Assembly (NCBI GenBank): GCA_965261545.1
Contig: CBDHDF010000010.1
Location: 64,001-128,000 of the forward strand
From: Bdellovibrionales bacterium
GTDB taxonomy: Bacteria; Bdellovibrionota; Bdellovibrionia; Bdellovibrionales; UBA1609
Length of the DNA stretch: 64,000 nt
Reading direction: 5' to 3'
Within the stretch, counting starts at the first letter, position 1. Each line of letters opens with the position of its first letter. Positions 1-64,000 of this stretch are shown piece after piece. Below the pieces are notes generated by a model. It was given only the letters and a program-made list of their open reading frames with translations. It had not been told where the DNA came from and ran no database searches. Position numbers and translations under genes: made by a program.

Positions 1-858
1 CTTGGTAAAATAAGCCATGCCTCCAGCGTAGGCAAACTGTGGACTTGTTTTTAATGTTATGGTTCTTGTTTTGACTCCCTCTCTTTCGATTCCTCTATAG
101 TCAAGAGTGGGACTGTTGTAAATCAACTGGTCAGAAATGGAGAGATGCTTGTTGAACTTTGCAAATCCTCTCTTATAAAACTCTTTGGGATTAAAGAATT
201 GGCGAGCATGGGTTAAGAACTCTTGAGCATCAAGGGTTTTGAGTTTTATTTTTGAGTTTTCAATATATTGCTTCATCATTTGGGAAAACAGTTTGATCTG
301 TTTAACAAATTCACTCATTTCATCGAAAAGTATTCTCTCCCCTCGGTCCAGTGATCTTTTCCATTCTGCTGTGGCTGATTTTGGAGGGAAAAACCGAATG
401 GACAAGAGGACTTTTCTCTTCAAAGGAGCCAGCTCATTGGTTGAATTGCATTGGTTTTGAATCATCTTGACCTTTTCTTTGTAAAGGATTTTTGAGACAG
501 GGTGTGGGTACTTGTACTCACTGAGAAGCGTCTTCCAAACCTTGTCCTTTTGAGAAATATAAGACTGGTCAAAGAGAACTTGGAGGACACAGTTTTCAGG
601 CAAAGCAAATAGTGATTTGAAGGACTCAACAGATGAAATGATATTTTTGATGGTCATGGGCTCATGTTCTAAAAGCTCGGCTTCGAGGATGGCGCCAAGG
701 CTTCCATCCTTATTGACGAAGGTTCTAAACTCATCAATGTACTCGCTATATGGAAGCCATTGGCTTAGGGAATCCGAACGTTTGAATAGGGCTTCAGACA
801 ATTGGAAACGGTTGCTCAATACTTGATGGATGGGGTTTAAAGTATCATGTAATTTCAT
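1..858 (-). CDS. traC: TraC/VirB4-family conjugative ATPase, N-terminal part (runs off the window; absent from the ORF track)
   Basis: Hand-translated open frame of 286 codons from ATG 858 (SD GAGGAGG) to base 1: MKLHDTLNPIHQ...QWLPYSEYIDEFRTFVNKDGSLGAILEAELLE...QFFNPKE...TRTITLKTSPQFAYAGG. The LPY and DGSLG motifs match TraC N-termini and the VirB4 at 59754-61157. Follows traV/traB. Confidence 0.75.
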   Translation of the reverse strand, partial: MKLHDTLNPIHQVLSNRFQLSEALFKRSDSLSQWLPYSEYIDEFRTFVNKDGSLGAILEAELLEHEPMTIKNIISSVESFKSLFALPENCVLQVLFDQSYISQKDKVWKTLLSEYKYPHPVSKILYKEKVKMIQNQCNSTNELAPLKRKVLLSIRFFPPKSATAEWKRSLDRGERILFDEMSEFVKQIKLFSQMMKQYIENSKIKLKTLDAQEFLTHARQFFNPKEFYKRGFAKFNKHLSISDQLIYNSPTLDYRGIEREGVKTRTITLKTSPQFAYAGGMAYFTK

Positions 859-878
859 GAAGACCTCCTCAGTCATTT

Positions 879-1145
879 TCAATGATGTTCAGGTAAAGAC
901 CATTTGGTCTCCTCAATTAAAAGGTAAATCCATGCTCCACCAAAATAATCACCCGTGGGCATCTCATGGGCGTGAAGCCAAGCCTTTTTGATCTTTCCCC
1001 TGGTTCTTGAGACCCTTTTTTCCCTGTTGGGCTGGGCATTAAGGGAATAACCAGCCCTTTTTTCAAGAATCCCAGAAGTTTTTGTGTGGGCACAGCCTCC
1101 AAGGCTAATCAATAATGCGAGTAAGATATGAAAATACTTTTTCAT
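879..1145 (-). CDS. TraV-like T4SS outer-membrane lipoprotein
   Basis: Lipobox LGGC after ATG 1145 (SD AAGGAG). C-terminal KAWLHAHEMPTGDYFGGAWIYLLIEETKW resembles the TraV beta-hairpin. Sits between traB and traC. Confidence 0.6.
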   Translation of the reverse strand: MKKYFHILLALLISLGGCAHTKTSGILEKRAGYSLNAQPNREKRVSRTRGKIKKAWLHAHEMPTGDYFGGAWIYLLIEETKWSLPEHH

Positions 1146-2462
1146 GGCGATTTCTCCTTTCATTTTTCATAAAGAAATTGTTGGGCAATAAGACTTTTTC
1201 CTGCATAACAATCCACACATCCTGGCCTGAATGGACAGCTAAGGTGGGGATGAGAGAGGTGGCTTGTTTCAAGTACCAGTCACTCACCTTGGCGGCGGCT
1301 CCTTGGGCACCATTTTGCACAATGGTATTGGCGGAGTCTGGATTTGAACCCCCGATGTTTTGAGATCTGCGACTGATAATGTCCCCAACTCCATCCACTA
1401 CAGATTTGAGGAAGGCCATTTGGGCCACACGACTTTGTTTGGAGTTCAGTTTGGCTTTAACGGCAAAGGTATTGTCTGAATCATCCGCAATAAAGCCATT
1501 CACCTTTCTTTCAAAGAATTTTCCTTTTTTGGAAACACATGAAAGGCGAGTGGCCTGAAAGTTAATTCGTTCGGTGGCCATGGATGGGGAACTCTTGGCA
1601 ATCATAAAGCAGCCAGATAGATCCACTTTGTGCTTGTTGGGTCCAATATAGGAATAATCGAGAGCCAGAAGCACAGGGTAAGTTTTCCCCTCTGGGGCAT
1701 CGACACCTGTCATCAGCTTGGCTTTGACATAGCTTCCTGTGGGCAAAGTGACTCCTTCTTCCACTCGCTGATGTTTTACAGGAAAGGAGATAACTCTAGG
1801 GCCTTTAGAGCTTTTGAAGTTTCCATGGTGGCGACGAGGCTTTGGTCTTGTTTGGAATATATGACTCCTGGGTGTGGGAGGGCCGCCAAGGGAGAATTGG
1901 TTGTTGCCAAGGGGCAACTGATGGCTTTCTAACAAGCCACTTCCAACATGAATCCTCACAGGCTCGTCTTTGTGTGGCCCCATTTTCAGAACTCTTGTTT
2001 TTTCTGGCTCTGTCATTTTTTCTGAAGCTTGGGCATTTGAAGCCTGGGCATCAATTTTTTTCTTTTCAGATAGAAGCTTTGGGTCTTCGTTTGTAGCACT
2101 CGTTTGTGGTCGTGGTGCTATAACTTTGCTTCCATCTGTTTTTCAAGTTCCCGGATCCTCGCTTCAAGAGCCTGATTTTCAGCCATGATCTTCTTGGCGG
2201 TTTTACTCAATTGCACCTCCTTGTTCTTGAGGTAAGATGAGGTTTGGGAACCGAAAATCCGACCCTCTTTAAAAACTGGTCTCTGGTGATCTCGGTAAAT
2301 CACTTTCTTTGTCTCTGACATTTTACTCGTGATATAGATAAGGCTCAGGCCAAGAAAAAGAAATAATCCCATTTTTGTCTTTGGATAAGCCAACAAAGAC
2401 TTCTTTGCCGAACTGTATTGCCTTAAGGAGTGTTTAAAGAAATTCTTCACTAGTAGATTCAT
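1105..2462 (-). CDS. traB: TraB/VirB10-like core complex protein, apparently frameshifted near 2140 (track ORFs 2118-2462 and 1105-2016)
   Basis: N-terminal TM plus coiled coil, then LPTGSYVKAKLMTGVDA...LSGCFMIA...ERINFQATRLSC, typical of F-type TraB. One extra A in the A5 run (GAAAAACAG) joins both ORFs. Confidence 0.75.
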
Positions 2463-3343
2463 ATTTGCCTTCCTTTCTTTGCATGTTTATTTTCTTCATA
2501 TTGATTTTTTTCATGCTTAACAAAAGTTGGGATCATGAGGTCATTCACTGAAGCCGTTGGTTTGGCAACAATCTTTAAAAAAGTGCTACAAGTACTCCTT
2601 TTTGTTGGACATAACACCTCATGGTCAACAAGTGACATAATGGCCAAAGACGATCCTTTGAACTTCAGTTGATCTACCTCCACTTTAAACTTCGCTGTCT
2701 TACAAACATTGCTGAGCCTAACAACAAAGCCCTTGTATTCCTTCCCTGTATAAGTGCGGGTGAGTCTTGTTTTGATGCATCGAGGTCCCATGACCCGGAG
2801 GGGCGTGGTGAACAAGAGTCTGTTTTCTACCCTGCGCTTGTATCCCACAATATTGTCATCCCTATCCATGGACCTCATAAAGTCCATGACAGTGATCGCT
2901 GGTAGGTTTTTCTCTGACTTCTTAAGTAACATGCTCTTCGGGCGCAAATCATAAAAAGGTTCCGAAGAGTGTTTGGAATCGCTAGAGTTGTTTGTGCTTT
3001 TCACAATTTTGATTTTTAGAGTCACCACGCTCCCATCACTGAGAACAAAGGCCACCTTTGAGGTGCCCTTCGTAAAACGGGGACGAATGGAAAGCATGGA
3101 GTAGTCGGGGTCATTGGAATCGGCAGGCTTAATCTCAAATCTTTGGGCTTGAGAAATAGTTCGTACCTGTTTATGAAACCTGAAAATGGTCTCTTTGGAG
3201 ATACGGACAAGCTCTGGTCTTGAGCCATAGTAAATTTCTCTCGCCTGAGATGTGAGGGAAAAGAGAAGCAAGGCAAGAAAAACAAATACGACCAATAAAA
3301 TATATAAGGTGATAAATAAGACATTGCATAAATATTTATTCAT
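2459..3343 (-). CDS. TraK-like secreted T4SS protein
   Basis: Signal peptide (SQA|RE), beta-rich N-domain, C-terminal TRTYTGKEYKGFVVRLSN. Occupies the traK position between traE and traB. Confidence 0.55.
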   Translation of the reverse strand: MNKYLCNVLFITLYILLVVFVFLALLLFSLTSQAREIYYGSRPELVRISKETIFRFHKQVRTISQAQRFEIKPADSNDPDYSMLSIRPRFTKGTSKVAFVLSDGSVVTLKIKIVKSTNNSSDSKHSSEPFYDLRPKSMLLKKSEKNLPAITVMDFMRSMDRDDNIVGYKRRVENRLLFTTPLRVMGPRCIKTRLTRTYTGKEYKGFVVRLSNVCKTAKFKVEVDQLKFKGSSLAIMSLVDHEVLCPTKRSTCSTFLKIVAKPTASVNDLMIPTFVKHEKNQYEENKHAKKGRQI

Positions 3344-3345
3344 GG

Positions 3346-4077
3346 TTACCTCTTTCCTTGGGGGTTATTGGTGATTTCTTTTCCTCTAAAGGAGTTGGCT
3401 TCTGTACGAGTGAGGGAGGTGATTTGCAAGAACCACTTTTTACCCTGCTTGGGGGGAATCAGCTTTAAGACCATTTCAATAACCTCATCAGTTCTTCCCA
3501 TGTACTCATTGTTGGCGTAACGCTCCCTTGTCGTGATGGCAACCACCTTGTAATGACCTCGCTCATTGGATACTATCTCTTTGTCTGTCACCTTTAAGAC
3601 TTCAGAAATATTCTCCATTTTCACCATCTCAGCCCACTCTGATATTTCCATATCAAAGCGAACCTTAAGGTCGTGGGACATATAACTGGAGAGTTCCGTG
3701 TATTGCCCATCAATGTTGACTGGGTTGATATTCCCAAGGATTCTTAAAAAGGACATGACAGCGTTTTCCACATAACCATCGGTGACAGTTTGAGGAGAGG
3801 CTGGTGTGAAGTCCACAACTCCTGGGGCCAAGATATACTCCTTTTCTCTAAGCTTTGAATGAAGGTTTCCGATTTCATATCTGGTCACAACAAAGTAAAC
3901 ACCCAAGACCCCAATGAGCAGAAGAATGATATTTTGCAATAAAATCTTCTCCTTCAATAAAGCGGCCTTAAAGCATAAATACTTGGGCAAGACCTTAAGG
4001 TTCACCCCATCATAGGAGCCCGCAGGTGGTGAACTCACTTGAGAGGATTGGATGCCTTTTTCCATAGCTCCCACCAT
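3346..4077 (-). CDS. TraE/VirB8-like inner-membrane protein
   Basis: Single TM followed by ILAPG...YVENAVMSFLRILGNINPVNIDGQY, a TraE-like pattern. Start moved to ATG 4077 (or 4065) to avoid a 190-nt overlap with the upstream ORF. Confidence 0.6.
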   Translation of the reverse strand: MVGAMEKGIQSSQVSSPPAGSYDGVNLKVLPKYLCFKAALLKEKILLQNIILLLIGVLGVYFVVTRYEIGNLHSKLREKEYILAPGVVDFTPASPQTVTDGYVENAVMSFLRILGNINPVNIDGQYTELSSYMSHDLKVRFDMEISEWAEMVKMENISEVLKVTDKEIVSNERGHYKVVAITTRERYANNEYMGRTDEVIEMVLKLIPPKQGKKWFLQITSLTRTEANSFRGKEITNNPQGKR

Positions 4078-4078
4078 A

Positions 4079-4411
4079 CTACTTACCACTTCCTGACACT
4101 TCTTTTTTGCTGCCTTGAGCTTTGTAAGGACTTTCGTTCTCAATGATGGTACGAATGTAATTGGTCGGGAAAATGCATGTCTTAATGACTTGAACAACAA
4201 ATGATTTTCCATCCTTAGATTTAAAAGCCTTGACTTCTTCAATGGGTCTTCTTGCATAAAATCCTCCATCTTTCTTTTTGGAAATTATTTGTTTGTTGGT
4301 ATTGGCTTGCTTGCTGGCAGTTGTGTGTTTGTTGGTATCCGCTTCTTTACTGGCAATTGCCTGTTTGGTAGCCATCACTTGATTCTTATTTTCTTTATTT
4401 TTGTGAGTCAT
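4079..4411 (-). CDS. Small basic hypothetical protein in the tra operon
   Basis: SD AGGAGG before ATG 4411; co-oriented and fills the gap between traL and traE. Confidence 0.5.
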   Translation of the reverse strand: MTHKNKENKNQVMATKQAIASKEADTNKHTTASKQANTNKQIISKKKDGGFYARRPIEEVKAFKSKDGKSFVVQVIKTCIFPTNYIRTIIENESPYKAQGSKKEVSGSGK

Positions 4412-4422
4412 TGTGACCTCCT

Positions 4423-4457
4423 GGTTATGGTTATGGTTATGGTTATGGTTATGGTTA
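4423..4457. repeat. (GGTTAT)5 microsatellite
   Basis: Five full copies plus a partial copy, directly upstream of the SD of the 4079-4411 gene. Confidence 0.9.
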
Positions 4458-4475
4458 GATGTTTATATTAAATGC

Positions 4476-4787
4476 TTAATCAGAGTATTTTTTCTTTCCT
4501 TTCGGGTTCATAAGAGCTGGTAGGCTCATGTTCCATCGACTGTAAGGCCAATGAAGGAAAATGCCTTTGTGATTCCTTCTCTTTATTACCGGTCCTATTC
4601 CCAAAAACAGTAATAATAGGATGAACATAGTCCACCATGAATAAAAGATGACCCCAAATATCAAGATGATAAAGAGGGCTATAAAGACATCACTTAACTC
4701 CCAAAAGTCGAACACAGTGATGGGTGAGTCGATGGATTGAGCCACCTTTCTCCCATGTCTTGCTTTAATCAATGCATAATCGTACAT
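4476..4787 (-). CDS. TraL/VirB3-like membrane protein
   Basis: SIDSPITVFDFWELSD, two TM segments and KRRNHKGIFLHWPY match the TraL pattern. Follows the pilin; SD AGGAGG. Confidence 0.65.
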   Translation of the reverse strand: MYDYALIKARHGRKVAQSIDSPITVFDFWELSDVFIALFIILIFGVIFYSWWTMFILLLLFLGIGPVIKRRNHKGIFLHWPYSRWNMSLPALMNPKGKKKYSD

Positions 4788-4807
4788 AATGAAACCTCCT
4801 TTCTAGT

Positions 4808-5209
4808 TTAGTTAAAAATCCCATTTCCTCCACCAATGGAGAAAATATTTTCTACCCAAACGGGGGCAGTTCCGAGAATAATGGCAGCAATGATGCAAAC
4901 AATGGCAACTCCAAACCTTTGCTCCTTGAGGTTATACCCTGCTGATAGGATACTAATTCCTGAAAACAGCCTTGCCCCCCACTTAAAAAGGGCTGTATCG
5001 ACAATTCTTAGGACTGTGCCAGCGGCTTCCAGTTGGTCTGAGGCGTCTGTTCCCGGAATTCGAGGGCCTGCATAGGCCATAGAAACCATTGTCAATAAAA
5101 GTAGAAGTAGTAGTAGTAGTAGTAGTAAAAGATTTCGATGTGTTGGGTCTTTGCCAAAGAAATTGGCTGGAGTTGTTTGACACATATATTTTGCAAACAT
5201 GACATCCAT
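4808..5209 (-). CDS. Conjugative pilin (TraA/TrbC/VirB2-like)
   Basis: Likely start ATG 5209 (SD GGAG). Leader ending AYA, two hydrophobic helices and IILGTAPVWVENIF. The poly-Leu stretch comes from a (CTA)n repeat. Confidence 0.7.
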   Translation of the reverse strand: MDVMFAKYMCQTTPANFFGKDPTHRNLLLLLLLLLLLLLTMVSMAYAGPRIPGTDASDQLEAAGTVLRIVDTALFKWGARLFSGISILSAGYNLKEQRFGVAIVCIIAAIILGTAPVWVENIFSIGGGNGIFN

Positions 5210-5418
5210 AGTTTTTTCTCCTTGTTCTTGGTTGGATTTCTCACCATCATTATTATGAATGGGATGAGGGATGGGGTTAGGGGTGAAATTAGAAATGAGT
5301 TCCAAATTATGAGTAGAATTGGAATTATAAGGAGAACCCACATTATAGGAATTTTTAAAGCATTTTGAGTTATAACCCTTGTGTTTTGTTTTACACATTG
5401 TCTGGCAAACAGGATAAA

Positions 5419-6278
5419 TCATAGTTTTTCTCCTTTTTCTAGTAGGGCAATCATTGAATTTACACCTTGGAAACCAATAATGGCTGGGTGAAGGACTTTC
5501 TTTTTTAAATCCGCAACAAGTGTGAATGGTACAGATTCAATCTTGTGCTTTTTTATCTCATCTCTTGTGGCTTTCTGTATGGGAAGTGGAAAAGAGTTTT
5601 TCTTAAAATCTCTGTCATCCACCTGTCGAGCCTCAACATAGATTCCACGATTTTGTAATTTTAGGAGAGTCTTAAACATTCGTTTGCATGAGGGACATTT
5701 AGAATCAAAATACATTCTGACCCTGTATCTTGAGGGATCAAATGAGATTTTTGGACTTTGGATTTTTTTCTGAAGAACTTGGCGAACTTCAGGGGTGTAT
5801 TTTGAGTTTTTACTCAAATACTCTTTGATCCTCTGTTGAAGTCGCTTATTGAGGGAGCTTTTCACCTTGTTGTAGGCCATCCAATTTCTGATATTCTCAT
5901 CCGTTGGGTTGCGGGCAAGTTCTATAAAAGGCTCTGGAGGTTTGTAGCTTCCTTCCTTGAAGAACTCATCATTTTGAGGGTTGAGGTACTTTTCCCAGTC
6001 AAATGGCTTTGATGTTTTCTTCGTTTCTTTGTCTTTCTGAGTTTTTTTGTATTCTTTGACTTCTGTCTCTTTTTTGTCTTTTTTAATTTGGAACTCGTTG
6101 GTGGTCGTAGTTCCTAGTTCTTTTTTCCGTTCTCCTTCCAATAATCAATACCATCAGGGAAATATTTTATTTCTTGGTTATTGGTTTGAGGTGAAATATT
6201 GCGACTTGCCTGGATTGAGGTGAGGCAAGAAAGAAACAATAGATTGAAAAGAAGCAATCGTTTGATAGGGTTATTCAC
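5419..6278 (-). CDS. TraF-like thioredoxin-fold protein, apparently frameshifted at 6121-6126
   Basis: ARNPTDENIRNW and YFDSKCPSC (CxxC). GTG 6278 (SD AGGAGG) encodes a signal peptide (NNPIKRLLLFNLLFLSCLTSIQA) that joins ORF 5419-6141 if the A6 run is A7. Confidence 0.65.
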
Positions 6279-7458
6279 AGTTTAATACCTCCTGATAATC
6301 AATAAGACTGTTTTGAGCCTTTGAGACGTACTCGTCAAGAAGGCTCTTTTTGGGTTTCAATGATTTGGCCAATTCAAATTTTGTAAGATATTCCATAACG
6401 GGGATTCTCCCCACAACTCCCTTTTTGCACCTTTGGCATCCCTTGGAGTTTATTTGTCGGAAGTCTCCTTGTAAGTTGAGGTGAGCAAGGGCATGGATTT
6501 TTCTCACATCTTGGGAGGTCACTCTATTTGAACAAAAGGGACAAATTTTTTTCACAAGTCGTTGAGCCGCACAGAACCTCAAGTTGGATTCAAGCATGTA
6601 GGATTCAACTCCCATATTTCGTAGGCGTTCAATGACTTTCACCGCACTGTTGGCATGAAGGGTGGAAATCACAAGGTGCCCCGTGGCTGAGGCTTTAAAG
6701 CAAAGGTCTGCGGTTTCCCAATCTCGTATTTCACCAACAAAAATAATATCAGGGTCTTGACGGAGCACGGCTCTCAATCCATCGGCAAAAGACAGGGAGT
6801 CTTTAATTTCAATCTGGTTGATTCCTTGAAAGCTATATTCCACAGGGTCTTCCAGTGAGACGATGTTCTTTCGTTCTTTGTCAAGGGAGTTGAGGAGGCT
6901 GAAAAGTGTTCTTGTTTTTCCGCTTCCTGTGGGTCCAGAAACAAGAATCACTCCATTGGGCTCATTGGCTGAGTTGCTAAGGTCAAAAACCGCATCATCA
7001 CTGAGGTTGGATGACTCCAGGTTAAAATCTGTTGTCATATCAAGAAGGCGGAGAACAATCTTTTCCCCATACAGTGTGGGGGTGGAGTTGACTCTCAAGG
7101 CTAATTTCCATGAAGGAAGTGACAAACGGCTGTCTTGTGGTCTATTGCTGATAGCAATAGACAGGTTGCAAAGCCTTTTGGTCTCCTGAATGAAGCTTTG
7201 CCGATAATCTCTGCTGAGGGTCTTGTGAGTAAAGAGGTCACCATTGACTCTTATTCTTATGGCAAGCCCATTGGCATGGGGTTCAATATGAATATCGCTT
7301 GCAGATTGCTTTTGGGCATGTTGCAAGGTCTCTCGGAAAAGTGAGGTGTAAGGACCACAGTTGGCCATTTTTTCTTCACTGGTTTGTTTGTGTTCCATTG
7401 TAATTTGACTCATCTTATCTTCCCTGTTTTTTTCATTCTTTTCATTCTTTTGATTCAT
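6271..7458 (-). CDS. GspE/PilB-family secretion/pilus ATPase lacking the N-terminal domain
   Basis: ASDIHIEP, RPQD, GEKIVLRLL, Walker A GPTGSGKT, LEDPVE, LRQDPDIIFVGEIRD, TGHLVISTLH, AQRLV, Zn motif CPFC...CQRC, GRIPVME. Confidence 0.88.
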   Translation of the reverse strand: MNQKNEKNEKNREDKMSQITMEHKQTSEEKMANCGPYTSLFRETLQHAQKQSASDIHIEPHANGLAIRIRVNGDLFTHKTLSRDYRQSFIQETKRLCNLSIAISNRPQDSRLSLPSWKLALRVNSTPTLYGEKIVLRLLDMTTDFNLESSNLSDDAVFDLSNSANEPNGVILVSGPTGSGKTRTLFSLLNSLDKERKNIVSLEDPVEYSFQGINQIEIKDSLSFADGLRAVLRQDPDIIFVGEIRDWETADLCFKASATGHLVISTLHANSAVKVIERLRNMGVESYMLESNLRFCAAQRLVKKICPFCSNRVTSQDVRKIHALAHLNLQGDFRQINSKGCQRCKKGVVGRIPVMEYLTKFELAKSLKPKKSLLDEYVSKAQNSLIDYQEVLNCE

Positions 7459-7459
7459 C

Positions 7460-10400
7460 TTACTTTTTCAGTCCTTTTTCTAGTTCTTGGCAGGTGGGTT
7501 TCATGGCGGCAATAACTGCTTTTGAAATTGCAATATGGGCGATGTCACGAACGCAACTGACAGGTTTGTAGATCACAAATAAATATCCTGTTAAGCGACC
7601 TCCCATAAGACGTCCTATTTCTCTCACATTTTTAATGGTGTCGAGGAGGGCAATATTTTGTCCCTCACGAAAGCAAGAACTGGACCCTGGACTTATCATT
7701 TGCCAGGTTTCCCCAAAGCTTGAGGGTGTGGCCATAAAGACTTCTGATGAAATCGACTTCATCCGTGAAGCGATCATCAAGGCCCCGGTGAGAGTGGCAG
7801 GCCCGTTGTAGCTGCCCATTCTTGGGTAAAAAATTCCCCAACCATTGCAGGCAGAATGGCTGGAGGGCGGAAAGATGGGAAGCTGGGGAAGCTTCACGCT
7901 GCACATGGGAGAATCGGGGGCATAAGAAGCATCCGTCCCTCCTGTTGCCGAAGTCATGGCCCCTTTGATAAGGCAAGCTTTGGGAGAGAGCGACCAAGCA
8001 AGAAAATTCGGTTGGAAGCTGTCGCTGATCCCAGTGGACCAGTGCTTATGAATATGCTCGCTCATTCCATCAAAGCACAGCTTGGGAATCCGAATTCCAC
8101 CACAGGGAAGTATGCCAAATGGAATCTGAGCGAGGGGCACGGAGAGAGTTCTGGCATGATAGGATTGGGTGTCTTCATCGTTGGCCACTCCAAAGGGAGC
8201 AAGAGTTTTCACAGTGGACAACTGGAGGGCTGCGCCTGGGAGCTTGTGGAAATGTGAGTGACCTGCACGGGGTGAGACTTCAATAAAAGTTTGAGGGACA
8301 TTGTAGCTGAAGCGAGCACAAGGGCGTGGTGGGAAACCACACATTGTCATTGAGTATTTGAAGTTTAGGCAAGAGTTAAATTCCACAGTATTGACGATCG
8401 AGCAGATATTGGGGAAAGCTTGGGCCTTGTGAGTCAATGCCAGAGGAGTTATGAGAGTCACAAGGGTCAGGCATATGGTGAAAAGATGCATGGTATGTAG
8501 GGCTGGTGTGGCTGGGGCCAAATATGTGGCCAAAGTCAACCATGTGGTGGCGTTGGCCCGCCCGCCCAGCTTGGCATTGGACTTTTTAAAGCCCTCAACG
8601 AACTTTTTGAAAGAAGGCAGGAGAGGCTTTTTTTGAAGCCACTTAAGGACTTTTGTGTGCTTGGTGTTTTGCTTTTTGAGAAAATAGGGTTTTAAGAAAA
8701 GCTTATAGAAGTTAGTTTCTATGCCATCATACACTTGTACAAAGGCTTCAAAGGACTTGAGCCTTGAAAAGTCCTTTCCTGTGATGAGGAATTCCTTTTG
8801 TTGGCTGGTACTGATGGATTCGTTAATATTGGCATCCTTTGAGTCAAAGCCACCGAGAATGAAGTTTCGAGTGGTCCTTTGAGATTGCTCAGAAAGGCTC
8901 CGACTGGTTTTTTCCTGATCCTCTTGTCCCATCAACTCTTTAAAGTTACGAATGGTGTCAATGTCGGAAGAATGGCAAGCAATCCTTGTACGAAAGTTTT
9001 GGATCAGTTCCTTGGCTGCTGTCTCACTGCCAATGGCATTGTAAATGGAACTTAGGCTCTGGGAGGCTGCGAGAAAGAAGAAATTGGCCTCACGACCCTT
9101 GGCACATATTTTATCATCACCCATGGAGCCTCCATGGCCAACGGAGACGATATCTTGGTACTCATCAGCGATCAGGGCTGTCAGAATGTTTCTGGGGCGG
9201 CTGGTGTCTTTTAGGCGGTTTAATACAGACCTCTCATAGTGGAGCTTAATAAAAGTACCCATGGAGCGGCAAAGGGCCTCATGGTTTACATTGAAAAGAA
9301 GAACTTTTCCATTATCAACAATCTCATCCATGGATGGGATCGTGAGGTCTTCTTTTTTGGGACAGAAGATTTGAGCCGCCTTGTAGTTTTGGAATTGATT
9401 GAGAAATGTGGTGGAACTCACCAAAACGCCAGACCTGAACTTGTCTTCAAAGAGTGAGTATTCCTTGAAATATTGGAGGGCGCACTGGATGTTGTACCTT
9501 TCCTCCTCATCAAAGCGGCTCTTTTCCAAAGATGCTTTTAGGTTTTGCGTGACTTCTGTTGAGTCTGCGATGAGCATGGTTTTGTAGCAATCAAGCAAGG
9601 TGAAGTAATCAAATACGGCGGCACAGTAGACGATGACATTTTTTGTAAGGTTGAAAGCGGAGTCCTCCCAAATGGGTGACTCATTGGATTTGCCTGAAAA
9701 GTTCTTTGCCGCAGCCCGTATCATATTGGCAACTTCCAGATAGTTTGAATTTTTCAAGGTGTTGTCAATATAGACAGGGTTAAATGTTTGCATAGACTCC
9801 CCTACGGAACCATGGGGGTCTTTGATATCTCCAAGGTAAACGCACTGATCTACCAGGTCATGTTTTTGAAGTATTTTGGAAGCCTTTTCAATAAAACTGC
9901 CCTTGGGGTCGAGTATCAAGGCGGCTGGTTTGTGTGAAAATTGGGTAAAGAGTTGGTCGACATAGTTCAAGATGGTTCCTTGTGTTTTTCCAGTCCCTAT
10001 GGAACCTGTGACTAAAATATTTCCATTCAATGCTTTTTGGGGAATAGTGAGCCACTTCGGACGCTCCGTTTTGTCAAATGCGTCTGTCTCCTCTCCAATA
10101 GAGCCTAAAGTGAGGCCATCCCTAAAGCGTGATTTTCTGGGCAGTGTTTTATCGAGCTTAAGGAACCTTTGGGTTATTAATAAAATAGAAATTGATCCAT
10201 ACAAGACAATGCTTAAGGATAGTAAGAATGAGCCATTAAGAAATATGCTAAGATATTGAAGCATTCTCTGAGAAAAAATATCCCCATAGGATGAGAGGCT
10301 ATGTGTTGTATATAGCTCAAATGGCACCCAAAATAGGCCGGCCAACAGTAGGCAAAGCAGAGTCTTTGAAAAAACTTCTTTTCCATTCATTTTTTCCTTT

Positions 10401-10651
10401 TTGATGCTTCGCAAACGACTCCCTTGCTTCTTATAGCCCAAGACTCTTTCAAGGATGAGTGTCATCATCAGGGCATTGGCTGAGACAGAAGCCAAGCCTA
10501 TGAGGAGAAAGTCTTGTGTCTCACCAAAAGCCTTTTCAAGGTGAATCCAGTGCAACACAATGGACTCATAGTGACTCAGGCCAAAAAGTGTTAGGAGAAC
10601 AAGGGCGAGAAGACCAATGGCTGCCAGGGGAGAAATATCATCTTTTTTCAT
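7460..10651 (-). CDS. Type IV coupling protein (TraD/VirD4-like) fused to a C-terminal TraU-like domain
   Basis: About four N-terminal TMs, Walker A GSIGTGKT, ILDPKG, Walker B IADEYQ, KGRE, ASQSLSSI. Then a signal-like segment (AQA|FP at 8416) and a Cys-rich domain with GWGIFYPRMG, WQMISP, SCF and YLFVIYKPVSC. ATG 10651 overlaps the upstream stop (ATGA). Confidence 0.8.
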   Translation of the reverse strand: MKKDDISPLAAIGLLALVLLTLFGLSHYESIVLHWIHLEKAFGETQDFLLIGLASVSANALMMTLILERVLGYKKQGSRLRSIKKEKMNGKEVFSKTLLCLLLAGLFWVPFELYTTHSLSSYGDIFSQRMLQYLSIFLNGSFLLSLSIVLYGSISILLITQRFLKLDKTLPRKSRFRDGLTLGSIGEETDAFDKTERPKWLTIPQKALNGNILVTGSIGTGKTQGTILNYVDQLFTQFSHKPAALILDPKGSFIEKASKILQKHDLVDQCVYLGDIKDPHGSVGESMQTFNPVYIDNTLKNSNYLEVANMIRAAAKNFSGKSNESPIWEDSAFNLTKNVIVYCAAVFDYFTLLDCYKTMLIADSTEVTQNLKASLEKSRFDEEERYNIQCALQYFKEYSLFEDKFRSGVLVSSTTFLNQFQNYKAAQIFCPKKEDLTIPSMDEIVDNGKVLLFNVNHEALCRSMGTFIKLHYERSVLNRLKDTSRPRNILTALIADEYQDIVSVGHGGSMGDDKICAKGREANFFFLAASQSLSSIYNAIGSETAAKELIQNFRTRIACHSSDIDTIRNFKELMGQEDQEKTSRSLSEQSQRTTRNFILGGFDSKDANINESISTSQQKEFLITGKDFSRLKSFEAFVQVYDGIETNFYKLFLKPYFLKKQNTKHTKVLKWLQKKPLLPSFKKFVEGFKKSNAKLGGRANATTWLTLATYLAPATPALHTMHLFTICLTLVTLITPLALTHKAQAFPNICSIVNTVEFNSCLNFKYSMTMCGFPPRPCARFSYNVPQTFIEVSPRAGHSHFHKLPGAALQLSTVKTLAPFGVANDEDTQSYHARTLSVPLAQIPFGILPCGGIRIPKLCFDGMSEHIHKHWSTGISDSFQPNFLAWSLSPKACLIKGAMTSATGGTDASYAPDSPMCSVKLPQLPIFPPSSHSACNGWGIFYPRMGSYNGPATLTGALMIASRMKSISSEVFMATPSSFGETWQMISPGSSSCFREGQNIALLDTIKNVREIGRLMGGRLTGYLFVIYKPVSCVRDIAHIAISKAVIAAMKPTCQELEKGLKK

Positions 10652-10866
10652 TTGTGACCTCTTGTGTGAGACTTGTGAGATTGCATGTTCTTTGTAAAGC
10701 ATCGTTCTTTCAGGTTGAACTCAATATTGGCACAGTTCCCATCATGGACCTGAATCACAAAGCTCCCGTACTTCATAGGGAAGTGTGCTTTCTTGGACAC
10801 ATGTGCAATGAGCCTCTCAACGGCTTCTTTGATGATTATTTCGTCTTTCACATTTTCTAAATTCAT
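10648..10866 (-). CDS. Small protein, DUF2292/YezD-like
   Basis: MKYGSFVIQVHDGNCANIEFNLKER pattern; translationally coupled to the coupling protein. Confidence 0.45.
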   Translation of the reverse strand: MNLENVKDEIIIKEAVERLIAHVSKKAHFPMKYGSFVIQVHDGNCANIEFNLKERCFTKNMQSHKSHTRGHK

Positions 10867-11049
10867 TTGACTGATTCCTTCTTTATTCCTTGTGGAATGA
10901 TTAAAAATGGTATTCGTTTTTTTAATCGCTTCAGTTCACTCGAACTTCTTAGTATTTCTGAGCCTTTTAGAGGCTTCTTAGAAATCCTTAAAATTTCAAA
11001 TTTTTTGAGTCCTTAGGCTTCTATGAATCCCAAGAAATTCTTATAATTC

Positions 11050-11541
11050 CTAGAAACAAACTGCATGTTTCTCTCTTTCCCTCCTTGGCCTATCTTTCCT
11101 TGGCTTTGTGGAGGTCATGCGCTTTATCAGTATCATCCCTAAACTTTTTAGGGCTCGGTCCCTTATGCGAGACACAGCGTAGGCTGAAATTTCCAGTCTC
11201 TCACCTGTTTCTCGTAGATTCAGACCACCCAAGAAGAGAAAATTTAAAACCGCTCTTTGTTTAAAAGTGAGTTCTTTGGTGGCATCGAGCAAATATCTCT
11301 GGAGAACGAGTGACTCCTTTCCATCAAGTATAAAGCAGGTATCACCTGCCTCTTGGGGGTATTCCTCAATAAGAACTGGATCATCTAAGAGAACTTCCTC
11401 CTGGTTGACCTCAATGGTTTTTAGGTAATCCTCCCAAGTTGAGAGGCTCCAACTCTCACAGGATCTTTTGATTTCCTTTTCTGATTTCGGTGTTCTGTCG
11501 GGGCTCAACCATGGCGTTTTATTTTGCATTTTTCTTCTCAT
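11050..11541 (-). CDS. Sigma-70 region-4 HTH protein
   Basis: ELTFKQRAVLNFLFLGGLNLRETGERLEISAYAVSRIRDRALKSL; SD AAGGAGG; no recognisable region 2. Confidence 0.72.
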   Translation of the reverse strand: MRRKMQNKTPWLSPDRTPKSEKEIKRSCESWSLSTWEDYLKTIEVNQEEVLLDDPVLIEEYPQEAGDTCFILDGKESLVLQRYLLDATKELTFKQRAVLNFLFLGGLNLRETGERLEISAYAVSRIRDRALKSLGMILIKRMTSTKPRKDRPRREREKHAVCF

Positions 11542-12557
11542 TTTTCTTGCCTCCTTACTAATAGTGTTTTTTTCAACCGTTTCAACCGGGTGAATTGGGC
11601 CAAATTTTCATCAAAATTTCTGAAGATTTTTATTCATATTTTTGGATAAATTCTCTTAACGTCCTGTTTTTACTAAATATTTCTTCCAAAAAAATCTTAA
11701 AAAATTCTCAGGTTTTATTTCTTCTTTTTATTAAAAAAATATTTTTATATTTTTTTTATGAGATTATTTCTCTAATATTTATAATTTTCTTCTATGAGTA
11801 TTTAATTTTAAATTCCTTGAAACAAAGAATTTTTCCATGGCTAAGAGCACCTCCTTTCTGTAGTTCCAAACTTCCTTTTGAAGGAGTGACAAATTTTGTC
11901 CATTTTTTGTTTAACAGTGATTTCTTTGATGGCATCGAGAAATATCTCTGATCGGGCAACTCCCTGGCATCCAGTATGGATTTATGGAAGGCATCACTTG
12001 CCTCTTGGGAGTATTCCTCAATAAGAACTGGGTCATCTAAGAGAACTTCCTCTTGATTAATTTCAGTGGATTTTAGATAGTCTTCCCAATCTGAGGGACT
12101 CCAACTTTTACAGGACCTTGTGATTTCCTCTTCTGATTTCGGTGTCCCGTCTGGGTTCAACCATGGCGTTTTATTTTGCATTTTTCTTCTCATTTTTCTT
12201 ACCTCCTTACTAATAGTGTTTTTTTCAACCGTTTCAACCGGGTGAATTGGGCCAAATTTTCATCAAAATTTCTGAAGATTTTTATTCATATTTTTGGATA
12301 AATGTTATTAACGTCCTGTTTTTACTAAATATTTCTTCCAAAAAAATCTTAAAAAATTCTCAGGTTTTATTTCTTCTTTTTATTAAAAAAATATTTTTAT
12401 ATTTTTTTTATGAGATTATTTCTCTAATATTTATAATTTTCTCCTATGCGTATTTAAATTTTAAATTCCTTGAAACAAGGGATATTTCTATGATTAAAAG
12501 CACCTCCTTTCTGTATGTTCCAAACTTCCTTTTGAAGGAGTGACAAATTTTGTCCAT
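11257..12557. repeat. Tandem duplication with a ~650-bp unit (about 11257-11903 and 11904-12557)
   Basis: Near-identical AT-rich upstream blocks (11542-11790 vs 12194-12442) and gene 5' halves. Confidence 0.85.
11792..12193 (-). pseudogene. Truncated duplicate of the sigma region-4 gene
   Basis: N-terminus nearly identical (MRRKMQNKTPW...EEVLLDDPVLIEEY). Frameshifts near 11940 and is cut at the duplication junction (~11904) before the HTH. Confidence 0.7.
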
Positions 12558-12683
12558 CCTGTTTATCTTTAAATCTAAGAAGTCAGAACTCATTGATCTT
12601 TCTTCTTTCAAGAAGTGACAAATTTTGTCCATCCTATTTACCTTTAAATCTAAGAAGTCAGAACTCATTAATCTTTCTTCTCT
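12540..12683. repeat. 75-bp tandem repeat (2 copies) carrying the palindrome GACAAATTTTGTC
   Basis: Units start at 12540 and 12615; a third copy of the palindrome lies near 11888. Confidence 0.85.
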
Positions 12684-12692
12684 CTATGACTA

Positions 12693-12710
12693 TTGCTAAA
12701 AACATGCCAA
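12693..12710 (-). promoter_or_regulatory. Putative sigma-54 (-24/-12) promoter facing the left T4SS region
   Basis: Minus strand TTGGCATGTTTTTAGCAA gives GG-N10-GC, close to the TGGCACG-N4-TTGC consensus; divergent from a GAFTGA activator. Confidence 0.55.
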
Positions 12711-12945
12711 TAGGTTAAATTCTTTAAACATCTGTTATTACAAATGAAATTGGGATTTATAAAATTATTATCACTTCAAAAAACATTCTATATTCTGAAT
12801 TTTAAACGTAAATAAATTTCAAAACAGAATTTTATAAAAACAATTTTTGTATTTTTATAAATTTATTTATGTTTTTTCTTAGAAATGAGAAATAAATATT
12901 TGAATTATACTTTAAAATAAGATATATTTATTTTAACCACTCACC

Positions 12946-13084
12946 ACTGCCTCTCTGTAAGAAGAAAGATGTAGAGCTACAAACTCACATATTTGACTTC
13001 TGAATCCAAGGGGAGGCGAGCAGCTACAAAAAAAATAAATGTTTGAAACTTCCTAGTTGCATACTGCCTCTCTGTAAGAAGAAA
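12946..13084. repeat. 22-bp perfect direct repeat ACTGCCTCTCTGTAAGAAGAAA
   Basis: Copies at 12946-12967 and 13063-13084 in the divergent intergenic region. Confidence 0.85.
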
Positions 13085-13226
13085 ATGGAAGTTATTGGAT
13101 TGGTAACTTATTTTTCATCGTAAAGATGGAAAAAAATGAATTGTTATTGAAAAAGAAAATTTGATTGTTCAAAGAATAGGTAAATAAAAATAGTAAGAAA
13201 CGATAGGCAAGAAGGTAGATTGAAAA

Positions 13227-14774
13227 ATGGAAAATATTAGTATTTTAATAGTTGATGATAATGAATCCGCCCGATTGAGCCATCAACTCTCCGTGAATAC
13301 TCTATTTAAAAGCTATGAATCTTCAAAGTTAAAAGTATACTTGGCTTCCGATGCTGAAGAAATGCTCCTTTATCTAAAGTCTGAAAAATTTCATGTTGTT
13401 CTTCTCGATCATAATCTTGGTGAAGATAATGATGGCGAAATGGTAGATGGAGTCAGCCTCATACCCTCAATCCTTAAAATACAGCCCAACACAAGAATTC
13501 TTGTCATTACATCGTTCCAAAAGCAGAGTCAAATGACCCAGCTTGCAGTGCAAGCCATGGAAAATGGAGCGAGAGGATTTATCACCAAGGGAACCAGTGA
13601 TGAAGAGATCAAGTATAAGAATCAACAGATTCTAAACGCTCTTCAAGAAGCTCAATTTGAAATTGAATCTTTACAAAGTCAATTTATTCCTTCAGAGATG
13701 GGTGATGACTATATATGTAAGTCAAAGGCTATGAGACGAATTGACACACAGATTAGATCCTTATCAGAGGTTAATGCCCCTGTTTTATTTTTAGGATCCT
13801 CTGGTCTAGGTAAGACTCATGCCGCAAAAAGGCTCAATGAACTATCTCGTATTTTTTATAACCAGACAAAAAGGCCATTTGCTAATATCAACGTCAATGC
13901 TTTGTCAGAAAAACTGATTGAGTCTGAGCTTTTTGGTCACGAAAAGGGAGCCTTCACAGGGGCTATCAAACAAAAACAGGGCTTATTTGAATTGGCGTCA
14001 GGTGGAGATATTCTTTTGGATGAAATTGGTGATGCCTCTTTAGATCTACAGGCGAAACTCTTAAAGGTTGTTGAAGAAAAGACTTTTCGTCGAGTTGGTG
14101 GGGAACAAGATATAAAAAGCAGTGCAAGGATTATATTTGCAACCAACAAGAATTTAGAAGAAATGGTTGAAAAATGTAAGTTTAAGTATGATCTGTACGG
14201 GCGTATTTGTGCATTTAAAATTCAAATGCCAGAACTTAAGAATAGGAAACAGGATATACCATATATTTGTGAAAATATTGCTCAAAAATTAAAGAAAGAA
14301 CATCATTTATCTATCTCATACAACGACTTTCCTTCTTTATTAAAAGAATATTTTCAGAGGGATGACATTCCATTCAATATCAGAGGGATCAGAAATGACC
14401 TCGAAAGACTGATGTTCCTTTGCCCGAAGAAAAAAAATGGGTCCATTGACTATACTAAGTGGGGCAGTGTTTTAGGCTATGAAACGACTATGGAGATTGA
14501 AAGTAGAAATTCCAATGATATTCATAAATTAATGGATATTATAATTTCTCAAATTGGTGAAATTGGATGGCCTGGTATTTCTGCTTTGAAGGACAGGTTA
14601 GAGCAAAAAGCCTTCATTGCGGCCTACAAGAAGTATCCGAAGAATACACAACGAGCTAAGGCACTTGGTTTGTCAGCATCTGTAGCTTCAACAAAGATCA
14701 AAAGATATTTAAAGAAAGATAATTATTTAAAGGAAGAAAATAGAAAAGAAGAAAAACAAAAAATGAGTGTATAA
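13227..14774 (+). CDS. Sigma-54-dependent response regulator (NtrC family)
   Basis: Receiver domain (ILIVDD, VLLD) plus AAA+ domain with GSSGLGKT, ESELFGHEKGAFTGA, LLDEIGD, RRVGG, RIIFATN. Confidence 0.93.
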   Translation: MENISILIVDDNESARLSHQLSVNTLFKSYESSKLKVYLASDAEEMLLYLKSEKFHVVLLDHNLGEDNDGEMVDGVSLIPSILKIQPNTRILVITSFQKQSQMTQLAVQAMENGARGFITKGTSDEEIKYKNQQILNALQEAQFEIESLQSQFIPSEMGDDYICKSKAMRRIDTQIRSLSEVNAPVLFLGSSGLGKTHAAKRLNELSRIFYNQTKRPFANINVNALSEKLIESELFGHEKGAFTGAIKQKQGLFELASGGDILLDEIGDASLDLQAKLLKVVEEKTFRRVGGEQDIKSSARIIFATNKNLEEMVEKCKFKYDLYGRICAFKIQMPELKNRKQDIPYICENIAQKLKKEHHLSISYNDFPSLLKEYFQRDDIPFNIRGIRNDLERLMFLCPKKKNGSIDYTKWGSVLGYETTMEIESRNSNDIHKLMDIIISQIGEIGWPGISALKDRLEQKAFIAAYKKYPKNTQRAKALGLSASVASTKIKRYLKKDNYLKEENRKEEKQKMSV

Positions 14775-14794
14775 ACTCAAAGGAGAAACATGTT

Positions 14795-15706
14795 ATGAAA
14801 AAAGAATTGTTATTATTTAAAATATTAAAGAATTTATTCACAAGAACTCTTATCCAAAATGGTAATTCTAAAAGAAATTTTATCGTTTCATTGAGCGTTC
14901 TTATCATCCATGCATGGGCTATTAACGCCAATACCACAGAAGATACTACAAAAAGTGGGTCACAAGACACTCTGCAAATAAAAGGAGAGGATGGAAGTAC
15001 CTATTCACCAGATGATTACTACATTGGTGTTTTTGTGGGCCAAGCCAAAGGGCAGAATACACACGTTGATACAGAAGGATTTGCCAATTGGGGAAATCCA
15101 GGAGCTTCTACCGACTATTCCGACACAGGGTCTGTTGGTGGTTTACTCATTGGAAAGCAGTTGAGAATTAACGGTGTCCCTGTTCGGATTGAACTGGATG
15201 GTACCCTTGGTGACATCTCGGCAAGCACAAACAAGCTCGATCCAAAGGGCTTAGACGAAACAGCCACTTCAGAGATTCCGTGGCTGGTCACCTTAAAGGC
15301 CGGTATTGAGCATCAACTGGGGCCTGCCACTTTGTTTGCCAACGGAGGCTTAGCGGTGGCTCGAATTAACAATTCTGTGATTGATATTGATTTTGGTCCA
15401 AATACACCTGCACACAGGGATCTTGATGATTCTTTCACTGACAGCTCCACTCAACTAGGTTGGGTTGTGGGAGTCGGAGGAGAAGTGCCTTTAAATCAAG
15501 AAGCTAAAGGATCTTCCCACAAAGATGGAGCCTGGCTTTTACGGATGGAAGGCTCTTATATCAATTTAGGAGAGCAAGATTATAGCGTCAATCATTCAGG
15601 AAATAATAGTTGTGGAGCAGGTGGGCCTCGCAGACCTTGTTCTTACAGTATTAAAAACGAAGTAGGAATGATTCGCTTAGCTATTATTCGTCGATTCTCT
15701 TTGTAG
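14795..15706 (+). CDS. Outer-membrane beta-barrel protein (Omp25/RopB-like)
   Basis: Signal peptide; YIGVFVG, GGLLIG, LFANGGLAVA, GWVVGVGGE, WLLRMEGSYINLG; aromatic C-terminal strand. Confidence 0.75.
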   Translation: MKKELLLFKILKNLFTRTLIQNGNSKRNFIVSLSVLIIHAWAINANTTEDTTKSGSQDTLQIKGEDGSTYSPDDYYIGVFVGQAKGQNTHVDTEGFANWGNPGASTDYSDTGSVGGLLIGKQLRINGVPVRIELDGTLGDISASTNKLDPKGLDETATSEIPWLVTLKAGIEHQLGPATLFANGGLAVARINNSVIDIDFGPNTPAHRDLDDSFTDSSTQLGWVVGVGGEVPLNQEAKGSSHKDGAWLLRMEGSYINLGEQDYSVNHSGNNSCGAGGPRRPCSYSIKNEVGMIRLAIIRRFSL

Positions 15707-15843
15707 TGATTTTTGTAACTATCCCCTTGGCTTCAAAAAGAAGCCTTTGGGTTTGCTCCTTGTCTTTCTATTTTTACAGAGGGGTAGAGTCGAATAGTTA
15801 CTGATTTTTAAGATTATATATAAAATTAATGGAGAAATGAGTC

Positions 15844-18800
15844 ATGATGAAAGAGAAGAATATAAATTACAAAATAAACCATAAGATAAATCATAAAGTA
15901 AAGGACGTCATTCTCTTTGCACTTATGACATTGCTTTTTGGATGTTCAGCCATCAAAGATGACAAAATCAGCAAAGAAGAGATGATAAATAATCTTTTTG
16001 AATCTATTGCCACCAAGGATACAAAGGCGACTCATTCTCTTATAGAAAATAAGGTCGATATTAATGCTTATGATTCTGAAGGATACACTCCTTTGATGAG
16101 AGTTGTTAAATCTTACGATTCAAATTTAGCTGAAAAACTCATTCATTCTGGGGCTAAGATATACCAGCCTCATAAAAAATATGAGCATCTAACAGCTCTT
16201 TCTATGATTAGTGATGGTGAAAGAGAAATGAAAAGAATTTTTACTAATGAAATAAAGCGATATGGTACGCTTGTCGAAGAGCTTATCGTGGCTGCTAAAT
16301 ATGATAAAGCGGTAAAGTTAAGTGAATCTCACCACCTTCCTGTAGATCTTATGATGCCTGACCATCAAGGTACATCAATTCAACTTATGTCCAAAGTCTA
16401 TACGACCCAAGGAAAAGGCAAGGAGGATGTTGGGGCTATTGAATATGTGAGATATATTTTGAAGAATGTAAGATTTAAACCAAATTACCTTGTTGAGAAT
16501 GAAAATAGTTTCAGAATTATAAGACGAGCCATCGGTTACGATCCTTTGATGTTAGAAATTAAAGATACTTATATGAATACCAAGGGGTCTGTAAAGATGC
16601 AGATTGCTGAGGTCGATCAAACAGATATTCATTGGCTCACCCTCAAACTTAGGTTTATGGGGCATCAAGGGCAATCTATTCCTTTGGACGATTCACATAT
16701 AAATATATATACGAGTGTCATAGAGTCCCATGTCTCAAAATATTCTGACCAGTGCAAGACCTTAGTCCATGCTATCTTGGCAAATTCCAAGGTAAATGAG
16801 AATAAAGTAAAATTTATTGGAAAAACTCTCGATATGCTTCTTTCCAATGCAAAAGAAAGCAAGGCTTCTTTTTATTTAGCGCAAAATGTATTGGAAGCAT
16901 GGAAATCTGATGATTTGCCTAAGTCAAAAGATATTTTTAGTAAAAAAATATTAGCTCTCTTACAAGCTGTGGAATCCAGTGTAAATAATTATAAACTTAA
17001 GGATGTTACTCATCTAATAAGTCATATTTTTGACTTTACATCTTATGATCGACGCAGAGGGAATAAAGAGCATCTTCAATTTCTTGTTTCAAGTGATTTA
17101 AAAAGAGATCAAAAAATTGGTATTTTAGAAGCAATAGTTCTATTAGATGATGACGGGCTGCCTTGGAATTTTTTTAGTTATGCGATAAAAGAAGGTGGGA
17201 TGAGTGCTATTGAAATGGTGGCATCTTCCAATATTAATTATGCACCAGAAAGACAAGAGGATTCCTTAGAGAAGGCACTCTCTCATAGCCGTTCAGGACA
17301 GGAAGCGAAATCCATGCTTACACTTCTGGATAAAATGGAAGTTGGTTTCTTGAACGATCATGGAAAAAAGGCTTTAAGAATAGCCTTTGAAAAGCTATGG
17401 AGTGGAGATGAAAGCTATAGGGAACCAATAAATTTCTTTTTATCAGATAAATCATCTATTTTTCCAATAATGAGTGATGAGGAAATCATTTATCTTCTAA
17501 AAGGTCAGATTCAATTTATCAAAAAAGAAAAAGGAAAATTTGATATAATAGAAAAATTGCTAACCTCTATTGATAGGAAGTTTGACTCAAAATCATATAA
17601 TTACAATAATACGGTGCACTATAATATCGCTAACCTTGATTTTACTGTCGAGGAAGGTGCTTCAGCGAGAGTGAGTCTGCTTTGGGATTATATTCTCGTT
17701 GCCCATAGTTTGTATAAGGATTCTACTCAAAATATATTAAAAATAAAAAATATTCTCTCACTTTTACTTTCTAAATTTCCAGATGAAAATTTCTCTATTT
17801 CTTTATCTTTTAATAGAAAAAATATATATGAAACAATAGAAAAAAGAGAATCTAATTCTGTATTTAGCCGCATACTTCCTCTATCATTTATTTTATCTAT
17901 TGACTCAGAAATAATAGAATCAGCTCTTTCTGTAGAACATTCTAAAGAAAATAAGACTGATGGCATCCATATTGATCGAAATTTTCCAAATTTCTCCTGG
18001 AACGCCTTTTTATCAGGAGGATTTTACAAATATTACTCAGTTGAAAATAAATTTTGGGAGATTATCACTGAAATCATTCTCAATTCGGGGCATAGCTTTG
18101 ATCTTCCAGATGATCGTTCTTCTATAGACCTCATAAAAGTAGTGTTGCAATCAGGTAAAATGTCGATATACCCTGATTTATCTAATAGACTTATTAAAGA
18201 AAACATCTCCATTCCCGACAATCAAAACCTGTGTTCCATAGATAAAGAGAAAATAGATTCTTCAAGTATTCCAAAAGTAAAATATGAGAACGCCTCCTCC
18301 AATGACCCTCTTACTATAGCCCCTTATTGGTCTCATTTAGGTGTTTTTGAAGCCCTAAGACCTCTTAAGAAAAAAACTTGCCAAATGCGTAAGATTTCAG
18401 AAGAAGAAATCTATTTTCTTAAACAGTTTATTAAAGCCAATGCATCAACCCATATGCTTGAAAATAAACCCATCGTATGGAAAGATTTTGATAGAAAAAC
18501 CAAATATTACACACCCAAAGAAAGTCATTGCACTGACCCAGGTTTCACCTACAATAGGAGTTTAGTTAATTTAAGTACTTATTATTCTTCAATAGGAGAT
18601 TTAGTTTCTCCCAGGGAATATAAAGTAGGAGAAGGGGCTTTGTTATATGAGCTTAATTCTCAAGACAGACAATGTTATGTCTACTTTCCAAATGAACAGG
18701 TTAAGTCAACAGCCATAAGGCAGTTTTTGAGTTCTTGGTATAGCTGTTCTGTACAAAGACATGACGAAAATCTCATCAAAGTTTTCAAAGAACTTGAAGA

Positions 18801-18873
18801 GCAGCTTCAAATCCAACCTATGAACGAGTCTTCCATTAAAGAAGTTTATACTTGCCAGTGGAAGAGTTTATGA
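15844..18873 (+). CDS. Large lipoprotein with N-terminal ankyrin repeat(s)
   Basis: Lipobox LFGC; DINAYDSEGYTPLMRVVKSYDSNLAEKLIHSGA ankyrin motif; long helical remainder not recognised. Confidence 0.7.
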   Translation: MMKEKNINYKINHKINHKVKDVILFALMTLLFGCSAIKDDKISKEEMINNLFESIATKDTKATHSLIENKVDINAYDSEGYTPLMRVVKSYDSNLAEKLIHSGAKIYQPHKKYEHLTALSMISDGEREMKRIFTNEIKRYGTLVEELIVAAKYDKAVKLSESHHLPVDLMMPDHQGTSIQLMSKVYTTQGKGKEDVGAIEYVRYILKNVRFKPNYLVENENSFRIIRRAIGYDPLMLEIKDTYMNTKGSVKMQIAEVDQTDIHWLTLKLRFMGHQGQSIPLDDSHINIYTSVIESHVSKYSDQCKTLVHAILANSKVNENKVKFIGKTLDMLLSNAKESKASFYLAQNVLEAWKSDDLPKSKDIFSKKILALLQAVESSVNNYKLKDVTHLISHIFDFTSYDRRRGNKEHLQFLVSSDLKRDQKIGILEAIVLLDDDGLPWNFFSYAIKEGGMSAIEMVASSNINYAPERQEDSLEKALSHSRSGQEAKSMLTLLDKMEVGFLNDHGKKALRIAFEKLWSGDESYREPINFFLSDKSSIFPIMSDEEIIYLLKGQIQFIKKEKGKFDIIEKLLTSIDRKFDSKSYNYNNTVHYNIANLDFTVEEGASARVSLLWDYILVAHSLYKDSTQNILKIKNILSLLLSKFPDENFSISLSFNRKNIYETIEKRESNSVFSRILPLSFILSIDSEIIESALSVEHSKENKTDGIHIDRNFPNFSWNAFLSGGFYKYYSVENKFWEIITEIILNSGHSFDLPDDRSSIDLIKVVLQSGKMSIYPDLSNRLIKENISIPDNQNLCSIDKEKIDSSSIPKVKYENASSNDPLTIAPYWSHLGVFEALRPLKKKTCQMRKISEEEIYFLKQFIKANASTHMLENKPIVWKDFDRKTKYYTPKESHCTDPGFTYNRSLVNLSTYYSSIGDLVSPREYKVGEGALLYELNSQDRQCYVYFPNEQVKSTAIRQFLSSWYSCSVQRHDENLIKVFKELEEQLQIQPMNESSIKEVYTCQWKSL

Positions 18874-20243
18874 AAAAGCCTGTGAAGAAGACGGAAAGAC
18901 CCATTTTTATCGTACTGCCTATTATTGTTTGTTTCATGGGCCTATCTTACATGTTCTTTTTATCCTTAGGCTACGACAAAGTAAAGGAGGATGTTGATAA
19001 TTATGTCGTTCAATGGGAGCAGGACATCGCTCATAATATTTTTTCTAAAGAGAATCCAGTTCTTTTAAAAAAGATATTTGAGGGCTTGAAGGCTTATCCA
19101 TTATCTAAATTTGAGCTTATCGCTGAGAAGAGACGAGTGCTTTCTTGGAGTGAAGACAAGTTGCCTGGTGGTGATTGTGACCCAGATCAAAAGATTGAGA
19201 GCCTTTTGACCTTCAATGGGCTACATTTAGGTAAGATAAAGTCTTGTATTTCAAAGGCGAAGGTTGCAAAATCGACTTTCTTTTCTCCATCATTTCTTTT
19301 CATCATATTAATCACGATATTTTTATTGTTTATTTCAGCCTTTATACCTCTTTACAGATATAAGAAGTCTCTTAATGCCATTATTGGTATATTAAAAAAT
19401 TGGCCACCCCATGAGGACTATTCAGACTTCCCAGAAAATAAGGATAAAATCACTCAGGAAGTTGTTGGGTTAGCTCGTAAAGCTATATCCACAAGACTGA
19501 ATCTAGAAGACGTACAGTCAGCGTTAAAGACTGAAAAAGAAGTGAATCGCATTATTTATCAAGTCGCCCATGATATTGTGAGTCCTTCGTCAGAACTCAA
19601 AGAAGCTATGAAGGGAGACTTGACACGAAGAGAGGTGAATGAGGTCATTCACTCGTCTATTCAGAGGATCTGTGAAGTCAGCCAAGATTTATTGAATCCC
19701 AGTAGTAAAAATAGTTATAGATTGGATCAAGTAAGGTCCACTGATATATCATGTATTACAAAAGAAATCCTGCGTGATAAGAGGGTTTGTTATAAAGATA
19801 TTCAGTTTAAATTAAATATTAAAAATGATGTGAGGGCTCTTTGCTCCCCTGCTGTTTTTAAAAGAATCTTATCAAATCTAATTAATAATAGCATAGAAGC
19901 CACCCCAGAACGCCAAATAGGGTCCATTGAGTGTTCCTTATTTCAAGAGGAGGAAAGTCACTCTTGTAAGATCATTATCTCTGACAAAGGTCGAGGCATT
20001 CCTACAGAGAATATGGATAAGGTGTTTGACGAATATTTTACCAGTGGGAAAAAGTCTGGCAATGGCTTGGGTCTTTATTATACAAATAAGAAGGTGAAAG
20101 AATGGGGTGGAGATATAAAGCTGCACTCACGGGTTGGAGAAGGCACGACAATGACGATAACTCTTCAATCTCGTTTTCTTAAGAATAAGAATCTAAGCAA
20201 AATGATTCCAGAAAATCAAGCAAGGACAAGGAGGGCATTGTGA
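18870..20243 (+). CDS. Membrane sensor histidine kinase
   Basis: Two TMs, H-box QVAHDIVSP, N-box NLINNSIEA, G1 DKGRGI, F-box VFDEYFT, G2 GNGLGL; ATGA overlap with the ankyrin gene. Confidence 0.92.
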   Translation: MKKPVKKTERPIFIVLPIIVCFMGLSYMFFLSLGYDKVKEDVDNYVVQWEQDIAHNIFSKENPVLLKKIFEGLKAYPLSKFELIAEKRRVLSWSEDKLPGGDCDPDQKIESLLTFNGLHLGKIKSCISKAKVAKSTFFSPSFLFIILITIFLLFISAFIPLYRYKKSLNAIIGILKNWPPHEDYSDFPENKDKITQEVVGLARKAISTRLNLEDVQSALKTEKEVNRIIYQVAHDIVSPSSELKEAMKGDLTRREVNEVIHSSIQRICEVSQDLLNPSSKNSYRLDQVRSTDISCITKEILRDKRVCYKDIQFKLNIKNDVRALCSPAVFKRILSNLINNSIEATPERQIGSIECSLFQEEESHSCKIIISDKGRGIPTENMDKVFDEYFTSGKKSGNGLGLYYTNKKVKEWGGDIKLHSRVGEGTTMTITLQSRFLKNKNLSKMIPENQARTRRAL

Positions 20244-20779
20244 GCTACATTTCATTAAGAAATCAATTATTAGTGGTCATATTGTCGATGACTTTAGCCT
20301 CTTGTGCCACAAACTCGCAGTCAAGGTGGGTGACAATAGGGATTGCGGCCCCCATTGGGGCCGGAGTTGGAGCCTTATCGGCCCCCCGTAAAGAAAAACC
20401 AGAGTTTCATGCCTTAACCTGGGGTGCTCTCTTTGCAGCGGGAGCTGCTATTTTTGGAAACTATTATTATAATGATGATAAGGAAATTGAACGCTTGAGA
20501 TCGGAACTGGACCTTCTTAAGAACCCCCAACTGGAAATCCTTACTCAGGGAGAAGGATATTTCAAAGACCCAATCACGGGAAATAAATCAGAAAACCTTG
20601 TAAAATGGAAGATTTATAAAATCGACAAATGGGTGTCTGATGGTAAAAATACCAAATATCACCAAGATTTAATGGCTACAACAGAGAAAGTAGAGGCAAA
20701 AAAGGAGGGGTATAAAATACCTTTAAAAAATCCTCCCATAAAAAATAATAAAAATGAAAAGGGTGGGGAAAATGACTAA
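20240..20779 (+). CDS. Glycine-zipper lipoprotein with the architecture of the T4SS lipoprotein at 50768-51436
   Basis: Lipobox LASC, two Gly/Ala-rich helices, C-terminal WKIYKIDKWVSDGKNTKYHQD beta-hairpin. Confidence 0.55.
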   Translation: MSYISLRNQLLVVILSMTLASCATNSQSRWVTIGIAAPIGAGVGALSAPRKEKPEFHALTWGALFAAGAAIFGNYYYNDDKEIERLRSELDLLKNPQLEILTQGEGYFKDPITGNKSENLVKWKIYKIDKWVSDGKNTKYHQDLMATTEKVEAKKEGYKIPLKNPPIKNNKNEKGGEND

Positions 20780-21803
20780 GCGCATATTATATGGCACCGT
20801 TTTGTTGATCTTACTTCTATGGGCCTCCATAGCAACTTATTTTTTATCAGAGGAAGTTAATATTATTGAATTGGTAAAGGGAAAGTTAAGCTCTCACAAG
20901 ATAACCCCTTCTGATATAGAAGAAGATTATGTATTTATCAGGTATTTTCTGAGAAAATACTACAAGATAAATGGAAAAGAGTCAACGGACCATCTAGAAA
21001 GTAAATATTTTCTCATGAAAGAACTACTGGAGGTGTCTGGAAACAAGGTTCTAAATAAATATAAAAAGAACTTGGAATATTTTTCGACAAATAACGAAAC
21101 TCAAGATTTCGTTCTCCATAAGGTGCTTCGAGATAAACAAACGGGTGTATATACCTCTTTTTTATCTATAAATCAGAGCCAATCTAAGCGAAAGTTTCTT
21201 GTTCAAGTCAACTTGAAGGTTTCTAGAAACACGAAGAGTTCTATGCTAGGAGATCGTATGCCAGGAGACAGTCATCTGAAAAATCGTCGAATTTTACATT
21301 GGGATGAGGTGTTATTAAGCACGCCTCCTAGCGGACTGTTGAAAAATGAGGTCTACGTCGGGGCAGATACCCTCTCTCGCCTTCAAATGCCTTGTACTGT
21401 TAAGTTCATATCTTCTCCTTCATCTTCACCACCACCACCTTCTTCGCCTACCCCGGAGGGGCCTACAAAACACTCTAAAAAGAAGAAGAACCATTCCGTG
21501 GAGGATGGCAATATGGATGGTGGAAATATAGAAATGACTCGTAATGCATCTTCCCGGATTGTTAAATTTCACTCCAAAGGTAAGGTCCCCAAGCCCTCTC
21601 AATTTAACGTGAATTGCCAAGGCCGGTCTTTTCAGGTCAGTTTGATTCATAGTGAGGAGTGGTTGACCGTCTATCAGTCTATCGACCCCTCCAGTGGAAT
21701 CAAAAAGAAGAGAAGAAAGAAAAAGAAAAGGTTGAGTGCAAGAGCAAAAATCAAAAAAGATATTGAAAATCTATTTGGGATTGAGGTCACCAAAATGAAG
21801 TGA
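20772..21803 (+). CDS. Membrane-anchored hypothetical protein (VirB8/TraE-like N-half, beta-rich C-half)
   Basis: N-terminal TM, FIRYFLRKYY helix followed by beta strands, Pro/Ser linker; overlaps the upstream stop. Confidence 0.45.
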   Translation: MTKRILYGTVLLILLLWASIATYFLSEEVNIIELVKGKLSSHKITPSDIEEDYVFIRYFLRKYYKINGKESTDHLESKYFLMKELLEVSGNKVLNKYKKNLEYFSTNNETQDFVLHKVLRDKQTGVYTSFLSINQSQSKRKFLVQVNLKVSRNTKSSMLGDRMPGDSHLKNRRILHWDEVLLSTPPSGLLKNEVYVGADTLSRLQMPCTVKFISSPSSSPPPPSSPTPEGPTKHSKKKKNHSVEDGNMDGGNIEMTRNASSRIVKFHSKGKVPKPSQFNVNCQGRSFQVSLIHSEEWLTVYQSIDPSSGIKKKRRKKKKRLSARAKIKKDIENLFGIEVTKMK

Positions 21804-22104
21804 TAAATGTAGGGGCAGTCATGGGATTGCCCCAATTTGGTGGGTACTTTTGGAAGGTAAGGCTTTGCCCTCTCATAAATGACTGGTTTTCGCCCTTCCA
21901 TCGGGGCCAAGAATCATATATATATATTATTTATAACGTAACATATTAGATTGAGTGTGTTAAAAATTGGTGAGTTCTAACTGAGTGAAAAGAAATTCAA
22001 TGAGAGGCACTTTTGAAAAATCTACTTTTACCGCAATCATATTTTCACCTAATCAAGCTGTTTTGACGCCGTGAGATAAATTGTGCAACTTAATAGGAGC
22101 TACC

Positions 22105-23058
22105 ATGAATCAAACCCAACAAGCTAAAAAAGTTTGGAAAGATATTCCTAACGATATGAGATTAAAAATTTTAAACAACGTTTGGTGTACTCACTGCTCT
22201 AAAGTAATTAGTGTGGGAAACACTACAATGCATATTGCCAGTAGCCATCTCATCATTCGTGGTCACTGCACACTGTGTGGAAATCATGTAGCTAGGCTTG
22301 TGGAAGAAGTCGGGGCAAATGCAAACTCTACTTCAAAAAGGACAAGTCAATCCACTAACAAAACTAAAAATGTCAATCCAGATATTTCAAAATTGGTTCA
22401 ATTTCGTTCTGGAACCAAAGCAGCAATGATGGTTGAAAGTGTAAAGAGTCTAAGAATAAAATCATCTGATGAGTGGGACTTTAAAGAGACTTTCCCTGAT
22501 ACAGATGTCACCCTTTCCCCACCCTACGATAGTATTTTTAAAACGGGACCAAGACCTTCATGGGAAATGCAAAATATTCTACCAGGCTACGACCCAGAGG
22601 ACTTTGATTGTCCAATAAGTATTGGAATTGACATTCTAGATTCCGGTGATTGGCATGGAGCTATAAGGCACATGAAAAAACTCTTAAAGCAAGATAATCG
22701 GTGTTTAGATGCCTATGCCCACCTTGGAAATTGGTATTTGAAATCTAAAGAGTTGACGGATCTAAATACGGCAAAAAATTATTATAAAACTGGAAGTGCC
22801 ATTGGCTTGAAGTCTATTGGTAAAAAAAGAGCAAACGATGTTTTTCCATGGGGCTTGATAGATAATCGTCCGTTTTTTCGCTGTCTTCACGGTTTAGGAC
22901 TTTGTTTCTACAGACAAGAAAAGCCAATAGAAGCCTTCACTATTTTCTCAAAAATGATCTGGATGAACCCCGGAGATAATCAAGGAGTTAGGTTCTTGGT
23001 TCATGACCTAGTAAATGGATTGACATATAAAGAGTCTGTAAAAAAGGAAGAAGTTTGA
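22105..23058 (+). CDS. Zn-ribbon plus TPR-like hypothetical protein of a type common on mobile elements
   Basis: WCTHC...HCTLCG N-domain; LDAYAHLGN, PWGLIDNRPFFRCLHGLG, NPGDNQGVRFL; SD AGGAG. Confidence 0.65.
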   Translation: MNQTQQAKKVWKDIPNDMRLKILNNVWCTHCSKVISVGNTTMHIASSHLIIRGHCTLCGNHVARLVEEVGANANSTSKRTSQSTNKTKNVNPDISKLVQFRSGTKAAMMVESVKSLRIKSSDEWDFKETFPDTDVTLSPPYDSIFKTGPRPSWEMQNILPGYDPEDFDCPISIGIDILDSGDWHGAIRHMKKLLKQDNRCLDAYAHLGNWYLKSKELTDLNTAKNYYKTGSAIGLKSIGKKRANDVFPWGLIDNRPFFRCLHGLGLCFYRQEKPIEAFTIFSKMIWMNPGDNQGVRFLVHDLVNGLTYKESVKKEEV

Positions 23059-23184
23059 AGAATCACTTTTTCAAAAGGAAATCTGATTTTTCTTTCAGAT
23101 TGGTCAGATTTTACTACAAACCTAAAAATATTTACTGATTTTAGTGCAATCTCTTTCCATCCAGTCAGAACTCACAATTTTCCT

Positions 23185-23914
23185 TCATTCATTTTTTGGG
23201 CTAAATTCAATAGGGAAAAACATTTGGACCTTGGTCCCGTAATTCTCATAACTTTCCAAAGATACCTGCCCTCCATGTAGTTCAATAAAATATTTGACAA
23301 AATAGAGTCCGAGTCCAGTGCCTTTGGTTGAGTTGATGTGTTGGGGGGACCTATAGTATTTTTGAAAGACCTTTTTGCAATCAGCTTCATTGATACCAGA
23401 ACCTTCATCAATGATATCGACTAAAATTTGATTGTCTTCTTCGTAAGTTCTGATAAAGATACACCCCCCTATATTGGAGTATTTGATGGCATTTTCAATA
23501 ACATTGAAAAAAATTTTCTTGTATAATGGCCGTATCTAGCTCAACCAAGAAGAGAGGTTCCAATGTTTTTTCAATAGTAATGCTTTTCTTTTTAACAAGG
23601 ATATCGAATTTTTGAATAACATCCTCAATGGTTTCATTTATATCTGTAGGTTCTTTGTTTATATGAAAAGTTCCTGAATCAACTTGAATAGCTTTTAGAA
23701 TGTTGTTGATGAAACGACTGAGATCACAGCTTGTTACATGTATATTTCTTATGTCTTGAATGTGATGACTTGAGATATTTTCTAATTCTAAGCGGCTACA
23801 GATAGACTGAATTTTCACAATAGATGATTTTAAATCGTGGGTCATAAGGTCTATAAAATTAATTTTTAGGTCTTCATTTTGTGTCATGATGAAATTCCAA
23901 TGGTTAGTGAACAA
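23185..23914 (-). pseudogene. Sensorless, frameshifted histidine kinase
   Basis: MTHDLKS H-box in ORF 23495-23914. After a frameshift near 23515 the frame reads NVIENAIKYS...DEGSGI...FQKYYR...GTGLGLYFVKYFIELHGG to TGA 23185. Confidence 0.8.
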
Positions 23915-24053
23915 GAAAATAACTGGGAAAATGGTTTGAAATCTGAATTAATCTTCAGGTCTAAGCCTATCATAGGGTAACATTCACCTTGTATTTTTGG
24001 GGGATTCAAGTTATTTAGCCCCTATGTGAGTCAAAAATTTAAATCGTAAATCC

Positions 24054-24476
24054 TTAATTTTCTTTTCTGACATTTTCTGATTTCATTTTGCTTTTTGTTT
24101 TTTTGCTTAGGAGTTTAAACTTAATGGCAAATTCATCTGCTATAGCAACCTCTATTCTCCCTTTAATAGAAGAGTAAAGAGGTAATTTGTGTTCCTTGAT
24201 TGATCCTTTAGCTCGAAGAGCATTTTCTGAAGTGGGTAACTGAACAACAACGGTATTGAAGCGATGCTTGGGGAAATATAATCTTGGGGCTTTTATAAGC
24301 TTATTAAATTCAATCTCTATGTATTCAGGTATGAGGCTTCCAATGGTGTTATTTTTCTTAGACTTTCCCCGTATAACGCTCAGGGCTTGAGTAAACCATA
24401 CGAGGTATTCTTCTTGATCCTTGAAAATGTTTTCCACACCTAGAGGTACCCCTACCTTTTCTTCTTCAATTCCCAT
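24054..24476 (-). CDS. Hypothetical protein
   Basis: Likely start ATG 24476 (SD GGAG); divergent from the HTH pair. Confidence 0.45.
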   Translation of the reverse strand: MGIEEEKVGVPLGVENIFKDQEEYLVWFTQALSVIRGKSKKNNTIGSLIPEYIEIEFNKLIKAPRLYFPKHRFNTVVVQLPTSENALRAKGSIKEHKLPLYSSIKGRIEVAIADEFAIKFKLLSKKTKSKMKSENVRKEN

Positions 24477-24647
24477 GCCTGCTCCAATATTATTGAACCT
24501 TATATTATATAATGTTCGATAATATATTACCTCAATTGGAAAAAGCAACGGATAATCTTTTCTAAGGTCATCTTTTTGGTGCTGGAAGTACTTCTATGCG
24601 TTTTGACACGACGTGTGATTTTCTGCCTATTTTAAGGAATTGTCAGT

Positions 24648-25022
24648 ATGAGTACATTGGATCAGAATGTTGAAAAGGTTTTACATGAATGGGCTGATAG
24701 AGTTGTTCCAAAGGATATGCCTATTCCTGAAATCAGAAGCTTTGCACAGAATGCAAAGCTAAATTTGGAAACACTGAAAAATGTTAGAAAAAGAAAGTCT
24801 TATCAGGCAGACACCATTGTTAGAGCTCTATTAGCCTCAGGTGTGGAATTAAAACCATTGCTTAATTTGCCAATAAATCCAAAGCTGAGTCTTTTGCCAA
24901 AAGAAAAAGAATGGATTCAGTATGGAAGGACTCTTAGTGAGAAGGAGAGGGTAGAGTTCATTGAACTTCTTAAGCACGTTAAAAAGATTATGAAGGACCG
25001 ATATAAAAAAGACCTAGATTAA
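24648..25022 (+). CDS. Putative XRE-like HTH regulator, copy 1
   Basis: IRSFAQNAKLNLETLKNVRKRK HTH-like segment; SD AAGGA; paralog downstream. Confidence 0.55.
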   Translation: MSTLDQNVEKVLHEWADRVVPKDMPIPEIRSFAQNAKLNLETLKNVRKRKSYQADTIVRALLASGVELKPLLNLPINPKLSLLPKEKEWIQYGRTLSEKERVEFIELLKHVKKIMKDRYKKDLD

Positions 25023-25313
25023 TTTCCTTTTTTAAGTATAACGACTCCTCTTCTTTCAACCGTAGAAAGAATTGTGTGAGATGATTTAATTTTTCTTCAA
25101 TTAAAAAACTATTCCTTACCTTACCCCGGAGGGGCTGCTTTTTCAGCTTCATATCTACGAACCTCATATAATATAAGGTCCGATAATATACTATGTCAAT
25201 TAGCAAAAGCAACGGATAATCTGACTGAAGATATATATTTTGGGATGAGGAACACCAGTTGCATTTCTTTGACACAAAGCATCCTTTCTTTCCTGTTTTA
25301 AGGAATCACCAAC

Positions 25314-25688
25314 ATGGACAAATTGAATCAGAGCGTTGAGAAGGTTTTGCATGAATGGGCTGATAAAGTCGTTCCAGAGAATATGCCTATTCCTGAAATC
25401 AAGAAACTTGCACAAAAATCAAAGTTAAACTGGGAAACACTGAGAAATGTTAGAAAAAGAAAGTCTTATAAGGCAGATACCATTGTTAGGGCTTTATTGG
25501 CCTCCGGAATAGACCTGAAGTCATTGCTCAATTTACCAATAAATCCAAAGCTGAGTCTTTTGCCAAAAGAAAAAGAATGGATCCAATATGGAAGAACTCT
25601 TAGTGAGAAGGAGAGGGCAGAGTTCATTGAGCTTCTTCAACATGTCAAAAGAATTATGAAGGACCGATATAAAAAAGACCCAGATTAA
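25314..25688 (+). CDS. Putative XRE-like HTH regulator, copy 2
   Basis: 102 of 124 residues identical to copy 1 by hand count; upstream region also duplicated. Confidence 0.55.
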   Translation: MDKLNQSVEKVLHEWADKVVPENMPIPEIKKLAQKSKLNWETLRNVRKRKSYKADTIVRALLASGIDLKSLLNLPINPKLSLLPKEKEWIQYGRTLSEKERAEFIELLQHVKRIMKDRYKKDPD

Positions 25689-26544
25689 TCATTATCTTCT
25701 TTGAACTCCCTCCAGCCCTTTCGCTCTAATTTTTAGCCTTCTTTATCTTCTTGATCTTGAGGACCTTTCCATTTTTCATAGGGATAACTCTGTTTAAAGG
25801 AAAAGGTTGGAGAGGAAAGCATTGCTCATCAGTTTTCAATCTGAGAAAAGCTTTGGCTGACTTCAGAAATCAACCTTGATATAGCGATAGCCTTTGTTTG
25901 TCATAATTTTCCTTTCGTTGTTTGGGGTCGCTCAATCCGCACCTCTCTCTGTTTCCGCCCCTCAATTGTTCGTGCCTGTTAGCTGACAATTAAAATGCCC
26001 CACCGTCGCCAATGAAAAGTGGCCACTTTTCAGAGGAGGACCTATGGTGATTTTTGGCATTGTCAACCGAGACGCATATAATCAATTGATATTACTCATA
26101 AAAAGGCTCCGAGCTGATAAGAACTCCTTTTGGGTTCTTGTCGACCTGGAAAGGGGCTCCGTGTTGGAGAGTCCTTCCATGACAGCCTATTCAGGTTCCA
26201 TATTTCTCCCTTTGTAGACTGTTTCTGGATTTCAATGAGGTTAAATATATAGTCAAGAAAAGCCTGTTTAGGCTGTGCCCATTTTCTAAAGTATTTAAAT
26301 TCCACAAGATTCCAACATTTGCCTCAATTTTCATGGAATTTCTTTCTGAAGACAGGCTTCCCTTAAAGCCGTCGCCAATTAAAATGTCCCACTTTCAATA
26401 TGGAGGTTGTCGCCAATGAAAAGTGACCAATCTTCAGGGAGTGTTCAAATACTAGACAATGAAGTCTCTTCTTCTGATATAGATACTAAGCTCACAGAGT
26501 CCCTCCCTCTTGCAACTCAAAAGGTTAGCAATGAGGAGGATCTT

Positions 26545-28011
26545 ATGATTAGTCAATACACTTTCGGCCGCATTCGTGACCTGAGTCACAGTGGTAAAAA
26601 TAAGACAGAAATATCTCGTGAATTAGGGATCAATCGTAAGACGGTGCGCAAGTACTGTGAGTCCAACACCCCACCGAAGTACAAGGCGAGGTCCAAAAGA
26701 ACTCGCCCAGATCCCCTTAATGGATATATGGATCGGGTGAAGTACTTTTTGAAGTTGAACCCAAGTAACACCGCCCGTGAAATATATGAGCTATTAGTTG
26801 AGGAGGGTTATCGTGGGAGTGAGAGAACGGTTCAGAGAAGAGTTTGTGAGATTCTTGGTTCTCGCCCCAAGGAGCGTTTTTTCAGCCAAAGATATGATCC
26901 TGGAGAACAGGCTCAGTTTGATTTTAAGGAGAAGGTTGCTTTACCATTTGCCGATGGTGTTCAGATCGTTCATCTCCATTTTGGAACATTGCCTTGTAGT
27001 GGCACCTGTTGGGTTCGTGCCTACCCCTTTCTTGTCTATGAGTGTTTCATCGATGGGGTGCATGCTTTTTTTGAAAAGATAGGTGGGATGAGTGCGAACA
27101 TCCGTATTGATAATTTATCTCCCTGTGTGAAGAAAGTTCTTAAAGGAAATCAGCGAATTTACACCCAATCTTTTGATCGAGCCATCCAATACTATGGATT
27201 TAAGGTTCTTCCCTGCCGCGCAGGGAAGGGCTCTGACAAGGGAGATGTGGAGCGTGATATTCGAACCTTCAGTTCTCGGATAAAAAATATTGTTAGAAAC
27301 AAAGGAATTGTTTTTAAAGACTGGGATCATTTGAATCAGTTTTTAGAGTCTTATATGGATCAGCATCAGAGTGACTCCACCAAATCTCGCTTTGAGGAGG
27401 AGGCCAAAGTTCTTAAGCCTTTGCCTCCACGAGATGAAGATATTCTCTGTAAGGTGAATATTTGTCAAAGTAATGGTTATGGGACTTTGAGAATAGGTAA
27501 AACCACATATTCCATACCTGATGAGGTGATCCAAGCTCCCTGTAAAACCGTACAGGGTCCCTATCATGTCACGATCTATCGTGCAGGAGGGAAGCAAGAA
27601 ATTGTCGCTCGCCATCAAAGAAAACCTGATGGGGAGCATAGTCTTCTTCTTGAACATATCCTTCCCTCTTTAGTTCGTAAGCCGCAAGCCATGGTAAGAT
27701 GGGCTCACCGATCCATTCTTTTTCCAACAAATGTGTTTGAAAATTTTTATCAATACCTCAAGCAACAAGATTCAAGCCGTGCCGAGCATGAATATTTAAG
27801 AGTTATCAACTTGATTCAGCATGTGAGTTGGCAGGACTTATCTACAGCCATGGAGCTTCAATTAGAAAGTCGTGAGATTTTCGACTTTAAATCCATAAAA
27901 GATTTGCTCTTAGGCAATCCCACCAAAATTAATTTGAATGACCAACAAAAACCACTTCAACCTAGATTGTCTCAATATGACAGTCTTGTTCCAAACATAG
28001 GAGGTTCTTAA
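26545..28011 (+). CDS. istA: IS21 transposase
   Basis: HTH ISRELGINRKTVRKY, PGEQAQFDF, RIDN, KGDVER; SD GAGGAGG before ATG 26545. Confidence 0.93.
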   Translation: MISQYTFGRIRDLSHSGKNKTEISRELGINRKTVRKYCESNTPPKYKARSKRTRPDPLNGYMDRVKYFLKLNPSNTAREIYELLVEEGYRGSERTVQRRVCEILGSRPKERFFSQRYDPGEQAQFDFKEKVALPFADGVQIVHLHFGTLPCSGTCWVRAYPFLVYECFIDGVHAFFEKIGGMSANIRIDNLSPCVKKVLKGNQRIYTQSFDRAIQYYGFKVLPCRAGKGSDKGDVERDIRTFSSRIKNIVRNKGIVFKDWDHLNQFLESYMDQHQSDSTKSRFEEEAKVLKPLPPRDEDILCKVNICQSNGYGTLRIGKTTYSIPDEVIQAPCKTVQGPYHVTIYRAGGKQEIVARHQRKPDGEHSLLLEHILPSLVRKPQAMVRWAHRSILFPTNVFENFYQYLKQQDSSRAEHEYLRVINLIQHVSWQDLSTAMELQLESREIFDFKSIKDLLLGNPTKINLNDQQKPLQPRLSQYDSLVPNIGGS

Positions 28012-28793
28012 TGAATCACGAAGAACTTATAGGTTCTCTTAAAAAACTCCGACTTCCAGCGATGGCGGATGAATATGTTGCAACGGCTAGAGTTGCCGAA
28101 AAAACAAAAAAGACGTATGAACAGTATTTAGGTATACTCGTTCAAAATGAGCTTGCTGACAAGCATTCCCAGAGAGTGAAAAGATTGCTTAAGGGGGCCA
28201 AGCTTCCTCAACTTAAATCACTCCAAACTTATAACTTCCAGAAAAGAACGGGAGTGACAGCTCAGCAAATTAATCGGATGGCAGAGGGAGAGTGGGTCAG
28301 AAAAGCCTGTAATGTTGTGTTTTACGGAAGCTTTGGAATGGGGAAAAGTCATTTGGCCATGTCCCTAGTTCGTTCACTCTGTGAACAAGGCTATCGATGT
28401 TTATGGGTCACCACTCATGAACTTATTGAAACAATGCGTGAAAGCAAGAAAGAACTCTCATTGAATGCTCTTTTTAAGAAATTAGACCGTTTTGATCTTA
28501 TTGCTTGTGATGAACTTGGCTATACAGCTTCCTGCACAGAGGGTGCTGATCTTTTCTTTCAATTCATATCTCAGCGATATGAAAGGAAAAGTCTCATGAT
28601 CACTACAAACTTAACTTACTCTGAATGGGATAAGGTGTTTCTTAACCCTATTACCACCGCTGCTGCTGTTGATCGAATTATTCACAACTGTGAAACCCTC
28701 AACATTGAAGGAAAAGAAAGTTGGAGAACCGAATCGGCAAAAGCCAAGTCTAAACAGAGCAAAGAGGAAAGTTCAACCAAAGAAGTTCATTAG
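28011..28793 (+). CDS. istB: IS21 helper ATPase
   Basis: LKKLRLPAM, GSFGMGKSHL, DELGY, ITTNLTYSEW, VDRIIH. Confidence 0.95.
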   Translation: MNHEELIGSLKKLRLPAMADEYVATARVAEKTKKTYEQYLGILVQNELADKHSQRVKRLLKGAKLPQLKSLQTYNFQKRTGVTAQQINRMAEGEWVRKACNVVFYGSFGMGKSHLAMSLVRSLCEQGYRCLWVTTHELIETMRESKKELSLNALFKKLDRFDLIACDELGYTASCTEGADLFFQFISQRYERKSLMITTNLTYSEWDKVFLNPITTAAAVDRIIHNCETLNIEGKESWRTESAKAKSKQSKEESSTKEVH

Positions 28794-28821
28794 AGATCCC
28801 CACTTTTGGGGAAGGAACTCG

Positions 28822-28917
28822 CCAGTTATCCACAAAATTTATCCACAGCAGCACTGCGTTGCTAGACATCGGGGTCACAGCCGCAGTGTCGCCATGGATA
28901 AATTTATGGATAACTGG
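28822..28917. repeat. ~96-nt imperfect hairpin with two perfect DnaA boxes
   Basis: TTATCCACA at 28826-28834 and 28839-28847, pairing with TGGATAAATTTATGGATAACTGG. Confidence 0.75.
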
Positions 28918-29717
28918 CTTTTACCGTACTATTTGCTCGTCACTCTCGCGGAGCTTTAGACATTAGCTGCGCCAAAGGAATCCTGAAAAATACTCCATTT
29001 ACCTCTGCCATAGGGCTGAAGGATGCATTTGGGGTCATGCCAAAAGTGGTGGGCAGAAAATCATTCCTCAGAATCTTGTGGCATAGTCCGAGTTAAATGA
29101 TGAGCAAAATAAAGACACTTGACTAAACTCTGAACGAAGAATAACTAAATCAGTACATCATCAACTGGCCGTTTTTCATTGGCGACGGCTTCTAAAAATG
29201 GCCAATTTTAATTGGCGCCTAACATCCATAGATCAAATTAAGAAGATGAAGGCTAAGAATCATCGCAAATATATGGTGGCCATTGAAAAGAACAAACAAA
29301 GCTTGGCTCGGACTGTATAGTCTGGGCTTTGCCCTTAACTCCAAGAGAGGTCTTACTTTTTAACTCACAGGCTTCAAGGAAAGTTGCTTCTCAGCCACCA
29401 CTGATTTCGCCACAACTTCTCAAGGAACTCCAAGCCATCTGAATCTGGGCTATGGACGATGCTCATAAGTTCCAGAATATCACCTCTCACGTCCGCCAGA
29501 CGCTCTCCTGACCAAAGGGGTGGGAGAAAAGAGAAGGGCCGAGCTATTTATCCTTTCTATTCCCATCTTAAAATCAGTGGTGACTATAAATGAGTCGCCG
29601 TTATAATCCAGTGTTTAATCAAGCCTACGAATTGAAATGCTTTACCCCGTTCGCCGGGGAGCCGGGGATTGGCGATGTACTTGACTTTTGGCGTCCTCAA
29701 TGATTCTTCTCATACAT

Positions 29718-29972
29718 ATGTCCAGACTAGAAAATTTGTCATATATTGATTTTGAAGAACTTTGCCGTGATCTTGCTGAAAAAGAAACTGATTACCGATT
29801 CTCTGCATTTGGATCAGGCCCTGATGGTGGTATCGATGGTCGCTATTCAGAAGGAGGTGAAACAATAATACTCCAGTGTAAACATTATGCTAGATCAGAT
29901 TTTTCAAAACTGAAGACTGCACTTAAAGAAGAGCTTGAGAAAATAAAGAAACTTAATCCGATGGTTTCTTGA
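29718..29972 (+). pseudogene. N-terminal Mrr-type restriction-endonuclease domain, truncated
   Basis: DFEELCRDL...GPDGGIDG...ILQCKHY; ends abruptly just before the IS91 remnant. Confidence 0.72.
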
Positions 29973-29989
29973 GAACCCAGCGTGAATCT

Positions 29990-30305
29990 GGCCACCATGA
30001 AAAGCTTGTGGCCTTTAGCTGCAAGCGTCGAGGCTTCTGCCCAAACTGCGGCGCAAGAAGAATGGCTGAAAGTGAGCCCGCTTAGTCGATGAAGTTTTCC
30101 CCCAAAAAACCTACGGCAATGGATCCTTAGCTTTCCTTTTCAAATAAGATTCCCCTTTGCCAAAAATCCAAAGGTTATGGGGAGAGGTCTTGGCCATCGT
30201 TCACCGAGCCATTTCCACCTACCTTATCAGAAAGGCTGGTCTTACCAAAAAATCAGGAGCCAAGATAGGCTCTGTCACCTTCATTCAACGCTTTGGAGGA
30301 AGCAG
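29990..30305 (+). pseudogene. IS91-family transposase remnant
   Basis: Broken frames encode VAFSCKRRGFCPNCGARRMAE, RQWILSFP and IGSVTFIQRFGGS. Confidence 0.8.
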
Positions 30306-30543
30306 CAAACCACTAACTGAGCTTGAAAAAAATCTATTTCTGCATTTTAGGATCTTCTAGCATGACTGGTGGATTTCTAAAAAAGACCTTTTATTCTTCC
30401 TATTCCCTTTAGTAAATGGATAAAACTCCGATCTATTTCTTGTATGAACTGTTTACTAAAGACCGTAGAAATGTGCCCTTGCCAGAAGATTTGTAATTGT
30501 TAGGCGACAATCAAATTTGGCCATTTCTGTAAAAGGGGAATGT

Positions 30544-31158
30544 ATGTTTATTATAAAAAAAGCTGTATTAATATATTTGTTTGTTTGGCTATGCGCTTGT
30601 GCAAAGGACTCTACAGATTCAAACTCTAGCCATAATCCTCCTCCTACACTTTCGTCTCAGGTGAAAGTAAGTATCAATGGGAAGCCGCGAGTGTCGACAA
30701 ATAAGAAGAGGATGCCTCTTCCTGGAACAAACCCCATTGAGTACGAAGAGGTAACTCCTCCCCACTTTAGTTTTGTTCTCAGTATTGAAAATAAAGCCAG
30801 TCAAACACTGGTTGTGACGGGCTTTGTTTTAGAGATATCTAAAAATAATAGCCGGAAAGGTGAGGCTCCTACGGCCACCCAAGAATATCTTCCTTCGGAT
30901 TGTGTTTATGAGGAGAATAAAAACCCCTGCGATCTTGTGGATCCCAACACCTATGCTGTTTTGGCACCAGGAAGTGATGTGCATACTCTTCCCATTGTGT
31001 TCTATGTCCAGAGTCTTCCCGAAAATGATAATAGTTTTGTTTATCACGTCAAGTTGGAGCTCTTGGGTTTTTTTAGTGATGAAAGGGACCCAGCCCAGGC
31101 TATTCTCAACGAAAGTGAGCGGTTTGAAGGAAATTTTATTATATTTTCTACCGAATGA
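30544..31158 (+). CDS. Hypothetical lipoprotein
   Basis: MFIIKKAVLIYLFVWLCAC lipoprotein signal; beta-rich body. Confidence 0.6.
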   Translation: MFIIKKAVLIYLFVWLCACAKDSTDSNSSHNPPPTLSSQVKVSINGKPRVSTNKKRMPLPGTNPIEYEEVTPPHFSFVLSIENKASQTLVVTGFVLEISKNNSRKGEAPTATQEYLPSDCVYEENKNPCDLVDPNTYAVLAPGSDVHTLPIVFYVQSLPENDNSFVYHVKLELLGFFSDERDPAQAILNESERFEGNFIIFSTE

Positions 31159-31344
31159 GTGAATATGAGTGTTACAGGGTTCTGTTCGCCGAAAAGGTTT
31201 CGTCTCAATCAACCACTATTGGCTAAAGCCGATAGTTTGGGAACACGCTTGCAAAGAAAATTTTAGGCGTAAACGCCTTAGTCAGTACTCACTTATTTTA
31301 AAATCACCTTTTTTGTGATACTTTTCTTTGTTCTTCTATACCTT

Positions 31345-33283
31345 CCTGAAATCCCCTTCAGTTATGACTAGGTTTCAGGACCAAAGGCTTGCATAAACCA
31401 AGACCTAAGACCTGCCTTCAATGAGAAGAATAGTGGCCATTATTTTTTTTGTATACTCAAAATAAATAAATCTTTGCCTCCTTTGTTTCTTTTCGACTGG
31501 ATTAAGGTATGGAAACTGAAGTACAATTTCATTATGAGGACAGGCTCTAAAGCAACGAATACACTATATTTTAAACCTGTGATCCACATGAGTTCCTATG
31601 TTAAAGGTTGAGTAAATAGTCTTCTGCTTCCCTGATATTTCTCCCAAAACGACCTTACCTGTTGCTAACTTATAAAATTTCAAGCGATCTAATATTTTAT
31701 AGACTTCATCTTTTGAAAAATCTTTATAAAGTTCCTTTTCTTTCATTACATGATCGATCCATGAAATTAGAATCAAGGCTATAAAGTTAATAAAAAGACT
31801 TCCTTTCATATTTTGAAGAGAATGCATTCTATTTCTTTTTTCATTAAGATTATGCTTTAAAGAGAAGAATATTTTTTCTATACTATCTTTGTTTCTATAC
31901 AAAGATAGTACCTCATCCCTAGAGATATTTATCTTAGAATCTGTTAGAAGGATGACGCACCCCATGCGATTGATTTCTACCTCAAGATCATCCACATTTC
32001 TTTCTAAAACAAAATATTCATTCTCCTTTTTAATCTTAAAAAATTTCTTTTGAACTCCGAAAGTATCATTTATATAGGTGCGACAAGAAGATTCATCTTG
32101 AAACGTCTTCTGATAGAAAATATTTTCAAATTCATATATCTTTGCAAGAAATTTAGACTCTTGTTGAGTTCTTTTTTTCTTGTCCAAATATAGGTGGGCT
32201 ACACAATCTACCTTCCCTATTTTTATCTTCTTTTGAGCATACCAAAAAGAATCTCCATGGAAAAGAAAGGCTGAAGCTGGAGACAGAAGATCATAAGATA
32301 ATGAATCTACAATTTCTTTGGAAATACTTGGAGTAAAACTCATGGGAATAATATAAGATAAACTCTTCTCATCCAAATTTTTAATATTCTCCTGGCTATA
32401 AAATCCTTTGTCTAAAACCAGACATTTTAAACTTATTTTGTATTCTTCAGTTAAAGTAATAATATTATTCAAAGTGGTCACGTCGTTAATACTCCCCGGA
32501 TATATTCTATAACTAATGGGAAGGCTTACACTCTTAGATTTCGGATCTGTTCTCATGTCTTGACTGAGAATTCCCAAATTAATCTGATCTAGATTATCGC
32601 CATCTCTATTATAACCTCTCTCCAAGAAATCATTTCCAGAACCATAAGAAGAAATAGACGTGATGTCAAACATTACGGCCTGAGAGGAAGACTTGTTTCT
32701 TTTGATCCATTCAACAAAAAAATCCTCAATTGCCTCTTCATCTCTACCAATTATAGATAAAAATTTACTTATTGATCGTGAATCTAAGCTATTCTTCTCG
32801 GAAACATAGGACCCTTCACACCATAATGGATACAAATAATAAGGCTCTTTTTTAATGACTTTGAAGAAAGACAAATAAAGGATCTTTTCATAATCTTCTG
32901 GAAAGGCTTCTTTAAGTACTTGTACTAAATTTAATCTTTTGCTAATCTTTTTTAACAAGTGAAGAGAACCAACATCCTGAGAACTTGTGGGGGTGGAGGA
33001 TCGAACGGCAGGAATAAGTTCACCCGTAGCCTGATCCTTCTTACCAAGGTAAACCCTTTTCTGACGAGGCTGCTTTTTCTCTTTATCCCAATAGCTGGTG
33101 GTCCTATAAAGGTAAGTCTGGCCCTTGATTTTTTGCTCATATATGAAAGACATAGTTATAATTATAACTATGTTTGCGCCGCATTAACAATATTTAAAGA
33201 ATATAAAAACACGATACATTCGATCTGAAGAAGAAATCTAGCCTTTAGACTAGGACCTAGTTATAACTTCGGGGGATTTCAGG
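31345..33283 (-). mobile_element. IS1634-family insertion sequence
   Basis: Terminal inverted repeats CCTGAAATCCCC..AGTTAT.ACTAGG at 31345 and its complement ending at 33283. Confidence 0.85.
31564..33153 (-). CDS. IS1634-family DDE transposase
   Basis: YLYRTTSYWDKEKKQPRQKRVYLGK, FDITSISSY, GYNRD, LDKGFYS, YRNKDSIEKIF. Confidence 0.9.
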   Translation of the reverse strand: MSFIYEQKIKGQTYLYRTTSYWDKEKKQPRQKRVYLGKKDQATGELIPAVRSSTPTSSQDVGSLHLLKKISKRLNLVQVLKEAFPEDYEKILYLSFFKVIKKEPYYLYPLWCEGSYVSEKNSLDSRSISKFLSIIGRDEEAIEDFFVEWIKRNKSSSQAVMFDITSISSYGSGNDFLERGYNRDGDNLDQINLGILSQDMRTDPKSKSVSLPISYRIYPGSINDVTTLNNIITLTEEYKISLKCLVLDKGFYSQENIKNLDEKSLSYIIPMSFTPSISKEIVDSLSYDLLSPASAFLFHGDSFWYAQKKIKIGKVDCVAHLYLDKKKRTQQESKFLAKIYEFENIFYQKTFQDESSCRTYINDTFGVQKKFFKIKKENEYFVLERNVDDLEVEINRMGCVILLTDSKINISRDEVLSLYRNKDSIEKIFFSLKHNLNEKRNRMHSLQNMKGSLFINFIALILISWIDHVMKEKELYKDFSKDEVYKILDRLKFYKLATGKVVLGEISGKQKTIYSTFNIGTHVDHRFKI

Positions 33284-33611
33284 TTCCTAGACTATGTGGA
33301 TTGTCCGAGAAAAGGTCGAAGGCAGTTCAACCCTGGAGGCCCCACAACCTCAGTTATGGTCACCAATGATGTCAAAAGAGAGCTTCAAGTGGACTTGAAG
33401 GTTACCAGAGAATGAGGTGATAAGTTTGGACGTTATCCATGGTGCCTCTCGCTTCTCTCATAACGAGAGGCACTACATAGTTGTTGGCCTCTTCATCGAA
33501 GAGGGTAGAGATCACGCTCTTTCCATAAATATGAAGTTGTGATACGTTACTTTATTTAGATCAACTTTTCTTACTTTCTGTTAACCATGTTCAAATTTAA
33601 GAGTGCGTTAA

Positions 33612-33701
33612 GGAGCTGTAGGAAAATAACTTGAAATAATTAAGGGCCAGTCCCTTTACTCAAAAACCAAAAAGTATTTCAAGTTATTTTCCTACACCTC
33701 C
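33612..33701. mobile_element. 90-bp MITE with 27-bp TIRs and TAA target duplication
   Basis: GGAGCTGTAGGAAAATAACTTGAAATA and TATTTCAAGTTATTTTCCTACACCTCC (1 mismatch); TAA at 33609-33611 and 33702-33704. Confidence 0.75.
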
Positions 33702-33788
33702 TAAGTGTTGATTTTTAGGTAGTTGATCAAATTATCGTGACAATGATAAGGCTTGGTCAAGAGAAAGTAATAAAGTCACATGAAACCC

Positions 33789-34079
33789 TCATTTATTAAG
33801 TCGCCTTTCTAAATCCTCAATCTTTTCTTTTTCTTCTAGTGACTTTCTTTTAAGAAAAAAATATGTCCAGGAATTCTTACGGTTAAAAAAATAATGTAAA
33901 GAATAGAAACAACTTAAAATACCATGTAAGAATATCCAAACTGCAATCATCAAATCGCCAGATGTTGTTGGAGTTTGAGTTATAAATAGAGATACCACAA
34001 ATATAGTAAAAAACACACTAGATAAGAAAAATATAGTACTGAATACAATTTTTCCTTCATAAAGTATGATAGACTTCAT
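33789..34079 (-). CDS. Two-TM membrane protein downstream of herA
   Basis: Two hydrophobic helices and a charged tail; SD GGGAG; starts 17 nt after the herA stop. Confidence 0.6.
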   Translation of the reverse strand: MKSIILYEGKIVFSTIFFLSSVFFTIFVVSLFITQTPTTSGDLMIAVWIFLHGILSCFYSLHYFFNRKNSWTYFFLKRKSLEEKEKIEDLERRLNK

Positions 34080-34096
34080 TTCTTTGATACTCCCTT

Positions 34097-35986
34097 CTAT
34101 TTATCTTCTTCTAAATTGCCCTTCCAATTTATGATTAGATCTATTGTTTTGTTATCAGGTGCATGTTTCTCTGGCTCCATCTTTGCAATATCAACAACAA
34201 CTGGCACCTGTGCTAATAGGCCAGCTAAAATACAAGTCCCAGTTGGCAATATTGGTAAGTAATCAAAGGAAACCCTATCAAGATATGAAATTGTCTTTCT
34301 TACTGCTTCAATATCTTTATCATTAATCAATCTATGCAAAAAATAATTGTGGAGTTGAGATATTATAGTTGCTGAAATATCCGCAGGGCGCTGACTTGAA
34401 ATTGTTAAGAAGACTCCAAATTTTCTTCCTTCCTTGATAATTTCCTCGAAAGTTTCTAATCTATAATCTTTCCATACTTCACTCTCCCTGTCAGATGAAT
34501 CAGAAAGAATATTATGAGCTTCATCAATAATAAAATTTAATAACTTTTCTTTTTTATTTTCTTTCTTTTGATCATCATATAATTGCTTGCATATCAAAAG
34601 AGGAAGAATTTTCTTCATATCAATATTAGTATTCTTCATAGAAATAACTGTAAAAAATGATTTTAGCCCATTATTATCATGGTCAATTGTAATTACCTTT
34701 TTAAGATCATTAATTCTTTTTTCAAGCCTCTTAATTAAAGGTGAAAGGTGTTCTTGATTGCTGTAGCCTTTTACAATATCACTATAATAATAATAAATTA
34801 TTTTAATATGTATCTTATCAAATTCATCTAAGTTCTTAAGTTTGTAGCCTTCTTCTTTAATTCCAAGTATGCATTTGATTTTATTTAAGAACACCTCCAA
34901 TGAATCTGCATATGTTTTATATTTATCTATCTCTATATAGTAGGAATTATGTTTTTTGTTAAGTTTTAAATGTTCTCTTAATTTATTAAGATGAATATTT
35001 TTATGTAAAAAATACTCCATTTCTTTTAAAAAATTAAAAATAATTCCTTTGTCAATATTTTTGTCTTCATTTGTCGTGATTTCTCTTATTATATCTTCAA
35101 TATCTGAATCATCAACATCTTTCTTTTCTAGAGTTCTCTTTAAAAATGGTGCTTGAGTTTTTTCTGTTGCTGTTAAAAAAACAGACCAGAACACGGAATC
35201 CCTTATGACGCCTATCTTAAGAGGAAATTTGCGATATTCTACTGGTTTATTTTTTGTAGATAAATTAAATCGTTCTGCATATATAATCTCATTATTATCC
35301 ATGCTTTTATTAGAAATGACTGCATTATCATTAATGTATTCTCCATTAAAATCAATAAGAATGAATTGAGAGTTATCTCTAAATTTTTCGTTATTTTTAT
35401 ACCTTTCAAATAATTCTCTATAGATTTTTGCAAGAGTATAAGATTTTCCACTACCAGTATTTCCAAATACTCCAATATGACTAGCAAATAAACTATTTAT
35501 ACCAACACTTATTGATTGACCTTCTTCAAAAGACAAGGATCCAATAGTTATTGGCTCATCCCCATCTTTTATAAACTTATGTATATTACTGAATTCATCT
35601 TTTTCTAAGAGAAAACATTCATTTCCGATTAATGGCAGTTCTTTGATGCCTCTCTCAAAACCTCTTGAACCAAAGAATCCTAAGAGACTAACATTCAAAA
35701 TACGATTTATCTTTTCTTTTTCATTTCTATATTCTTTTTTTGAAAATTTGTCTTCGTCGATATACTCACCCTCAATTTTTCCTATAATCTTTGTAAAACC
35801 CTTTAGAATTTTTACATAACCACCAACAGAGATATTTTTTAATAAACTATTCTTGTAAATAATATGAGATGTATTCTTACTCTTATCGACCTTAATATCT
35901 ATAAATCTTCCTTTGACAGAAATTACTTCTCCTATTTTAAAAATAGAATCCTTTAGGATAAAATTATTATTAATTTTATTTTCCAT
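34097..35986 (-). CDS. herA: HerA/DUF87 ATPase of a Sir2-HerA defence system
   Basis: HAS-barrel-like N-terminus, HIGVFGNTGSGKS, IIDEAHNIL, KEGRKFG, SSQRP; overlaps the SIR2 stop. Confidence 0.9.
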   Translation of the reverse strand: MENKINNNFILKDSIFKIGEVISVKGRFIDIKVDKSKNTSHIIYKNSLLKNISVGGYVKILKGFTKIIGKIEGEYIDEDKFSKKEYRNEKEKINRILNVSLLGFFGSRGFERGIKELPLIGNECFLLEKDEFSNIHKFIKDGDEPITIGSLSFEEGQSISVGINSLFASHIGVFGNTGSGKSYTLAKIYRELFERYKNNEKFRDNSQFILIDFNGEYINDNAVISNKSMDNNEIIYAERFNLSTKNKPVEYRKFPLKIGVIRDSVFWSVFLTATEKTQAPFLKRTLEKKDVDDSDIEDIIREITTNEDKNIDKGIIFNFLKEMEYFLHKNIHLNKLREHLKLNKKHNSYYIEIDKYKTYADSLEVFLNKIKCILGIKEEGYKLKNLDEFDKIHIKIIYYYYSDIVKGYSNQEHLSPLIKRLEKRINDLKKVITIDHDNNGLKSFFTVISMKNTNIDMKKILPLLICKQLYDDQKKENKKEKLLNFIIDEAHNILSDSSDRESEVWKDYRLETFEEIIKEGRKFGVFLTISSQRPADISATIISQLHNYFLHRLINDKDIEAVRKTISYLDRVSFDYLPILPTGTCILAGLLAQVPVVVDIAKMEPEKHAPDNKTIDLIINWKGNLEEDK

Positions 35987-37123
35987 TTTTTTTATTTATT
36001 TCATCCAATAATTTTCCAAATAGTTTATTTATATTTTTAAAATTATATTCTTTACAAGATTCTTCTTTTGAGTTATCTATTTCATTAGAAATGTATCGAA
36101 TATTTTCATTGTTCGGGTGAGATTTTTCTAATTCTTTACGTATACTTTTTTCAGATTCTTGATTATACGGAAGAATATAAATTCCAAGGGTTGGATTTGA
36201 GTTGGCAGCTCTTACAGTTACTTCCCTAATATGTTCATCAGAAAATGAAAATCCCATTACAAATAGTGCTGTATTCTCTTTCTCTAATTCACTTGAATAA
36301 ATTCTTAAAAGCTCGTAATAATTTTTATTCAAAACTGCTGTCTTAAATTTTTCTTCCGTAGGATTTATAATTAAAAGGTTTTCCTCATATTTGTTAATAA
36401 ATTTGTCGCATATCTTGTGTTTATTTCCATAATCTTTAAGATTATTTATCGATTCGAGATTTCGATCGAATAAAATATTTTCTTCATTCGATCCTTTCGT
36501 CCACGTTAATGATCCATGAAGTTTTATTAGATTAAAAACCGGAAGCTCGTAAGTATTATCATAATGTAAACTTTTTCTAAAAAAAGATCTATTGAAATTA
36601 CTCAATTTAAATAAACGCTCAAAACTTCCACTAAATCCATCGTTGTACTCCAAATTTATATCTTCCAATGATTTTTCAAAAAGATATCAAAATTTGTTGT
36701 AAATATATTTATTTGTTTACTTAAAATAGAATTTTTTCTGTTTAAAATAATAGTATTTATTTTTTTTAGAAACGTCTTGTAATTATCTAATATTTCTGAT
36801 GGATCTGATCTCTCGCTACCATCGTTCATTGCAGTGAATTCTCCAGAAGTCATTCCCTGAGAAGGAGATGTATTCTCTTTTTGACCGAATCGTAAGATCT
36901 CAATATTCTTACTTATTACTTTATCAAAAAAATCTTTGTAAATTTCATATTTTTTATGGCGATCTGGATTTTTTTCTTTTGAAAGTTCTTTTAATTCATT
37001 CTCTGTGTTCCCAAGTAATTGAAGAAAAGGAGTAGATAAGCCGGAACCAACTAGAAAATTGATGTTACAATCTTGAAAGATATATTCTAATTCACTGAAT
37101 AATGGTAGTTTATTATCTTTCAT
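35976..37123 (-). CDS. SIR2-like NADase, apparently frameshifted near 36680
   Basis: NFLVGSGLS, IFTTNFD, YNDGF, LIKLHGSLTW, FVMGFSFSDEHI. T5 to T6 in GATATCTTTTTGAA gives TTNFDIFFEKSLEDINLEYNDGF. Confidence 0.88.
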
Positions 37124-38126
37124 AATATTTCTTACTCATTTTTATACACTTAGATAAGATATCTAAACATAATAGGTAAATCTGAAATCTTAGATAGGAA
37201 TTACCTAGTTTCTATCGACGTTTATAAAAATAAACAGTAGTTTAAGTTTTTGTCACAAAGAAAACTAGACCAATGGGCAGAGATCAGGAAACGCAAATAT
37301 AATGGACCTATGAAAGTAAATCTTGGATACGAAGAGTACTCGCTACCCAACAAATGGATGGATCAAAACCCGCACGCTATCGAAACCATCGATGAGAAAG
37401 CTGAGAGGCGGCTTCCTAAAACAGGCATTTCCATTTCTGGAGCCGAAACCGGATGTAAGTCGCACCTACCTCACCTTTCTTATCTTCGCCCTTAGCTTGA
37501 TTTGGTTTTGCGAGCCGACAAGAAAGAAGTCTGTGGTAATGATGACAACAAGAAGCACGCTGACTGATTTGTTTGATTCCATAACCCCCAATGGGAGTAT
37601 TACAAAATCTCACTGCAAAGTCCGGAGGGCCTCTACTCTGTAAGCCTTGAGTCACCGATTTCATTTTAATGAGGCTCATACAAAGCAAAGCAGGCAACCC
37701 AGATCTTGTTATAAACTCCATCCATCTTGTTACAAAATCCCGCTGTAACAAGGGGCCTCCACTCCGTGAGTCATGAGCACAGGATGAGTTGCCGGCCTCG
37801 ATTCATACGGCCCGAGAGGCCCATCCATTTCACTTCAATGAGCCCCACCACCGGGGTTGAGTCGAGACAGATAATCCAAATTTTGCCCACCCCTCCGGCA
37901 AATCTTGTTACAAAATTTCTACTGTAACAAGGGGCCGTCACTCCCCCAAACAGCAAAATGGTAACAAAACCTTGGTTATTTTGAGGTTGGTTGCACGTCA
38001 TCTCTGCGTAGGTTTGAGTTGAGGGGAGGAAGAAATTCTGCCATTTTACGGGAGGGTGGCCCTTCAAAGTTAAGTGATTATAGGGCCTTGATTCTCTTAA
38101 CTTGCCTTGTTGGAGGCATCTCGGCG

Positions 38127-38162
38127 CACTAGGTACTCAGGATTTTAAGTCCTGCGTGTCTA
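38127..38162 (-). pseudogene. tRNA-Leu(UAA) fragment
   Basis: Minus strand TAGACACG-CAGGA-CTTAAAA-TCCTG-AGTACCTAGTG: 3' side of the D-arm, a perfect anticodon arm (TAA) and the start of the variable arm; no acceptor or T arm. Confidence 0.7.
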
Positions 38163-38550
38163 AAGACAAATTTCTCCAACAGATGAAAGGTTAATTTTGA
38201 TAACATTTTGTAATCATTAACCTTTGAAAGACGAAGCTCTCCACTAAGTCCATGAAAATTCAGCAAATACGGCCCTTTCTTACTTCAAGCCAACGTCAAG
38301 AAAACCTTGAAGATACGTCCAACTGACCTAGGCGTTTGTTGCGTATGTGTTGCGGAATAAGGGCAAAAATCTTGTTGCGGTCGAGAACGCAACAAGATTT
38401 ATATCAATAATGAATTCCATCGCGGCAGGCTTTTAATTAACCGCACGCGTCATTTAAGTGTTTGAAATTATTGAATATTTAGCCTATGAACTTATAATAG
38501 AGTTTTAAGGATTGACTTTTTCCAACAAGTAGCCGATATATATTAAGTAA

Positions 38551-38612
38551 CATCCCTACTTGGTTCGCTGGGTAGGTGCGAGGCGGCTGAAGGGCCGCTT
38601 TCGTTTCTTTTT
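38551..38612 (+). ncRNA. Candidate small structured RNA/terminated leader upstream of the NYN nuclease
   Basis: Hairpin 38555-38576 (9 bp, gUUCGc tetraloop, 3 G-U pairs), hairpin 38580-38601 (9 bp) and a U-rich tail; TTGACT at 38512. Confidence 0.55.
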
Positions 38613-38625
38613 AAGGCTCAAAAAA

Positions 38626-39258
38626 TTGAAAACAAATGTTTACATAGACGGATTTAACCTCTACTACCGTTGTTTAAGGTGGACACCTTATAAATGGCTT
38701 AATATAAAAGAACTACTAGATATAGTGCTTACAAAGTCCCATAATATTATTAAAATAAAATACTTTACAGCTCCTGTAAAGTCTTCTTCCAATGATAAAT
38801 CCAAGCCAGAGAGGCAAGCGACATACTGGCGAGCCCTTGATTCTATTCCAAATTTAGAAATTGTAAAAGGTAAATTTAAAAAAAGACAGGTTAAGGGACG
38901 TCTTCTTCAATCAACAGTAAAAGAGCTTCAAAAAGGAAGTATTGTAAGTGTTGAGAAATATGAGGAAAAAGAATCCGATGTTAATATAGCTTCTCATATT
39001 CTTTTTGATTGTTGTAAAGCAGATTTAGATTCCATCATTCTTTTGTCAAATGACACAGATCTAAAAACTCCTTTGCATTTTGCGCGGAAGAATTTTAAAA
39101 AGAAGGTAGGTATTATCTCTCCGACAAAAGAAAAAAATGAAATACATCAGGACCTAAAAAAAGTATCACATTTCTCCGTCAATATTACAGATGAATTGTT
39201 AAAACAATGTCAATTTTCTGCAGTTGTTAATAAGATTAGAAAACCAGTATCTTGGTAA
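38626..39258 (+). CDS. NYN/LabA (DUF88) PIN-fold nuclease
   Basis: VYIDGFNLYY, YKWL, KYFTAP, EEKESDVNIA, LLSNDTDL with acidic catalytic residues intact; likely TTG start at 38626 (SD TAAGG). Confidence 0.88.
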   Translation: MKTNVYIDGFNLYYRCLRWTPYKWLNIKELLDIVLTKSHNIIKIKYFTAPVKSSSNDKSKPERQATYWRALDSIPNLEIVKGKFKKRQVKGRLLQSTVKELQKGSIVSVEKYEEKESDVNIASHILFDCCKADLDSIILLSNDTDLKTPLHFARKNFKKKVGIISPTKEKNEIHQDLKKVSHFSVNITDELLKQCQFSAVVNKIRKPVSW

Positions 39259-39517
39259 TAATGGCGGGGGGAACAGTCCTTTCTTACTTCAAACCAACTC
39301 AAGAAAGCCTTGAAGATACATCCAACTGACCTAGGCGTTTGTTGCATATGTGTTGCGGAATCAAGGGCAAAAGTCTTGTCGCGACCGAGAACGCAACAAG
39401 ATTTACTCGCTATGTTCCAGCTTCCTGTAAGTTACATTTCCTAGATTCGTGAAATCCAGTCAGGGGTTTGGATGAGGTTGGTCACAGGCGGCAGCATGCT
39501 GCCAAAGCCCCTTAGCA

Positions 39518-40126
39518 TTAGGGTTGAGCAAATAAATGAGGGCATTGAGATTTAAGTGATTCGTAACCTGCTACTATTTGGTTGGTTGCAGAATCCTCCG
39601 CCAAGTTTTGGCAGCAAGGATTTGTAGCAATTATTTCCAAGTCTGAAGACCCTTCTTTGGACATAGTTGGATTGAGGAATATAAACCAATAATAACATAT
39701 GTTCATTGCCTTAGTGGTTTTTTCAAACACTAATGTGTAGTTCCTGATTGTAGTTATGATACGGTTTGCACACTCTTCCCTACTAAATTCACAAGTGTCA
39801 TTATGGTCCTTATCAGCATGTTTGAAAAAATTTTGTGTTTTATTTAGATATTTAAAAACTTCTTTTTGGTCTTCTTTTTTGAAACGCATACTCAACTCCT
39901 CATTCCATGAGGAGTGAACATTGCTCGGAGCTTTCGATCGCTCAAGTTGCCGATTTAAAATTTCTGTGCGATTATTCTTGTATATCCCTTCAAGAATACC
40001 ATAAGCGGCACCGGACAGTGTGTGTGCAGAAATCAAACTTTGATTCTCAAAAAATAGCTTGATCGCTGTCTCCAACTGCTGTGTCGCAGCTTCTTGTTTG
40101 GTCACTTTCATACTTTCTTCGATCAT
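39518..40126 (-). CDS. HEPN-like hypothetical protein
   Basis: KQEAATQQLETAIKLFF...SAHTLSGAA...NKTQNFFKHADKD, a degenerate Rx4H motif (QNFFKH). Confidence 0.5.
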   Translation of the reverse strand: MIEESMKVTKQEAATQQLETAIKLFFENQSLISAHTLSGAAYGILEGIYKNNRTEILNRQLERSKAPSNVHSSWNEELSMRFKKEDQKEVFKYLNKTQNFFKHADKDHNDTCEFSREECANRIITTIRNYTLVFEKTTKAMNICYYWFIFLNPTMSKEGSSDLEIIATNPCCQNLAEDSATNQIVAGYESLKSQCPHLFAQP

Positions 40127-40200
40127 CGTCTTACTTCTCCTTTAAACCTCTTATAATAGAAAAGAGTATTCTTGGCAAATCCCGAGTTTGACAGCAGCAT

Positions 40201-41691
40201 CGTATTGGGTCATAAGTAAACGACACCAAGGAGCGGTTTGTCATTTTGCTCATCTTATGCCACCTCCTTGATATTTTCCTGTCGTACTAATTTGAAAAAC
40301 TCTTTAAGTTTTAGTTCAAGTCCCCTCTTTAGCTCAAAGGGGTTGAGTTCAGCTTTACGCCTCCTCAGTGCTTCATCCTCCTCATGGTTTAATACCCCAC
40401 TTTCAATAACTCTCTGATAGGGAGTCTTAGGGGTGCCATACTTTTTCTTGATTCTGGCTCCCACTCGTACCTTTTCCTGAAGTTTAAATGTGGGGAGAAA
40501 GAAGTTCTGGAGGGGACTCCAGTGGTTTTTATAAATGTCATTCATTAAAGGAACTAGCCTTGGATCTTCAAACCTCTCATAGCCAAACAATTCTCTGACG
40601 TGGGTGAAGTTTTTTTGCTCAATGTAGCAGTTGTCATTCTTTTTGTAGGGGCGAGAACGAGTGAACTTGATGTTAGATAATTGGGTGAATTGAAGGACAG
40701 GCTTGTTTAAGAACTCACTTCCTGAGTCTGAGTTCATGGCCAGTAGTTTAAAAGGTATAGCTTGGTTAATGTTGTTGATTTGCCTTCTCACCTCCGTCCC
40801 TTTCTTGGTAAACATAGCCCGACACTCTGTCCATGTGGTGTTAATGTCGGTCACTGTAAGAGAGCTGATAAAAGGGCCTTGGGCACTCGTTCCACAGTGA
40901 GCAACCGTATCTGTTTGTATATAACCAGGCCTTGTGACCTTGGAGTCCAGTGTATTGATGGGAACCTTATTTTTCATATATTGGGCAGGACAGGTTGTGG
41001 ACAATCCCTTAGAGACCACTGAAGCCAAGCGAATTTCCTTCAGATAACGCTTCAAGGTGCTGGCACTCATTTTTTCTAACTGAAGCTTTAAGTGGGGAGG
41101 ACACGACTCATAATTGGGGAGCCAATCCGGTAGAGCGGCTTTTATTCGTACAGCCGAGATTTTTTCCATTTGTTCCCACAAATATTTGATGTGGGGTCGT
41201 AACTCCTCTTGAGAATAAGCCAGAGGCCTCCCTGACCGCTTGAGTGGCACAGAGCCATTATTTTGTTGAATCTCGTTTAATCTCCTTATGAGTCGCTTCC
41301 TAGAGAGGTTTGTGACCAGTTCCGCATGATCTAGCAACTCCCCTTTTTTAGCCTTAGAACTTTGTTGATATAAGCCTGAAATTGCAGTTAAGTAAGCATT
41401 AACAGCCGACTCCCTCACTGAAGACCCCCTCGTTGATTGTTTGTTTCCAAAGATCAATCTTACTGAGAGGATCAACAGAGGGGTAGCTCGGCTGATCTGT
41501 TTTAGAAGGCGTAACAACCGGTGTCTTATTGAGTGAGGGAGTCTCCTCAACGCACATTTTTGACTCAAAAAGAGAAAAGTGGGAACTCGGTGTCGGAATA
41601 ATGAGCCAGCCAGGTGGAGGACCATAACCCGGGCACCACGAAGGTGTTTTAATGTGATGCGTCTTGGTGTCGTTATTTTTGACCCAATTCG
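40201..41691 (-). mobile_element. rve/DDE (ISNCY-like) insertion sequence
   Basis: Imperfect TIRs CGTATTGGGTCATAAGTAAACGACACC and GGTGTCGTTATTTTTGACCCAATTCG; GCAT duplicated at 40197-40200 and 41692-41695. Confidence 0.82.
40255..41418 (-). CDS. Integrase-core (rve) DDE transposase
   Basis: PGYIQTDTVAHCG, NSDSGSEFLN, RSRPYKKNDNCYIEQKN, KTPYQR; likely GTG start at 41418. Confidence 0.85.
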   Translation of the reverse strand: MRESAVNAYLTAISGLYQQSSKAKKGELLDHAELVTNLSRKRLIRRLNEIQQNNGSVPLKRSGRPLAYSQEELRPHIKYLWEQMEKISAVRIKAALPDWLPNYESCPPHLKLQLEKMSASTLKRYLKEIRLASVVSKGLSTTCPAQYMKNKVPINTLDSKVTRPGYIQTDTVAHCGTSAQGPFISSLTVTDINTTWTECRAMFTKKGTEVRRQINNINQAIPFKLLAMNSDSGSEFLNKPVLQFTQLSNIKFTRSRPYKKNDNCYIEQKNFTHVRELFGYERFEDPRLVPLMNDIYKNHWSPLQNFFLPTFKLQEKVRVGARIKKKYGTPKTPYQRVIESGVLNHEEDEALRRRKAELNPFELKRGLELKLKEFFKLVRQENIKEVA

Positions 41692-41855
41692 GCATCTGCG
41701 TTAAAATGCGAAATTTCCAGAAATTGGGGTTGTACTGAAATATAATGGTAGCTGCTGGAAAAATTAAAATTGACGTAAAAAAAGTGTAGAAAACAAAATA
41801 GGATTTTATCGTTTTAAATATTGATATATCATAGAAATATGTAGAAAATATCCTC

Positions 41856-43517
41856 ATGTACATCCAAACGACTAAAAACTCAAAAGGTCAGTGCTACTAC
41901 CACCTTGTGGAGTCCTACAGAGAAAAAGGCAAATCCAAAAAACGCATGCTCATGTCCTTAGGTAAGGCTGGAGAAGGAGGAGAGGATAAGATTAATAGTT
42001 TGGCGCAGGCCGTATCCCGCCACCGAGAGCTTCTCACTGTGAGTCAATTGGCTAAGGAGCTTTACATCGAAGAGACTTTCATTTTGGGTCCCTTGCTGAT
42101 TTTACAAAAGTTGTTTGATCAACTGGGTATCAATAAGACCCTCAAAGACATAAAAGATTCTCATGAGAAAGTTCAATTTGATTTATGTAAGGTGATTTTT
42201 ACCTTAGTTGCCACCCGATTTATTGCTCCTAGTTCCAAGTTAAAGGTTTTTGAGTATTGGCAAAAATCTTTTTACCCAGACATGATTAAGGGTGATTTGA
42301 GTCTCCAGCATATTTATCGGTCTATGGACTTACTTGCCTCCCATAAGGATGAAATAGAGAACTCGCTTTATTGGGTGGGGCGAGATTTATTTAATTTCCA
42401 AGTAGACATTGTGTTGTATGATTTAACAACCTTACGCTTCGAGAGTACAAGAACAGACTTAGGGAAACTTCGTCAATTTGGCTATAGTAAAGAGAGACGA
42501 TCAGACTGCACCCAAGTTGTCTTTGGTTTGTTGGTGAATCGGGATGGCATCCCTTTAGGTTTTGAGGTTTTCCCTGGTAATACTTTTGAAGGCAAGACGC
42601 TTTCAGATATTGTTGATAAAATGAGAAAAAAGTTTAATGTACGCCGTTTCATTTTTGTGCCTGATAGGGGGCTTTTATCAAAGGCTAATACTGACAAACT
42701 CAGTGAGGATCAAAGCGAGTTTATTGTTGGTATGAAGCTTGGATCTTTAAAAAAAGAAAAGAAACAAGAGGTCTATGATTTAAATCGTTTTAGCTGGGTA
42801 TATGAGAATGAGCTTGCTGTTTACGAAACAGACCATGGGGGGCATAGATGTATTGTGACTTGGTCTAGGAAAAGAGCAGAGAGAGATAAAAAATCTAGAG
42901 AATCCCTTCTTGAAAAGATCGAAGGAAAACTATCTTCTAAAGGTGTTCAGTCTAGTACTTTTGTTTCCAATAAAGGTTATAAGAAATATGTAAAGATGGC
43001 TGACGACAAAAATAAAAAACCTGAATTAAATGCAGAACAAATAGAATTAGATGAAAAAATTGATGGTTTTTTTGCCGTCCTTACAAATGTCAAAGACTTG
43101 ACGGCAGATGAGATTATTATCAACTACAAAGAATTGTGGAAAATTGAAGATGCTTTTGGTGAGTTAAAAGGGACTTTGAAAACACGTCCTGTTTTCCATT
43201 GGACAGACCAGAGGATTATTGGACATTTAACTCTATGCTTTTTAACTTATCTTTGTGAGGCCCACCTTACAAAATGTTTAAGAGATAAGAAGATGAACCT
43301 AAAAAGCCCAGCCATAGGCATTGGTCATGTTAAAGAGCGACCTTTAACTGTTGTAGAGGCCATGAGGGAACTCAAGGAAGTTAGGGCTATCCCTGTTAAA
43401 ATTCGTGATCAAGTCATTTGGACCCGCACAAATATCACTGGCAATGCCAACTCCTTATTTAAAGCCGCAGGCGTCCCCATCCCTCCCAGAATCCTTAATG
43501 CCCACAAGTGTGGATAA
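41856..43517 (+). CDS. IS1634-family DDE transposase
   Basis: YHLVESYRE, LYDLTTLRFE, GYSKERRSD, DRGL, YKELWKIEDAFGELK, RPVFHW. Confidence 0.92.
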   Translation: MYIQTTKNSKGQCYYHLVESYREKGKSKKRMLMSLGKAGEGGEDKINSLAQAVSRHRELLTVSQLAKELYIEETFILGPLLILQKLFDQLGINKTLKDIKDSHEKVQFDLCKVIFTLVATRFIAPSSKLKVFEYWQKSFYPDMIKGDLSLQHIYRSMDLLASHKDEIENSLYWVGRDLFNFQVDIVLYDLTTLRFESTRTDLGKLRQFGYSKERRSDCTQVVFGLLVNRDGIPLGFEVFPGNTFEGKTLSDIVDKMRKKFNVRRFIFVPDRGLLSKANTDKLSEDQSEFIVGMKLGSLKKEKKQEVYDLNRFSWVYENELAVYETDHGGHRCIVTWSRKRAERDKKSRESLLEKIEGKLSSKGVQSSTFVSNKGYKKYVKMADDKNKKPELNAEQIELDEKIDGFFAVLTNVKDLTADEIIINYKELWKIEDAFGELKGTLKTRPVFHWTDQRIIGHLTLCFLTYLCEAHLTKCLRDKKMNLKSPAIGIGHVKERPLTVVEAMRELKEVRAIPVKIRDQVIWTRTNITGNANSLFKAAGVPIPPRILNAHKCG

Positions 43518-43588
43518 ACAAAATACAACTATATGCGTTAATCCTTTAATATCATTCGTTTGACGCAGATGCTGCTGTCAAACTCGGG

Positions 43589-43816
43589 ATTTACCTCTGC
43601 CATAGGGCTGAAGGATGCATTTGGGGTCATGCCAAAAGTGGTGGGCAGAAAATCATTCCTCAGAATCTTGTGGCATAGTCCGAGTTAAATGATGAGCAAA
43701 ATAAAGACACTTGACTAAACTCTGAACGAAGAATAACTAAATCAGTACATCATCAACTGGCCGTTTTTCATTGGCGACGGCTTCTAAAAATGGCCAATTT
43801 TAATTGGCGCCTAACA
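43589..43816 (+). mobile_element. Orphan IS21 right end
   Basis: 228 bp matching 28997-29224. Confidence 0.9.
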
Positions 43817-43927
43817 CCTTTGAAGCCAAGTCCCGAATGGGGGGGGGAAAACAGTTACCTCTATTTCCTCTCTCCAAAGATAGAGGGATGAGTAATTACG
43901 ATCCTTCTCGTTTGAAATGGAGATGTT

Positions 43928-44302
43928 ATGATAAAAGAAAGAATCAAGTCTGAATTTTTTATTTCATGGATGTTGCTGCCCATTTATTTAACAAACGATA
44001 GAAGAGATTTATTGAACAATAGAGGTTGGGACTGGAGTAAAAATTGGGAACCTTGGGCCTTATCTGTATTCTATTTATGTTTCTTGCTCAGTATTGTTCC
44101 ATATATTCATAAGAATATCCATCATAAGATAAAAAAAAAATACATTTTATTTTTTCATTCTTCAGTATTGAGCTTAGCTTTAACATTTTCATATATTTTT
44201 GAGATTTTCGCAAAACATTCAGATTTCTTATTAGTTCCTAAAATCTTTATAATATGGATAACTCCATTGATTCTTTATTTTCGACAAAGTTTTTACAAAT
44301 AG
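43928..44302 (+). CDS. Hypothetical membrane protein (3-4 TM)
   Basis: SD GGAG; several hydrophobic segments. Confidence 0.5.
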   Translation: MIKERIKSEFFISWMLLPIYLTNDRRDLLNNRGWDWSKNWEPWALSVFYLCFLLSIVPYIHKNIHHKIKKKYILFFHSSVLSLALTFSYIFEIFAKHSDFLLVPKIFIIWITPLILYFRQSFYK

Positions 44303-44616
44303 TTTAAGTAAACCTCTCCAAAAATTATCGTTGAGAGTCACTGAAATAGCCTTAATCATAGCCTGCTCCTTACATGTAGTTAGTTTCTGTCCAGAAAGGC
44401 CCATTTTTTGTTCTCTGACACTCCCCATTGAGCCTCCCAATGCCTCAATGGGGGAGTGAGAGTTGGAGATTTGCCACACAAACTCTACAGATTAAGGGGA
44501 AAAAGGTCTTTAAGCGACTTGCGCCCTAGTTTTTTCGATTTGAAGACGCACCCCTACCTTTGGAAGATTTTAGCACCTTCGACCTGGTCCATTGCTGTTA
44601 TTCCTAATGGATAAAT

Positions 44617-45981
44617 TTAGGTGACAGTTGATAATTCATGTCTTGCCAAGACAACAAAATTATAGGCACAAACGGCATTCTTTACATACCTCTTAAAACC
44701 ATCATGCCCTTTCCAGTAAGCAACTCTCATACCAAAACATCTCTTAAGGAATGAAATAACAGCCTCTATTCCGGCTCTCCAATTGAGAAGATTTTTAAAG
44801 ACCCAAGCACTTTTAACCATCTTTAATATTTTCATTCCTTTTTTTTCTGGGAAGCAAACATCTTTAGCCCCCATCTCTTTGGCCTCTTCAAGATTTTCTT
44901 TTGAAGCAAACCCACCATCTGCACTTACTTTTACAGGGCAAGCCCCATAGGTTTGTGTCACTGAATTCATAACTTTTAAAAACATATCAGAGTCTGCGGG
45001 GTTGCCATCAGGGATCTGACAATCTAAAATCATGTTGCTTTGCCCTGAGGTCAAAAAGATTTTATGCCCAAACTCGACTTCTCTTTGCCCCTTTACAATA
45101 ATGTCTGTATGCGGTTCAAAGATGGATAGGACCTTTTTTTCAGAAGATACTTTTTTCCCCTCAATAACTCTTTTTTGAGTTTGAAAGATGATTTTTTCCA
45201 GGTAGAAGGCAACATTTTCTAACTGTTTTAGACTCTTTTTCAAAGCATTCATCTTCACACATTTTTGTTCTTTTTTTATCTTTCTGATGGTATCAGGTAA
45301 TCCTTTGTTCAATTTGGTAGCGATTTTTAAAAGCTCCTTATAGCAAGGTAGTCTTTCCGCATCATTTTTGGAATTATTAATTTTGTAAAGAAAGGTTTTT
45401 GCTCTCTTAAGATCTTCTCTTGAAATAAGTCGCCAAAAATCTTTCATGACATTTTTACGAACTTTTTTAAATTCTCTTTCTGTAACTCTTATGCAGTCAT
45501 ATAAAAGCGATGCATCCGTTGGATGATGAATATTTGATTTCGTCACTGTACTGTCCAATCTCATTTTCTTACACGGCTCAATCTTTTGATCTCTTGCATC
45601 TGAAACTAAAGAGGCGCTAATAATTCCCCAAGTTTCTTCACTTATTTGAACAATCAAGTCCTGTAAGGTGGAGTGAGCGTAATTTTCTTCCAATTCAAGG
45701 CCCAGAAAAGCTCTGGTGGATACTGAATCGACAAGATTAAAGGCTAACGCACGATAGGAAAGACCTCTTATGGATTTAAGAATAGCCACCTTGAGAACTT
45801 GCTCCGATGTCATACCAATATCACCAGAATCTTTCTTTTCTTTAACAAGGTCTTCATGAACCATATGGGCAAACTCTGGATGGCGATCAATGATGTTATT
45901 AATTTGCTGCAATTCTGTACTGAGTTGGTGGTTAGGATATTGGGAAAAGAGTCCCAACTGTGTCTTCTTCAAATGGCGCAT
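44617..45981 (-). CDS. ISNCY/IS5-like DDE transposase
   Basis: RLDSTVTKSNIHHPTDASLL, SIFEPHTDIIVKG, EFGHK, GNPAD, ADGGFAS, RAGIEAVISFLKR. Confidence 0.9.
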   Translation of the reverse strand: MRHLKKTQLGLFSQYPNHQLSTELQQINNIIDRHPEFAHMVHEDLVKEKKDSGDIGMTSEQVLKVAILKSIRGLSYRALAFNLVDSVSTRAFLGLELEENYAHSTLQDLIVQISEETWGIISASLVSDARDQKIEPCKKMRLDSTVTKSNIHHPTDASLLYDCIRVTEREFKKVRKNVMKDFWRLISREDLKRAKTFLYKINNSKNDAERLPCYKELLKIATKLNKGLPDTIRKIKKEQKCVKMNALKKSLKQLENVAFYLEKIIFQTQKRVIEGKKVSSEKKVLSIFEPHTDIIVKGQREVEFGHKIFLTSGQSNMILDCQIPDGNPADSDMFLKVMNSVTQTYGACPVKVSADGGFASKENLEEAKEMGAKDVCFPEKKGMKILKMVKSAWVFKNLLNWRAGIEAVISFLKRCFGMRVAYWKGHDGFKRYVKNAVCAYNFVVLARHELSTVT

Positions 45982-46529
45982 AGTCCCCCCTTTGGTGAAA
46001 GTTTCTCTTTAATTTTTATATTAACATACGTTTTTTTGAGGGAAAAAAGTGAGCAAGGATGTCTTTTAAGAAGAAAAAAATCAGAGAGGTTCTCGGAGAA
46101 CATGGATAAGAATTCTACCTCATAGAGAGGTTCCCACGCCTCCTAAAACCTACATAAAAAATAAATGAAGAATAAAATATCAAAAATTATTTCTCTGAAA
46201 AAACACGTCAAGTATTTTTTGAAGTTGATGCGCAACGTAATGTTATTTCCCTGAAGGAGGTTTGAAATCACCACGGTGGAAACACAGGTTGATCCAACTC
46301 TTCCTCTCATATCAAGTAACCAGTTGATAGCCACATAAGTCACTGAAAGGGAGGGGCTGTGAAAGGTTCGTCAAGAGAGGGGGGGGGGGAACTTATTTTA
46401 TTTTTCCGTTTTATGTAAGTAACTGAATTTACACGGATTATGTTTGATGGACTCCATTTTAAAGCATAAAATCTAAAGGGAAGGCATGTAAATACTTAAA
46501 ACTACTTAACTTTCTTCCCTGGACAGGAA

Positions 46530-47492
46530 CTAGTTACAACTTTTAGGGATTTCAGGAAGCTCTTTGAAAATCTCTTTGAAGCCAGGCAGCTGGGGCGCAG
46601 AAAGAGGTTCTACACCCAACTCATCCATGTGGACCTATTGATCATTGATGATCTTTTTCTTAGAAAGCGCATCCCACCAGAGGCTTGTGATGACTTCCAG
46701 GAAATCATTCTGGATCGATACTCAGCGAGAAAAAGCACTCTTATTACCTCCAATCGCATTATTGAGGACTGGGGAAAGTGTTTGGGCGATAATACCGTGG
46801 CCTCTGCCATCCTGGATCGCCTTCTCCACTGCAGCCAACTATTAAAATTTGAGGGAAAAAGCTACCGATTGAAGGAAGCTTCAAACCGACTTGTCAAGAT
46901 AAAAAATTAAAGGTAGGGTGAGCCCATCTTGTCAGATCACCCTAAATGGCCTGGTTTGCCCGCCCACAAATGGATGGTTTTGTCCGCCCCTCCGGGGTTA
47001 CATACCTCTTTCTATCCAGTCAGAACTCACCTTTTTCTTTCTTGCTTTTACTATGCCGTCTGAGAGTGACGAAGAGATTGATGGGTATTTTTGCCTTTTC
47101 TGCACAAAAAATATTCAAAACAAAGAAATGATAAAACTATACTTTGATAAAGATATAGTAGAAAAATCTTTTCGTACTTTGAAGGGAGTATCTAATTTGC
47201 GTCCAGTACGTCATTGGCTTTCAAATAGAGTTGTTGCACATGTTTTTATCTGTTATTTATCTTATTTAATACTTTCTATCCTGAGGATGCACTTGAAAGA
47301 TATGGATATTTCTCCTTTAAAGGCTCTTAAAGATTTAGAAAGTATGTATAGGGTTTATTTATATGATAAAAGGAAAAAACATCAATTTATTAGAACAGTC
47401 ATTCTTAGTAAACGCCAAAAACTAATTTTAAAATCTGTAGATAAGAATTTAATTAAGGAGTGTTGTGTATAAAAACGACCACGAAGTCAAGG
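46530..47492 (+). pseudogene. Nested IS debris: IS1634-type end (46530-46556), istB 3' fragment (46557-46910), IS21-type right end (to 47002), IS1634 transposase 3' fragment (~47070-47472)
   Basis: CTAGTTACAACTTTTAGGGATTTCAGG resembles the end at 33283; DLLIIDD...ITSN...ILDRLLH...GKSYR; KDIVEKSFRTLKG...LRPVRHW. Confidence 0.8.
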
Positions 47493-47789
47493 TTAGAGGG
47501 AGTCAGAAAAATGTGGAAAAATCTTCTGCAAAAACGAATGCCATTGCTCCTCCAGGGGCGTGATCAATCTTTCATTGACTAGTTCCTGCCCATGCCGGGC
47601 ACACTGCTTTATTGTGGCTCCCGAGGGCCATAGCCGCAGCGTCGCCATGGATGAGTCTGTGGATAACTGACTCATCCATGGCGATGTTAGTATGGGAGGT
47701 GAATTGGAAAAAGGAATGTTGATCGACAATAAAAATTATAGTGTATAAAAACGCTTGGGGAAACTTCCAACAATATCCAAATCCCCAGC

Positions 47790-47850
47790 TGTTAGCTGAA
47801 ATTTTGCATAATTAAAATGCTCCACCGTCGCCAATGAAAAGTGGGCATTT
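47790..47850 (+). mobile_element. Degenerate IS21 left end
   Basis: TGTTAGCTGA...AATTAAAATGCTCCACCGTCGCCAATGAAAAGTGG resembles 25977-26030. Confidence 0.7.
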
Positions 47851-47879
47851 CTCTCTGAGAAATAGATTCATCCTTAAAA

Positions 47880-48494
47880 TTACGATTTAAAGTTGAGCAA
47901 TAGGGGATGAACAGCTCTGAGCTTCTTCTCGTTTAATTTTTTTATAATGGATATGCATTCGTCTTGAATGTCTGTGACCAAAACGTCGGATTTCATGTGG
48001 TATTCAAAGTCCTCTGTTGTGAACCCATAGGATTTTACAATATGTATTATTTTGGCTCTATAAAGCTCAATTCGGCCATTCTCAATCTGGCCAATGGTGT
48101 TCTTATGGTAGTTACAAATAAGACTGGCTTTGTATTGAGTCAGATTTTTGAGTCTTCGCAAAACCTGCAAGACCTGGACCTCTTTTGTAATAATCTTTTT
48201 GTCAAACCGGCGGTTCTTTTTGCTGTAACTCACCTTTTCTTTTTTGTGACCAAACCTCTTTTTAATTTGTTCACTTTTGCCTTCACGACATAGCAAAAAG
48301 TCCTCATAGGTGAGCCCATAGGCTTTGGCTGTTTCTTTAATCCGGGGGTTGGTTATGACTGTCCTCCCATTCTCAAATTTTTCCACACTCTTGTGACTGA
48401 CGCATAGCAATATTCCTGCTTCTTTGCGACTTAGCCCTCGAATTTCACGCAATTTCCTTAAAGTGATTGCATCAACTTTTCCTTCGTTTCCCAT
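47880..48494 (-). CDS. XRE-family regulator with two HTH domains
   Basis: LRKLREIRGLSRKEAG...VEKFENG and LRRLKNLTQYKAS...IGQIENG; SD AAGGAGG. Confidence 0.85.
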   Translation of the reverse strand: MGNEGKVDAITLRKLREIRGLSRKEAGILLCVSHKSVEKFENGRTVITNPRIKETAKAYGLTYEDFLLCREGKSEQIKKRFGHKKEKVSYSKKNRRFDKKIITKEVQVLQVLRRLKNLTQYKASLICNYHKNTIGQIENGRIELYRAKIIHIVKSYGFTTEDFEYHMKSDVLVTDIQDECISIIKKLNEKKLRAVHPLLLNFKS

Positions 48495-48824
48495 CTTTCC
48501 TCCTTAAGGCTGTTATTTCTAGCCTCGACTGTGCTAGCACTTCACTAGCTCCGAAATAGCAATTTCTGCTAGCGAAGTACTGCGAATTTTTGTTAGAAAA
48601 TTCAGTTGGTTAGGCAGAAACTGCTGCTACGATCTCCCGAAAAAATCTTCTTGCTACGGGCTTAGCCAAACACTTAGCCAAAATTAGCAAACGTAGGAAT
48701 TTTTGGGAAATGCTGAGAAATGTCATAGAGAGTGAGTGAGAGCTAACCCATTGAAACCATTTGATAGTTATTTCAAATAGTTAAGTTTGATTTCAAAAAT
48801 CTGCAAAAAACCATTGCCGAAATA

Positions 48825-48837
48825 TGGCGGGGTGGAC
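48825..48837 (-). other. Putative att core resembling a tRNA 3' end (GTCCACCCCGCCA, possibly tRNA-Asp)
   Basis: Ends in CCA and lies 68 nt downstream of the integrase stop; only 13 bp. Confidence 0.5.
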
Positions 48838-48905
48838 TGTTTTCCACGCAAACCACTGTAATCACTAAGTTTACCTCATTAAAAGTAAACTTTGGTCAAC
48901 AGTTT

Positions 48906-50072
48906 TCAAGACGGCTTTTGGGTGTGTCTCGAAGCAAGAGAGACCACATTTTCACCTACATCTTGTTGAGGTAAGCCGTAACTGATCCTTTCCGTAACCC
49001 CTTGCACATTGATGCCAGCCAACCTCAAATACTCATCCGTTGTAGACATCCTGCGATGACCAACAACAGCCATCACTTGCACCAAAGGAGCGCCCTGACT
49101 CAACATGTTAGTGATAAAGGTTGCCCTCAAGTCATGAAAACGAATGGAAGTGATATCAATGGCCCGGCAAAACTCCCTGAGAACTTGAGCCTGCTCACCA
49201 TGCTCCCATTCCTTCATCCTAGGAAGCAGAAAATCCTTAATCATCACTTGCTTCTTTAAGCGGCTGTCCCATAGCTCTTGAGAATAGCTCTCCTTCCTTG
49301 CCTTGCACTCCTGAAGAAACCCTCTTAAGTCACCATTGATGGGAATGGTTCGATTCTCACGATTCTTAGGTGGAGCAATTCCGTCTTTATTTGTCCACTG
49401 CTTGTTGACTGAAATAAAGCCAGATTCAAGGTCCACATCTTGCCAACGAAGGGCAAACATTTCGCCAGACCTCATACCCGTCATGAGAGCAAAAACCCAC
49501 ACCTTATAAAAGCGGTGATTGCACTTAAAAGCCTCTTCCAAAAGAAAATGAGCTTCTTTAGAATTCAGCACTTCTTGCTGAGTCTGAGGGGCTCTAATTC
49601 GAATGCCTAGGGCTGGATTTCTAACAATGATTCCATCCTCTAAAGCCATCTGCAAGATTCGATTTATCATCTTTAAAATATGCTTTTGAGAATAAGGCGA
49701 AACTCTATCACCAATGTGATTAAATATAAGATTATGGATGTTTTGAGGTTTCACTTTTTCAAGAGGTAGCTCCACAAACTCTCTGGGGAGCCACTTTCTC
49801 AATCCTCCATCGTAACTCTTTATAGTCGATATCTTGAAGGAAAGCTTCATGCGCTGAAGGCATTCCTCATGCCAATCGCCCCATGTCCAGTAGATACGAC
49901 CACCACCAAAGCGTTGATAAAGTTCATTTCTTAATTGAAACTCAAGCTCTTTAGCTTTTCTTTCTGAAGTGACACCACGCTTTTTTCGGAAATGTTGCTT
50001 TTTCCGACAATCCCTTAGATGAACAACCACTTCATAAAGTTTTTTGCCATTTTTACAATAAGATTTAATCAT
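48906..50072 (-). CDS. Tyrosine integrase
   Basis: TGMRSGE (R), PPKN (K), FHDLR (HxxR), VGH, TTDEY (Y). Confidence 0.95.
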   Translation of the reverse strand: MIKSYCKNGKKLYEVVVHLRDCRKKQHFRKKRGVTSERKAKELEFQLRNELYQRFGGGRIYWTWGDWHEECLQRMKLSFKISTIKSYDGGLRKWLPREFVELPLEKVKPQNIHNLIFNHIGDRVSPYSQKHILKMINRILQMALEDGIIVRNPALGIRIRAPQTQQEVLNSKEAHFLLEEAFKCNHRFYKVWVFALMTGMRSGEMFALRWQDVDLESGFISVNKQWTNKDGIAPPKNRENRTIPINGDLRGFLQECKARKESYSQELWDSRLKKQVMIKDFLLPRMKEWEHGEQAQVLREFCRAIDITSIRFHDLRATFITNMLSQGAPLVQVMAVVGHRRMSTTDEYLRLAGINVQGVTERISYGLPQQDVGENVVSLASRHTQKPS

Positions 50073-50304
50073 ATAAAACTCCTTTTTGTTGGAGAATATG
50101 ATTTAAATCTGTAAGCCTAAATCTCAAGTGACTTCCAAGCTTATAAGCCCTGAGTTTTCCACGACACACCCAAATGCGAAGAGCATTGGGAGTTATGCGA
50201 AGGTACTCAGCAGCTTCTTTTGTTGATAGCCACTTTTGTTGTCCTACTAAATTGTCAAAGAACGCATCCCTTTTTGGGATCAGCTTACTCATTGATAAGC
50301 TCAC
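50065..50304 (-). CDS. Excisionase-like HTH_17 protein
   Basis: WLSTKEAAEYLRITPNALRIWVCRGKLRAYKLGSHLRF; overlaps the integrase start. Confidence 0.88.
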   Translation of the reverse strand: MSLSMSKLIPKRDAFFDNLVGQQKWLSTKEAAEYLRITPNALRIWVCRGKLRAYKLGSHLRFRLTDLNHILQQKGVLYD

Positions 50305-50396
50305 CTATAGTTATAGGTTGAATACCAATGAAAGGCAACATTTTTTGATATCTATAGTTCAAATAAATACTCAAAAAAATGCAATTCTTTATGATT

Positions 50397-50768
50397 TCAT
50401 TCTTCATAATTCACCTCCTCAGAAGGGGCTTTCACAGGCCCTTGGAGAGCTACAGAAGGCTTCTTTTTTGCTCTATAAGATCGCCCCTTATTTAATTCAT
50501 TCACTTGTTTTATAAAGTCCTCTGGAGAGTTCGTGGTGGATAGCAAGTGCTTAATGTAACGCTTCTTATCAAAAAGTTTTTCACTTAATCCTTTTTTTTC
50601 TTTGGAAAAATATTTTTGAGCGTATCCTATCAAAATCAGACTTGCCACTCGGGACGGTGAGCCCCTCAAGTAAGGGTTCTCTTCCACAAGAACCCTTATC
50701 ATCTCATTTAAATACTCCACGGCTTGCTCATCTATATATAAACGCCCTGTCTTTGTTGCATTGGCCAT
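50397..50768 (-). CDS. Hypothetical protein, possibly ribbon-helix-helix
   Basis: RLYIDEQAVEYLNEM strand-helix pattern; SD GGAGG; coupled to the upstream gene. Confidence 0.45.
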   Translation of the reverse strand: MANATKTGRLYIDEQAVEYLNEMIRVLVEENPYLRGSPSRVASLILIGYAQKYFSKEKKGLSEKLFDKKRYIKHLLSTTNSPEDFIKQVNELNKGRSYRAKKKPSVALQGPVKAPSEEVNYEE

Positions 50769-51436
50769 TATTGCACCTCCTTTGGTTTCATTGCAGGCGG
50801 GTTGATGGATCGTAAATTCTTGAGGCCCATGCCATGACCAGAGCCCCTTGAACCTGTTCTCATTTTGTGAGACCTCCGAGGTTGTCTCTTGGAAAAGCCT
50901 GTAGGAAATTTTTTGGAAGAACTCTTAGAAGAGTTCTTAGGAAAACTCTTCGGCGGAGCCAAGTTAAACTGTGGATATCCAATCAGAGTCCAAACCTTGT
51001 GGCCTTCAATAAGTTTCTTTCCATCCTCAGTGGTGTGAGTTTCCACATAATCTTCACGCACCTTGGGACTATTAATGAAGGCCCTCATCTTTTCCAAATC
51101 AGATGAAGAGATTCCATCAATACCATTGGCCCCACTCCATTTATTGACGTCTACACTGGAAGAACTTGGAGAAAGCCCGTAGGACTCAAGGTTAAAAAGA
51201 GTTTCTCGACGAGCACGGCTTTCTCGTTGGTCTATGAACTGGTGGAGAGCATAGCCTGCAACTCCACCTAACAAAGCCCCTGCCATAGCTCCCCTTACAA
51301 GTCTTGGATCATGGGGTCCTTTGGATATGGGAGCCGCTGACACAACCCCCAGACCGACACCCATACCACTTCCTGCAAGAATTGACTTTTTCATACTTGA
51401 ACAACCTAAAGCTCCTATTAAAAACGCACACAACAT
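50768..51436 (-). CDS. Glycine-zipper lipoprotein with TraV-like C-terminus
   Basis: Lipobox ALGC, GxxxG helices, PKVREDYVETHTTEDGKKLIEGHKVWTLIGYPQF. Confidence 0.55.
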   Translation of the reverse strand: MLCAFLIGALGCSSMKKSILAGSGMGVGLGVVSAAPISKGPHDPRLVRGAMAGALLGGVAGYALHQFIDQRESRARRETLFNLESYGLSPSSSSVDVNKWSGANGIDGISSSDLEKMRAFINSPKVREDYVETHTTEDGKKLIEGHKVWTLIGYPQFNLAPPKSFPKNSSKSSSKKFPTGFSKRQPRRSHKMRTGSRGSGHGMGLKNLRSINPPAMKPKEVQ

Positions 51437-51669
51437 GATTTTTATGACACTTTGAATGTGACACCTCCATGGTTTATTTGTGATTTATATTCCATAAATA
51501 TCTTCTTACATGCCTATTTCTATTTCTTTTCTTATGCACTGATTGCATTGACTCTGAATCTTATGACTCTCTAACTACATAACAATAACCACTCTTTGTG
51601 CAGCCTTCTTCCTCACCTTGGAGGTCTTAAGGCTCCTAAATATAAACGCATACATTATAATTCTTAGTA

Positions 51670-51880
51670 CATCCTGACTTCACACCTCCAAATTTATCAA
51701 ACTACTCCAGACTACCCCGGCCCCAATTTTAATCCTGACAAAATTAGAGATGAGTTATTTCATATACTTAGGGCCAAAAACCCCAAAAAATTGATCCTGA
51801 TAATGTAAGTAGACAATCAGGATGCAAATCAGGATGTAATCAAGATATAATCAAGATATAATCAAGATATAATCAGGATC
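51670..51880. repeat. Candidate oriT: six tandem AATCARGAT units plus inverted ATCCTGA copies
   Basis: 11-12-bp period at 51815-51880; inverted copies near 51671, 51732 and 51794; adjacent to the relaxase. Confidence 0.5.
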
Positions 51881-51936
51881 ACAGTCACGCTCCAAAAAAA
51901 ATATTCATTGTTATTCATAGAAATTTTATTTGTTCC

Positions 51937-52716
51937 TCAAGGAAATTTTTCCTGCTGTAAATGGATCTTCAAAATGTGATGATCTGCATCCTTAAGAACA
52001 AAAAAATCTTTCGCCTGCTTCATCTCTTGGTAAGTGACAGCGAAAATCTTTGAACTTCGATCACTACGAACCTCCTTATCAACCTTAAAGATAGATGAAC
52101 GCAAAGATTCAGAAGACGTAATATAAAAGACAAAAACGACATTTGAAGAACAGTAGTATTTCAAGAATAAATCGTTATATCTTGACCTACTTTTTGCAGA
52201 CTGTTCAAACTCAATGGCTCCTGAAAACTCACCTCCAGTTAGATTTATTCTCAAAAAAGCATCACTGTGACACTCAATAAATGCATCATAATTAAATACC
52301 TTACTCCCAAAAAGCCCTGATTGGAGTTCATTTTCTGTCAAATAATGGACAAGGCCCTTAGCTCTTAAGAACTGCTTTCGGACTTCAACCAATGAAAATT
52401 CATGATCTGAATTTGCAGACCTAAGCTCCAATCTCTTCGGTTCCACTCCAAAAAGATCACACTTTCCAAGAATCTTATGTGTCAGTTGGTAAGCTGTTCT
52501 AGCTCCTTCAAACCAAGAGGGAATACCTTTTATAAAACCATACTTAGATAACTTCCTTAATCTCTCATGAACCACTTGCCTAGAAAGTCCTGCAAATACA
52601 TCCCGGTGGATTTGCCAACGAGTGGCCCCCTTGGTGATAAAAAGATATTTTAACAATTCCCTATCTCTATTCGTTAAACGCATCTTATAATGACGACTAT
52701 TCCCCATGAATCTCAA
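51937..52716 (-). CDS. Replic_Relax/MOBC-like relaxase
   Basis: N-terminal wHTH (LTNRDRELLKYL), DH, SDAF and AIEFEQSAKSRSRY, matching the D..ExE..K..RY PD-(D/E)xK pattern. Confidence 0.75.
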   Translation of the reverse strand: MRFMGNSRHYKMRLTNRDRELLKYLFITKGATRWQIHRDVFAGLSRQVVHERLRKLSKYGFIKGIPSWFEGARTAYQLTHKILGKCDLFGVEPKRLELRSANSDHEFSLVEVRKQFLRAKGLVHYLTENELQSGLFGSKVFNYDAFIECHSDAFLRINLTGGEFSGAIEFEQSAKSRSRYNDLFLKYYCSSNVVFVFYITSSESLRSSIFKVDKEVRSDRSSKIFAVTYQEMKQAKDFFVLKDADHHILKIHLQQEKFP

Positions 52717-54220
52717 CCTTCTGACCTTGAGAGGTATCTATAGGTGCCGAAAAAGATCCAACACTATCATTGTGCTTACCTTCCGAAGTGAGTTTTTCAG
52801 GTGGCTTTTCTAATGGTTTTGAGGAAGAAGAAATGAACTTTCTCATCCTTTCTTTAATCTCCTCTGTGGAAATAAAAGGTGTTTGAACCTCATCCATATC
52901 AACACCCACCTTGCTGATGGCACGGCCTGCAACCTTTGGAAGATCGCGAGCGGCCTTCGTGCCAATAACAAGAGCTGAACCTTGAACAGATATAACTTTG
53001 AAACAAAGCCTCCCCTCAATGTTTTCCTGAATGTGGGTGCTCACCGTGTGCTTGCTAATTTTCTGAGTCCCTAGCACCAAATGAATCCGAGCCGCCCGTG
53101 ATAGCTTGGCAATCTCATCTGTGATTTGAGTGGCCTTCAGTGAACTTTTCCTTTGAAGATCGGTTTTCCGAGAAAAGTCATACAACATCGAACACTCATC
53201 TATGAGAATCAAGATGGGGTCTTTTTTGTGCTTCTGGGGGTCAATGACGTCATCATCTCCTTTTTCTAATATCTTAAAGCGTTCTTGCATTTCGCATTGA
53301 ATCTTTTCTAAAATCTCAACAGCCTCAAAAATATCTTTTATCACCGTCACCCTTGGATGTTCCCGAAAGGGCTTCATAGAAATACCCTGTTTAAAATCAA
53401 GGGCATAAACCTGAAGATTCGGAGTGTTTTCCAAGAGATTAAGAAGCATTTGCCTAAGAAAGCATGACTTCCCCATGCCTGTGCTTCCAGCCACCAGCAT
53501 ATGAGGCAGATCAAAAAGATTTTGGGTGATTGTCTCCCCATGACTCTGACCTACAACAAACTCTCCGGATTTGGAGGCTTTTGCGCAAACACTGGCATAG
53601 GCTACCTTTTGAGGTAGTAGCTGATTTGTAAGAAAAAGCTCCACAAACTTGGGCTGAGACTGCTCAACAATGGATTCCACTTGGGAGTTTAAAGACGCTC
53701 TAATGGCATTTTTCTTTTTTTGAAAATCCTCTATAGGAACCCCGTGGGTGTCCACAATCACTTTATGGCGAAAAGAGGTTAAGTTCACCACATCCACAGC
53801 AATGGGTTGAGTTCCCAAGGCATTTTTTAACCCCGCTTTTCTTAAAGCCTTTGTGACCCTCTTCATCTTTTTTATGCTTCCATAGGATAAAATATAGATG
53901 ATAATTGCAAGCAAGGGGGTACTCAAAATGAGGAAGTGAACTTCCCATGATAGACTTCCCATGGTTCTTACAAAAGACAATGGAACAGTTTCGGGATACC
54001 ATTTGTTGAGCCATATAAGATAAGTGTTCTTATAGGCCCAAACAAACATCAACAAAAAAAGGCTTATAATGTTCATTATACCATTTCCTGTGAGAGTTTT
54101 CGACCTCTTCACAGCATGGTAACAACGCACATAAATGATAATAATGATTTTTCTAAGAGCATTAAAAACGTCCATAGGGCTTATGCCCCCTTTTGATTTA
54201 CTCATAATTGTTCCTTTCAT
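52697..54220 (-). CDS. FtsK/SpoIIIE-type coupling protein (TcpA-like)
   Basis: Two N-terminal TMs, PHMLVAGSTGMGKS, ALDFK, EMQERF, ILIDE, RAARIHLVLGTQ, GRAI. Confidence 0.85.
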   Translation of the reverse strand: MKGTIMSKSKGGISPMDVFNALRKIIIIIYVRCYHAVKRSKTLTGNGIMNIISLFLLMFVWAYKNTYLIWLNKWYPETVPLSFVRTMGSLSWEVHFLILSTPLLAIIIYILSYGSIKKMKRVTKALRKAGLKNALGTQPIAVDVVNLTSFRHKVIVDTHGVPIEDFQKKKNAIRASLNSQVESIVEQSQPKFVELFLTNQLLPQKVAYASVCAKASKSGEFVVGQSHGETITQNLFDLPHMLVAGSTGMGKSCFLRQMLLNLLENTPNLQVYALDFKQGISMKPFREHPRVTVIKDIFEAVEILEKIQCEMQERFKILEKGDDDVIDPQKHKKDPILILIDECSMLYDFSRKTDLQRKSSLKATQITDEIAKLSRAARIHLVLGTQKISKHTVSTHIQENIEGRLCFKVISVQGSALVIGTKAARDLPKVAGRAISKVGVDMDEVQTPFISTEEIKERMRKFISSSSKPLEKPPEKLTSEGKHNDSVGSFSAPIDTSQGQKVEIHGE

Positions 54221-55460
54221 TTTGATGGTTTTTATAATGATGATGGTTTGTTTTTTGCATTTTAAGAGTCTCTGTAAGACTCACAACAAGCTCTTTTCCG
54301 GGCTTCAGGGTGATGTAAGGCCCTTGACCACTAGAAGTCTTTAGCTGCAAGTTACCTTCCTTTTTGACGAACCCTGAAACTCCTCCTAAAAAGGCATTTC
54401 TTAGGGTGGGCTTTGTCGTAATGGTTTTTCCTTCACCGAGGGCTTCTTTTTCTTGGAGAACCTCACTGGCTCCAGAAACAAAACCCAAACCTAGAGTGGA
54501 CCCCATTCGCCTGACCAGCCCACTGTGGTAATGGCCCATAAGTCCTGAAGCAAAATCCTTGGCATCCAAGGCCATGGCTGAGATTTTTATCTCCCGTCCA
54601 TTTGGAAGAACTCCCTTGTGGAACTGAATAAAGACCCTTGGCCCGTGTCCTGGATATGAGGGAGCGCCCCAAAGAACACTCCCCTGGGGGAGGCTCATAT
54701 GCCCTTGAAGTCTGCCCTCCAAGGGAAGCACCACACGAACCAAGATGTCGGATTGACGGGTGTCCACATGGGAAAGAAGCTTTCCGATGAAAAGAGTTCT
54801 TGAAGGCAAGGTTTTGCTGCCATTGATATCTGGGCGCACAAAGACTTGCTGGGCCTTATACTTAATAGGAACTTTTTTTCTCTGTCTTCTCAAGACAGCC
54901 TTTTGGGGAAAGGGAGAAGGGCCATCGCTAGCAAGATTTTTTCTCTGAAGCTCATTAAATTCATTGAGTTTAGCTATAGCGGAGCCTTCCCCTTCTTGGC
55001 TTGAGCCAAGGGGCTGAGGGTTTCCATTGAGGTTGCTCTCACCTATGATCTCTTCCAGAGAAACCGCTTCATAAAGACTACGATCCTCTCTTGACGAAGA
55101 TAGCCAACTCATAGTGAGTGAAACAAAAACAGAGAGCCACATCACCGAAAGAAAAGCTCTTGCCAGATTTATGGTCACTTTCTTTGGATATTGAGTGAAC
55201 AAATAGCCTAGAACAAAAGAGGTACCATTTGAGATACTCTTTGAAAGACTATTTGAGATACTCCTTTGAATCCACCTTTTGCTTTTAAGAAACAAAATTT
55301 TCTTGAATTTCAAAGATTTTAAAGACTTCAAAGATTTCTTGTCCTGCTTAGTTTTCTTAGAGTCTAATCTCTGAAATGACTTCTTCTTGCCTGAAAAAAG
55401 GAATCTAAAAATAGAAAGAAAGAATCTAAAACTAAATATTTGATACTTCATTTGTACCAC
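54198..55460 (-). CDS. VirB10/TrbI-like protein
   Basis: TM, then FIGKLLSHVDT...PQGSVLWG...RVFIQFHKGVLPNG...SGLMGHYH...YITLKPG. Confidence 0.75.
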   Translation of the reverse strand: MVQMKYQIFSFRFFLSIFRFLFSGKKKSFQRLDSKKTKQDKKSLKSLKSLKFKKILFLKSKRWIQRSISNSLSKSISNGTSFVLGYLFTQYPKKVTINLARAFLSVMWLSVFVSLTMSWLSSSREDRSLYEAVSLEEIIGESNLNGNPQPLGSSQEGEGSAIAKLNEFNELQRKNLASDGPSPFPQKAVLRRQRKKVPIKYKAQQVFVRPDINGSKTLPSRTLFIGKLLSHVDTRQSDILVRVVLPLEGRLQGHMSLPQGSVLWGAPSYPGHGPRVFIQFHKGVLPNGREIKISAMALDAKDFASGLMGHYHSGLVRRMGSTLGLGFVSGASEVLQEKEALGEGKTITTKPTLRNAFLGGVSGFVKKEGNLQLKTSSGQGPYITLKPGKELVVSLTETLKMQKTNHHHYKNHQNERNNYE

Positions 55461-55981
55461 CTCCTAAAGGTTGTGATTGGATCTAATGCTATGATTTGAC
55501 TTGATGTTGTAATCTGCCCTGGTGCAATAATTTTGATTTGACTTGATGTTGTGATCTGCCCTGATTGATCTCCATGGGTCTTCATTGATCTCAAAGAGAG
55601 CTTCTTAGAAAATCTTGTGGGACGTTTCCAATAAACTTTCACTAAGTCATCATAGACTTGGCACCTGCAAACTCTTAAAATAAAACCAAAGCGATGCTGG
55701 CCACTGTAGATGAATAAATTGCTCGAAAGTTGAGACAAAGGCTGAATGGTCACGTCATTACCTGTAAATTTGATGCTAAAATAATTGCTGTTCCCGTTCA
55801 CAGCCTTCTTGGGCCTATCAATGAAATGAAGAATGGTGGAATGCCCCATGGAAAGGGTGATTGTTTCCATCTTATTGTCATTCATTTCAACAACACGCAC
55901 CCTAGAGTAGGATAAAGTTGTGGTAAGAAAAACACTCAAAAAAATAAAAACTAACCAATAAATGCTCCTTTGAATATTCAT
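55448..55981 (-). CDS. VirB9/TrbG-like protein
   Basis: Signal peptide, ITLSMGHSTILHF, VTIQP, SNLFIYS; position in the operon. Confidence 0.65.
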   Translation of the reverse strand: MNIQRSIYWLVFIFLSVFLTTTLSYSRVRVVEMNDNKMETITLSMGHSTILHFIDRPKKAVNGNSNYFSIKFTGNDVTIQPLSQLSSNLFIYSGQHRFGFILRVCRCQVYDDLVKVYWKRPTRFSKKLSLRSMKTHGDQSGQITTSSQIKIIAPGQITTSSQIIALDPITTFRRWYK

Positions 55982-56574
55982 TATTTATTAAACTCCTTAA
56001 TGGCACTGATATAAATGCCTTTTGGGTTCCACTTGTTGGGTTTATCTCTCATTAATTCAAGATGGATTTTTAAAGGCTGAACCGATTTGACCCTCTTGCC
56101 CAATGAAATAACACGGTCTATTTCCACATGAACATATCCGTCCTTGGCTTCTATGTTTTGAATCACTACATCTTGAGAAATAGAGTTTTTCTTTATAAAT
56201 TCTTTGGAATCCTTTATTTGTTGAAGCACCTTTTTTAGTAAACTATAAGACGCATAGGGGCTTATGTTTCGCATGATGTTTTCCATATTGTAGGACTTCC
56301 ATTGATAACGCTCTAAAACAAATCTCTTGGCTGCCTTTTTAAGGTCGGATTCTTGAAGTTCCACCTCCTTTCTCTCGCCGATAAAATAAAGGCTTTCTGA
56401 CTCTGTGAGAGCAATCACTAGATTTTTCTGATTCATTAAATAAATCATAGTTCCCACAAGAAGCACATTGGACAGAATGAGCCCAAGAGATATTGTTCTT
56501 AAATTCCTAATAATAAGACTGGCCTTGATCCAATGATTGCAAGGGCCTAAACGCTTTGATTTCATGTTCATCAT
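55981..56574 (-). CDS. VirB8-like protein
   Basis: Single TM, AKRFVLERYQW, C-terminal NPKGIYI. Confidence 0.7.
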   Translation of the reverse strand: MMNMKSKRLGPCNHWIKASLIIRNLRTISLGLILSNVLLVGTMIYLMNQKNLVIALTESESLYFIGERKEVELQESDLKKAAKRFVLERYQWKSYNMENIMRNISPYASYSLLKKVLQQIKDSKEFIKKNSISQDVVIQNIEAKDGYVHVEIDRVISLGKRVKSVQPLKIHLELMRDKPNKWNPKGIYISAIKEFNK

Positions 56575-57683
56575 TTTTTATCACCTCCTTGAGGGCTTTC
56601 TCCCCCTGGTTTGTTAAAATCTTCTTTTTGTCTCTTCATGCTTTGGCTCCCATAGCGACTCTGAAAATAACTTTTGGAATGGCCCTCGGAGTGGTCTCGG
56701 AAGTGGCCTTGAGAATGACTCTGGGAATGACTCTGGAAATGACTCTGAGAACGACTCCGAGGATAGTTTTTGGGTTGAGATTGAGTCCATTCACTGAGCT
56801 TCTTAAAACCTCTTGATTGAGCAAAATTCCCAAAATTTTTGAGGTTTCTTGCTGTGATCTTGACTCCATGACTTGCCACTTGTTTCCCTTTTTGGGATGA
56901 GAGGGTCGCAGCCTTTTTTATATGCCCTGTAATGATTTTTTGAGAAGCAATGGCTGGAATAGCCGCCAAACCTCCAGCAAAAGTTGCAAAATCAGAGGAT
57001 AAAAAAGCCTTGGTTGTGATCGGAACGACAAGCATACTTGTACCAATGAAAAGATTAATGACAATGAGGAGTATGGCATTGTAGTCATCTCCTTGGGCAA
57101 TGGGAGCATGGGCTGTAAGCTTTAAAAGAATGACTCCAAGAGCCGTCCAAGTGATTTTCCAGACCATAACAATGCATAGACTCCGATAAAGTCCCTTTGT
57201 GATCTGCGAGGTGGCCTCGGAGATATAGGCAAGTATCATCAAAGGGGACATGACAAATAAAATTCCCCAACAAAAATGCACCAAGGCATCGGCAATAAAA
57301 GCCCCCAAGTAGGCAAAAATAAAAGAAAGGAGGCTTAAAATCCAAATAAGGGTTTCTTTAAATTGATGCCAACTAAGCTCCATATCTTTGACAAACTTCC
57401 ACATCTCGCTAAGCACCTCATTGATATGAGGCGTGGGGCTGATATGAGTGACAATGCCGTCACCGATCAGCGATATCATGCGAAAGACCTCATCAAAACT
57501 CATAAGCAATATGATGGACAAAGCCGCTCTTTTGATAATGCCAAGGGCATTGGGTTCACGCTCTGGCAACTTAAAAAATTCTAAAATAATCAGTAAGAGA
57601 GTGAGGGGCACAATAGATATCCAATAGATTTCTATCATGTTAGACCGGATCTCTTTGCAAACCTCTGGTAGCCATTCGTACAT
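56571..57683 (-). CDS. VirB6/TrbL-like polytopic membrane protein
   Basis: About five TMs, ILFVMSPLMIL, low-complexity C-terminal tail. Confidence 0.7.
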   Translation of the reverse strand: MYEWLPEVCKEIRSNMIEIYWISIVPLTLLLIILEFFKLPEREPNALGIIKRAALSIILLMSFDEVFRMISLIGDGIVTHISPTPHINEVLSEMWKFVKDMELSWHQFKETLIWILSLLSFIFAYLGAFIADALVHFCWGILFVMSPLMILAYISEATSQITKGLYRSLCIVMVWKITWTALGVILLKLTAHAPIAQGDDYNAILLIVINLFIGTSMLVVPITTKAFLSSDFATFAGGLAAIPAIASQKIITGHIKKAATLSSQKGKQVASHGVKITARNLKNFGNFAQSRGFKKLSEWTQSQPKNYPRSRSQSHFQSHSQSHSQGHFRDHSEGHSKSYFQSRYGSQSMKRQKEDFNKPGGESPQGGDKK

Positions 57684-58552
57684 TAAAACACCGGAGGAGT
57701 TGCAAAAGTTGCTTCAAAGGTGTTCAAACTATGGCCCAAGTCACGGGTCACTTTCTTAAAATGATGGTTAGACTCCTTGGCCGCCTTGTTGGACAATGCC
57801 AAGGATTCACTTTGAAGCTTTAGCATTTGACCATTGATCTTTAAAATCTGACTGAGAATATGAAGAATGGCTGCCTGCCCCTCAAGGTTTGTGCGAGCCG
57901 CACCTTTAAGGCCCACATGAGGGGCACTTGCTGCCATACGCCTTGAGTTCTGCTCCTGCGAATGGGCGTATGAATTTATGGAGCTTACCATTTTAATACT
58001 CTCTGCCACTGTCTCATCGTGAAGCCTTAACAATAGTTCTTCTTTCCCACGGGGGATTTGACCATAAAGGCGTTCAACCTCATCCATGGCCCCTTTAAAT
58101 GATTTCAAGTCTCCAAGGATTTTCCCACCTTCAATGGGAAAGCTTTCTAAAAGGCCCATGGCCTCATTAAGACCCATATTGATAGACTCGATCATATCCT
58201 TATGTTCCTTGGCATTTTCATAAATCACTTTCATTTGTTCGTATTGTTTGACGGATTGAGAAAGAATCTTAATGAGGTAAGGGGTTGTCATGGCTCCATC
58301 AATACCTAAAAGCGCATGGCTTTTGTGGGGAGTGAAAGTGACAACAGTCCCTACAAACAGTAAGAATCCTAGGGCGAACAACAGGCGAGAAAATAATGGG
58401 TTCAAGGTGAACAACAGGCGAGGGAATAGCAGGCTTAGGGGGAACAATAGGCGATGAAATAACAGCCTTAGAGCGAGCAACAAGTTTGGGATGACAGACT
58501 TACATATAAATTCACATAGAAACGCATAGAAAGGAATTTTAATTTTTTTCAA
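57683..58552 (-). CDS. VirB5/TrbJ-like helical protein
   Basis: Extended signal (SHA|LL), amphipathic helices; between virB4 and virB6. Confidence 0.5.
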   Translation of the reverse strand: MKKIKIPFYAFLCEFICKSVIPNLLLALRLLFHRLLFPLSLLFPRLLFTLNPLFSRLLFALGFLLFVGTVVTFTPHKSHALLGIDGAMTTPYLIKILSQSVKQYEQMKVIYENAKEHKDMIESINMGLNEAMGLLESFPIEGGKILGDLKSFKGAMDEVERLYGQIPRGKEELLLRLHDETVAESIKMVSSINSYAHSQEQNSRRMAASAPHVGLKGAARTNLEGQAAILHILSQILKINGQMLKLQSESLALSNKAAKESNHHFKKVTRDLGHSLNTFEATFATPPVF

Positions 58553-61157
58553 CTTTGCCCTCCTTGGGTTATCTTATGGTTTACAATTTCTTCCAAGATC
58601 TCCAAATAACTGTGGTCTGGGAATTTCTCTTTAAATTGATGAATGATGGCCTTGTCCTTGGGGTCCGTGGTGCAAATCCAATAGGACAAGGGATCAGGTT
58701 CAATCTTGAGGATGGACTCTTTGTCATCTTGAATATAAAGGCATTCTGAAAAGCCTCCCTTCTGTGAACGCAGAGATTTGACAACCTCAATCTCTGTTTC
58801 ATTGAGTGAGAGAATTTCTTGAAATTCCTTCCAGTCCACTCCACGCTGCTTTAAAATGATTCGACTGGGTGTGTTTTGCATAATGGCGGCGGCCACCTCT
58901 GGGTCGAACATAAAATCTTTAATGGATTGAGTGATTCCCCAAATTCCACCATAGAATTTCCTCATGGTGCGATAGCACTCAATGACAAACTGGGCGGCAC
59001 TCTCGTTTTGTAAGAGCTTCCAAATCTCATCCACAATGAGAAGGTATCTCTGGGAGGGATTTTTAGACGCCTCATTCATAATATACTCAGTTAAAATGAG
59101 TAAAAGGACTCGCTGAAGATCGGGGTAAACATCAAGCCCCTTCACTTCAATGGCCACAAGGGGTTTTGTGAGTTCAATATTGGTGGGACCATCAAGAAGC
59201 TTTCCGTAGGCACTGGCCCCTGTCCAAGAATACAAAATATCAGCGTACCTTCTCATTTCAACAAGGGGGTGGTTCTTCAATATCTTGAGAAGATCGGTCA
59301 TTGTGGGAGACCCACAAGGTGACGCACAAGAAGATCCACGGGAGGGAACGCAGGAGGAAGTACTGAAAAAGGGAATGTTGAAAAATTGAGTGTAGGTTTC
59401 AGAAATGGCTTGTTCCAAAAGAGCTTTTTCTCTTTTGGGTAACCCCTTTGAATCATCTTCTTTGCAGATGGATTCAATAACTCCTAAAAGGAGTTTTTTC
59501 TTAGTGGGGGAAGCTTCCATCTCTCCCCGGCCCAATTGAAAGGCGTTCAGGACAATGCCACTTTCAAGATTCAAGTCAATGAATTGCCCCCCCAGTGAGT
59601 CCACAAGTCCACGGGAAGAAGCCCCATTGTCTATCCAAACCACCTTGGAAAGTCCAAGGTGGTTTTTTGTCTTCGCCTTCTTCATATTCTTCATATTCTT
59701 CATATTTGATTTCCTATTCATGTCTGGTTTCCTGCTTATGTTTGATTCCCTATTCATGTTTGATCTCCTATAAACATTAAAATAAGTTGGCTTATGGTGA
59801 AGGATTTCCCACTTCCACTGGAACCAATGACAAACCCATTCCAGTTGGGCAGTTCTGGCGCAAAAGGGTCGATGGACACCAAAACATGATCCCGGTTAGT
59901 GACAAGGCATGTGGGCTTGTTGTTTCCCCTCCAGAATGAAAAAACAGGCAGCAAGTGAGAGAGGTTGGAAGATTTCATTTTCTTAGGACGGTTGGTTTGG
60001 CAAAGGCCCGGAGTCGTCTTTAAGAAAGTATCCAGTGTTGCGAAGGTTTCCACCAAACCCTCGGAGTGATTAAGGCTTTTAAAGGTTCTTAAGACTTCAT
60101 CGCATTTCTCATCAAGTTCTCTTGTGGTTTTTCCCCAAATAATGACATTCAGGTCAGCCTCAACCACTTTTTCAGAGCTATCAATAATATCAGACAAAAG
60201 ACCCTCAATTTGGCCAAGCTTTGATTCGCTCTCAAGGTCTTGAACGTGATTGCGCTCACTGCTTGCCATGGAGTGGGCAATTCTCCTTTTAAGTTGAAGG
60301 ACGTTGTACTCCCTCGTCTGGTCACAAACTTTGACCACCTGGCTGATCCAGCAATGAAAGGGTAAGGCCAAGAGTTCACGAATGAGACCCGAATAGGTTT
60401 CATCGGGAAGAGTTCTTAAACTCACGGCTCTAAACTTGTAGCTTCCCACCATCACGTCATGAGAGCTTAGGTGGATATCACTAAGCAAAAACTGTGAGAG
60501 CAGGGAGCTTGGTGAAAAAGCCCTAGGACCTTTGAGTTCTGGAACCCTATGGACTTCGGACCTTGATAGGTTGAAATGTTCATACAGAAGCTCAAACCAT
60601 TCCTTAGATGACAAACGACTCTTGAAGAGTTGCCCATCCTTAAGAGAAGATTCCAAGTGGCTCACCGTTCTTTCAAATCGTTCCACATGGGTTTCAAAGT
60701 CCTTGGCTTGAGCCTTTGTGAAGGGTTTTGTTTTTTGAAAAATCCCCTGCTTCCTAAAGGCAAAGGGAAGACCCTTGAGAAAGCAATAGATTTCAGGTTC
60801 AAAGAAATAACCCATTTCACGATGACTCTTAAGATGAGAAGTTCGCCCCTCCATGATCTTGCGATAGCCCTCAAGAGGACAATTTCTTGATAAAGAAAGA
60901 TGCTCCTCAACAAGGGAGTCCACCTTGGGGGTGAGCTTATAAAGAATCTGCAAAGAGGTTCCCGTTCCAAGACCTGTGATAAGGTTTTCAAGTTTTCTTG
61001 TAAACTGGTTGATCTCATCTGCGGTGGCACAGGAAACATCTTTTCCCTTAATCTTAAAGCCGCAACCCAAGGAACCATCTCCAAAAACCATATAATTTCC
61101 AAAGAAATGCCATAGATTTAAAAAATCACCGATGTTCTGAGGAACTAACAATTTCAT
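58549..61157 (-). CDS. virB4: VirB4/TraC ATPase, apparently frameshifted near 59772 (track ORFs 59754-61280 and 58549-59757)
   Basis: ATG 61157 (SD AGGAGG); DGSLG, Walker A GSSGSGKSF, WIDNGAS, Walker B IVDEIW, RTMRK, GITQS. T3 to T4 in ATGTTTATAGG joins the halves. Confidence 0.85.
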
Positions 61158-61545
61158 GCCTCCTTTCTTCTTCAAAGCTAAGCTCATCTCCCACACAAAA
61201 AATGCCTGGGAGTACGGAGAATTTGATAAAGTCTTGAATATAACGCTCAGGCTTTCCCCTCTTGCCAAAATAAATTCCAAGTGCTAAAAGGGCCGGGAGC
61301 CCAAAAACAAGGGCTCCCGTAAACAGGTTTAAGTTTTGGCTATAAAGGCTTTGACTATAAGCTTGGTCGTAAACATGGCTATATGCCTGACCATAAGTTT
61401 GACCATGAACCTGACCATAAATCTGGCCAAAAATAAGATTCATCACAGATGCAAAAGCTCCCACAGCAATCACATCAAAAAGCTCCATGCCCAAAATCTT
61501 GATCTTTGAGTCAAGGTTTCTATGAACAACAGACCGATCTATCAA
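61126..61545 (-). CDS. VirB3-like membrane protein
   Basis: VHRNLDSKIKILGMELFD, two TMs, KRGKPERY; TTG 61545 overlaps the pilin stop. Confidence 0.65.
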   Translation of the reverse strand: MIDRSVVHRNLDSKIKILGMELFDVIAVGAFASVMNLIFGQIYGQVHGQTYGQAYSHVYDQAYSQSLYSQNLNLFTGALVFGLPALLALGIYFGKRGKPERYIQDFIKFSVLPGIFCVGDELSFEEERRHEIVSSSEHR

Positions 61546-61865
61546 TTGAGGACCCCTTGGAGCCACCCAATAATGTAGGGAGCTAAAAAACCCACCCCAC
61601 TGCCGATCAGACAAAACCAAATCTTTGACTTGGCTCCTTCATTGCCAATGGCGGCAAGAATCCCAGCCATGACTAAACCCAGAACACTCATCACGGGGAG
61701 AATGAAGGATGACAATTTGTGTTGTAGATGAGTCATTTTATTTTCAAAACCTGACTTCAAGACCACAGCAAGGGCTTCACTTTGATAGAAGAAAGAAAAA
61801 AGCACCAAAAGGCTTAAAAGAAATATAATGACGGTTATTTGCTTCATCTCAGTTGTTTTCTTCAT
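61542..61865 (-). CDS. VirB2/TrbC-like pilin
   Basis: Signal (ALA), two hydrophobic helices, GFLAPYIIGWL. Confidence 0.72.
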   Translation of the reverse strand: MKKTTEMKQITVIIFLLSLLVLFSFFYQSEALAVVLKSGFENKMTHLQHKLSSFILPVMSVLGLVMAGILAAIGNEGAKSKIWFCLIGSGVGFLAPYIIGWLQGVLN

Positions 61866-61866
61866 T

Positions 61867-62304
61867 TTAGTTGGCCTCCTTCATAGGTTGATTAAATTGA
61901 TTTGAATGATTTAAAGAGTTTTTGGATTCGTCCCTTAAGCTCACCACAAGCTGTTTGAAGAATGGGGCGGGTTGCATGATAATCTCATGGGTGGAGGGGT
62001 CTAAAAACCCCTCCCCTTGAGTAAAAATTTTTGTTCTTCCTCCTCTTTCTTTCATGGGTTTCATGGAGATGAGTCGGTAGCGACATGGCCTGCCAGCCTC
62101 ACCTCCCATGGGTTTTACAAAGTAATGGTTGTCTGGAAAGAAATTGAGAATGAGGCGGTAGTCACCATTTTTCTCATTGTAGTAGGCAACACCTGCCATT
62201 TCTCTGGAATTTGTGTGGGGGCAATGCCACCACACATAAAACCTTTCATTGGCCTTGTTCTTATCATTGGAGTCGTTGGCATCGTTCTTAGGAAGTCTAT
62301 TCAT
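61867..62304 (-). CDS. Hypothetical beta-rich protein
   Basis: Likely start ATG 62304 overlapping the upstream stop; AGVAYYNEKNGDYRLILNFFP. Confidence 0.5.
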   Translation of the reverse strand: MNRLPKNDANDSNDKNKANERFYVWWHCPHTNSREMAGVAYYNEKNGDYRLILNFFPDNHYFVKPMGGEAGRPCRYRLISMKPMKERGGRTKIFTQGEGFLDPSTHEIIMQPAPFFKQLVVSLRDESKNSLNHSNQFNQPMKEAN

Positions 62305-63475
62305 GGTGAACCGCCTTTTCATTCTGATTTGCCACTTTACCCTTAGGGTCTGTGGCCTTTTTCTTACCGCTTTCCATCTTCTCACTATGGTCTGCCGCCT
62401 CCTCCCTATGGCCTGCACCCTTCTTATTCTGATCTTCCTCCTTCTCCTCGATGAGTTGCCAATTAAGAATCTCTAGGCTTACATTAAATTCTCTTGTGAC
62501 TTCATGGAGCATGGTCGTTGATGAATCGGATTTTCCAATGCTAAAATCTTTTTCTGCCTTTCTAGGGCAATAGCTATAATCCTGAAAACCCACCTTCACC
62601 TCACCCTTGGATTCAACTATGGGCTTGATGTAAAGTTCATTGATTCCATCAGAGAGCATATCTTCATTGATTTGAAGGGAGGCATAGAGGTATGGGTCAT
62701 TGAAACCTTTGAAGTATTTTATTTCCTCAAAGTTATACTCCTTATCTCCAATTCTTAGAACCAAGTCGATGGATTTTGAATCCTTATCAAAAGGAATGGG
62801 TGATTCATTCTTTCCAAGATAGTCTCGGTGAGAAACCACACACTTTCCCTTTTCCTCTATGTATCCACACCTTTTTGAGATGTTAGACTTTGAAGGGTCT
62901 TCACAAAAATGATTCTTCCAAGATGCTTCAACAGAGACATCATAGATGCTTGAGAACCGACTCTCTTTTCGCACACCACTTCTCACTTTGACTTCGACCA
63001 TATCACCAGCTTTCACACGGCTGATCCAAAGCTCCTTATCAACTCTTTGGTCTCTAAGGATCACATCAATCGTTCGTCTAAAGCGAGGAGGAGATATCTT
63101 TTTCTTATTTTCAGGTACTGGCTCTTTAACATTGTCGGATTCCTGAGTAGGTCCTTCCTCTTTATTTTTGGTGTCATGCAGGTTGTTGATGTCTTTTATG
63201 GCATCTATGGCATATCGACACCCATGACGTCCTTTTTTGCCTTCTGTAATCTCTATGGACTCCATTAAAAGATCGTTCCTAAAATATTTCATCTTCTCGT
63301 CTTCTAGTCCTCTGAAAATGATGCAAGGAGTGCCTTCTGACTCTTCATCCAAACCACCACACGCAGACAAAACCATTGGCAAGGTAATAAGACCTAAAAA
63401 AGCTATTCTTTTAAAAATTCTTACTTCATTCTTCTTACAAAAAAATTGGCAGATATTATTTTTTCTTTTATTCAT
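62297..63475 (-). CDS. Hypothetical lipoprotein
   Basis: Lipobox LSAC; several paired Cys; beta-rich. Confidence 0.6.
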   Translation of the reverse strand: MNKRKNNICQFFCKKNEVRIFKRIAFLGLITLPMVLSACGGLDEESEGTPCIIFRGLEDEKMKYFRNDLLMESIEITEGKKGRHGCRYAIDAIKDINNLHDTKNKEEGPTQESDNVKEPVPENKKKISPPRFRRTIDVILRDQRVDKELWISRVKAGDMVEVKVRSGVRKESRFSSIYDVSVEASWKNHFCEDPSKSNISKRCGYIEEKGKCVVSHRDYLGKNESPIPFDKDSKSIDLVLRIGDKEYNFEEIKYFKGFNDPYLYASLQINEDMLSDGINELYIKPIVESKGEVKVGFQDYSYCPRKAEKDFSIGKSDSSTTMLHEVTREFNVSLEILNWQLIEEKEEDQNKKGAGHREEAADHSEKMESGKKKATDPKGKVANQNEKAVHHE

Positions 63476-63681
63476 GACTGTAATTCTCCTAAAGGTTGGA
63501 TTTTTATTTTTTTTAGTTTTTTTAATTTTATTAATCTTCTTAATTTTTCTTTAACTTGTTTGCGATATTTCTTATCGTAGAATTTATTATTCTTCTGCAT
63601 ATCACATCTTCTACTAATGACTTCCAAATCATTTATTTCTTTACCTTTCTTAAACGCACCTAAATTTCGTAGTTTCGACAT
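63472..63681 (-). CDS. Small basic hypothetical protein
   Basis: Tightly packed with both neighbours (ATGA overlap). Confidence 0.4.
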   Translation of the reverse strand: MSKLRNLGAFKKGKEINDLEVISRRCDMQKNNKFYDKKYRKQVKEKLRRLIKLKKLKKIKIQPLGELQS

Positions 63682-63685
63682 TACA

Positions 63686-63898
63686 TTAACTCTCCACCAC
63701 TATGATTGATTTGATCAGATTGAAGGTATCTACAAGATCAAGTGTTTTTTCGTTTCTCTCTTGTATTTCATCAATCGCATCAAAAATCTCCATTGTTTCC
63801 AAACTATAAAGACCACATGATGGGCACTTGTACGGAAAGTTAAATTCAACATAAAAAGCCTCATCACAACGCAAACAACTTTTCATTCTATATCTCAA
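63686..63898 (-). CDS. Small Zn-finger protein
   Basis: CLRC...CPSCG; SD GGAGGTG. Confidence 0.55.
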   Translation of the reverse strand: MRYRMKSCLRCDEAFYVEFNFPYKCPSCGLYSLETMEIFDAIDEIQERNEKTLDLVDTFNLIKSIIVVES

Positions 63899-64000
63899 AA
63901 ATTTATCACCTCCATTTCAAATAAATTCTTTTTTATTAAATTCTTTTTTTTATCACTTTTTTATTCATTTTCTTTTTCCCATGACATCGATTTCTTCTTA

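Follow-up and report, generated by a model that had tools for sequence, protein, structure and literature searches.

A covarying structured RNA accompanies HEC-09-type NYN nucleases and is a candidate antitoxin for a predicted PIN-fold RNase

In type III toxin-antitoxin systems (ToxIN, CptIN and TenpIN), as at the locus described here, a promoter, an RNA, a terminator and an endoribonuclease gene follow one another on mobile DNA, and the likeness extends to some members in which the terminator is preceded by units in tandem (PMC5086642). AbiF systems, with their abiF-motif RNA, share the succession of a promoter, a short hairpin RNA, a Rho-independent terminator and read-through into an RNase gene; in the RCd22-AbiFCd pair of C. 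difficile the hairpin motifs can be duplicated, the RNA works in trans as well as in cis, and partial termination by RCd22 lowers toxin-gene expression (PMC12373285). AbiF has been established by experiment, whereas the NYN system considered below is a prediction from sequence. On the protein side, the closest described entity is HEC-09 (Hma-embedded candidate 09), which shares with our locus the NYN protein family as defined by the PADLOC HMM, a MARF1-like NYN fold and conserved aspartates, but was published as a single-gene candidate (bioRxiv 10.1101/2024.01.29.577857). The terms 'ncRNA' and 'non-coding' are absent from the main text of that preprint, in which one HEC-09 representative, cloned together with its native promoter region downstream of an inducible promoter, failed to protect against any of a panel of coliphages (bioRxiv 10.1101/2024.01.29.577857).

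Two further groups of PIN-domain proteins are relevant to this comparison. NYN.COG1432/LabA-like PIN domains are listed as of unknown function, and the LabA homolog nicB of P. putida S16 is credited with metabolic activity (PMC5499597). PhoH2, also a PIN-domain protein, is accompanied 5' or 3' by lineage-specific structured RNAs, but is a PIN_4-PhoH helicase fusion whose worked example carries a 357-nt multistem RNA (bioRxiv 10.64898/2026.10.21.760802). The text of that 2026 genomic-language-model preprint contains no toxin-antitoxin proposal and no mention of 'NYN' (bioRxiv 10.64898/2026.10.21.760802), and its database could list NYN-RNA clusters. Our full-text literature searches, which covered titles and abstract openings of openly accessible papers, returned no description of an NYN-associated RNA antitoxin; within six of the eight supplementary files of PMC8040213, five rows name NYN within 5 kb, none of them clearly the HEC-09-type family.

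The locus lies in a window of 64,000 nt (the whole stretch analysed) from a Bdellovibrionales genome, and its features, all on the + strand, are as follows:

38471..38498, +: second sigma70-like promoter candidate, farther upstream (TTGAAT-16-TATAAT, 10/12; consensus match only)
38512..38540, +: sigma70-type promoter predicted for the small RNA (-35 TTGACT at 38512-38517, 17-nt spacer, -10 GATATA at 38535-38540)
38539..38544, +: alternative -10 for the small-RNA promoter, TATATT
38549..38554, +: unpaired 5' leader (A)ACAUC, with transcription predicted to start near 38549-38550
38555..38576, +: hairpin P1, 9 bp with a UUCG loop and three G-U pairs; both-side changes in 5/9 pairs
38578..38612, +: hairpin P2, with an outer GCGA/UCGU helix, a bulge and an inner GC-rich stem, followed by a U tail; a predicted intrinsic terminator
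38626..39258, +: gene for a predicted ribonuclease of NYN/LabA-like type (PIN fold), 210 aa from a TTG start; PADLOC family HEC-09

The element itself, about 64 nt long, thus comprises an A/C-rich leader, a UUCG hairpin, a bulged terminator hairpin and a U tail. The initial annotation had placed at this locus a TTGACT at 38512 with an imperfect -10, a 9-bp UUCG hairpin with three G-U pairs at 38555-38576, a second GC-rich hairpin with a U-rich tail, and an intact NYN gene behind them, and re-examination bore out all of these elements. The -10 is indeed imperfect, reading GATATA where homologs have GATACT, GATAAT or GATATT; Bdellovibrionota homologs show equal spacing and a TTGAC(T/A)...GATA(C/A/T)T motif. 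The TTGACT site was absent from the list of a generic promoter scan, which returned the candidate at 38471-38498. Inspection of P1 revealed that its UUCG loop is closed by a G-C pair rather than the canonical C-G, and the second hairpin, which the terminator call placed at 38580-38601, is represented more accurately by a bulged helix spanning 38578-38604 with the U tail at 38605-38612. A 232-aa ORF from a TTG at 38560 was rejected, as it runs across the RNA and homologs do not conserve the additional N-terminal part. Folding of positions 38550-38612 (63 nt) gave z = -2.93, with 2 of 200 shuffles as good, and longer cuts of the region gave -1.5 and -1.9, so that single-sequence folding goes only moderately beyond chance; it is comparative evidence that settles the reality of the RNA element. 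Rfam returned no meaningful match in window positions 36000-42000 (one chance mir-241) and tRNAs only in 17 homolog loci, and the abiF motif (RF03085) had no match in the same interval at E<=5, nor in the 17 homolog loci at gathering score.

The downstream protein matches PF01936 (E 2.6e-9) and the PADLOC HEC-09 model PDLC04163 (E 3.7e-37, residues 4-203), a model that two homologs also match. Matches were confined to NYN in Pfam, HEC-09 in PADLOC and NYN folds in the PDB; there was no NCBIfam model for the protein and no match to an Abi_2 (PF07751-type) protein, a PDB sequence search gave only a weak 2QIP match (E 0.03), and ESM Atlas yielded NYN clusters only. The AlphaFold prediction (pLDDT 90) matches the fold of 2QIP (VPA0982; E 1.4e-8) and the NYN domain of MARF1, as in NYN.COG1432/LabA-like proteins. 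Five acidic residues, D8, E114, D118, D143 and D145, are intact in the window protein; the latter four occur in all 150 aligned homologs, and D8 in 149, the exception being one mis-anchored row. The PIN-type active site is intact, and RNase activity is predicted from the fold together with these residues. The protein is basic, with a pI of 9.6 set beside family medians of 9.2-9.4. Its family numbers 1,021 representatives at E<=1e-30, with 449 plasmid records and three occurrences in cultured phages, and includes plasmid homologs annotated as HspA as well as copies that are nearly the sole cargo of 3.5-5 kb plasmids. The closest homologs of the window copy come from Bdellovibrionota MAGs, and its distribution there is patchy (5/41 relatives and 7/301 genomes of the phylum).

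Having defined the element in the window, we determined how widely it accompanies the nuclease. From 183 homolog loci (80 genomic, 80 metagenomic and 23 viral) we dropped duplicates, matches starting after residue 15 and loci with less than 120 nt upstream, which left 152 distinct regions, the window included. A descriptor consisting of a short leader, two hairpins and a U-rich tail on either strand, at -0.40 kcal/mol per nt or below, passed 131 of these regions as against 20 of 240 upstream regions of other genes; addition of the leader pattern A-Y-N(1-2)-H-C before the first hairpin gave 119/152 and 3/240, respectively, with the caveat that both descriptor and pattern were composed after most of these sequences had been viewed and that related loci are not independent. 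After manual curation an equivalent unit was present at 150 of the 152 loci, across protein identities of 23-60%; identity to the window copy falls to 23%, and the named hosts represent eight phylum-level lineages. By the descriptor, the unit was absent from all of a set of 30 PF01936 genes of other kinds from this phylum, in contrast to the HEC-09-type genes. The descriptor also passed 10 of 10 further homolog loci, including all seven previously unseen ones (from four genomes, with four loci from one genome). Among nine plasmid loci, six passed in the upstream-sense position at a looser cut-off (-0.33); L210 and L212 held arrays by eye, and L216 had two hairpins without a U tail. These observations show that the RNA unit is near-obligate to, and specific for, this NYN subfamily. 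One control upstream region contained a leader-hairpin-terminator unit resembling the NYN RNA before a different gene.

We next asked of the alignments whether the helices are conserved as structure. The initial annotation had proposed conserved covariation upstream of homologs as a check on its model, and such structure exists, so the model stands on this point. In 21 Bdellovibrionota elements, 11 of 18 pairs show changes on both sides, a level attained by 0/500 shuffles and by no slid control, although kinship inflates some measures and the MAFFT alignment was partly out of register. In 27 elements of a distant clade in which the RNA lies on the opposite strand to the gene (hereafter the divergent clade), 10 of 16 pairs show such changes, again with 0/500 shuffles as high. 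G-U exceeded A-C cells by 56:1 in the Bdellovibrionota elements, which identifies the + strand as the structured strand in window-type elements, and by 28:6 in the divergent clade. Applied to the MAFFT alignment, RNAalifold recovered no more than 12 pairs, since stems that differ in length were not in register. Covariance models scarcely cross lineages: R1 found the Bdellovibrionota elements strongly, together with one divergent element at 13 bits, and R2, built from the divergent clade, left the window RNA undetected and gave nine full-length off-clade matches, of which six were sense elements (E 0.2-4.6). Common ancestry of all units is accordingly deduced from architecture and gene linkage. 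R1 matches below 27 bits were rejected on inspection as mostly ordinary terminators; out of about 1000 candidates in each genome, its genome-wide searches scored no more than 35-150, and they missed known loci.

The weak cross-lineage scores, and the passing of control upstream regions noted above, would suit an explanation in which a loose descriptor collects unrelated ordinary terminators and hairpins, with real conservation confined to close Bdellovibrionota relatives. That explanation is, however, extremely unlikely given the contrast between the 152 NYN regions and the 30 other NYN genes, the outcome at the seven unseen loci and the independent covariation in two distant clades. We conclude that HEC-09-type NYN nucleases are paired with a real family of structured RNAs that has not been described before.

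The position of the RNA relative to the gene proved to be variable. A raw scan of the 152 loci scored 94 as sense, 48 as divergent and 10 as none, and relabelling of seven rows by eye gave 97 sense, 48 divergent, six none and one deleted; L191, first scored as none, was mis-anchored and is in fact sense. In the final tally, 98 loci, including the window, have promoter, RNA and terminator followed by the NYN gene, 49 have the unit upstream and inverted, three have it downstream and two are damaged. Forty-eight of the inverted loci, from Actinomycetota, Bacteroidota and one gammaproteobacterium, form a single clade (SH-aLRT 99 in a quick IQ-TREE analysis that excluded L030 and L119 as short ORFs) and were therefore counted as one inversion event. 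The forty-ninth, L112, is an independent inversion, its unit being nearly identical to those of sense-oriented sisters with the promoter-like site flipped as well, which brings the inversions to two in all. Of the downstream units, those of L031 and L032 are convergent with the gene and have promoters TTGACT-16-TAACAT and TTGACT-16-TAAAAT, and that of L033 is in sense orientation; these three cases are weakened by a chance rate of 14 in 132 downstream regions passing the descriptor; all three fail the leader pattern, and L031 scores only -0.34.

Several features of promoter organisation accompany these layouts. A NANNNT hexamer lies 4-9 nt before the leader in 37 of 41 divergent-clade units (a raw count with no control set). 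In divergent loci such as L047 (3950-4000) and L056, the distance between the -10 box of the RNA and the NYN start is 30-45 nt, and on the opposite strand this box also resembles a -10, though a weaker one, a symmetry that is partly inherent to -10 boxes; one bidirectional promoter might provide strong RNA and weak NYN transcription in these loci. Long perfect inverted repeats, MITE-like with arms of 25-35 bp, adjoin the RNA promoter or lie between promoter and RNA (L112, at about 170-260; L210, L212 and L218, upstream of the promoter).

These layouts bear on whether the element is simply a cis-acting leader, which would restrict NYN expression as an attenuator or a site of autoregulation and have no function as free RNA. 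The 98 sense-upstream loci, with a terminator before the start codon, are what such a leader would look like, and partial termination surely lowers NYN expression in that arrangement, as reported for AbiF RCd22 (PMC12373285). A pure attenuator nevertheless cannot explain the 52 loci in which the unit is not upstream on the same strand (49 on the opposite strand, as marked by G-U pairs, and three downstream), nor the flipped unit of L112 beside its sense sisters, and P1, the leader and tandem arrays are all unneeded for termination. We thus regard a leader-only role as improbable; the freedom of position argues instead for an RNA that acts in trans.

Our favored reading is that the unit is a type III- or AbiF-like RNA antitoxin that binds and silences a predicted PIN-fold NYN RNase, and the sequence evidence makes this probable. 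In the sense layout, the promoter would make mostly the short, terminated RNA, with read-through giving a little NYN mRNA, so that the RNA stays in excess; where the unit is inverted or downstream, it would be transcribed from its own promoter. The basic NYN protein may bind the unpaired A/C-rich leader and the hairpin or hairpins, thereby blocking its active site, and arrays would supply several binding units per transcript. Should RNA transcription stop, through loss of the plasmid or island or through shut-off by a phage, the RNA would decay and the freed nuclease would cut cellular RNA and arrest growth. The output could be stabilisation of the element or of the defence operon that houses it, or defence against phages beyond the panel used for HEC-09. 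The RNA-antitoxin part of the original proposal thus gains from a conserved, covarying, subfamily-specific, position-independent and sometimes arrayed RNA, all as that model predicts, whereas its suggestion of abortive infection sits poorly with the lack of phage protection by the published HEC-09 representative. Membership in a known class does not follow. AbiF toxins are Abi_2 proteins linked to ancestral Cas13 (PMC12373285) rather than of PIN/NYN fold, and the RNA paired with NYN, unlike that of AbiF, can also be inverted or downstream. Type III toxins differ in family and fold, about a third of the NYN loci are not bicistronic, and the tandem-repeat antitoxin typical of type III is replaced in the window, and at most loci, by a single unit. 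Searches for pseudoknots (crude, canonical pairs only) gave no signal, with at least four leader-loop pairs in 6 of 130 units and at least four loop-loop pairs in 4 of 130. Since the layout matches type III and AbiF systems, yet the fold differs, no pseudoknot signal appears and mostly one unit is present, the module likely works in a similar way to these systems without being a member of either.

Arrays of two to four units are a minority feature (L210-L212, L218 and L186-L189), occurring on E. coli and Klebsiella plasmids and in viral contigs, and they precede the terminator in L211 (33-nt period), in L212/L218 and in L186/L188. On the E. coli plasmid CP057929.1, four leader-hairpin units with a 33-nt period stand before the terminator and NYN gene; arrays in Klebsiella and E. 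albertii plasmids and in viral contigs L186-L189 are built of units of about 50 nt. A near-identical array hairpin is seen in an E. coli plasmid (L211:290-310) and a viral contig (L186:1630-1650) that encode distant proteins. We entertain, as a possibility that we hold to be somewhat doubtful, a broader scheme in which the HEC-09-type NYN family is run by its own dedicated ncRNA antitoxin, with the RNA gene on either strand or side, and in which the RNA has expanded on plasmids and viruses into short leader-hairpin arrays, to be processed into single units by the nuclease. Such a history would run parallel to, and independently of, the path that has been proposed to lead from AbiF toxin-antitoxin systems to array-based RNA-targeting immunity.

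To identify which partner persists when the module decays, we compared damaged loci. In the three cases where the RNA is deleted or interrupted by an IS (L030/L207, L034 and L084, the last with an IS inside the RNA unit), the NYN gene is broken too, and none of the 152 loci was seen to combine an intact NYN with a damaged or missing RNA. The reverse, an intact RNA before a dead or absent NYN, occurs in L193, L027, L205, L209, L204, L021 (twice), L028, L119, L238 and L239, and the window genome has three further promoter-RNA copies, all of them followed by a truncated NYN. Orphan RNAs that retain their promoters occur in genomes G151 (94% complete, with no NYN match) and G162, in neither of which an intact NYN was found. 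In L021 (535-718), two orphan promoter-RNA units stand face to face, and just a few NYN-like codons remain between them. The asymmetry of decay runs the way that a toxic protein partner would predict, in three cases only and with the provisos that a gene is the bigger mutation target and that MAG frameshifts are possibly assembly errors.

The same asymmetry enters the comparison with a non-toxic ribonucleoprotein, in which the RNA would be a cofactor, scaffold or dedicated substrate and the complex regulatory or sensing. Such a complex would account equally well for obligate linkage, positional freedom and arrays; it would fit a HEC-09 without phage protection (bioRxiv 10.1101/2024.01.29.577857) and has a parallel in the PIN family PhoH2, with its flanking lineage-specific ncRNAs of unknown function (bioRxiv 10.64898/2026.10.21.760802). 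We consider it unlikely, although a serious contender, as the frequent loss of NYN from beside an intact RNA has no counterpart in the other direction, and carriage as near-sole cargo on 3.5-5 kb plasmids, together with use of a slot otherwise taken by toxin-antitoxin genes (see below), fits addiction better. The orphan RNAs with intact promoters in G151 and G162 speak, in turn, against a reversed polarity in which the RNA is the toxin and is destroyed by NYN.

Two copies of a direct repeat, to which we assign no strand, flank the cassette in the window at a distance of 1003 bp from each other:

38095/38142..38401: genome repeat, first copy; found elsewhere in the genome and ending in a 13-bp hairpin
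39278..39414: genome repeat, second, partial copy

Other copies lie in G000 at C2:78840-79097, C2:8108-8362, C2:97634-97821, C10:22752-23009 and C11:762920-763118. Two of these sister copies adjoin a tyrosine integrase and a tRNA-Leu-like fragment, an association from which we infer that the repeat is the att-proximal end of a tRNA-Leu-type integrative element; it is context rather than a part of the RNA-NYN module. The cargo slot beside sister copies holds a RelE/ParE toxin with a small HTH partner, or AbiEi. Elsewhere in the window, positions 24400-47900 are dense in transposase-like genes and IS ends, tandem duplications of ~650-670 bp occur at 11337-12680 and 24495-25567, and a TraD/TrwB-type coupling protein (7460-10702) and an integrase (48906-50072) are encoded.

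Beside the cassette, at 34097-37123 on the - strand, is a Sir2-HerA defence pair. A frameshift near 36660 divides its Sir2 into two ORFs, so that the pair is broken, or mis-assembled, here. The initial annotation had tied the RNA-NYN module to this pair, a link we rejected: the Sir2 is frameshifted, and 0 of 71 flanking genes scanned at 36 homolog loci (71 of the 134 listed), where neighbors vary, gave a Sir2 or HerA match. The NYN copy lies beside the broken pair, not within it. PADLOC matches at E<=1e-30 were obtained for 16 of these 71 genes, a raw count without background in which some matches are probably spurious; they include Zorya, type I RM, Dnd, Hma and Cas8b, and would place NYN homologs inside or next to operons of the Hma, type I RM, Dnd and cas kinds. 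In two Neolewinella loci (L035 and L037, about 2800-7500), a divergent RNA-NYN module has a WYL regulator on one side and, on the other, the cas8b-cas7 genes of a type I-B operon, a placement that suggests a role in safeguarding CRISPR-Cas.

CreTA occupies this position, directly before cas8b, and CreT is an RNA that acts as a toxin. The Neolewinella placement is thereby a point in favor of reversed polarity, and divergent RNAs could also overlap a long NYN leader, as expected of an antisense to NYN mRNA (type I). We judge either arrangement very improbable: apart from the persistence of orphan RNAs, the longest perfect antisense match of the window RNA to its NYN mRNA region covers only 8 nt, which belong to the U tail, and sense-upstream and downstream-sense RNAs cannot be cis-antisense.

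If the RNA-antitoxin reading is correct, the PIN/NYN fold would join the short list of toxins under RNA-antitoxin control, and a large family annotated as 'NYN domain-containing protein', 'HspA' or 'HEC-09' would acquire both a function and a hidden partner. The module is smaller than 800 bp and has members on E. coli plasmids, which makes it readily testable, and the natural single-unit, array, inverted and downstream variants allow effects in cis and in trans to be separated. HEC-09 proteins, which are found inside defence operons and of which the one published representative gave no protection alone, may then serve to stabilise those operons.
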